Virus record (IMG/VR): IMGVR_UViG_3300046516_000137
Length of the DNA stretch: 20,000 bases
Strand: one strand, 5' to 3'
DNA from: an uncultured virus (IMG/VR IMGVR_UViG_3300046516_000137)
Lineage: Duplodnaviria; Heunggongvirae; Uroviricota; Caudoviricetes
In this document: piece by piece, positions 1 through 20,000 of the stretch
How positions within the stretch are numbered: the first letter of the stretch is position 1
How the letters are laid out: each line of letters begins with the position of its first letter
Notes under the pieces: model-generated
Told to the model about the DNA's origin: nothing
Database searches by the model: none
The model's input: only the letters and a program-made list of their open reading frames with translations
Translations under genes and position numbers: made by a program

Positions 1-4
1 TAAG

Positions 5-313
5 TTATTCTGGCCAACTAATGTTCGGATACTGCTCAACTGCTATACCATCTCGTACTATTACCCTTGACATATCTGGAGATTCTTCTCCATGTCGCAG
101 GATTATCAAGAAGTTGTTGGGATAAGCATATGCTAACTGCTGTAGGTCTGTCAACCAGCCATACCACTTAGTACAGTCATAACCGCTTACTTGACCCTCA
201 TAGTCTTCCCAACCAGGAGATCCCCAACCATATTGCTCATCAGCATTGTTGAGAACATCCTTGATATCGGGAATATCTGTATCCACTACTTCGAAAGTAG
301 AGTAATAACCCAT
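5..313 (-). CDS. Hypothetical phage protein (102 aa, MGYYSTFEVV...KWYGW...HGEESPD)
   Basis: ORF track 5..346; start moved to ATG 313, preceded by GGAGG; the longer start overlaps tRNA-Gln. Confidence 0.8.
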   Translation of the reverse strand: MGYYSTFEVVDTDIPDIKDVLNNADEQYGWGSPGWEDYEGQVSGYDCTKWYGWLTDLQQLAYAYPNNFLIILRHGEESPDMSRVIVRDGIAVEQYPNISWPE

Positions 314-337
314 AGTTGCCTCCATAGATTGTAAAAG

Positions 338-408
338 CTCCCCCACCAGGGCTCGAACCTAGACTCCGAGAGCCAAAGGCTCGTGTGCTGCCATTACACT
401 AAAGGGGA
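338..408 (-). tRNA. tRNA-Gln(UUG)
   Basis: Reverse complement folds as a cloverleaf: TCCCCTT/TGGGGGA acceptor, anticodon loop CT-TTG-GC, T loop TTCGAGC; no encoded CCA. Confidence 0.92.
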
Positions 409-412
409 AAAG

Positions 413-483
413 CTCTCCAACCTGGATTCGAACCAAGGCCAGCGAATTCAGAGTCCGCGATGCTGCCGTTACACCATTGGAGA
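413..483 (-). tRNA. tRNA-Gln(CUG)
   Basis: TCTCCAA/TTGGAGA acceptor, GCGGA-CT CTG AA-TTCGC anticodon arm, GGTTCGAATCC T arm. Confidence 0.95.
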
Positions 484-558
484 ATAAGAGGGTCGCGTAT
501 TGGGACAATTCAAACCCAAGAACCAATACCACCTACTCTAGGCGGGAAACCCAGCAAG

Positions 559-629
559 TACCGTATGCGAGAATCGAACTCGCGAACTCTGTTTGGAAGA
601 CAGATATGTTACCTCTACATCAATACGGC
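559..629 (-). tRNA. tRNA-Gly(UCC)
   Basis: GCCGTAT/ATACGGT acceptor, TCTGT-CT TCC AA-ACAGA, T arm GCGAG TTCGATT CTCGC. Confidence 0.95.
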
Positions 630-642
630 ATTATTTAATTGT

Positions 643-719
643 TGGTGGCGGAGCTTCGGAATCGCACCGAATTAACCCAGCTTATGAGACTGGTCGAGAT
701 AACTAACCTCCCGCCCGCA
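643..719 (-). tRNA. tRNA-Met(CAU), atypical, initiator-like
   Basis: CCAGT-CT CAT AA-GCTGG anticodon arm; 1:72 mismatch (U:C); bulged acceptor stem; T loop TGCGATT; encoded ACCA end. Confidence 0.8.
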
Positions 720-720
720 G

Positions 721-791
721 TAGCTGATGACAGAATTGAACTGTCGTTGACGGCTTATGAAACCGTTGTTCTGCCATTGAACTAATCAGCC
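721..791 (-). tRNA. tRNA with CAU anticodon (elongator Met, or Ile2)
   Basis: GGCTGAT/ATCAGCT acceptor, ACGGT-TT CAT AA-GCCGT, T arm GACAG TTCAATT CTGTC. Confidence 0.92.
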
Positions 792-797
792 ATACTA

Positions 798-896
798 CTA
801 GACTGAGGAGCCGAACTGCGCTACCTCAATCTTCTCGTCCTTAATAAGCTTCTCTACCTTAGCAGAGGCTCTAAGAGTCTTCAAAGGCTTACGCAT
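798..896 (-). CDS. 32 aa peptide MRKPLKTLRASAKVEKLIKDEKIEVAQFGSSV within the tRNA array
   Basis: Manual translation; AGGAGA RBS 4 nt before ATG; fills the gap between tRNA-Phe and tRNA-Met. Confidence 0.6.
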   Translation of the reverse strand: MRKPLKTLRASAKVEKLIKDEKIEVAQFGSSV

Positions 897-922
897 ATCG
901 TCTCCTTCTAGTTGTTGTAAAG

Positions 923-995
923 TGGCTCCCCCCGGATTTGAACCGAGATACATCGGGCTTCAACCGATTGCTCTACCAGGTTGAGCTAAAGAGCC
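923..995 (-). tRNA. tRNA-Phe(GAA)
   Basis: GGCTCTT/GGGAGCC acceptor, ATCGG-TT GAA GC-CCGAT, T loop TTCAAAT. Confidence 0.93.
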
Positions 996-1073
996 AATTG
1001 AGTTACTTACTTGTATTTAGCATCGTATCTATTATGTGATTTGGTGATGTCTATACGTTGATCATAACTCTAG

Positions 1074-1147
1074 TCTAGATGGCAGGATTTGAACCTGCGA
1101 CCGCCCGAATCCAAGTCGGGTACGCTACCAAACTGCGCTACATCTAG
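1074..1147 (-). tRNA. tRNA-Pro(UGG), A37 variant
   Basis: CTAGATG/CATCTAG acceptor, CCCGA-CT TGG AT-TCGGG, GCAGG TTCAAAT CCTGC. Confidence 0.95.
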
Positions 1148-1159
1148 ATTAATACTACG

Positions 1160-1231
1160 TCGGGCACCCGAGAATCGAACTCGGTTTATCCTGTTCCCAA
1201 AACAGGCGGATTACCATCTTCCTCGTGCCCG
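1160..1231 (-). tRNA. tRNA-Pro(UGG), second divergent copy
   Basis: CGGGCAC/GTGCCCG acceptor, CCTGT-TT TGG GA-ACAGG, CCGAG TTCGATT CTCGG. Confidence 0.9.
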
Positions 1232-1277
1232 ATAGAGAGCTGACGTTAATCAGCTCCCGTTGAAAGGAGGCAAGATC

Positions 1278-1306
1278 AGTATAACATCCTGCTGTCCCTA
1301 AGTCAA
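1278..1306 (-). promoter_or_regulatory. Sigma70/HrdB-type promoter for the tRNA array
   Basis: TTGACT-17 nt-TATACT with extended -10 TG, about 45 nt upstream of the first tRNA. Confidence 0.8.
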
Positions 1307-1456
1307 TTACTTCTTTTCCGCGCTAGTACTATACTGATTTCCATGTTTCTGGCACAAGTATCTGATTACTCCCTTAACTGGAGCTCGCATACAGGCACGT
1401 CTCTGACATCCTTTGAACCAGCACTGATCTATCAAAGGTACGTATTCATTAGTCAT
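1307..1456 (-). CDS. 49 aa Cys/His protein (CWFKGC...LCQKH), putative zinc finger
   Basis: Manual translation; TAATG overlap with the upstream ORF stop. Confidence 0.7.
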   Translation of the reverse strand: MTNEYVPLIDQCWFKGCQRRACMRAPVKGVIRYLCQKHGNQYSTSAEKK

Positions 1457-1683
1457 TACAGTACCACGGTTACTTCGTTGATGTCAACCCTACCGATAAG
1501 AAGTTCACCGGAACGAAGAGACGCTTTATGGATGCTTACCTGGTCCCTGACTGGTTCCGTGTGATCCCAGACTATGTTGTAGTGGCCCATGTTGTCAAGC
1601 AATTGTTCTGTGACCTCCATGTGACCACCCATGTGGTGAAGTGCTACAACAAGGAGTCTAGCCAGAAGCTGTTCCTGTGTCAA
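1456..1683 (-). CDS. Hypothetical protein (75 aa)
   Basis: ORF track; AAAGGAG RBS; tightly packed in the operon. Confidence 0.7.
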   Translation of the reverse strand: MTQEQLLARLLVVALHHMGGHMEVTEQLLDNMGHYNIVWDHTEPVRDQVSIHKASLRSGELLIGRVDINEVTVVL

Positions 1684-1685
1684 GG

Positions 1686-1883
1686 TCAGTTCTCCTTTGA
1701 AAGACGGGAGATGGTTTCCTTCAGGTGACCGTTGGCTTCCAGTAGCTCCTGTACGTGATTCTTTGCCACCTCTGAGGCTACTAGAGCTATCTCATCGACA
1801 AACCGTTCACTGTCAGCATCATCGGGTCTTATACGGGCAACCAGAGCTTCGTAGATATCATCGTAAATTAGATTTCTCTGCAT
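1686..1883 (-). CDS. Hypothetical protein (65 aa, coiled-coil-like C-terminus)
   Basis: ORF track; abuts both neighbours. Confidence 0.75.
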   Translation of the reverse strand: MQRNLIYDDIYEALVARIRPDDADSERFVDEIALVASEVAKNHVQELLEANGHLKETISRLSKEN

Positions 1884-2093
1884 TTAAATCTCCGGGTAAT
1901 GAGCATCTTCACCAAAGGGTGCCATAACTACAAGATCATTTTGGTTAATGTTGTCTACCAGAGCCTCTAGTACTGAACGAATGTAAACGGTGATTCCAAG
2001 ACCCTTCTTGTCTGCTTCCTTCTTCAGTACCGCAAGAGTATCCTTATGTAGCCGTAGGCTTCTGGATACCATCGCTGTGCTTGTGTTCTCCAT
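1884..2093 (-). CDS. Ribbon-helix-helix (CopG/Arc-like) DNA-binding protein
   Basis: SRSLRLHKDTLAVLKKEADKKGLGITVYIRSVLE matches the RHH beta-helix-G-helix pattern; AAGGAG RBS before ATG 2093. Confidence 0.8.
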   Translation of the reverse strand: MENTSTAMVSRSLRLHKDTLAVLKKEADKKGLGITVYIRSVLEALVDNINQNDLVVMAPFGEDAHYPEI

Positions 2094-2127
2094 ATGGTTC
2101 TCCTTATTGTAAAGTTCTGTAAAAAGT

Positions 2128-2156
2128 AGTGTATCACAGACTTTTACCAAAGGAAA
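2128..2156 (-). promoter_or_regulatory. Putative leftward promoter (extended -10)
   Basis: TG-A-TACACT -10 with a weak -35 (TTTCCT) at 17 nt. Confidence 0.45.
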
Positions 2157-2254
2157 CCAACAAGATCATCCTGGAACAACAACTACTACCAGGTGAGAAA
2201 AAGACATAAAAATCACCAGATGGATTAGTTAACTACCATAGGATAGTAATAGAC

Positions 2255-2500
2255 GAGTTTTTAATACTAGTTCTATTCTCTTAGTACTAGTCTCTTCTGG
2301 TAAGTTATTTTATTCTCTTAGTATATTAGTTTTATACTAGTAATCTTCTAGTTATTTTCTTATAGAAGTTCTTTACTATAAGATTCTATTCTCTTGGTAA
2401 CTTTTTCTTCTACTAGACTTTTACTCTTCTAGTCTGTAAGCTTTTAGTCCGAAGGACTTATATACAGACTATGTTTTTTCTTCTTTTCCTCTGGTCAAGC
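2255..2500. repeat. AT-rich low-complexity region with iteron-like repeats
   Basis: TATTCTCTTRGTA at 2274, 2311 and 2387; many (TA)CTAG; T-rich top strand; no ORF. Confidence 0.6.
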
Positions 2501-2556
2501 TTCGCTAGTTGTCAAGCTTAGCACATGGTTCCAAATCTGTAAAGTCACTTGGTAGG

Positions 2557-2585
2557 TTGTCATGGGGTACGTTCTCTGGTAGAGT
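2557..2585 (+). promoter_or_regulatory. Rightward sigma70/HrdB-type promoter
   Basis: TTGTCA-17 nt-TAGAGT with TG extension. Confidence 0.65.
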
Positions 2586-2637
2586 ATCCTTTAAGGGAGA
2601 ACTGGTGGGGGTAACCAGCAAATAGAGAAGGTCACGT

Positions 2638-2808
2638 ATGAAGAACTACAGCATAGCAAACATGGATATCGGTAAGAAGGGTCCATGCATGGTTCCTGGT
2701 CATCCTAAGGAACATACTCTTGAGATGGACTGCTGGTCAACTATGAGAAGGTATTTGTTCGATCATACCTGGGCTGAATTCCTGGCTGAGGTAAACAGAA
2801 AGAAGTAA
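2638..2808 (+). CDS. Hypothetical protein (56 aa, MKNYSIANMDIG...)
   Basis: Manual translation; first ORF after the promoter, ends 4 nt before the HNH gene. Confidence 0.65.
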   Translation: MKNYSIANMDIGKKGPCMVPGHPKEHTLEMDCWSTMRRYLFDHTWAEFLAEVNRKK

Positions 2809-2812
2809 GGAT

Positions 2813-3223
2813 ATGGGACGAAAGAACCAGAGTTCCTACTATTCCAAACCTATTGCACGGATACATGCTGATTTCAATGGTATCTGTGCATTGTGCGGAA
2901 ATTTTGTAGAACTCTCTGATGCGTCCCGCGACCATATAATCCCCCGCTCAAAAGGCGGGGGAAATGGCCGGGACAATATACAGCTGACTCATAAGAGCTG
3001 TAACAACCTCAAGGGTGATATAAGTTACCCTGTCGACTGGCAAGAGCAGCTTAAGCGGGATATGGTAATACCAAAGGGCTATCAATGCCGTTACTGCTCA
3101 CAGGAGATAAACAAGCAGCACAAGGACTATCAGTATGTGGCAAAGGTGATCGTACAAGGAAAGATCGTAGCCCTTCATACCTGGTGCAATGAGGAGAGGA
3201 TTAAGTATGGAAAGCAGTTATAG
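2813..3223 (+). CDS. HNH endonuclease with C-terminal Cys/His module
   Basis: CALCG...RDHIIPRSKGGGN...NIQLTHKSCNNLKG canonical HNH motif; second CRYC...H..C. Confidence 0.92.
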   Translation: MGRKNQSSYYSKPIARIHADFNGICALCGNFVELSDASRDHIIPRSKGGGNGRDNIQLTHKSCNNLKGDISYPVDWQEQLKRDMVIPKGYQCRYCSQEINKQHKDYQYVAKVIVQGKIVALHTWCNEERIKYGKQL

Positions 3224-3235
3224 ACGGAGAACCTT

Positions 3236-3412
3236 ATGAAGAAGACCAATAGAAGACCACGTATTAGAGATCCGCTTATTCTTAACAACCCTGATGTACT
3301 CGGTTATATCTGTGCCAAGTGTCAGGGAGGACTGCACAAGTTCTGTAGTGCCAAGGGTGGTAAGACAAAACTGGGCTGTGTATGTCCCGACAAGAGTCAC
3401 GAGAGAAGATAA
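3236..3412 (+). CDS. 58 aa basic zinc-finger-like protein (CxxC-x4-HxxC-x10-CxC-x4-H)
   Basis: Manual translation; GGAGA RBS; TAATG overlap with the next gene. Confidence 0.8.
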   Translation: MKKTNRRPRIRDPLILNNPDVLGYICAKCQGGLHKFCSAKGGKTKLGCVCPDKSHERR

Positions 3413-3828
3413 TGACAGGATTCTGGGAAGACGGAAATTACGGTATGGATTTTCTGGCTGCACGAAATAAAGCAGATGCCAAGAAGGCAGAAGCGGCCAG
3501 AAAGACCAAATGGGAGATAGAAGAGGAACAGCGCAATAAGCTAGCCGCTGCTCTCTGGAAAATGGAGACGCATCCTGGCAGAGACCACTGTAGTAGTTGT
3601 TTTGGCGAGTACTATGACGGCTATGCCGGTGGTGGAGTAATGATGGATGGCTACTGCTGTTGCAAGGACAATGGAATTACCGGAGTCGTTCAGCCGCTTG
3701 ACGATTATGACTATCGTGTCAAGTATCCACCAGTAAATGGAAAGGTCCCCGAAATCTTTGAAAAGTGGGGACCAAGAACACAGGAACGCTACCTGAAGAG
3801 ATTTGAAGGAGAACTAAATGGAGCATAA
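3412..3828 (+). CDS. Hypothetical protein with Cys cluster (HCSSC...YCCC)
   Basis: ORF track 3382..3828, start reassigned to the overlapping ATG 3412. Confidence 0.8.
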   Translation: MTGFWEDGNYGMDFLAARNKADAKKAEAARKTKWEIEEEQRNKLAAALWKMETHPGRDHCSSCFGEYYDGYAGGGVMMDGYCCCKDNGITGVVQPLDDYDYRVKYPPVNGKVPEIFEKWGPRTQERYLKRFEGELNGA

Positions 3829-4348
3829 TCCGATACTGCTACTGGACGTAGATGGTGTTTTAAATCCGTTTGCGGCCAAGGCTACACAGAGACCTGACGG
3901 TTATGAGACCCACAGAATGCGCCCTAATGGCTTTCTTATGCAGAATGCACTTAGAGTATGGCTTAATCCTCTGCACGGTGAGAAACTCCTGAGTCTCGGC
4001 TACGACCTTGTATGGGCAACCATGTGGGAATCCGAAGCCAACGAGTGGATCGCGCCGCATATAGGCCTTCCTGAGCTTCCTTTCATCAGTTTCAAGCACG
4101 CTAGCTGGTACGACAGGGATGGTCTGTACATCAAGACCAAGACTATTGCACAGACCATGAACGAAGAGTATGCTGGGGTACCGTTCATCTGGGTTGATGA
4201 CGAGACAACTCCCTTTGATACCAACTATCTGAGGCAGAACTGTCCCGTAAGATCAAAAATCTTTACTATTAACCCCAGAATTGGGCTAGTAGACCGAGAT
4301 TTTGATGAAATCCGAGCATACAAGGCAAAACTTATGGGATACCGATGA
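3818..4348 (+). CDS. HAD-superfamily phosphatase (Swiss-army-knife RNA-repair HAD-like)
   Basis: Motif I LLLDVDGVLN, motif II VWATMW, conserved Lys, motif IV FIWVDDE. Confidence 0.85.
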   Translation: MEHNPILLLDVDGVLNPFAAKATQRPDGYETHRMRPNGFLMQNALRVWLNPLHGEKLLSLGYDLVWATMWESEANEWIAPHIGLPELPFISFKHASWYDRDGLYIKTKTIAQTMNEEYAGVPFIWVDDETTPFDTNYLRQNCPVRSKIFTINPRIGLVDRDFDEIRAYKAKLMGYR

Positions 4349-4364
4349 AATGGAGTAGCTAAAA

Positions 4365-4544
4365 ATGAAGTTTTTCAAGTCAAAAGACGAGTGTCCACCA
4401 GGTTATACGATTCTATGTGTGGACAATCCTGTTGCCAATACAACCAGATACCAAATTCTCTTCAATGGAAAAGATATAGGATGGTCTGGTACTGATGTAA
4501 ATGCTGCTTTACGTGAGGCAAAGAAGATGGCAAGAAATAAGTAA
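4365..4544 (+). CDS. 59 aa hypothetical protein, paralog of 4573..4770
   Basis: Manual translation MKFFKSKDECPPGYTI...GWSGTDVNAALREAKKMARNK; GGAG RBS. Confidence 0.85.
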   Translation: MKFFKSKDECPPGYTILCVDNPVANTTRYQILFNGKDIGWSGTDVNAALREAKKMARNK

Positions 4545-4572
4545 CCAACAGACTAGATAAGGAGAGCCAAAA

Positions 4573-4770
4573 ATGGGATTAAATAACTGGCTTAAGACAG
4601 TGGGTGCTTGTCCTCCAGGTTATGAGATAAAATACCTGGCCAACGACAGTGCAGGAAGGACCGAATACCATATTTTCTTCAAGGGAAGAGACACAGGCTG
4701 GGCAGGCCTGGATGAAAAGGTAGCTATTCGTGCTATGAAGGATATGGCAAGAAACAACAAGTTCAAGTAA
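4573..4770 (+). CDS. 65 aa hypothetical protein, paralog of 4365..4544
   Basis: CPPGYEI...GWAGLDEKVAIRAMKDMARN; AAGGAG RBS. Confidence 0.85.
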   Translation: MGLNNWLKTVGACPPGYEIKYLANDSAGRTEYHIFFKGRDTGWAGLDEKVAIRAMKDMARNNKFK

Positions 4771-4772
4771 AT

Positions 4773-4940
4773 ATGAGTAAAGAGAACCTGAATATGGCGT
4801 ATAAGGGCTACCGTATCTACTACGGTGGTCCTATATACGGAATCTGTGTAAATAATCCCCAAGGTATCCGCGTAGTCATCGATACCAATGTAAGAACTGC
4901 CAAGATACTCATCAAGGCTTTTATAAAGGAGGGCAAGTAA
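4773..4940 (+). CDS. 55 aa hypothetical protein (MSKENLNMAYKGYRIYY...)
   Basis: Manual translation; fills the operon gap. Confidence 0.7.
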   Translation: MSKENLNMAYKGYRIYYGGPIYGICVNNPQGIRVVIDTNVRTAKILIKAFIKEGK

Positions 4941-4956
4941 TGGAGGAATCCACACT

Positions 4957-5538
4957 ATGAAATATACGTACGACACGGAATTCATTGACAACGGAGAAAC
5001 CATAGAATTCTTATCCATAGGGATAGTTGCTGAAGACGGCAGGGAATACTACGCTATTACTTCTAATACTGAAGTCTTAGCCAGAGCCCGTCAGAACCCC
5101 TGGCTGAAGCAGAATGTACTAGCGCAGTTACCTATTATAGATATCGCAGACGCTGGTGGCTTCGGGTTCAACCCCAACCACGCAGACTACCAGCATGTAA
5201 AGCCAAAGCACCAGATAAAAGAAGAAATTTCGGCCTTCCTGCGGTATGAAGCGGATATAGAATACTGGGCATGGTTCGCTGCATATGACCATGTTGTACT
5301 CAGCCAACTATTTGGAAGAATGCTGGATCTTCCTATGGGATTCCCCATGTATACCAATGACATAAAGCAGGAACACAGACGACTGGGCTACCCAAGAATT
5401 CCAGAACAGGCTCAGGGGGCACACAATGCCCTGGAAGACGCTAGATGGAACATGGATACCCTGCACTACCTAGAGGCCCTAGAAAGCCCCAAAGAATCGG
5501 TTCTAGCGGCAAATCCTAAGAGAACGAGGATATGGTAA
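4957..5538 (+). CDS. DEDDh 3'-5' exoribonuclease, Rv2179c/RNase AS-like
   Basis: YDTEFI..G.TI...SIGIVAEDGREYYA, WAWFAAYDHVVLSQLFG.M..LP.G.P.YTND, HNALEDARW. Confidence 0.9.
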   Translation: MKYTYDTEFIDNGETIEFLSIGIVAEDGREYYAITSNTEVLARARQNPWLKQNVLAQLPIIDIADAGGFGFNPNHADYQHVKPKHQIKEEISAFLRYEADIEYWAWFAAYDHVVLSQLFGRMLDLPMGFPMYTNDIKQEHRRLGYPRIPEQAQGAHNALEDARWNMDTLHYLEALESPKESVLAANPKRTRIW

Positions 5539-5551
5539 ATGGAGGATATCT

Positions 5552-5728
5552 ATGGCTAAAGACGGACACAGACCAAAACGTATGAAGAGCAACGCAGGTA
5601 CCGATAAAGTCAAGACAACGTGTGAGCACTGCATCAATGGTGACCACCACAGGTGTACCAGCACTTCCACAAGGGGAATGGTGAAATGCCTTTGTGCCAA
5701 TTTCTACCACAAGCTGTATGAGGAGTAG
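5552..5728 (+). CDS. 58 aa basic zinc-finger-like protein (CxxC-x4-HxxC-x10-CxC-x4-H)
   Basis: Manual translation MAKDGHRPKR...CEHCINGDHHRC...KCLCANFYH; GGAGG RBS. Confidence 0.8.
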   Translation: MAKDGHRPKRMKSNAGTDKVKTTCEHCINGDHHRCTSTSTRGMVKCLCANFYHKLYEE

Positions 5729-5747
5729 CCATGGAGGAAGCTGCGCT

Positions 5748-5900
5748 ATGAAAGGCAAGAAGCACAATCCTTCCAATACAGTAAAAGATATATGGAGATG
5801 CCAGAACTGCCTTAAGGAGAAGCACCAGCACTGTCTGCGCTATGACAGAGGCTTCCCTTGTTACTGTATGGTCAACAATCATCTACTGGCCCATAAATAA
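5748..5900 (+). CDS. 50 aa basic zinc-finger-like protein (CxxC-x4-HxxC-x8-CxC-x4-H)
   Basis: ORF track 5694..5900, start at ATG 5748 after GGAGG. Confidence 0.8.
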   Translation: MKGKKHNPSNTVKDIWRCQNCLKEKHQHCLRYDRGFPCYCMVNNHLLAHK

Positions 5901-5916
5901 CCAAAGGAGGTATTAT

Positions 5917-6111
5917 ATGGCTCCATTCAAAAAAGGTCAGATACAGGTAGAGTCATTCGAGACCTCCGACGAAGCCTGGAAGGCCCTTACCAAGAAATAT
6001 GCGAACCTACTCAATACTCCCAGATTCAAAGACGCAAAAGCAGCCGGATACACACTGGGAGTAATAAAGTCAAAAGGACTCTACTGGGTAGTGGTTAATC
6101 CACCTAGGTAG
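5917..6111 (+). CDS. 64 aa hypothetical protein
   Basis: AAAGGAGG RBS before ATG 5917. Confidence 0.8.
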   Translation: MAPFKKGQIQVESFETSDEAWKALTKKYANLLNTPRFKDAKAAGYTLGVIKSKGLYWVVVNPPR

Positions 6112-6158
6112 AAAGAAGCCCTCAGTCCTTGTATAAGGAAAGAGGGCTTCTTTTATTT
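6112..6158 (+). terminator. Intrinsic terminator (possibly bidirectional)
   Basis: AAAGAAGCCCTC / GAGGGCTTCTTT 12 bp stem followed by TATTT. Confidence 0.85.
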
Positions 6159-6635
6159 GAGATACTACCCTGTATTCAGGATACTTACCTTGTACAGATC
6201 ACCATTTTATAATCGGGAAACCAGGCAGGTACCCAATCTCCCCACTAACTTTTAAAGGTCGGGGGTCGAACTATGTATATTAATGCTGAATAGACCTAAT
6301 CACGCTATGTGCAGCCCTAATGACATAGTTCGTAGTCATATTGACCCTATGTCTAATGCATAATCGGGATACTAATTGAAATTGCTTGACAAAGGGAGAA
6401 TGGTGTGGCCTGGTAATAGGGTGATATGGGTTTGAATGTAGTTAATCATGTTGGTAATGGAGTGATATACCTATTCAGTTACCAATACAGGTCATTGGAG
6501 AGTAAGTCAATAGGTATGCCAAGAGAGTATGGTCACACTTCGCACAGTCACAACGGACATAAGGTGTGGTTTGGCGTCTATGGGATATGTGTGTATGCAT
6601 TGATTAGACCATCGCAGGTCAGAGTATGTGCCAGT

Positions 6636-6674
6636 AGTGGTCTAGTCCTCATAGGTACATTGGTCTAGTCCCGT
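6636..6674. promoter_or_regulatory. Two tandem DasR-responsive-element (dre)-like boxes
   Basis: AGTGGTCTAGTCCTCA (6636) and ATTGGTCTAGTCCCGT (6659) versus the dre consensus ANTGGTCTAGACCANT. Confidence 0.5.
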
Positions 6675-6992
6675 AGGCATTATCTACGCACAGTGAAAAT
6701 CGTCTGTACAGCCCTGTGAGAGGTGAGCTGGATAGAGAGGACGTTGAGTACCAAAGGATCATGCTAGAGGGGCCAAAGAATGGATTGGTGGCTATACTTG
6801 TCAGTACTCTTGTCTCTATATGTATCTATGGTGTATATCGCTACGCTCTCCTGCGCTTCGCTTGGCCCCGAAATTTCCTGAGGGGAGTGTGTTGGGTAAC
6901 AGGTGTGCATCGGCATAACGGACATACAGGGATAGTATGGGCGCGTAGCCACTAGGTTTGGTATCGAGTCGGTAACGAAGTGGGATGAGGCT

Positions 6993-7021
6993 TTGACACG
7001 CCTCCCTACGTAGACAAGTGT
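6993..7021 (+). promoter_or_regulatory. Putative early promoter
   Basis: TTGACA-17 nt-AAGTGT (compare TAGTGT at 14051); imperfect -10. Confidence 0.5.
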
Positions 7022-7026
7022 GTGTC

Positions 7027-7365
7027 TCGCAAGGCAGCGGGGCGAACGGGAGACAGGCTGTAGCGGCCGGTTGAACGGATCGCATGACCCGCTGAGTACG
7101 GCTAACTGAATAGTGATGCGAACAGAGACAGACAGTCAGAACCTTGGCCACACCGACAACTCTTCGGAACGGGTAGGTGTCAGCCCACGACGGCGAAAGC
7201 CTATACAGCGACTGTATGTCTCGGCCATTCACTCTTGCCCATGGCAGGTAGTCCGGTGGGATCATCTGCTAGTCCCCGGAGTGAGTGGTGATCAAATGCT
7301 TAGTTCGATGCAACTTCCCGCATATGATGCGCGTCATTGTGTGTGGGTTGTTGGACCTAGCTAGG
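7027..7365 (+). ncRNA. Structured leader / candidate ncRNA
   Basis: Multiple nested stems with G-U pairs, GAAA and UUCG loops; no RBS-supported ORF. Confidence 0.5.
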
Positions 7366-7373
7366 GAGAGACC

Positions 7374-7631
7374 ATGAGCAACAAAGCAGAGCGCAAGGCA
7401 ATCGAGCGGCAGATTGTCAACAGTTACAAGGACATGAAGCTGATCCTCAAAGAGGCAGGCATGTCGCTTGACACCGACTGGAGTTACTGGCCGTTGGGTG
7501 CAAAGTGCGTTCACGCTGCCTATGCGGCACTGGGAATCGGTGTGGCATACAACCTGGGCATGGGTCAGTACAGCTATGACAGGTGCGAGCGTGTCATCAA
7601 CGGACTCCAATACAGTACGGAGCTGATCTGA
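7374..7631 (+). CDS. Hypothetical protein (85 aa)
   Basis: GGGAGAG RBS; host-like codon usage. Confidence 0.85.
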   Translation: MSNKAERKAIERQIVNSYKDMKLILKEAGMSLDTDWSYWPLGAKCVHAAYAALGIGVAYNLGMGQYSYDRCERVINGLQYSTELI

Positions 7632-7633
7632 TC

Positions 7634-7798
7634 ATGATCCTTGTTGAACTGACCAGGGAACAGCGCAAGTTCATCGCAGAGGCCACTCAGACCCGTATGG
7701 ATGCCATTCTGGCGAAGGACAGCAACGCATGGACCACAAGCGAGTATGCGGAGCTGGAAAGCCTTATGACGCAGTTGTATGTGGACTGCGCCGAATAG
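7634..7798 (+). CDS. Hypothetical protein (54 aa, MILVELTREQRKF...)
   Basis: ORF track 7583..7798, start at ATG 7634 after GGAG. Confidence 0.75.
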   Translation: MILVELTREQRKFIAEATQTRMDAILAKDSNAWTTSEYAELESLMTQLYVDCAE

Positions 7799-7800
7799 TA

Positions 7801-7872
7801 CTGACCTAGACCCGAAACGCTCTGTATGGAGCGTCTAGCCCTAGTGGAGGGCTACTGACGATGGGTCGTCAG
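7801..7872 (+). ncRNA. Type II hammerhead ribozyme
   Basis: GACCC-GAAA-CGCTC(tgtatg)GAGCG-TC^-TAGCCCT(agtgg)AGGGCTA-CTGACGA-T-GGGTC; complete catalytic core, three stems, GUC cleavage triplet. Confidence 0.9.
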
Positions 7873-7891
7873 GGAACAGAGGAGACAGACC

Positions 7892-8710
7892 ATGATCTAC
7901 ACCAGCAAGCACATCGGCGACAACGGCAGCAAGTCCAAGGTTCACGCGATGCCCGATGACAGTGTTGACGGGCACAAGGCGAAGTGCGGTCGCAAGGTGC
8001 AGTGGCTCAACAATGGTCTGTATGGCACTGACCATGAGATCACCTGTCTCCCCTGCATCAAGGTCATGGAGCGTGAGGATCGGGAGGCGAACACTGACAA
8101 GTTCATCGCCGAGTCGGATGCCCGCTTGGCTGCTGCGGGTATTAGCACTGAGGGAGAGAACATGCGCATTGTCGGCATTCAGAACTACAGCGGTGAGAAC
8201 GTGTTCACCTGTACCAACTGTGTTGCCAGTAGCTCATGGGCACGGGATGTGTTCATGGGTGAGGATGTCGTGTGCTGCACATGTGGTGAGATGCTCGGTT
8301 ATGCGGCTGATTTCAGCGCCGCGATTCGGGAGGACAAGGGTCGCAAGCTTGTTGCTGAAGAGGACCGTTGGTACATGCTGGACAAGGCTCATGGAGAGGC
8401 ACTGAAGATGAACAGTGATCTGTACATGCTGGCGCTGGCAGAGCGTCATGAGACCATCACGGACAACCGGCTTTACCACACTCCGCTGAATCGCTGGGAA
8501 TACCACATTCGCGGCCTGTACGTCTCTCTGCAAGCCATTCCGGTTATCGACTGGGTTTGCTACAGGGTGACTAAGTCGGGCAATCCCAGTAAGTCATACG
8601 AGACATACGACCTTGTGGACGCCATTGCCACGTATGAGGCCATGATCGGTGAGCACATGCACTGGCTTGAGGTCGACAGGCTTGACCGTGAGTGGCACTA
8701 CTCGCACTAG
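7892..8710 (+). CDS. Multi-module Cys-rich hypothetical protein (272 aa) with N-terminal H-CG-CxxC zinc finger
   Basis: GAGGAG RBS; KVHA...AKCG...TCLPC; CTNC...CCTCG. Confidence 0.85.
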   Translation: MIYTSKHIGDNGSKSKVHAMPDDSVDGHKAKCGRKVQWLNNGLYGTDHEITCLPCIKVMEREDREANTDKFIAESDARLAAAGISTEGENMRIVGIQNYSGENVFTCTNCVASSSWARDVFMGEDVVCCTCGEMLGYAADFSAAIREDKGRKLVAEEDRWYMLDKAHGEALKMNSDLYMLALAERHETITDNRLYHTPLNRWEYHIRGLYVSLQAIPVIDWVCYRVTKSGNPSKSYETYDLVDAIATYEAMIGEHMHWLEVDRLDREWHYSH

Positions 8711-8775
8711 ACTTGCCTCTTTAGCCATGCTGTGTGCCTCTGTATGGGGTTCACAGCGTGACTATGGGAGTATGT
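8711..8775 (+). other. Intergenic CUU/UGG hairpin (candidate mRNA processing site)
   Basis: CTT-TAGCCATGCTGTG...CACAGCGTGACTA-TGG. Confidence 0.7.
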
Positions 8776-8810
8776 CTGTACTCTCTGTCCAAAACCTCTT
8801 AGGAGACGAT

Positions 8811-9071
8811 ATGCCGAAGTGTGTTCTCACGTACCTTTTCACTGATGTGACCGGTGCCCAGGATGAGCAGGAGGAGATGGTTTTTGAGGGGGCGACTGCT
8901 GAGGATGTCTTTCAGCAGGTAGTTGCTGATCTCGATCGCACGGCTTCCCAGGATTTCAGCGATGCTGTGCAACTCGCATGGGTGGACGACTTCCATCACC
9001 AGGGCTTCCATTTCACTGTGGCCAACGACAGTGAAGGCATGACTGCCTACCGGTACCACTATATGGACTAG
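8811..9071 (+). CDS. Acidic hypothetical protein (86 aa)
   Basis: AGGAGA RBS before ATG 8811. Confidence 0.8.
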   Translation: MPKCVLTYLFTDVTGAQDEQEEMVFEGATAEDVFQQVVADLDRTASQDFSDAVQLAWVDDFHHQGFHFTVANDSEGMTAYRYHYMD

Positions 9072-9134
9072 TACTTACCCCTTCCCTGCCTCTGAGCGGC
9101 GTTCTGAGCGCTTCTCAGGGGATGGGTGGGAGTA
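9072..9134 (+). other. Intergenic hairpin, CCC/UGG variant
   Basis: ACCC-C-TTCCCTG...CAGGGGA-T-GGGT; same single pyrimidine-pyrimidine mismatch geometry. Confidence 0.5.
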
Positions 9135-9173
9135 TGTCCCAACTGTGTTGTTCGATCTTGTTAGGAGACAACT

Positions 9174-9647
9174 GTGTCCCTCTACACTGTCCGCTCGCGT
9201 GTCAGCCTCACTGGTAAGCCCATTCTGTCCAGCAAAATGGATGAGCAGGACCCTGCCAGCATGCCCGTGCCGCTCGAATTCAAGAGTGCGATGGAAATGC
9301 TGCACTGGTCACTAGCTAATGGTGTATTCGGTCGTGAGTTCTACGCCAATCGCTCTCCCCGCACTCCTGAGGAGATCCGTCTCCGTGATGGAGGGGACGA
9401 ATGGCGTGCCTATCGGGTAAGCGGTGACTGGCCTAAGTGGGAGCTGACCAACGAGAACTATGACGCCATGGTGAGTGCTGCCAAGCGTTACCGTGCGATC
9501 CTCCACTACTTCCGCGAGATTGAGCCTGAGTGGACGTACGTGGAAACCATTCACTACGCGGACAACAGCACCGTGGTTTACGAGATCAATCGCAATGGAC
9601 AGATGCGCTCGCACATGACTGTCTCTCCGCACGGTGACATCTGCTAG
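9174..9647 (+). CDS. Hypothetical protein (157 aa)
   Basis: GTG start with AGGAGA RBS. Confidence 0.8.
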   Translation: MSLYTVRSRVSLTGKPILSSKMDEQDPASMPVPLEFKSAMEMLHWSLANGVFGREFYANRSPRTPEEIRLRDGGDEWRAYRVSGDWPKWELTNENYDAMVSAAKRYRAILHYFREIEPEWTYVETIHYADNSTVVYEINRNGQMRSHMTVSPHGDIC

Positions 9648-9705
9648 TAACAGAACTCTTTGGGCATTCTCAGACTCTCTGAGTGTGTCCATGGGGGATT
9701 GTTGC
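9647..9705 (+). other. Intergenic CUU/UGG hairpin
   Basis: GTAACAG..CT-CTT-TGGGCATTCTCAGA ctc TCTGAGTGTGTCCA-TGG-GG..TTGTTGC. Confidence 0.7.
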
Positions 9706-9743
9706 CCCGACCCTGTTTCAACGTCGCAGAGGAGCACACAGCC

Positions 9744-10043
9744 ATGAACAACGCTGCCGCATTCCGCATGCTTGAGGGACGTCTCTCCGCACATGTCCAG
9801 CGGTTCAACGGCTATGACGTGAGCGCCAATGACTCCGATGAGCAGTATTTCCTTACCACGGAGAAACTGGCACTTGCCAAGGCTGCATTGGAGAGTGCCC
9901 CGGCATTCAAGGTCACGACGCTTGCCCGTTCGTTGGGTGATATCTACCGGACTGTCAAGCACAGCATGAGCGCTGCTGACCTCAAGCGCTGGAATGAGAT
10001 CAATGAGACGTTGGAAGCTCTCTCGGACAAGTACGAGGGATAG
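9744..10043 (+). CDS. Hypothetical helical protein (99 aa)
   Basis: GAGGAG RBS before ATG 9744. Confidence 0.8.
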   Translation: MNNAAAFRMLEGRLSAHVQRFNGYDVSANDSDEQYFLTTEKLALAKAALESAPAFKVTTLARSLGDIYRTVKHSMSAADLKRWNEINETLEALSDKYEG

Positions 10044-10104
10044 CAGCGGAAACGTCAGCCAAGACAGCACAACGACACACACATCCGTCATGAAAGGACA
10101 CATC

Positions 10105-11502
10105 ATGTCTGTCACCTCACTCACTGCCAATGAACTCACCGCCATGCTGTCCAGGATGACCTACTCCATGATTGGCAAGGGAAAGGCTATCCACCTGTCC
10201 AAGGCGGGAACCACCATGTGTGGCAAGTCTGTGGACCTGCACACAGTGAATCCGTCAGACTACCCCGCTTATGACATCTGCAAGCGGTGCATGACCACTG
10301 CTGAGAAGAACTACCGCATGGAGCGCAAGATTTCCTACGGTGTCATGCGTGATGAGGAGTTGGACCGCATGACCTACGGTGGAAAGCCTTTCACTAAGGC
10401 TGAGGAAAAGGCTGCAATTGAGGACGCGATGCAGTATGCGGGAAGGACGACCAATGCGGATATCGCCATTCTCACCGCAGACGGATTCGTTGAGTGCACT
10501 CCCGAAATTCTGGAGAGCGCGCTGAATGGGCTTGTCACACCTAAGCGTGCCTGTGAGTGCTGTGGCACGGAGACAGAGGACTTCGGCGCTCCTGAGGTAC
10601 TCATGTGTGAGCCGTGCGAGGAGCGCCACTGTGAGGCTGATGGACAGTGCTCCTCTGGTGATGCTGACAAGGACCCTGACATTCAGGTGATGCGTCAGTT
10701 GTTCCCTGAGTATTCCGATGAGCAGATTCGGGAGATTCTTGACCGTCCCGAATTCTCTTACCCGAATGAGAACGACTATGCGGATGCTGACGCATTCGAG
10801 TCTGGAATTCGAAATGCCAATGACACAGCGCGGGAAGAGGGATTTGCTGTCTCTTCCCCTGAGTGGCTGGACTGCTTTCAGCGTTCCTATGAGTCCATGC
10901 ACATTGAGAATGAGGACCGACGCATCAATGCCGCATTTGAGGCAGAACAAGATGCCGAATTGACTGCACTTGACGCTGAGTACGACCGTCAGCAGCACAA
11001 TCCCATGGATGAGCGGCACGAGGAATATCTTGTGACGTATCCCTACATGGTTGGGGAGAATCTCGTGTACGCGTGCTGTGAGTCGTCCATCGGTCCTGTC
11101 TGTGAGCATCTGCGTGATGTGTCTGAGGAGTGGCACGTATTCGCCATGGGTGAATGGCACTCCATGATGTACGAGGGTTACGCGCCGATCTGCATTCTCA
11201 TTGACGGTATTTACCAGGATGTTGATTATCGTCATCACGCTGGCGATTGCAACAACATGTGTGTCCTGGGTGATGAGACTCCGATGGAAGACACCATGAA
11301 TGCTCCCGAAATGGTGGAGGCGCGTCTGTCCATTGAGGTTGACGGAATCACGGTTGATCTCGGATTCCACACATTCGAGATTCCCCCGCTGTGTGAGAAG
11401 TCCATTGCGACTCTCTACGGAGAGAAGTATGGGGAATGGAAGCGTCCCGGCATCGTTGAGTGGGATGACGTGCTGACTGTCACAGAGCAGTACGCACTTT
11501 AG
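10105..11502 (+). CDS. Large acidic, Cys-rich modular hypothetical protein (465 aa) with N-terminal H-CG-CxxC zinc finger
   Basis: GAAAGGA RBS before ATG 10105; AIHL...TMCG...ICKRC; CECCG...CEPC; ACCESSIGPVCEH. Confidence 0.85.
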   Translation: MSVTSLTANELTAMLSRMTYSMIGKGKAIHLSKAGTTMCGKSVDLHTVNPSDYPAYDICKRCMTTAEKNYRMERKISYGVMRDEELDRMTYGGKPFTKAEEKAAIEDAMQYAGRTTNADIAILTADGFVECTPEILESALNGLVTPKRACECCGTETEDFGAPEVLMCEPCEERHCEADGQCSSGDADKDPDIQVMRQLFPEYSDEQIREILDRPEFSYPNENDYADADAFESGIRNANDTAREEGFAVSSPEWLDCFQRSYESMHIENEDRRINAAFEAEQDAELTALDAEYDRQQHNPMDERHEEYLVTYPYMVGENLVYACCESSIGPVCEHLRDVSEEWHVFAMGEWHSMMYEGYAPICILIDGIYQDVDYRHHAGDCNNMCVLGDETPMEDTMNAPEMVEARLSIEVDGITVDLGFHTFEIPPLCEKSIATLYGEKYGEWKRPGIVEWDDVLTVTEQYAL

Positions 11503-11593
11503 AACGCCCGTAACAGCCCCTCTGCCGCTTGTACAGGGTGGAGGGGTCCCGTTGGTCCAACCACACAGTTTGATCTTGTTAGAGAGGCATACA

Positions 11594-11965
11594 ATGCAGT
11601 TCATCGTTACAGCACATCCTGAGGCATTCACTGACGTGGACGCTGCTCAGCAGTTCGCTGCGAATTTGGTCCGGGACACAGGAGAGACTCTCTATGTCCT
11701 TCCTGTCGGTAATCGGATGCCCGGTTTCAAGGTTGAGAACGTCGGAATCATGGTGACGTTGGAAGAGGGAGAGGAGACTGAGCAGACAGAGCAGGAATGG
11801 CAAAAGGAATTCGCCTCTGCTCTGGCAGTCGATATGAAGTTTGGTGGTGTGCCCAAGGCACGTGCTGTCAGGCTTTACCGTGATGCATTCCATTGCAGCC
11901 TTGCAGAGTCGCTTATGGCGATTGACATTGCAATCGGGGAACTGAATGCAGGAGAGGACATCTGA
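11594..11965 (+). CDS. Hypothetical protein with C-terminal ribosomal protein bL12-CTD-like helices
   Basis: GAGAGG RBS; KARAVRLYRDAFHCSLAESLMAID resembles K..AIK..R...G.GL.EAK..VE. Confidence 0.7.
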   Translation: MQFIVTAHPEAFTDVDAAQQFAANLVRDTGETLYVLPVGNRMPGFKVENVGIMVTLEEGEETEQTEQEWQKEFASALAVDMKFGGVPKARAVRLYRDAFHCSLAESLMAIDIAIGELNAGEDI

Positions 11966-12141
11966 TGGATGAACAGGACTATTGGGACAGCGTCCATGCC
12001 GAACAGGACGATAACGATTATTGGGGTGAGATGGACGCTGAAGCGGTATACGCAGAGGAAATGGAAATGCTGAATCGTCACGTTGCCAATTGCACAAAGG
12101 CAGAACGTGACGAATACTGCAAGATCTGCATGGAGTACTGA
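11965..12141 (+). CDS. 58 aa very acidic protein with H-x3-C...CxxC
   Basis: Manual translation; TGATG overlap, GGAGAGG RBS. Confidence 0.75.
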   Translation: MDEQDYWDSVHAEQDDNDYWGEMDAEAVYAEEMEMLNRHVANCTKAERDEYCKICMEY

Positions 12142-12142
12142 C

Positions 12143-12289
12143 ATGTGGAATATGCGTACATGTAGGTCTCGCCGAATTCGTGGGTGGCGAATTGTCCGTT
12201 GCTCCTACTTGGCTGACCATGTCCAGAGAAGCAAGTGGCACTGCGACAACACAAATACTGGCTACATTTGGCTAGTGCGAAAGAGATAG
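12143..12289 (+). CDS. 48 aa Arg-rich hypothetical protein
   Basis: GGAG RBS before ATG 12143. Confidence 0.6.
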   Translation: MWNMRTCRSRRIRGWRIVRCSYLADHVQRSKWHCDNTNTGYIWLVRKR

Positions 12290-12296
12290 AACAGAT

Positions 12297-12361
12297 CTGT
12301 ATGCCTTTAGGGGTGCTGTAGGGCTTTCTGAGAGCCTCGCAGCATCTCTATGGACAGACAG
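12297..12361 (+). other. Intergenic CUU/UGG hairpin
   Basis: CTT-TAGGGGTGCTG...CAGCATCTCTA-TGG with basal CTGT/ACAG. Confidence 0.7.
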
Positions 12362-12398
12362 TCCAGCCATAGTATGTAACAGCCTCAGAGGGGCCATT

Positions 12399-12482
12399 GT
12401 GTTCGTTCCTATGTTCATCGCGTCATTCAGCTTGGCCAGTGCTTACTACATCGGCCGTAACCACGGAAGGCAGGGGAAATGA
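12399..12482 (+). CDS. 27 aa single-TM micropeptide
   Basis: Manual translation (V)FVPMFIASFSLASAYYIGRNHGRQGK; GAGGGG RBS; ATGA coupling to the next ORF. Confidence 0.5.
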   Translation: MFVPMFIASFSLASAYYIGRNHGRQGK

Positions 12483-12583
12483 ATCCAGTACTGGAGTCTG
12501 TCCTGTATTACCTGGGCGCATGTGCAGTGACAGGAATTCTGTGGGCTATCGGTGTGACCCTGATCAGGAGGAGCGGGAAATGA
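12479..12583 (+). CDS. 34 aa single-TM micropeptide
   Basis: MNPVLESVLYYLGACAVTGILWAIGVTLIRRSGK; ATGA overlaps at both ends. Confidence 0.65.
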   Translation: MNPVLESVLYYLGACAVTGILWAIGVTLIRRSGK

Positions 12584-12819
12584 ATGCGTGGATTTACGAC
12601 GGATTCAAAGACCAGTATTTCTATGTGTGGGAGGGATTCATTGGCTACGTACGTGAGAACCCTGATCACACGTGGTCTGCCTGTGTGTGGTTGGGTGACG
12701 AGAAGATCAGCCTCAGCCATCCCAAAGAGTCCATGACAGAGGCCATGGTGTACGCTGGTGATGCCATGTGGGATTGGCAGAGCCAGTCTGAGAGGATGAT
12801 GTCTCGGCTGTACGTCTGA
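12580..12819 (+). CDS. Trp-rich hypothetical protein (79 aa)
   Basis: AGGAGG RBS before ATG 12580. Confidence 0.8.
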   Translation: MNAWIYDGFKDQYFYVWEGFIGYVRENPDHTWSACVWLGDEKISLSHPKESMTEAMVYAGDAMWDWQSQSERMMSRLYV

Positions 12820-12828
12820 CCAGCAGAG

Positions 12829-12857
12829 TTGACCAGAAGATGAAAGTTTGGTAGTCT
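12829..12857 (+). promoter_or_regulatory. Sigma70/HrdB-type promoter
   Basis: TTGACC-17 nt-TAGTCT with TG extension. Confidence 0.75.
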
Positions 12858-12902
12858 CTGGTATGTCGAAGCATTACCGTCGAAAAGCAGTTAAGTACTA
12901 AA

Positions 12903-12970
12903 AAACAAGATAGAGAGTTAGGGTTAAATGAATAAACCTTAACTCTCTATTTCTGTTTATCTTTTCTTTT
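12903..12970 (+). terminator. Long AT-rich hairpin with T-rich tail (terminator/attenuator or processing stem)
   Basis: ATAGAGAGTTAGGGTT / AACCTTAACTCTCTAT followed by TTCTGTTTATCTTTTCTTTT. Confidence 0.6.
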
Positions 12971-13024
12971 AGATTAAGAGAAAAACTCTTAGTTTAAATC
13001 AGAGGGTAAATAGGAGGAGAAAAG

Positions 13025-13222
13025 ATGTATTCCTGTTACATTCATTACGATAGTGGAAGAACCTCTAAACTGACTGAAATTGACAAGTTGGATGTTGATA
13101 AGATTATCTACAGTAAAGAGAACACTCAAATCATCACACAGCATTCTCCCAATGGAGATATAACTGTTATTGATATGAGTAAGGTTTACCTGATTGAATT
13201 TCTCTGGGAGGAAAAGAAGTAG
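13025..13222 (+). CDS. 65 aa hypothetical protein
   Basis: AGGAGGAG RBS. Confidence 0.8.
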   Translation: MYSCYIHYDSGRTSKLTEIDKLDVDKIIYSKENTQIITQHSPNGDITVIDMSKVYLIEFLWEEKK

Positions 13223-13458
13223 TGAAAAACTATAAGGTAAAGATTTATCTTAGTGATTTCTCTTTTACCATAACAGCAACCCTTAGTACAGAAGGAATAA
13301 GCCAACTACTTGATGCCATTTACAGTAACAGGACTAGTAAATGGAGAAAGAAGACAACCTTTACTGTTACATCCTCTGGTAGTGATCCCAGTTTTTCATT
13401 TCCTCTGGCAAATGTTTGTCTGATTGAGTTCTCTGAAGTTGTTGAAGGAGAGAAGTAA
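13222..13458 (+). CDS. 78 aa hypothetical protein, possible paralog of 13025..13222
   Basis: GTG start overlapping the stop; shared C-terminal V.LIEF. Confidence 0.75.
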   Translation: MKNYKVKIYLSDFSFTITATLSTEGISQLLDAIYSNRTSKWRKKTTFTVTSSGSDPSFSFPLANVCLIEFSEVVEGEK

Positions 13459-13667
13459 TGAGTACTGAAATTCCCGAGATTCCGTCATTTCCTCTGGATT
13501 TGGACGAATTCGAGATAGCAACTCTGTTGGATGCTCTTATTGAGTATCGCAATAAGGTTGGTTATGAGGAAGAGAGCAAGTACAACTACCGGGTACTCAG
13601 GCTATACACCAAGATTCGTAAGTTCCGTCAACTGACTCGTGAAATGGAAACTAATGAAAATGGGTGA
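13458..13667 (+). CDS. 69 aa hypothetical protein
   Basis: AAGGAG RBS, TAATG overlap. Confidence 0.8.
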   Translation: MSTEIPEIPSFPLDLDEFEIATLLDALIEYRNKVGYEEESKYNYRVLRLYTKIRKFRQLTREMETNENG

Positions 13668-13899
13668 CATTCCTGTTCCTCTGGTTCTCACAAGGGATCA
13701 GATCAGGTTGATCCGTGGTGCTCTGTTTGTCATCAATGACTCCTGCTTTAATTGGACCGTTGATATTGTCAAGGACATTGCAGAGGTTGTTGAACTGATC
13801 GATCATGCCGAAGACAGGGCAACAATCAACAACGCCAAGTTGGTAAAGCCTACACTCTGGCAAGAGATCATTGACTCACTCGCTTGGCCCTACCGCTAG
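13654..13899 (+). CDS. About 81 aa hypothetical protein
   Basis: ORF track 13639..13899; exact start uncertain (13654 or 13660). Confidence 0.7.
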   Translation: MKMGDIPVPLVLTRDQIRLIRGALFVINDSCFNWTVDIVKDIAEVVELIDHAEDRATINNAKLVKPTLWQEIIDSLAWPYR

Positions 13900-13905
13900 A
13901 CCCTG

Positions 13906-13949
13906 AAGACCCTCTAGAACGGCTAGAAATGGCCTCTAGAGGGTCTTTT
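13906..13949 (+). terminator. Intrinsic terminator
   Basis: AAGACCCTCTAGA / TCTAGAGGGTCTT 13 bp stem plus TT. Confidence 0.75.
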
Positions 13950-14027
13950 GCGTTACGGGTGGACTCTTGGACCAACTGAGGTCTGTGAGGCTCTCAGAGG
14001 GGCCGTAGAATCAGTTTGGTACAGGAC

Positions 14028-14056
14028 TTGACCTCCCTGCGGTCGGCATGTAGTGT
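14028..14056 (+). promoter_or_regulatory. Sigma70/HrdB-type promoter
   Basis: TTGACC-17 nt-TAGTGT. Confidence 0.75.
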
Positions 14057-14093
14057 TCTACTTGTCAGCAGGACGAGGGACGGGGTACATAGT

Positions 14094-14342
14094 ATGAATG
14101 ATCGTGAATTCCTGCTTAATCGGGAAAGCAATGCACCTATTGGTATCGGCTCAAATGCTGTTCTTGACCAGGAAGCCGACGGAACAGTCACTATCAAGGG
14201 CTTGACAATGTCCGAAGCCTTCATACTAGTTGTTGGTTTGGGCAGCATGTTCGAAAATGAGAGCATTAGCGCCACTACGGCGATTGCTGTTATAGATCTA
14301 AGAAATGCGCTGATGACAGTACTTGACACGGTGTACCCGTAG
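14094..14342 (+). CDS. 82 aa hypothetical protein
   Basis: ORF track 14016..14342; first ATG downstream of the promoter. Confidence 0.7.
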   Translation: MNDREFLLNRESNAPIGIGSNAVLDQEADGTVTIKGLTMSEAFILVVGLGSMFENESISATTAIAVIDLRNALMTVLDTVYP

Positions 14343-14393
14343 CGCAAGACTAGATACACCTAGGGTTTGAGACCTTAGAGAGTCTAGTGGATG

Positions 14394-14440
14394 CTTACCT
14401 TCTACAGGGACTGGCTAACTACCTCTCTGTAGCGGGTAAG
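14394..14440 (+). other. Intergenic CUU/CGG hairpin
   Basis: CTTAC-CTT-CTACAGGGA...TCTCTGTAG-CGG-GTAAG. Confidence 0.65.
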
Positions 14441-14461
14441 GAACTACTAGTGGAGGAAAAA

Positions 14462-14815
14462 ATGGCTGTAATCGTTGATCTGAATGACCAGGAAGACAAG
14501 TCGGATGGTTTCAATTCGATTCTGTCCCTTGTCCGTGACACATGGGACGACGCTGATCCCTGGGGTTCTGGAATTGCATTTCTGTACTGTCTGGCAGACG
14601 TGGTGTATGTAGAGGATGGGGAGATTCTTCCTGATTATTCTCCCTCTCCTATGCTGAATAACCGGCAGGATCTTGAGGATGAGGACACATTCATTACCTC
14701 TGAACTTCTGTACATGTTCGATGAGGGAATAGTGTCTATTCATGACATGGTGCAGATGTATGATTTCCTTTCGGAATTGGATGACGAGTTCCGAGAAATG
14801 GGTCTGAACTACTAG
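14462..14815 (+). CDS. Highly acidic 117 aa protein, candidate DNA mimic
   Basis: GGAGG RBS; hand count of 29 D/E versus 4 K/R. Confidence 0.8.
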   Translation: MAVIVDLNDQEDKSDGFNSILSLVRDTWDDADPWGSGIAFLYCLADVVYVEDGEILPDYSPSPMLNNRQDLEDEDTFITSELLYMFDEGIVSIHDMVQMYDFLSELDDEFREMGLNY

Positions 14816-14818
14816 TTT

Positions 14819-14884
14819 GTAATTCGGTTGAATTTCCTATTAGGGATAACTAAGTAATTCCTAATAGGTTATTCGGTGAATTAC
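14819..14884 (+). other. Long intergenic imperfect hairpin
   Basis: GTAATTC..GTTGAAT..CCTATTAGG / CCTAATAGG..ATTCGGT.GAATTAC. Confidence 0.6.
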
Positions 14885-14906
14885 CGACAAAGATATGAGG
14901 AGAATT

Positions 14907-15563
14907 ATGTCTTACGAAAGTGCATCTGTCATTAGTGCTGCTGAGTATCTTGACGAGTACTGCGAATTCGGTAACTGGCGCGATAAGGTCAACCTCAAGA
15001 CTCTGCGTATGTCTAGTATGACTGACTGCATTCTGGGCCAGGTTTACGGTGACTACAACGTGGCTGAGGCTGTTCTTAATCGGGCCTCTAGTGATGACGA
15101 GTGGGACAACGTTTCGGAGGCTTTCGAGTCTTTCCAGGATGCATGGATTGAGTATCTGAAGCCTTTCCAGAAGGATTCCCTTGTCACGGGTTCTGAGTGG
15201 ATTTATCAGAACATCAATGGACAGAATCCTGTTCGGCTGCATCACACTGTCATGCTTGGAACTGTTAATTATGTAGTGTTCTCGCATGTAGGCCAGGAAA
15301 TGCAGATTCGGACTGAGGCTGCTTTCCGCAAGACTTTCAAGCCTAAGCCTGAGATTGTCTACGTTGAGGGACAGCTTTATATTGGTAAGGACAAGGCTGT
15401 GCTTATGTATGGTGCCAAGATTTACTATGGCAAGCCAGGATTCTACTACCTCAATGACACTCTCTACGGTAGCCTAGAGTACTTTGAGAAGGAGCATGGT
15501 CCTCTTAAGCCCATTGAGGCAGTGAAGAATGACGGTAAGCCTGTTATTGCCAAGATTGGTTAA
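14907..15563 (+). CDS. Hypothetical protein (218 aa; W..KVNL..L.MSS...CILGQVYGDY motif)
   Basis: GAGGAG RBS before ATG 14907. Confidence 0.85.
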   Translation: MSYESASVISAAEYLDEYCEFGNWRDKVNLKTLRMSSMTDCILGQVYGDYNVAEAVLNRASSDDEWDNVSEAFESFQDAWIEYLKPFQKDSLVTGSEWIYQNINGQNPVRLHHTVMLGTVNYVVFSHVGQEMQIRTEAAFRKTFKPKPEIVYVEGQLYIGKDKAVLMYGAKIYYGKPGFYYLNDTLYGSLEYFEKEHGPLKPIEAVKNDGKPVIAKIG

Positions 15564-15653
15564 TTGCACCTGAGTTGTCATAGGAAATCCCTTCGTTGTG
15601 CGGAGTGTGTTCCTATGATTTCTCTGGCCCAATTAATTAAAAGGAGATATGTA

Positions 15654-15839
15654 ATGGAAAAGCTCATTGTTGTTCTATTGACTCTGGTCGCCATGGTTGC
15701 ACTTGACGGATATCTCGTCATGATTGGAATGAATGCTTCCGGGCACAATATCAGTTACGAGAACGCTTGTGTAATCGGTATTGCTATCACTGGTCTCATT
15801 GGTTCCGGATCTTACAAGGGAACTACAGCCTCTAAGTAA
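15654..15839 (+). CDS. Small membrane protein (61 aa, two hydrophobic segments)
   Basis: AAGGAG RBS before ATG 15654. Confidence 0.8.
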   Translation: MEKLIVVLLTLVAMVALDGYLVMIGMNASGHNISYENACVIGIAITGLIGSGSYKGTTASK

Positions 15840-15889
15840 TTCAGCTTTAATCGTTTTCACTCTGTGAAAGCGGTTATGGTCCAGTTACT
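15835..15889 (+). other. Intergenic CUU/UGG hairpin
   Basis: AGTAATT..AG-CTT-TAATCGTTTTCAC tct GTGAAAGCGGTTA-TGG..AGTTACT. Confidence 0.75.
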
Positions 15890-15899
15890 AAGGAGAATA

Positions 15900-16301
15900 A
15901 TGTACAAGCTTACTGCTCAGGACATGGATCAACTGTGCTCCAATGGCGCGAATTGGGGAGAATGGGCACGCGTTCAGCAGGATGAGGATGGACGCTGGGA
16001 TGTCATGGGAGAGACTGGTGAGGAAATCAACTATGATTTCAAACACGCTCACTGGCTTGAGGACAATTGGGCGAATGTTGTGCTTGCCAAGATGTTTCTT
16101 GATCAGGAGGGTTACACCTATCAAGTTCTCTACGACAATGCAGACAACACTTCGGGGTGGTGGTTTGAGAGGCTGCACCACGTCTCAGAGCGCATCTCAG
16201 CCACTGCGGAGGGTCGGGTGGCACTCCTGGAACTTGCAGAGATGCTGAGGCGTCAGAACACCGGTTACGTGATTCTGACGGACTTCTCTCGCATCCGTTG
16301 A
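15900..16301 (+). CDS. Hypothetical protein (133 aa)
   Basis: AAGGAG RBS before ATG 15900. Confidence 0.85.
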   Translation: MYKLTAQDMDQLCSNGANWGEWARVQQDEDGRWDVMGETGEEINYDFKHAHWLEDNWANVVLAKMFLDQEGYTYQVLYDNADNTSGWWFERLHHVSERISATAEGRVALLELAEMLRRQNTGYVILTDFSRIR

Positions 16302-16326
16302 CAGATCACTAGGAACCAGCTAGGTT
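16298..16326 (+). promoter_or_regulatory. Sigma70/HrdB-type promoter, likely giving a leaderless mRNA
   Basis: TTGACA-17 nt-TAGGTT; ATG 16333 lies 6 nt downstream of the -10. Confidence 0.75.
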
Positions 16327-16332
16327 GGAGCT

Positions 16333-16638
16333 ATGGAAGAGATCGCAGTACGGGAGTACCGGATTTGGCTTGAGACTGGTGACCTCATGGGTTGTGCCAG
16401 TATCTATAAGCGTCGTGCATGGTGGACTGTAGAACTTGATCCGTTCTTGCATGCTGAGAAAGTCAGGACTAAGGGCTTCCGCAGTGAGTCAGAGGCTGAT
16501 AGCTTTGCACAGGAGACAGCTGAGAGGTACATGGCTGAGGCTATCGAGTGGGAAAAGAACCACTGCAAGGAAATGGGCTGTGAAGATGACCATGACTACG
16601 CAGAGGCATACAGTATTCAGATAGTTGAGGGAGAGTAG
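16333..16638 (+). CDS. Hypothetical protein (101 aa)
   Basis: ORF track; promoter-proximal start. Confidence 0.8.
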   Translation: MEEIAVREYRIWLETGDLMGCASIYKRRAWWTVELDPFLHAEKVRTKGFRSESEADSFAQETAERYMAEAIEWEKNHCKEMGCEDDHDYAEAYSIQIVEGE

Positions 16639-16640
16639 AT

Positions 16641-16778
16641 ATGCATATGATTCTGTCGCACAGGCGAATCTTCGGAATCAATTTCATTAAGATTCTGTCC
16701 GTGGAAAGGGGTGTACTATTCGCTATCTGTCCCGGATCACGTGAGGCAGCAGAGCGGTACGCACTGTCAGATAGCTAG
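16641..16778 (+). CDS. 45 aa hypothetical protein
   Basis: Manual translation; GAGGGAG RBS. Confidence 0.55.
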   Translation: MHMILSHRRIFGINFIKILSVERGVLFAICPGSREAAERYALSDS

Positions 16779-16830
16779 AAAGCTTTACTGATTCAGGGCT
16801 TGAAATCCTTGGATCGGTATGGTTTCCTAG
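16775..16830 (+). other. Intergenic CUU/UGG hairpin
   Basis: AAAG-CTT-TACTGATTCAGGG...CCTTGGATCGGTA-TGG-TTT. Confidence 0.75.
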
Positions 16831-16859
16831 ACACAGGAAACAGACCAGAGGGAGTTAAG

Positions 16860-17120
16860 ATGACTGAGCTTGAGATGATGACGCGCGTTGCTGTTCACCC
16901 GCTTGTCGTTAAGTACCGTGGAATGGTTGAGGCCTACCGTAAGCGCATGATTGAGCAGTACGGTGAGGGTTTCGATGGAGAGTGGACTGACGTGCATACT
17001 CCGGACAACCGTGGATTCACTGTCATGACTGAGGGACAGCGAGCTGAGTACAACAGTCTCCATGAGCACTGTGCGCGTGTCCGTGCCTCTGTCCGTCGTA
17101 CTCTCTTCCCCACTACCTAG
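16860..17120 (+). CDS. Hypothetical protein (86 aa)
   Basis: GAGGGAG RBS before ATG 16860. Confidence 0.8.
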   Translation: MTELEMMTRVAVHPLVVKYRGMVEAYRKRMIEQYGEGFDGEWTDVHTPDNRGFTVMTEGQRAEYNSLHEHCARVRASVRRTLFPTT

Positions 17121-17132
17121 AAAGGCATTCTG

Positions 17133-17342
17133 ATGGACTTCACTACCTTTCCCCGATCTGACTCTGCCTACTCCGTTGTCGTTAAGCGGGGAGGGACTGA
17201 GTATGTCAGCTTCGGAAGTGTCTTCAATCTGACTAAGCGTGCGGCTGGACAGCTGACCCGTTCGCTTGCTAAGGTGGACACGCGGTACAAGAGCGCAAGG
17301 GTTCTCAAGAACACTACGGTTCGAAAGGCTGGTCTGCTCTAA
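17133..17342 (+). CDS. Basic hypothetical protein (69 aa)
   Basis: GAAAGG RBS. Confidence 0.8.
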   Translation: MDFTTFPRSDSAYSVVVKRGGTEYVSFGSVFNLTKRAAGQLTRSLAKVDTRYKSARVLKNTTVRKAGLL

Positions 17343-17512
17343 TGATGCGTGGCAAGTATCAGAGTGTAAAGAAGCGCAAGGCAAAGCTTTACCGGGGTCG
17401 GCAGCACGACTTTGACAAGGAGTATCGTCAGACCGGAAGGCGACGCTTCGTGGACCCTAAGTACGTTCACAGCGATATGCGAGAGGCTGACCTGTTTGAG
17501 GTTGATCTTTAA
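17342..17512 (+). CDS. 56 aa basic hypothetical protein
   Basis: Manual translation MMRGKYQSVKKRKAKLYRG...; TAATG overlap. Confidence 0.65.
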   Translation: MMRGKYQSVKKRKAKLYRGRQHDFDKEYRQTGRRRFVDPKYVHSDMREADLFEVDL

Positions 17513-17529
17513 ATCACTGCTCTAGTGGC

Positions 17530-17558
17530 TTGACAGGGTCAGTCTGGGAAGCTAGATT
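17530..17558 (+). promoter_or_regulatory. Sigma70/HrdB-type promoter
   Basis: TTGACA-17 nt-TAGATT; followed by a 5' hairpin GGTTCCTA/TAGGAACC. Confidence 0.8.
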
Positions 17559-17609
17559 GGTCCTATCAGGTTCCTAGCTAAGTAGGAACCAAGACAGAGA
17601 GGCAAGACT

Positions 17610-18266
17610 ATGGCTGCACGCAAGGCTGTTTCTGCTCCCACGCTTGACACTGACGTTCTGGTCAAGCTCTTTCAGATCGTTGAGTCCTTTGACTCGACTC
17701 AGGAGAATCCCACAGGCACGACTGAGATTGCAGAGGAGAATGGCACGACTCCGACTGACACGTTCAATCTGTTGGGTATGCTGGCAGACGCGGAACTGAT
17801 TGACTCTGTCGGTCGTGGCCTTAACACTGAGTGGTTCATCAGTGTCCCGGATGTCTCTGCCGAGAATGCTGAGAGTGTGGCACGTGAGGCTCTGACCAAC
17901 TTCACTCCTGAGACTCCGAAGCCTGCCACTAAGGCCATTCCTAAGCCTGAGAAGGCTATCGAGTCTGTGACTGGCCTTACTCGTGAGCAGGTGGCTGAGG
18001 AGGTCAAGACTGTTCAGGTCGAGATTCCTCAGAACGCTGTTGATTTCCCGGGACTCATTTTCAATCTCAGCAGTGCACGTGAGAGTGCTACGAATGACCC
18101 TACTGGCTATGTTGTGCCCGATGAGGTTATTCTTCCGCCGCTTCCCAGTGGTGTGAATGAGAATACATGGGATCTCGCCCACAATGCTTTCAGCACCAAT
18201 GCGCGTGACACGTTCACTGCCCGACTGTTTTGGATGGAGCGGGCACGGGATCAGTTCGTTGCCTAG
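17610..18266 (+). CDS. 218 aa protein with N-terminal winged-HTH-like segment and Pro/Lys linker
   Basis: TTEIAEENGTTPTDTFNLLGMLADAELID..G...W pattern; AGAGAGG RBS. Confidence 0.7.
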   Translation: MAARKAVSAPTLDTDVLVKLFQIVESFDSTQENPTGTTEIAEENGTTPTDTFNLLGMLADAELIDSVGRGLNTEWFISVPDVSAENAESVAREALTNFTPETPKPATKAIPKPEKAIESVTGLTREQVAEEVKTVQVEIPQNAVDFPGLIFNLSSARESATNDPTGYVVPDEVILPPLPSGVNENTWDLAHNAFSTNARDTFTARLFWMERARDQFVA

Positions 18267-18314
18267 TTAGCTTTAATCGTCTATCGGAAACGGTAGTCGG
18301 TTATGGTCTACTAG
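18263..18314 (+). other. Intergenic CUU/UGG hairpin
   Basis: AG-CTT-TAATCGTCTATCG gaaa CGGTAGTCGGTTA-TGG. Confidence 0.75.
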
Positions 18315-18330
18315 TTGAAAGGCAAGACCA

Positions 18331-18546
18331 ATGGAAGATCTGTTTCTCCCCGACTTCTGGGCCGTTGTTTCCGGAAAAATGCGGAATGGACAGCGAAGGG
18401 GACAAGCCATATTCAATACGGCTTATGAAATGTTTCCTGAGGAAGTCAGATTTCTTGACGGAAGCCTGTATGACCCGTTCTATGATGACCGTAAGATTCC
18501 TGAGTTTCTGGAAAGACTGGCCGATAGGCTTACAAGGAGGAAGTAA
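18331..18546 (+). CDS. Hypothetical phage protein (R.GQA.FN...DPFYDD motif)
   Basis: GAAAGG RBS; ORF track. Confidence 0.85.
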   Translation: MEDLFLPDFWAVVSGKMRNGQRRGQAIFNTAYEMFPEEVRFLDGSLYDPFYDDRKIPEFLERLADRLTRRK

Positions 18547-18756
18547 ATGCGCTCTGGTGATGGTTTCGCTCTTGGTTTTCTCGCACTATTTCTTATCGTA
18601 ATGACTGGTCTCATTACTGGTGAGGTGACTCATGAGAATGACCAGCACACAGCATTCAAGCTGAAGTGTGGTCAGTCGAATGGAACAGTGACACAGACTC
18701 GCGACACTGATTTCTGTTTCAATGGCAATGTCCTTCTGTTCAAGATGGACTACTGA
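18547..18756 (+). CDS. Membrane-anchored protein with two-Cys C-terminal domain
   Basis: N-terminal hydrophobic helix; AGGAGG RBS. Confidence 0.8.
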   Translation: MRSGDGFALGFLALFLIVMTGLITGEVTHENDQHTAFKLKCGQSNGTVTQTRDTDFCFNGNVLLFKMDY

Positions 18757-18764
18757 GGAGAGAA

Positions 18765-19052
18765 ATGCGTAAGTGGACTTTTGGTGACTGGGTAGTATTT
18801 GCAGGATTACCTTCGTTAGTAGCAGCCTTTATTGTCCTATGTGTGTATTCGGCTATAACGGATACACATGCATTGGATAAGCAGTATAAGCAGCAACAGA
18901 AGCAAGAGCAGCAGTTCGCCAATACCTTCTATCAGCAGTGTATGAAGGCACATGGTGTCTATGATGTTGGCAGCAATGGTTACATCTGCTTTGGGGACGG
19001 TTCGATTCTATTCCAGAGCGGTTTCTCACAGGACATGAGTCCTAAGGGTTAA
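18765..19052 (+). CDS. Membrane-anchored protein with two-Cys C-terminal domain, paralog of 18547..18756
   Basis: N-terminal hydrophobic helix, Gln-rich stalk; GAGGAG RBS. Confidence 0.8.
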   Translation: MRKWTFGDWVVFAGLPSLVAAFIVLCVYSAITDTHALDKQYKQQQKQEQQFANTFYQQCMKAHGVYDVGSNGYICFGDGSILFQSGFSQDMSPKG

Positions 19053-19102
19053 AACAAAGAATCCCCTCATTACTCTTTAACCAGAGTGGTGAGGGGATTC
19101 TT
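19051..19102. terminator. Bidirectional terminator between convergent units
   Basis: AAGAATCCCCTCATTACTCT / AGAGTGGTGAGGGGATTCTT stem with flanking A tract. Confidence 0.8.
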
Positions 19103-19203
19103 GCGTGTCGGGACGGAAGCTCTGAGAGGCTGTGTACGGCTGTGGGATATCAGGGTCAGTCTCCTTGTCCAGTGAGGTGACGAGAGGCTGTGAGAGGTGC
19201 CTT

Positions 19204-19368
19204 CTAGCCCTTTCCTGCCCCATGGTTGAACTCATGGGTGTGTATGGCTATCGCTTGGATCTGCTTACGGGCAGTCTCCTTGCTCTGAGGATGCTTACTG
19301 AATGTCTTGTCGGTTCCTTTATGGGCCGCGACATATCCACCCTTTACTTTTCTGACTTCATAGGGCAT
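19204..19368 (-). CDS. 54 aa basic hypothetical protein (MPYEVRKVKGGY...)
   Basis: GAAAGGA RBS before ATG 19368. Confidence 0.75.
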   Translation of the reverse strand: MPYEVRKVKGGYVAAHKGTDKTFSKHPQSKETARKQIQAIAIHTHEFNHGAGKG

Positions 19369-19373
19369 TCGGA

Positions 19374-19562
19374 CTATCCTTTCTGACAAGTGGCTGTTGA
19401 ACCCGTTGTAGGGCTCTGTGAGACGCTGTTAGAGGTCGGTTGGGGTGTTGTGTCCAACTGGCCACGAAAGGCACTCACAGACAGCGTTATGGCCACTGCT
19501 GCGACTATGGAGAGACCAGCGCTAGTGCATGTGCGCTTGTCCCAAATACGTTGAGGGGGCAT
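19374..19562 (-). CDS. 62 aa membrane-anchored protein with Ser/Thr/Pro-rich tail
   Basis: AGGAGA RBS; hydrophobic AGLSIVAAVAITLSVSAF. Confidence 0.7.
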   Translation of the reverse strand: MPPQRIWDKRTCTSAGLSIVAAVAITLSVSAFRGQLDTTPQPTSNSVSQSPTTGSTATCQKG

Positions 19563-19577
19563 TTAAATTCTCCTGTA

Positions 19578-19631
19578 AACGACAATAAGGCTACTCACCA
19601 TTTTACTCTGGTGAATAGCCTTACCGTTATA
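19578..19631 (-). other. Long intergenic hairpin (~20 bp)
   Basis: Minus strand ACGGTAAGGCTATTCACCA / TGGTGAGTAGCCTTATTGT with G-U pairs. Confidence 0.65.
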
Positions 19632-19636
19632 TTGAG

Positions 19637-19846
19637 TTACATATAGTCGATTTCGTCAAAAGTGATAGTGACCTTCTCGCCTGCCGCATAGGTACGGTAC
19701 CGATTGGTGTCGTCAAGCACATTGATTGCGCCCCACTGGTCAGGCTCATAGGAGTCAGAGTGGGCAGTGTATGTTCCCTTGGAATCCTGCACAGTGTCAC
19801 CCTTGCGAATCTCAGTGGGAGACTGACCAGTATACGTGGAAAGCAT
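19637..19846 (-). CDS. 69 aa hypothetical beta-rich protein
   Basis: GAAAGG RBS; ORF track. Confidence 0.75.
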   Translation of the reverse strand: MLSTYTGQSPTEIRKGDTVQDSKGTYTAHSDSYEPDQWGAINVLDDTNRYRTYAAGEKVTITFDEIDYM

Positions 19847-19869
19847 TGTAAAACCTTTCGTAATCGAGA

Positions 19870-19936
19870 CCAGCCACTCAGCTAGCCATAACCACCTAAG
19901 GTTTCCCTCAGATGATTAAAGCTATCTGAATACTAG
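19870..19936 (-). other. Intergenic CUU/UGG hairpin on the minus-strand transcript
   Basis: Minus strand TAG-CTT-TAATCATCTGAGG gaaa CCTTAGGTGGTTA-TGG-CTA. Confidence 0.75.
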
Positions 19937-19942
19937 CTGAAC

Positions 19943-20000
19943 ATGTACCAAGTGCCATTGAGATAAGTCACGGACATTCCCTCATTCGCACTTGGTACAT
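19943..20000. repeat. Perfect 13 bp inverted repeat (may extend beyond the window)
   Basis: ATGTACCAAGTGC ... GCACTTGGTACAT. Confidence 0.7.

What the first reader, a model, noticed from the sequence alone, without database searches (positions are those of the whole stretch)
7801..7872. Type II hammerhead ribozyme between two early phage genes
Seen in sequence: stem II strand GACCC (7809-13), GAAA (7814-17), stem III CGCTC/GAGCG, then U-C with predicted cleavage after C7835 (GUC triplet). Stem I is TAGCCCT/AGGGCTA, the core is CUGACGA (7855-61), followed by one inserted U and GGGTC. Stem II extends via CTGAC/GTCAG around a CTA bulge that could contact loop I. Established: this is the hammerhead core, and cleavage leaves a 2',3'-cyclic phosphate and a 5'-OH. 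Inference: it starts 2 nt after a stop codon and ends about 7 nt before the RBS of the 272 aa gene, so it would release that mRNA with a 5'-OH end resistant to 5'-monophosphate-dependent decay. That would be protein-independent processing of the early transcript.
Basis: partly seen in the sequence, partly recalled or inferred. Interest (0 to 1): 0.88.

Follow-up and report, generated by a model that had tools for sequence, protein, structure and literature searches.

The report
Type II hammerhead ribozyme between phage genes
A small self-cutting RNA (a type II hammerhead ribozyme) sits between two genes of an uncultured soil phage and most likely cuts the shared message just ahead of the next gene; such elements have been known in phages since 2011, so this is a clean but fairly ordinary example.

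Summary
Positions 7801-7872 (+) carry all 13 consensus hammerhead core nucleotides and three helices in type II topology. One U (7862) is inserted after A9, and the predicted cut is C7835|U7836.

- Rfam RF02276 matches below its cut-off: 32.1 bits against 37, E 0.0043 for the window.
- My strict descriptor finds only this site. It finds 0 sites in 1500 shuffles of the window.
- Only two distinct relatives were found, G002 and L029. G001 is identical.
- The element is 93% identical in both relatives. The upstream ORF is 50% and 79% identical, and the spacer 33% and 53%.
- All 10 substitutions are either compensatory (2 stem I pairs) or lie in loop III or the bulge.
- The inserted U recurs in 9 of 33 pattern hits in bacterial genomes that fold as full hammerheads. 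The literature reports it as tolerated.

I file it as a new member of a known kind (Perreault 2011). This scan had already noted the same 72 nt on another genome.

Cleavage and function are inferred. No RNA data exist.

One extra feature: the 3' strand of stem II can also pair with the catalytic strand as a 7-bp hairpin. That could be an on/off state or a product-release switch.

The parts
7634..7798 (+). Upstream 54-aa ORF (true start ATG 7634, stop TAG 7796-98). It is the only neighbour conserved in all three ribozyme-bearing phages.
   Evidence: 44% (G002) and 74% (L029) amino-acid identity. No Pfam or PHROG family.
7801..7805 (+). Distal stem II, 5' strand CUGAC. It pairs with 7868-7872.
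   Evidence: 5 of 5 pairs formed in 3 of 3 sequences, all invariant.
7806..7808 (+). 3-nt bulge C-U-A in the 5' strand of stem II. Candidate pseudoknot partner of U7845-G7847 in loop I.
   Evidence: U7807 is C in L029 (U.G to C-G). One one-sided change only, so this is not proven.
7809..7813 (+). Proximal stem II, 5' strand GACCC (C7813 = C11.1).
7814..7816 (+). Core G12 A13 A14.
   Evidence: matches the consensus GAAA. Invariant in 3 of 3 sequences.
7817..7834 (+). Stem III hairpin (A15.1-U16.1 plus 6 further pairs, loop GUAU 7824-27).
   Evidence: 7 of 7 pairs formed in 3 of 3 sequences. 5 of the 10 substitutions fall in its 4-nt loop.
7835..7836 (+). Predicted scissile bond: C17 (7835) | U1.1 (7836).
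   Evidence: Position follows from the family consensus. Cleavage itself was not tested.
7836..7854 (+). Stem I hairpin (7 bp, loop AGUGG 7843-47). It would be the exact 5' end of the downstream product.
   Evidence: two pairs change on both sides in G002 (A-U to G-C, G-C to U-G).
7855..7861 (+). Core C3 U4 G5 A6 C7 G8 A9 (CUGACGA).
   Evidence: Invariant in 3 of 3 sequences.
7862..7862 (+). Extra U between A9 and G10.1.
   Evidence: One search shows it as an insert state. 9 of 33 genome pattern hits that demand this U fold as complete hammerheads. A U at this position raised the rate of the CChMVd hammerhead (passage in PMC3705267).
7863..7872 (+). 3' strand of stem II: GGGUC (G7863 = G10.1) plus GUCAG.
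7855..7872 (+). Alternative 7-bp hairpin, CUGACGA paired with UCGUCAG with loop UGGG. It sequesters the catalytic strand and is mutually exclusive with stem II.
   Evidence: -9.4 kcal/mol. 0 of 300 shuffled tails do as well (1 of 300 in each of G002 and L029).
7879..7884 (+). Shine-Dalgarno-like GAGGAG of the next gene, 6 nt after the ribozyme and 7 nt before the ATG.
   Evidence: GAGGAG in G002 and GGGGAG in L029 lie at like distances, while the rest of the spacer is 33% and 53% identical.
7892..8710 (+). Downstream 272-aa ORF of unknown function.
   Evidence: no family, and 1 other homologue in 5.8 billion proteins. The N-terminal 84 aa are 71% identical in L029. G002 has an unrelated 402-aa ORF here.
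6112..6185 (+). Terminator-like hairpin with a U-run (6112-6160) and a promoter-like site (6157-6185). Probable start of the transcription unit that holds the ribozyme.
   Evidence: gap 6112-6425 folds with z -5.4. (TTGAGA-17-GATACT, 9 of 12; promoter-like sites are no more frequent than in shuffles). Weak evidence.

Best explanation
Positions 7801-7872 encode a genuine type II hammerhead ribozyme inside a polycistronic + strand transcript of an uncultured soil or rhizosphere phage.

**Fold (shown by sequence and calculation).** Once transcribed, the RNA folds into a three-way junction. Stem II is 5 + 5 bp around a CUA bulge and has an open end. Stem III is a 7-bp hairpin. Stem I is a 7-bp hairpin.

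**Cleavage (inferred from the family).** The consensus core catalyses attack of the 2'-OH of C7835 on its own 3' phosphate. This cuts between C7835 and U7836.

**Products (ends inferred; folds of the product sequences calculated).**
- The upstream piece carries the five small ORFs from about 6426 to 7798. It ends in the stem III hairpin with a 2',3'-cyclic phosphate.
- The downstream piece begins exactly with the stem I hairpin and a 5'-OH. A second hairpin can form next (CUGACGA paired with UCGUCAG). Then come 6 free nucleotides, the Shine-Dalgarno site and the 272-aa ORF.

**Net effect (inferred).** Protein-independent separation of the two halves of the operon, so that their stability and translation are uncoupled. 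This is what Perreault et al. 2011 proposed for phage and prophage hammerheads.
For: **Anatomy and statistics**
- Core and stems are complete. The MFE fold equals the hammerhead fold, z -3.19.
- RF02276 gives 32.1 bits, E 6e-5 on 281 nt, 0.0043 on the window and 5.6e-6 on the 112,630-bp record G001. The relative G002 gives 35.5 bits, E 6.3e-7.
- The descriptor finds 1 site in the window and 0 in 1500 shuffles.

**Conservation**
- The element is 67/72 (93%) identical in G002 and in L029.
- The upstream ORF is 50% and 79% identical, and the spacer 33% and 53%.
- All 27 proposed pairs form in all 3 distinct sequences: 81 of 81 cells. The same pairs slid by 1-3 columns give 35-49%.
- Two stem I pairs change on both sides. 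The other 6 substitutions lie in loop III (5) and the bulge (1). None lies in the core, stem II, stem III or loop I.
- The position is syntenic: directly after the homologous 54-aa ORF and 6-7 nt before a Shine-Dalgarno site in all three. In G002 the downstream gene is unrelated.

**The inserted U**
- 9 of 33 genome-contig pattern hits fold as complete hammerheads with this U.

**Family precedent**
- Passages of PMC3088659: type II hammerheads are common in bacteria and prophages, and processing of long phage transcripts was proposed.
- PMC8782182 (abstract and passages): three predicted type II hammerheads near phage-like genes of Desulfovibrio vulgaris were detected as cleaved in vivo.
Against: - It scores below Rfam's gathering threshold in both genomes (32.1 and 35.5 against 37 bits). 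The default scan misses it.
- The canonical type II pseudoknot, loop I with the 3' tail just after a short stem II, is not present in that form. Only 3-bp alternatives exist.
- Only 3 distinct sequences are known. Covariation statistics are therefore weak: 54 of 500 column shuffles reach the observed score. Stems II and III never vary.
- There are no RNA data. No RNA run is listed, and the four DNA runs laid did not cover the element.
- A near-isoenergetic alternative fold sequesters the core: -34.4 against -33.3 in the window, -37.0 against -34.5 in G002, and -34.7 against -34.7 in L029.
- After cleavage the products would remain joined by stem II, about -13 kcal/mol. Physical separation needs ribosomes, helicases or refolding.
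- Only one hammerhead was found per genome. Perreault 2011 described arrays that flank genes.
Confidence: 0.8

Rival explanations
1. Same ribozyme, but with a built-in conformational switch. The 3' strand of stem II (UCGUCAG, 7866-72) pairs either with the 5' strand, giving the active hammerhead, or with the catalytic strand CUGACGA (7855-61), giving a local 7-bp hairpin. The hairpin would be one of two things. It could be an OFF state, favoured for instance while a ribosome terminating at 7796-98 covers the 5' strand, so that only a set fraction of transcripts is cut. Or it could be a lock that forms after cleavage, displaces the upstream fragment and blocks religation.
For: - The hairpin is perfect and gives -9.4 kcal/mol. 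0 of 300 (window), 1 of 300 (G002) and 1 of 300 (L029) shuffled tails pair 5 or more core nucleotides as stably.
- It is the MFE fold of the 3' product. It is equal to or better than the hammerhead fold in the full context of all three homologues.
- Stem II is invariant in all three sequences while stem I covaries. This fits a strand constrained by two partners.
- Among the 9 other hammerheads with the inserted U, core-pairing hairpins appear in L040 (0/300), L065 (2/300), L052 (3/300) and L049 (12/300).
Against: - There is no covariation, because the strands are invariant.
- 4 of the 9 other hammerheads show no significant core-pairing hairpin (L038, L044, L048, L066), and L046 pairs only 3 core nucleotides.
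- The energies omit the pseudoknot and the tertiary core, which favour the active fold.
- The hairpin could be a by-product of a distal stem II strand that happens to read CUGAC.
- The linked idea that the freed 5' strand masks the Shine-Dalgarno site failed its test.
Confidence: 0.25
2. One reading: the cut gives the 272-aa gene's message a 5'-OH end that escapes 5'-monophosphate-dependent decay, so the downstream message is stabilised.
For: - Geometry: the 3' product starts at the first paired base of a 7-bp hairpin with no single-stranded 5' overhang. A second hairpin can follow.
- From established knowledge, not tested here: 5'-terminal hairpins and ends without a monophosphate hinder 5'-end-dependent entry of RNase E.
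- Review PMC6765202 (passage) says ribozyme processing of polycistronic transcripts could give transcripts of different stability or translation efficiency, and that further work is needed.
Against: - In B. subtilis the 5'-OH product of the glmS ribozyme is a substrate of RNase J1 and is rapidly degraded (passage in PMC3328962).
- The host is unknown. The nearest homologues of the neighbouring DnaQ-like exonuclease are in phages of Gordonia, Streptomyces and Mycobacterium, at 49-55% identity. From my own recall, those hosts carry RNase J.
- No stability or expression data exist.
Confidence: 0.3
3. A conserved structured intergenic RNA that only resembles a hammerhead and does not cut itself. 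It could be a protein-binding site, an RNase III or other nuclease site, or an inactive relic.
For: - The Rfam score is below threshold.
- There is an extra U in the core region.
- The canonical tail pseudoknot is absent, and Perreault 2011 found that pseudoknot critical for fast cleavage in the construct tested (passage).
- A competing fold sequesters the core.
Against: - All 13 consensus core nucleotides are present and invariant in three sequences whose flanks are 50-79% identical. A purely structural element would not need unpaired junction bases to stay fixed.
- 0 chance matches in 1500 shuffles.
- The inserted U recurs in 9 other complete hammerheads and is reported as tolerated.
Confidence: 0.08

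Closest known systems
Type II hammerhead ribozymes of bacteria, prophages and phages (Rfam RF02276; Perreault et al. 2011, PMC3088659, passages read)
   Same: - Same consensus core, and same permuted topology: stems I and III capped, stem II open.
- Same intergenic position in a phage gene cluster.
- Loop I contains UGG, as in the Rfam consensus.
- The proposed role, processing of long phage transcripts, is the one already in print.
   Different: - Stem II is long (5 + 5 bp with a 3-nt bulge in the 5' strand) rather than the frequent 2-bp stem followed by a tail.
- The consensus 3' tail that pairs with loop I is absent. The candidate partner of UGG is the 5'-strand bulge C(U/C)A, or a 3-nt UCA in the 3' strand.
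- There is one extra U after A9.
- Only one copy per genome was found, not an array.
- The score is 5 bits under the Rfam cut-off.
Hammerheads with an extra nucleotide between A9 and G10.1 (CChMVd plus-strand hammerhead, De la Pena and Flores 2001, seen only as cited in PMC3705267; Penelope-like element hammerheads, PMC4209133)
   Same: One inserted nucleotide at the same place. A U there was the most active variant in the CChMVd study as summarised in PMC3705267.
   Different: Those are viroid and retroelement hammerheads of eukaryotic hosts, with other tertiary contacts. This one is a phage type II form.
Type II hammerheads with the inserted U in bacterial genomes and MAGs (L038, L040, L044, L046, L048, L049, L052, L065, L066)
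   Same: - Same core with CUGANGA-U-GGG.
- Some sit right after a stop codon or ahead of a GGAG-like site (print).
- L049 and L052 also have a distal CUGA/UCAG extension of stem II beyond a bulge.
   Different: - The stem sequences are unrelated.
- In L049 and L052 the bulge is on the 3' strand.
- Their stem II is 4-5 bp.
- No sequence homology to the window beyond the motif that the pattern demanded.
glmS ribozyme (5'-OH product degraded by RNase J1; Collins et al. 2007, seen only as summarised in PMC3328962)
   Same: A self-cleaving RNA in a bacterial mRNA whose cut leaves a 5'-OH on the coding part.
   Different: A different fold, and it needs a metabolite cofactor. It lowers expression. 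It is named here only as a counter-example to the assumption that a 5'-OH end protects.

Membership tests
Hammerhead ribozyme, type II (RF02276; criteria of Perreault 2011) | Consensus core C3 U4 G5 A6 N7 G8 A9 / G12 A13 A14 / A15.1 U16.1 H17 without substitution | tested here: met
   CUGACGA 7855-61, GAA 7814-16, A7817, U7834, C7835. Invariant in 3 of 3 distinct sequences.
Hammerhead ribozyme, type II (RF02276; criteria of Perreault 2011) | No mispair next to the core (10.1-11.1, 1.1-2.1, 15.1-16.1) | tested here: met
   G7863-C7813, U7836-A7854 and A7817-U7834. This holds only if U7862 is read as an insertion. Read as 10.1 it would give a U.C mispair.
Hammerhead ribozyme, type II (RF02276; criteria of Perreault 2011) | Three helices around the core; stems I and III closed by loops, stem II open (type II permutation) | tested here: met
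   MFE fold. 81 of 81 cells paired across 3 sequences.
Hammerhead ribozyme, type II (RF02276; criteria of Perreault 2011) | Helices supported by compensatory change | tested here: inconclusive
   Stem I has 2 of 7 pairs changed on both sides. Stems II and III have 0 of 17 pairs varying. With 3 sequences, 54 of 500 shuffles reach the observed covariation score.
Hammerhead ribozyme, type II (RF02276; criteria of Perreault 2011) | Score at or above Rfam's gathering threshold of 37 bits (an operational cut-off, not a structural requirement) | tested here: not met
   32.1 bits in the window and G001 and 35.5 bits in G002. In the alignment the mismatching parts are the 3' tail, the shorter stem I and the inserted U.
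Hammerhead ribozyme, type II (RF02276; criteria of Perreault 2011) | Tertiary contact between stem I and stem II (in most type II forms a pseudoknot of 4 or more bp between loop I and the 3' tail; about 40% of all hammerheads use a pseudoknot; not obligatory) | tested here: inconclusive
   There is no complement of 4 or more bp in the tail. Two 3-bp options exist: bulge C-U/C-A 7806-08 with U7845-G7847 (one one-sided change), or U7869-A7871 with the same UGG (read).
Hammerhead ribozyme, type II (RF02276; criteria of Perreault 2011) | Site-specific self-cleavage giving 2',3'-cyclic phosphate and 5'-OH ends | not testable with these tools
   No RNA run is listed. The DNA contigs laid did not cover the site.

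The most novel reading that the evidence does not exclude
The ribozyme carries its own toggle. The distal 5' strand of stem II repeats the first five letters of the catalytic strand (CUGAC). The 3' strand can therefore pair with either partner. One pairing gives the active hammerhead. The other gives a 7-bp hairpin that buries the catalytic strand.

This would let translation termination at the stop codon 2 nt upstream, or simply folding kinetics, set what fraction of transcripts is cut. After the cut it would snap the downstream message into two 5' hairpins, expel the upstream piece and prevent religation.

Similar core-pairing hairpins in several unrelated type II hammerheads with the inserted U hint that this could be a general, so far undescribed design feature of intercistronic hammerheads. 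I ran one literature search on inactive or alternative conformations. None of its 12 listed titles (of 131 papers that held 4 of the 5 terms) is on this point. That is not proof that it is unpublished.
Probability: 0.25. Interest if true: 0.5.

Novelty: new member of a known kind. Interest (0 to 1): 0.22.

Why it matters
What bacterial and phage hammerheads do is still an open question. Review PMC6765202 (passage) says further work is needed.

This example adds little that is new in kind, but it is compact and well defined. It is a single ribozyme wedged between a stop codon and a ribosome-binding site. Its sequence is far better conserved than either neighbouring gene.

It also shows three things of practical use:
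- Real hammerheads sit just below Rfam's cut-off when they have the extra U and lack the consensus tail.
- The extra U after A9 recurs in nature.
- Some such ribozymes carry a competing hairpin over the catalytic strand. This is cheap to test and could explain how product release or partial cleavage is controlled.

Tried and rejected
- **RBS masking.** In the alternative fold the freed 5' strand of stem II appeared to pair with the Shine-Dalgarno and start region in all three homologues. The pairing is no better than with other RBS regions of this window: 19, 7 and 14 of 37 pair at least as well. It is also no better than shuffled spacers: 260, 141 and 398 of 500. Rejected.
- **RNA evidence.** No RNA holder is listed. 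Four DNA runs laid (X6, X8, X9, X15) gave only short, identical contig pieces that leave 7768-7894 uncovered. They show no variants and no ends.
- **More homologues.**
  - Viral-contig scans with two DNA patterns, the downstream protein and an alignment of the upstream ORF returned only G001 and G002.
  - Of 11 loci around DnaQ-like exonuclease relatives, 2 carry the element (L005 = G001, L006 = G002) and 9 do not.
  - Whole-record RF02276 searches of G003-G006 found nothing at E <= 1, but three of those four records are fragments.
  - Of 13 metagenome pattern hits, 2 pass the descriptor: L029, and L022, which is the same contig as G002. The other 11 fail.
- **Cultured phages.** No DNA match to 7300-8800 or 7790-7895 beyond two 22-nt chance hits. 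No protein match for the 272-aa or the 502-aa ORF.
- **Function of neighbours.** No Pfam or PHROG family for either flanking ORF.
- **RNA-repair link.** There is no RtcB in G001 or G002. An RNA_ligase-family ORF (PF09414) exists far from the ribozyme. No connection is shown.
- **Weak Rfam rows.** Ocean-VII at 7862-7890 (11.4 bits against 53.5) and mir-3914 at 12936-13028 are chance-level.
- **Other ribozymes.** No second hammerhead or other ribozyme family appears in the window at E <= 5.

Full report
**1. Observation**

- Stem II has a distal part, CUGAC 7801-05 with GUCAG 7868-72, and a proximal part, GACCC 7809-13 with GGGUC 7863-67. A CUA bulge (7806-08) in the 5' strand separates them.
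- G12 A13 A14 lie at 7814-16.
- Stem III runs from A7817 to U7834.
- C17 is C7835.
- Stem I is UAGCCCU/AGGGCUA (7836-42 and 7848-54), with loop AGUGG.
- The catalytic strand is CUGACGA (7855-61), followed by one extra U (7862).
- The upstream stop codon TAG ends 2 nt before the element. GAGGAG starts 6 nt after it.

The minimum-energy fold of 7799-7874 is this three-way junction: -33.3 kcal/mol, z -3.19, and 1 of 200 shuffles folds as well.

**2. Is it more than chance?**

Rfam's default scan of the window lists only seven tRNAs.

With relaxed filters, Hammerhead_II (RF02276) matches 7810-7872 end to end at 32.1 bits. The gathering score is 37. The E-value is 6e-5 on 281 nt and 0.0043 on the 20-kb window. 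It is the only ribozyme row among 10 rows at E <= 5.

Sub-threshold hits to this model are common at loose E-values. The built-in control rang in 11 of 14 well-known genomes at E <= 10, and in 6 of 14 at E <= 1. The score alone is therefore not enough.

I wrote a descriptor that demands the full core, C11.1/G10.1, A15.1-U16.1, a non-G at position 17 and three uninterrupted stems, and allows an optional 1-nt insertion after A9. It finds one site in the window (7809-7867, + strand). It finds none in 1500 dinucleotide-preserving shuffles scanned on both strands, with either strict or relaxed stem lengths.

**3. Relatives**

The window's own assembly is not held. The nearest record, G001, is 112,630 bp and estimated complete. 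It is 100% identical over 401 nt around the element. Its DnaQ-like exonuclease is only 68% identical, so it is a mosaic relative.

Two distinct relatives were found.
- G002 is a 101,046-bp viral contig. It has an RF02276 match at 35.5 bits, E 6.3e-7, about 2.2 kb downstream of its DnaQ-like gene, as in the window.
- L029 lies on a 4,171-bp metagenome contig. It was one of 13 pattern hits. 2 of the 13 pass the descriptor, and the other one is G002's own contig.

Other searches gave nothing more. Four viral-contig scans returned only G001 and G002. 9 of 11 loci around exonuclease relatives lack the element. Cultured phages have no match.

**4. Pattern of conservation**

| Region | Identity to G002 | Identity to L029 |
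|---|---|---|
| Element, 7801-7872 | 67/72 (93%) | 67/72 (93%) |
| Upstream ORF | 50% | 79% |
| Spacer to the start codon | 33% | 53% |

(All values.)

The upstream 54-aa ORF starts at ATG 7634, not at the GTG that the ORF list gave. It is homologous in all three phages, at 44% and 74% amino-acid identity.

The downstream gene is a homologue only in L029. There the N-terminal 84 aa are 71% identical and the rest is unrelated. In G002 it is replaced by an unrelated 402-aa ORF.

The 10 substitutions in the element fall as follows:
- 4 form two compensatory pairs in stem I (A-U to G-C, and G-C to U-G);
- 5 lie in the 4-nt loop of stem III;
- 1 lies in the bulge;
- none touches the core, the inserted U, stem II, the paired part of stem III or loop I.

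All 81 pair cells are standard pairs. With the partners slid by 1-3 columns only 35-49% are. With three sequences the shuffle control is weak, since 54 of 500 shuffles reach the observed score. The compensatory evidence is real but thin.

**5. The deviations from the consensus**

*The extra U after A9.* A pattern that demands it (CUGANGA-U-GGG with CCCGAAAC and GUC) gave 33 hits in prokaryote genomes. I expected about 30 by chance. 9 of the 33 fold as complete type II hammerheads, in MAGs of several phyla. The insertion is therefore a recurring natural form.

A review passage reports that the CChMVd hammerhead has an extra A at this place and that changing it to U raised the trans-cleavage rate 3-4 fold (PMC3705267). 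I did not read the primary paper, De la Pena and Flores 2001. [quoted passage not shown]

*The tertiary contact.* Perreault et al. describe a pseudoknot between loop I and the tail just 3' of a short stem II (PMC3088659). Here loop I keeps UGG, but the tail has no complement of 4 or more bp. Two 3-bp options exist.
- The bulge C7806-U7807-A7808 could pair with U7845-G7847. In L029 U7807 is C, which turns a U.G into a C-G.
- U7869-A7871 could pair with the same UGG, but only if the distal stem II opens.

One one-sided change cannot decide between them.

**6. Mechanism**

*Shown.* The sequence can fold as a consensus hammerhead and is under selection to keep doing so.

*Inferred from the family.* Cleavage 3' of C7835 gives a 2',3'-cyclic phosphate and a 5'-OH.

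*Shown by calculation.*
- The upstream product ends in the stem III hairpin.
- The downstream product begins at the first paired base of the stem I hairpin and can form a second hairpin.
- The two products remain held by stem II, with about -13 kcal/mol relative to the refolded pieces.

*Context, weak evidence.* A terminator-like hairpin at 6112-6160 and a promoter-like site at 6157-6185 suggest that the transcription unit starts near 6190. The ribozyme would then split five small ORFs from the larger ones that follow.

*Inferred.* The cut uncouples the fate of the two halves. This is the published proposal for phage hammerheads (PMC3088659; review PMC6765202). In vivo cleavage of three predicted type II hammerheads near phage-like genes of D. 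vulgaris has been detected (PMC8782182).

**7.

Protection by a 5'-OH end cannot be assumed. The 5'-OH product of the glmS ribozyme is degraded by RNase J1 in B. subtilis (PMC3328962).

The host is unknown. The runs that hold this DNA are rhizosphere, soil and root metagenomes. The nearest homologues of the DnaQ-like exonuclease are in phages of Gordonia, Streptomyces and Mycobacterium, at 49-55% identity.

If anything protects the new 5' end, the flush 5' hairpin is the likelier agent. 'Early' expression is plausible from the layout but untested.

**8. An extra feature**

The strand UCGUCAG (7866-72) is perfectly complementary to the catalytic strand CUGACGA (7855-61) as well as to the 5' strand of stem II.
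- The resulting 7-bp hairpin gives -9.4 kcal/mol. It beats 300 of 300 shuffled tails in the window, and 299 of 300 in each of G002 and L029.
- It is the MFE structure of the downstream product.
- In the full context the hairpin fold is as stable as the hammerhead fold or more so. The hammerhead fold against the hairpin fold gives -33.3 against -34.4 in the window, -34.5 against -37.0 in G002 and -34.7 against -34.7 in L029. These energies include no pseudoknot or tertiary terms.
- Among the 9 other hammerheads with the inserted U, L040, L065, L052 and L049 show comparable core-pairing hairpins. L038, L044, L048 and L066 do not. L046 pairs only 3 core nucleotides.

This could be an OFF state or a post-cleavage lock. 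The strands are invariant, so covariation cannot test it.

A linked idea failed its control. It held that the freed 5' strand masks the ribosome-binding site.

**9. Verdict**

This is a genuine type II hammerhead by every structural criterion I could test. It sits just below Rfam's operational cut-off. It belongs to a small, previously uncatalogued sub-family confined so far to a few uncultured soil phages.

It is a new member of a known kind. This scan already noted the same 72 nt on another genome and judged it ordinary, and it holds some 400 notes on hammerheads. Interest is low to moderate. The competing hairpin is the only part that might repay an experiment.

Noticed in passing
window 337-1231 (-): Array of 8 tRNA genes by ARAGORN: Gln-ttg, Gln-ctg, Gly-tcc, two Met-cat, Phe-gaa and two Pro-tgg. 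Rfam's gathering scan lists 7 of them and misses 647-718. G001 and G002 carry many more tRNAs upstream.
   Followed up: partly
window 2150-2640: AT-rich non-coding region between the minus-strand tRNA array and the plus-strand gene cluster. It holds three copies of a roughly 28-nt direct repeat (TTCTATTCTCTTAGTA..., at 2271, 2308 and 2384) and other short repeats. It may be a promoter or operator region.
   Followed up: no
window 3818-4348 (+) and 4957-5538 (+): A HAD_SAK_2 protein (a HAD domain of 'Swiss Army Knife' RNA repair proteins, E 2.4e-8) and a DnaQ-like / Rv2179c-like 3'-5' exonuclease (PHROG 'Rnase H', E 6.5e-55) lie 2-4 kb upstream of the ribozyme. G001 and G002 have an RNA_ligase-family ORF (PF09414) but no RtcB. 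No link to the ribozyme's cyclic-phosphate and 5'-OH ends is shown.
   Followed up: partly
window 6112-6160, 12900-13020, 13900-13950, 14816-14894, 19053-19103 (+): Several intergenic gaps hold very stable hairpins. Gap z-scores are -5.4, -6.9, -3.9, -5.8 and -7.3. Some are followed by U-runs, so they are probably terminators that divide the plus-strand cluster into transcription units. The consensus terminator scan missed them.
   Followed up: no
window 7892-8710 (+); L029 3-515 (-): The 272-aa ORF after the ribozyme is a near-orphan. It has one other homologue at E <= 0.001 among 5.8 billion proteins. It is modular: its cysteine-rich N-terminal 84 aa are 71% identical to the L029 protein, whose remainder is unrelated. 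The ribozyme lies at a mosaic junction, since G002 has an unrelated gene in this place.
   Followed up: partly
L038, L049, L052 (Alphaproteobacteria MAGs); L040, L046; L044, L066; L048; L065: Nine complete type II hammerheads with the extra U after A9 were found in bacterial genome contigs. I did not run them against Rfam, so I do not know whether they reach its cut-off. In L038, L049 and L052 the ribozyme starts at a UGA that may be the upstream stop codon. L049 and L052 also have a distal CUGA/UCAG extension of stem II.
   Followed up: partly
window 7796-7804 (+): The upstream ORF ends in a tandem in-frame stop, TAG TAC TGA. The second stop lies inside the distal stem II strand. It is not conserved in G002.
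   Followed up: no

Follow-up and report, generated by a model that had tools for sequence, protein, structure and literature searches.

Intergenic hairpins in an ORFan-rich phage region

The DNA analysed here (the window, 20,000 nucleotides) comes from a soil Streptomyces myophage of about 112 kb that belongs to the BRock group. It is rich in ORFans, and most ORFs of its hairpin region have no known family. Long imperfect stems had been predicted between genes at ten sites. By comparing the fold energy at each site with 200 shuffles, we found that all ten are long imperfect stems that fold better than shuffled sequence (z-scores of −3.35 to −7.24), with none of 200 shuffles folding as well at nine sites and one of 200 doing so at 9069–9145. 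The family core consists of a C-G pair, a U.G pair and a UxU mismatch (5′ CUU / UGG 3′) beneath a covarying upper stem. The hairpins sit between cistrons, in units bordered by host-type promoter-like sites and U-tailed terminators. The features are listed below with z-scores and, where available, scores with models R1 and R2.

~6118–6150 and 12903–12958: U-tailed hairpins similar to that at 13905..13949
7297..7367, + strand: hairpin of a second type, its internal loop a 2x2 UU/UU, preceding the gene at 7374 (z −3.42)
7810..7872, + strand: candidate type II hammerhead ribozyme (RF02276; 32.1 bits, E 0.003)
8707..8779, + strand: family hairpin, long form (−36.2 kcal/mol, z −6.0; R2 18.2 bits, E 0.0013); stop TAG 8708–8710 within the lower stem, core CUU 8719–8721 / UGG 8765–8767
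9065..9139, + strand: degenerate variant hairpin (9072) in an equivalent slot, non-member by the models (z −3.35; stop TAG 9069–9071); CUU...UGG kept, inner stem broken
9646..9706, + strand: family hairpin (z −4.63; R2 17.2 bits, E 0.0027); stop TAG 9645–9647, core CUUU 9658 / AUGG 9694
12293..12365, + strand: family hairpin, long form, CUUUAGGG...CUCUAUGG (z −4.14; R2 22.6 bits, E 5.5e-5)
12829, 16298 and 17530, + strand: further promoter-like sites
13905..13949, + strand: canonical hairpin with UUUU behind it, interpreted as an operon-end terminator
14028..14056, + strand: host-type promoter-like site TTGACC-N-TAGTGT
14384..14450, + strand: hairpin (14394), non-member by the models (z −4.04); GCUUACC/GGUAAGG fully paired, no UxU mismatch
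14816..14890, + strand: extra intergenic hairpin of the UU/UU type, beyond those originally listed (−28.1 kcal/mol, z −5.48)
15564..15625, + strand: extra intergenic hairpin lacking the CUU/UGG core, likewise beyond those originally listed (−24.3 kcal/mol, z −6.25)
15833..15891, + strand: family hairpin, tight class AGCUUUAAUC...GGUUAUGG (z −7.24; R1 59 bits; R2 35.6 bits); stop TAA 15837–15839 within the lower stem
16771..16834, + strand: family hairpin (z −4.88; R1 57.6 bits; R2 44.9 bits); stop TAG 16776–16778 within the lower stem (CUAG...CUAG)
18259..18318, + strand: family hairpin with a GAAA loop (z −5.32; R1 64.6 bits; R2 46.4 bits); stop TAG 18264–18266 within the lower stem
19057–19102: weaker U-tailed hairpin
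19874..19933, − strand: family hairpin of the minus-strand transcript, upstream of gene 19846–19637 (z −5.15; R1 68 bits; R2 49.9 bits)

Promoter-like sequences of the form TTGAC-N17-20-TANNNT occur 10 times against 2.5 expected, a count reached by none of 200 shuffles.

Membership and distribution of the family

The spaced motif CTTTA-N14-44-TATGG was seen nine times in the window against 0.90 expected, a number reached by none of 200 shuffles, and intergenic hairpins account for six of the nine matches. When every window stem of at least 9 bp was listed without regard to sequence, CTTT/ATGG was the commonest plus-strand flank pair (6 of 1,063 stems; unrelated pairs at most two each), and a seventh such stem lies at 19886 on the minus strand. 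Four hairpins had been described as sharing AGCTTTA...TATGG, and those at 15834, 16772, 18260 and 19876 (minus strand) do form such a class, scoring 57.6–68 bits with model R1. A covariance model and scan had also been proposed; model R2, built from 37 hairpins of six other genomes with the window and its 97% relative excluded from training, recovers seven copies in the window, with E values between 1.5e-13 and 0.0027; its next match has E 0.46. The hairpins at 9072, 14394 and 7311 have no R1 or R2 match at E ≤ 10, so the original prediction of at least nine members is reduced to seven, together with three hairpins in or near equivalent slots that are real but non-members by model.

Related genomes carry 7–10 copies apiece, copies also occur in unrelated phage-like contigs, and the CUU/UGG motif was seen in 14 more viral contigs of 7–113 kb. 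The window hairpins match no family in an Rfam search, and the hairpin family is previously undescribed.

Covariation, strand and register with the upstream stop codon

The proposed covariation of the upper stems was confirmed and extended with relatives. In the 37 training hairpins, 88.4% of cells are paired against 58.6% after shuffling, and the covariation score is 0.789 against 0.215 for shuffled sequences and at most 0.194 with partners slid; these hairpins were selected by CTT/TGG plus a 10-bp inner stem, so that inner-stem pairing and core invariance are partly built in. The lower-stem pairs (columns 5–8 with 78–81), which were not used for choosing the sequences, are formed in 32–33 of 37 hairpins by 4–6 pair types. 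The upper stem of 19874..19933 is fully replaced in the close relative with pairing kept, and in another genome (G006) a homologous gene carries a covarying copy of hairpin 16771..16834. The upper stem measures 12–16 bp in 43 of 45 hairpins (mode 13), and with the 8–10 positions beneath it adds up to roughly two turns of helix, the mismatch falling close to the centre. Function at the RNA level, as originally proposed, is supported by a mean of 4.2 G.U pairs per hairpin and by a sense strand that is the stabler in 44 of 45 hairpins (mean fold energy of −30.3 against −18.5 kcal/mol for antisense). We consider it very probable that this is a family of real sense-strand RNA elements.

Among 57 CUU/UGG stems, 45 lie 0–15 nt past the end of a same-strand ORF of at least 40 codons, against a background of 9.1% at random positions, and in phage BRock each of the ten model matches touches or overlaps the stop of an annotated CDS on its own strand. 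In 26 of the 45, 3–5 nt separate the stop from CUU. The 5′ foot holds the upstream gene's stop codon, often as CUAG paired with a downstream CUAG, and in minimum-energy folds the stop is fully paired in 23 of 41 hairpins, partly paired in 13 and unpaired in 5. This placement of the upstream stop codon within the lower stem is new. TAG is used at 28 of 45 hairpin stops against 26–31% of crude ORFs genome-wide. The next gene's ribosome-binding site comes after the 3′ foot, and its start is often just 15–25 nt from UGG.

As predicted, U tails are absent: only 0–3 T occur within 8 nt past each of the 45 family hairpins, and U-tailed hairpins lie at unit ends. The family hairpins are not U-tailed terminators. 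They are best explained as cis-acting RNA, part of polycistronic messages from an ORFan, early-type region.

Hairpin edges as joints and the candidate hammerhead slot

Homology between the window and its relative breaks at 8712/9066, 14383, 14457, 14819, 15637, 16770 and 18317, all of them hairpin edges. Hairpin 8707..8779 and gene 8811–9071 are both missing from the 97% relative, and the hairpin at 14384..14450 is a 75-base island with 97% identity to the relative between non-homologous flanks. A second junction, joining 8764 to 9127 inside the hairpin arms, occurs in another metagenome contig of low depth (2.1). Being repeated and conserved in sequence, the hairpins also act as joints for the gain, loss and swapping of neighbouring genes between strains.

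The hammerhead candidate lies after the stop at 7796–7798 and before the start at 7892. It has the CGAAAC, GUC and CUGACGA core with one extra U ahead of stem II, and its 32.1 bits fall below the Rfam gathering score of 37. Among five genomes searched it occurs only in this phage and its 97% relative; none was found in the four other related genomes. The loop said to be common to the hammerhead and the 8711 hairpin is indeed shared, the 10-mer CTCTGTATGG being present exactly twice (7820 and 8738; 0.07 expected). In G008, a partial R2 match (E 0.0068) follows a homologue of the 54-aa gene with 36% identity. This weak orthologous junction and the one slot in the window hint faintly that hammerhead and hairpin may be interchangeable.

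Proposed function and alternatives

Most likely, the hairpins would mark points at which a long mRNA is cut or protected. The reading we favour is that of intercistronic signals for processing or stability, recognised by a host factor, probably RNase III, as in T7; RNase III-type processing itself is a tentative assignment, to which we give a probability of roughly 0.4. The helix of about two turns with a weak mid-point would be the substrate of a double-strand RNA factor of the host, most likely RNase III (Streptomyces AbsB), which would nick at or next to the mismatch. Such a cut would leave the upstream cistron with a protective hairpin at its 3′ end and give the downstream cistron a 5′ end of its own, as in T7 early mRNA. 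RNase III substrates typically span two turns, and internal loops restrict the enzyme to a one-strand cut that leaves a 3′ hairpin with a protective role; the E. coli enzyme is said to have no positive sequence determinants (PMC1540722). An invariant CUU/UGG core across unrelated phages fits a sequence-specific binder better than RNase III. An RNase III site does not require the fixed stop-codon register, which may reflect a role in translation termination. Cleavage within the stem's lower half could cost the upstream message its stop codon.

These features could instead belong to uncut insulators tied to translation, whose stop-bearing foot blocks 3′ exonucleases and separates cistrons with no endonuclease involved, the terminating ribosome melting foot and core to give access to the next start under coupling. 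The paired stop codons, the TAG excess and the short distance to the next start all suit such a role, as does a copy at 24760 of contig G007 in which the ribosome-binding site is itself the 3′ foot, paired with CUUCCU right after the stop. However, pairing covers half or more of the ribosome-binding site in only 24 of 41 cases, often through small local folds outside the family stem, so masking is not constant; a passive barrier has no need of an invariant C-G/U.G/UxU core, and in the close relative a 14384-type hairpin stands in a leader with no ORF preceding it. We regard insulators as unlikely. An invariant core with stems free to vary is the usual mark of a sequence- and shape-specific binder, and a dedicated RNA-binding protein, whether phage-encoded or a host protein other than RNase III, could read CUU/UGG as an operator to control translation or stability of early messages. 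The many ORFs of the region that lack a known family leave room for a phage-encoded version, but G007 has two good copies while sharing only 4 of 95 ORFs with the BRock group (helicase-like, polymerase-like, tail-fibre-like and one other, at E < 1e-5), and the ORFs flanking those copies have no BRock-group match at E < 0.1, a comparison that could have missed short, fast-evolving proteins. Operators seem quite unlikely overall. The presence of the motif in G007 and in the 14 further viral contigs, and a search of the close relative's 196 ORFs that found no RNase III, dsRBD or other RNA-binding family, favour a host factor rather than a phage protein as the putative reader.

Two further explanations place the function outside RNA processing. 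Single-strand DNA recombination sites that move ORFan cassettes, comparable to integron attC or REP/IS200-type elements, would likewise have conserved ends around a variable paired middle, contain a mismatch, differ in length and stand at the 3′ ends of small same-orientation genes. Gene-sized indels that stop at hairpin edges, the homology island at 14383–14457, the second junction within the arms and the ability of single-strand DNA to form G.T pairs agree with this, but no tyrosine or serine recombinase, Y1/HUH transposase or integrase was found among the same 196 ORFs, and ordinary homologous recombination of one repeat with another would leave just such junctions. The hairpins are always oriented with transcription, and the stop-codon register has no DNA-level reason. 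We consider such elements very unlikely. The least credible account, in our judgement highly improbable, is that of tail-less intrinsic terminators or pause sites grading transcription along the operon. Stable GC-containing hairpins do stand right behind genes, and the early region of actinophage phiC31 reportedly has terminators without U tails. Yet the hairpins lack U tracts in a region that has U-tailed hairpins at unit ends, one behind nearly every gene would starve distal genes, and the conserved core would be left unexplained; mycobacterial RNA polymerase requires a U tract (PMC3993855).

Comparison with known systems

The extended start-associated sequences (ESAS) of Cluster K mycobacteriophages are imperfect inverted repeats with a variable spacer that lie in one orientation shortly before gene starts and are confined to the genome's non-structural half (PMC3203893). 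The present hairpins share all these traits as actinophage repeats, but ESAS arms are conserved over 17 bp and tied to a 13-bp SAS at the start codon (PMC3203893), whereas the hairpin arms covary and are anchored to the upstream stop codon. The window shows no enrichment of the SAS consensus (4 matches with 3 mismatches, 4.5 expected).

Short modules repeated between genes are also known as promoter-early stem-loops (PeSLs) in T4-type phages and as linker sequences in lambdoid phages; like the hairpins, they lie at the borders of small early ORFan genes and are points at which related phages shuffle genes. PeSLs carry an early promoter, whereas the hairpins here do not, since their CTTTA–TATGG spacing ranges from 24 to 38 nt. 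Integron attC sites resemble the family in being strand-specific, imperfect hairpins that follow cassette genes, with ends that are conserved, a paired middle that varies and some bases left unpaired. In the phage studied here, a lytic-type myophage, there are no R''/R' core sites, and no integrase was found among the relative's 196 ORFs. The candidate type II hammerhead (RF02276) at 7810–7872 has a conserved core and sits in a similar setting, in the order stop, structure, ribosome-binding site and start, but would cut itself and folds unlike the family hairpins.

Also among the closest known systems is the set of RNase III sites in T7 early mRNA (R0.3, R0.5, R1, R1.1, R1.3). There, the upper-stem sequence is kept and the internal loop is asymmetric, whereas here only a 3-nt/3-nt core is kept above which the stem covaries, the irregularity is a single UxU next to U.G, and the host is an actinobacterium. 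We folded the T7 intergenic hairpins 0.4/0.5 and 0.7/1, which are RNase III processing sites with proven cleavage, and found that they start on the upstream stop codon and have a common conserved module. In both systems the hairpins are related to one another, span about two turns and have an irregularity at the centre; they are placed between cistrons of a host-transcribed early message, begin at or on the upstream stop codon and end 20–30 nt ahead of the next start.

The hairpins form a covarying family across related phages

A pattern scan of viral contigs returned 37 stretches, among which the true hairpins are those from contigs of ~111–113 kb and one from a 55-kb contig. They share the frame AGCUUUAAUC...GGUUAUGG, and their upper stems are entirely different yet paired. 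The same is seen in an orthologous pair, the minus-strand hairpin at 19876 and its copy in the window's relative, where the flank is 91% identical and the upper stems are wholly different; across 14 such sequences 89.4% of cells are paired versus 69.5% after shuffling. Seven genomes (six of the BRock group and the 55-kb contig) were subsequently taken whole and searched for stems of at least 10 bp between a 5′ CTT and a TGG 3′, which gave 57 placements. Twelve placements with no strong fold or no ORF end just upstream were dropped, a doubtful one (position 19185 of the related genome G003) was also left out, and the alignment was made of 37 hairpins, none of them from the window's relative. 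In this alignment 88.4% of cells are paired versus 58.6% after shuffling, and the covariation that the original prediction had read from the window is borne out by a score of 0.789 versus 0.215 in shuffled alignments and no more than 0.194 once the partners are slid. Because the choice rule required CTT/TGG and a 10-bp inner stem, the evidence from pairing in the core and inner stem is partly circular, and the U×U mismatch flanked by U·G in 37/37 hairpins is to be read with the core imposed by that rule. The lower stem, which had no part in the selection, is paired in 32–33 of the 37 with 4–6 pair types, and the fourth pair of the core covaries (U-A 26, G-C 6, C-G 2, G·U 2, A-U 1).

The covariance model made from this alignment (R2) allowed the check proposed with the original prediction, a scan of the relatives, and finds 52 copies in the seven genomes; each genome of 112 kb has 7–10 of them, and the 55-kb contig has 2. 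The window's relative contains seven exact CTTT/ATGG hairpins, six of which lie at 87–97.4 kb, the stretch that corresponds to the window's region. The 55-kb contig (G007) is a different phage, with 4 of its 95 ORFs matching the BRock group at E < 1e-5 and no BRock-group match at E < 0.1 for the genes beside its hairpins. A second pattern, CTAG-N3-GCTTT...ATGG-N4-CTAG, gave 51 stretches; 38 loci lie outside the genomes already studied, and 17 of these (14 contigs of 7–113 kb) carry 20 R2 hits at E ≤ 1e-3. On L259, a phage-like 59-kb viral contig of higher G+C (59% at the locus), 1.4 kb contains three family hairpins, and the start region GAGAGGATGAGAGACGATG comes after every one of them; the locus is a tandem array of hairpin-closed small genes. 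When cellular genomes were scanned with the bare sequence pattern (at least 120 stretches), the 80 loci with DNA scored among the matches listed held no convincing structure, the best score with covariance model R1 being 28.7 bits versus 57–69 for phage copies. Rfam 15 has no match at E ≤ 10 that overlaps a hairpin in window 6000–20000. In the literature searched, supplements aside, we found no description of the hairpin family, and nothing on hairpins in work on BRock-group phages. With covarying examples by the dozen, the family is well supported as a structured RNA motif, and Rfam has no family for it.

Seven members in the window

The ten hairpins named in the original prediction all fold well (z −3.35 to −7.24), and a hairpin at 11503–11560 (z −1.28) is no better than shuffles. 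The expectation of at least nine family members was too high: R2 finds seven (plus strand 8707, 9646, 12293, 15833, 16771 and 18259, minus strand 19874; E 1.5e-13 to 0.0027) and misses those at 9072, 14394 and 7311, the next hit in the window standing at E 0.46. All seven carry the U×U mismatch flanked by U·G. The hairpin at 9072 is a degenerate copy of the family, that at 14394 a 'repaired', fully paired form, and that at 7311 a second type with a 2×2 UU/UU loop. The four copies said to share AGCTTTA...TATGG are indeed a tight class (57.6–68 bits with R1). CTTTA-N14–44-TATGG occurs nine times in the window versus 0.9 expected, six of the nine being intergenic hairpins, and tabulation of the flanking tetramers of all window stems of at least 9 bp gives CTTT/ATGG as the commonest pair (6 on the plus strand, 1 on the minus strand; unrelated pairs at most 2 each). 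A reading of CTTTA...TATGG(T) as a sigma-70-type promoter was rejected because the spacing is variable (24–38 nt) while pairing is retained.

Symmetric 2×2 UU/UU hairpins occupy the same kind of slot at window 7297–7367 and 14816–14890 and at G003 20625–20690, the last standing behind the homologue of the window's 218-aa gene, whose window copy has a CUU/UGG hairpin. Recurrent loops are GAAA-type tetraloops and loops that hold CUUGA(C/A) and resemble a −35 hexamer (examples at window 16793–16802 and, in related genomes, G004 9618, G005 106515 and G008 34365); a promoter reading of the CUUGA(C/A) loops seems unlikely, since only 12 nt separate them from TATGGT.

Hairpins stand in register with stop codons

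For 45 of the 57 raw CUU/UGG stems, an ORF of at least 40 codons on the same strand ends 0–15 nt before the stem, against a random-position background of 9.1%. Counted from the final base of the stop codon, the gap to CUU measures 3–5 nt in 26/45 and exactly 4 nt in 16/45. TAG is the stop at 28 of these hairpins (TAA 10, TGA 7), and its genome-wide share of crude ORF ends is 26–31%. The stop pairs with the 3′ foot, UAG with CUA (CUAG...CUAG) and UAA with UUA; of 41 minimum-energy folds, 23 pair the whole stop codon, 13 pair part of it and 5 leave it unpaired. In two stretches of the published BRock annotation, which marks none of the hairpins concerned, 10/10 R2 hits abut or overlap a same-strand CDS stop and end 8–44 nt ahead of the next annotated start, the exception being a 126-base ORF inside a hairpin.

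Several further observations concern gene ends and starts. TAG is the commonest stop of the small genes at window 7300–19100 (~14/23 by eye), and CTAG is frequent near gene ends there. A stop-codon read-through signal was considered on one example by eye, an in-frame TAG 10 codons past 18264, and rejected. A similar stretch, ...GATCTTGTTAGAGG-N-ATG, comes after the long-form hairpins and takes in the ribosome-binding site (window 9154–9166 and 11572–11584); it recurs in relatives (G005 ~300, G006 ~94650) and is not significant in the window alone, where the ribosome-binding-site motif GATCTTGTTAGRG behind long hairpins is likewise not significant (3 versus 0.94 expected).

Genome setting and putative transcription units

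The relative (G001, the same contig as G002) is a 112,630-base viral contig that covers window 1–19989 in blocks of 89–99% identity. Its terminase shares 79% identity with that of Streptomyces phage BRock (genus Borockvirus) and 78–79% with the terminases of four further Streptomyces myophages, among them GiJojo, which is listed as a cluster BS myovirus (PMC11465772). Neither the window DNA nor its largest (465-aa) ORF has a match in the named phage collection. The relative codes for contractile-tail and baseplate proteins, DNA polymerase A, RecA, ThyX and cell-wall hydrolases with an actinobacterial transglycosylase domain, and also for a polynucleotide kinase-phosphatase, two RNA ligases and an Rv2179c-like exoribonuclease. 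From ~7300 on, the window holds ~25 small ORFs, and Pfam and PHROGs searches of 25 window ORFs gave one sub-threshold DUF hit and no family otherwise. All seven Rfam 15 hits in the window at gathering score are tRNAs, and host-type promoter-like TTGAC-N17–20-TANNNT sites number 10 versus 2.5 expected.

Features of the window other than the hairpin family
337–1231, minus strand: tRNA block of 8 genes (Gln ×2, Gly, Met ×2, Phe, Pro ×2)
2813–3223, plus strand: free-standing HNH endonuclease gene (Pfam HNH, E 3.7e-11 for the relative's copy)
About 3818–4348: HAD domain of 'Swiss army knife' RNA-repair proteins (81553–82086 in the relative, G002)
About 4957–5538: Rv2179c-like 3′-5′ exoribonuclease
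7810–7872, plus strand: Hammerhead_II candidate (32.1 bits, gathering score 37, E 0.003)
12829, 14028, 16298 and 17530, plus strand: promoter-like sites
~6118–6150, 12903–12958 and 13905–13949: U-tailed hairpins
19057–19102: weaker U-tailed hairpin

The family hairpins stand between same-strand genes. From the enrichment of promoter-like sites and the placement of the U-tailed, terminator-like hairpins, and from these sites only, we infer that the region probably consists of several host-transcribed polycistronic units. The tRNA block has same-strand promoter-like TTGAC...TANNNT sites at 125, 1278, 1458, 1569 and 1655. Elsewhere the relative has another HNH gene and one for endonuclease VII.

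RNA-level function and candidate mechanisms

The features from which the original prediction had argued for function at the RNA level are general in the family. Hairpins contain 4.2 G·U pairs on average, their orientation always follows that of the flanking genes on either strand, and they lack U tails (0–3 T in the next 8 nt in 45/45; at most 5 T in 10 nt for the window copies). The mean fold of 45 hairpins is −30.3 kcal/mol for the sense versus −18.5 kcal/mol for the antisense strand, the sense strand being more stable in 44/45. Strand bias and orientation fit an RNA element; single-stranded DNA of the coding strand would fit too. Intrinsic termination was rejected, as no U tract follows the hairpins and separate U-tailed hairpins close the putative units; a terminator scan flags sub-stems only, at 9127 and 12382.

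The upper stem measures 12–16 bp in 43/45 hairpins (mode 13) and, with the C-G/U·G/U×U core and the 8–10 positions down to the stop codon, forms a helix of about two turns (about 20–22 bp) with a near-central mismatch, as expected of an RNase III substrate. In the account of E. coli RNase III in PMC1540722, two helical turns are typical of substrates, internal loops or bulges can restrict the enzyme to one phosphodiester, and a one-strand cut leaves a 3′ hairpin that guards against 3′-5′ exonucleases. We propose that the hairpins may be sites read by a host factor, RNase III, that would segment early polycistronic mRNA, the weak point near the middle of the two-turn helix leading to a one-strand cut. 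A host factor appears the more likely reader given the motif's presence in unrelated phages and the lack of any RNase III or dsRBD protein found among 196 ORFs of the relative, and on this ground we rank processing by host RNase III first, by analogy and tentatively (probability of about 0.4). Known RNase III behaviour leaves the invariant core and the stop-codon register unexplained, which keeps two other models alive. One is an insulator or coupling device linked to termination; we regard it as unlikely though worth holding on to, and masking of the ribosome-binding site, found in 24/41 hairpins, is too irregular to be a general feature. The other, to which we give rather less credence, is a specific RNA-binding protein that reads the hairpins, for which the invariant core would be the recognisable part.

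The hairpins also coincide with recombination joints. Homology between the window and its relative breaks at 8712/9066, 14059/14383, 14457/14819, 15637/15900, 16629/16770 and 18317/18536, and for 9/12 of these end points a hairpin edge is no more than 12 nt away. At 14383–14457 the hairpin forms a 75-base island of 97% identity with unrelated flanks, and the relative's copy of it lies in a leader with no ORF ahead. The 14 sequencing runs listed as carrying window 8600–18400 are all metagenomic DNA. Metagenome contigs repeat the same joints on the window (run X5), and there the 8706–8776 hairpin is also met with other flanks (loose ends). In run X4 the same cassette has a second, different joint, which connects 8764 with 9127 within the 3′ arms of both hairpins and has 12 shared letters; the evidence for it is weak, as the contig is covered at a depth of 2.1 and its shorter side runs to just 42 letters. 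Since the hairpins are conserved repeats, we take them to be the places where ordinary recombination swaps ORFan genes. A dedicated DNA-level mechanism is improbable, with no recombinase, integrase or Y1 transposase found by Pfam in the 196 ORFs of the relative, whose only nucleases found are HNH and endonuclease VII.

A hammerhead candidate in an equivalent slot

CGAAAC, GUC and CUGACGA are all present in the hammerhead candidate, as is a stem I of 7 bp; a single U is inserted after CUGACGA, just ahead of stem II. Like the hairpins, the candidate lies between a stop (7796–7798) and a start (7892). The loop it was said to share with the 8707 hairpin is real: the 10-mer CTCTGTATGG occurs in both, twice in the window versus 0.07 expected. 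Among five genomes searched, the only other copy is the orthologous one in the 97% relative (G003 gave E 0.6 and G004–G006 nothing). The idea that hammerhead and hairpins are interchangeable parts has one weak case in its favour, the 'same slot, different device' of the related genome G008, where a UUUA...UAUGG hairpin (partial R2 hit, E 0.0068) follows a 36%-identical homologue of the 54-aa gene that lies upstream of the hammerhead in the window.

Hammerheads make 2′,3′-cyclic phosphate and 5′-OH ends, on which RNA-repair enzymes act. The relative is rich in such functions, with the kinase-phosphatase, an RNA ligase (PF09414), a T4 Rnl1-type ligase and the HAD domain. A broader scheme, which we consider a long shot, would see the hairpins as stop-registered punctuation that a single host factor reads in otherwise unrelated actinophages. 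As RNA they would segment or insulate each small early cistron where its ribosomes terminate, and as conserved repeats they would double as the standard joint for ORFan exchange between phages; the hammerhead would be a plug-in for the slot, whose ends the repair enzymes (the kinase-phosphatase and the two ligases) might treat.

Significance and relation to known systems

We class the family among the intercistronic RNA hairpin signals of phage early messages, and its unusual traits are the stop-codon register and the spread across lineages. To our knowledge, gene expression in Streptomyces phages is almost unstudied. AbsB, the actinobacterial RNase III, controls antibiotic production, and if the hairpins are RNase III sites they would be the first sequence-defined substrate set for this enzyme and would supply the design of Streptomyces operons with a compact insulator. 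The stop register, together with homology breaks at hairpin edges, offers a handle on the shuffling of phage ORFans.

The layout of the family would work like that of the RNase III sites in T7 early mRNA. Intergenic regions 0.4/0.5, 0.7/1, 1/1.1 and 1.2/1.3 of T7, which correspond to the RNase III sites R0.5, R1, R1.1 and R1.3 (the T7 record annotates none), were folded here and give a family of related hairpins, and at 0.4/0.5 and 0.7/1 the upstream stop lies in or at the 5′ foot, as in the window hairpins. Among actinophage repeats, the family most resembles the ESAS of Cluster K mycobacteriophages, described as repeats of unknown function (PMC3203893). The SAS/ESAS system has a SAS of 13 bp (GGGATAGGAGCCC) at start codons, and its upstream inverted repeats are 17 bp long and conserved, whereas SAS is not enriched in the window and the hairpin arms are not conserved in sequence. 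Unlike attC and REP elements, the family comes without a cognate integrase or Y1 transposase in the relative's 196 ORFs; only if the broader scheme above, the long shot, is true would it be a counterpart, under selection as RNA, of integron attC sites or T4 PeSLs.
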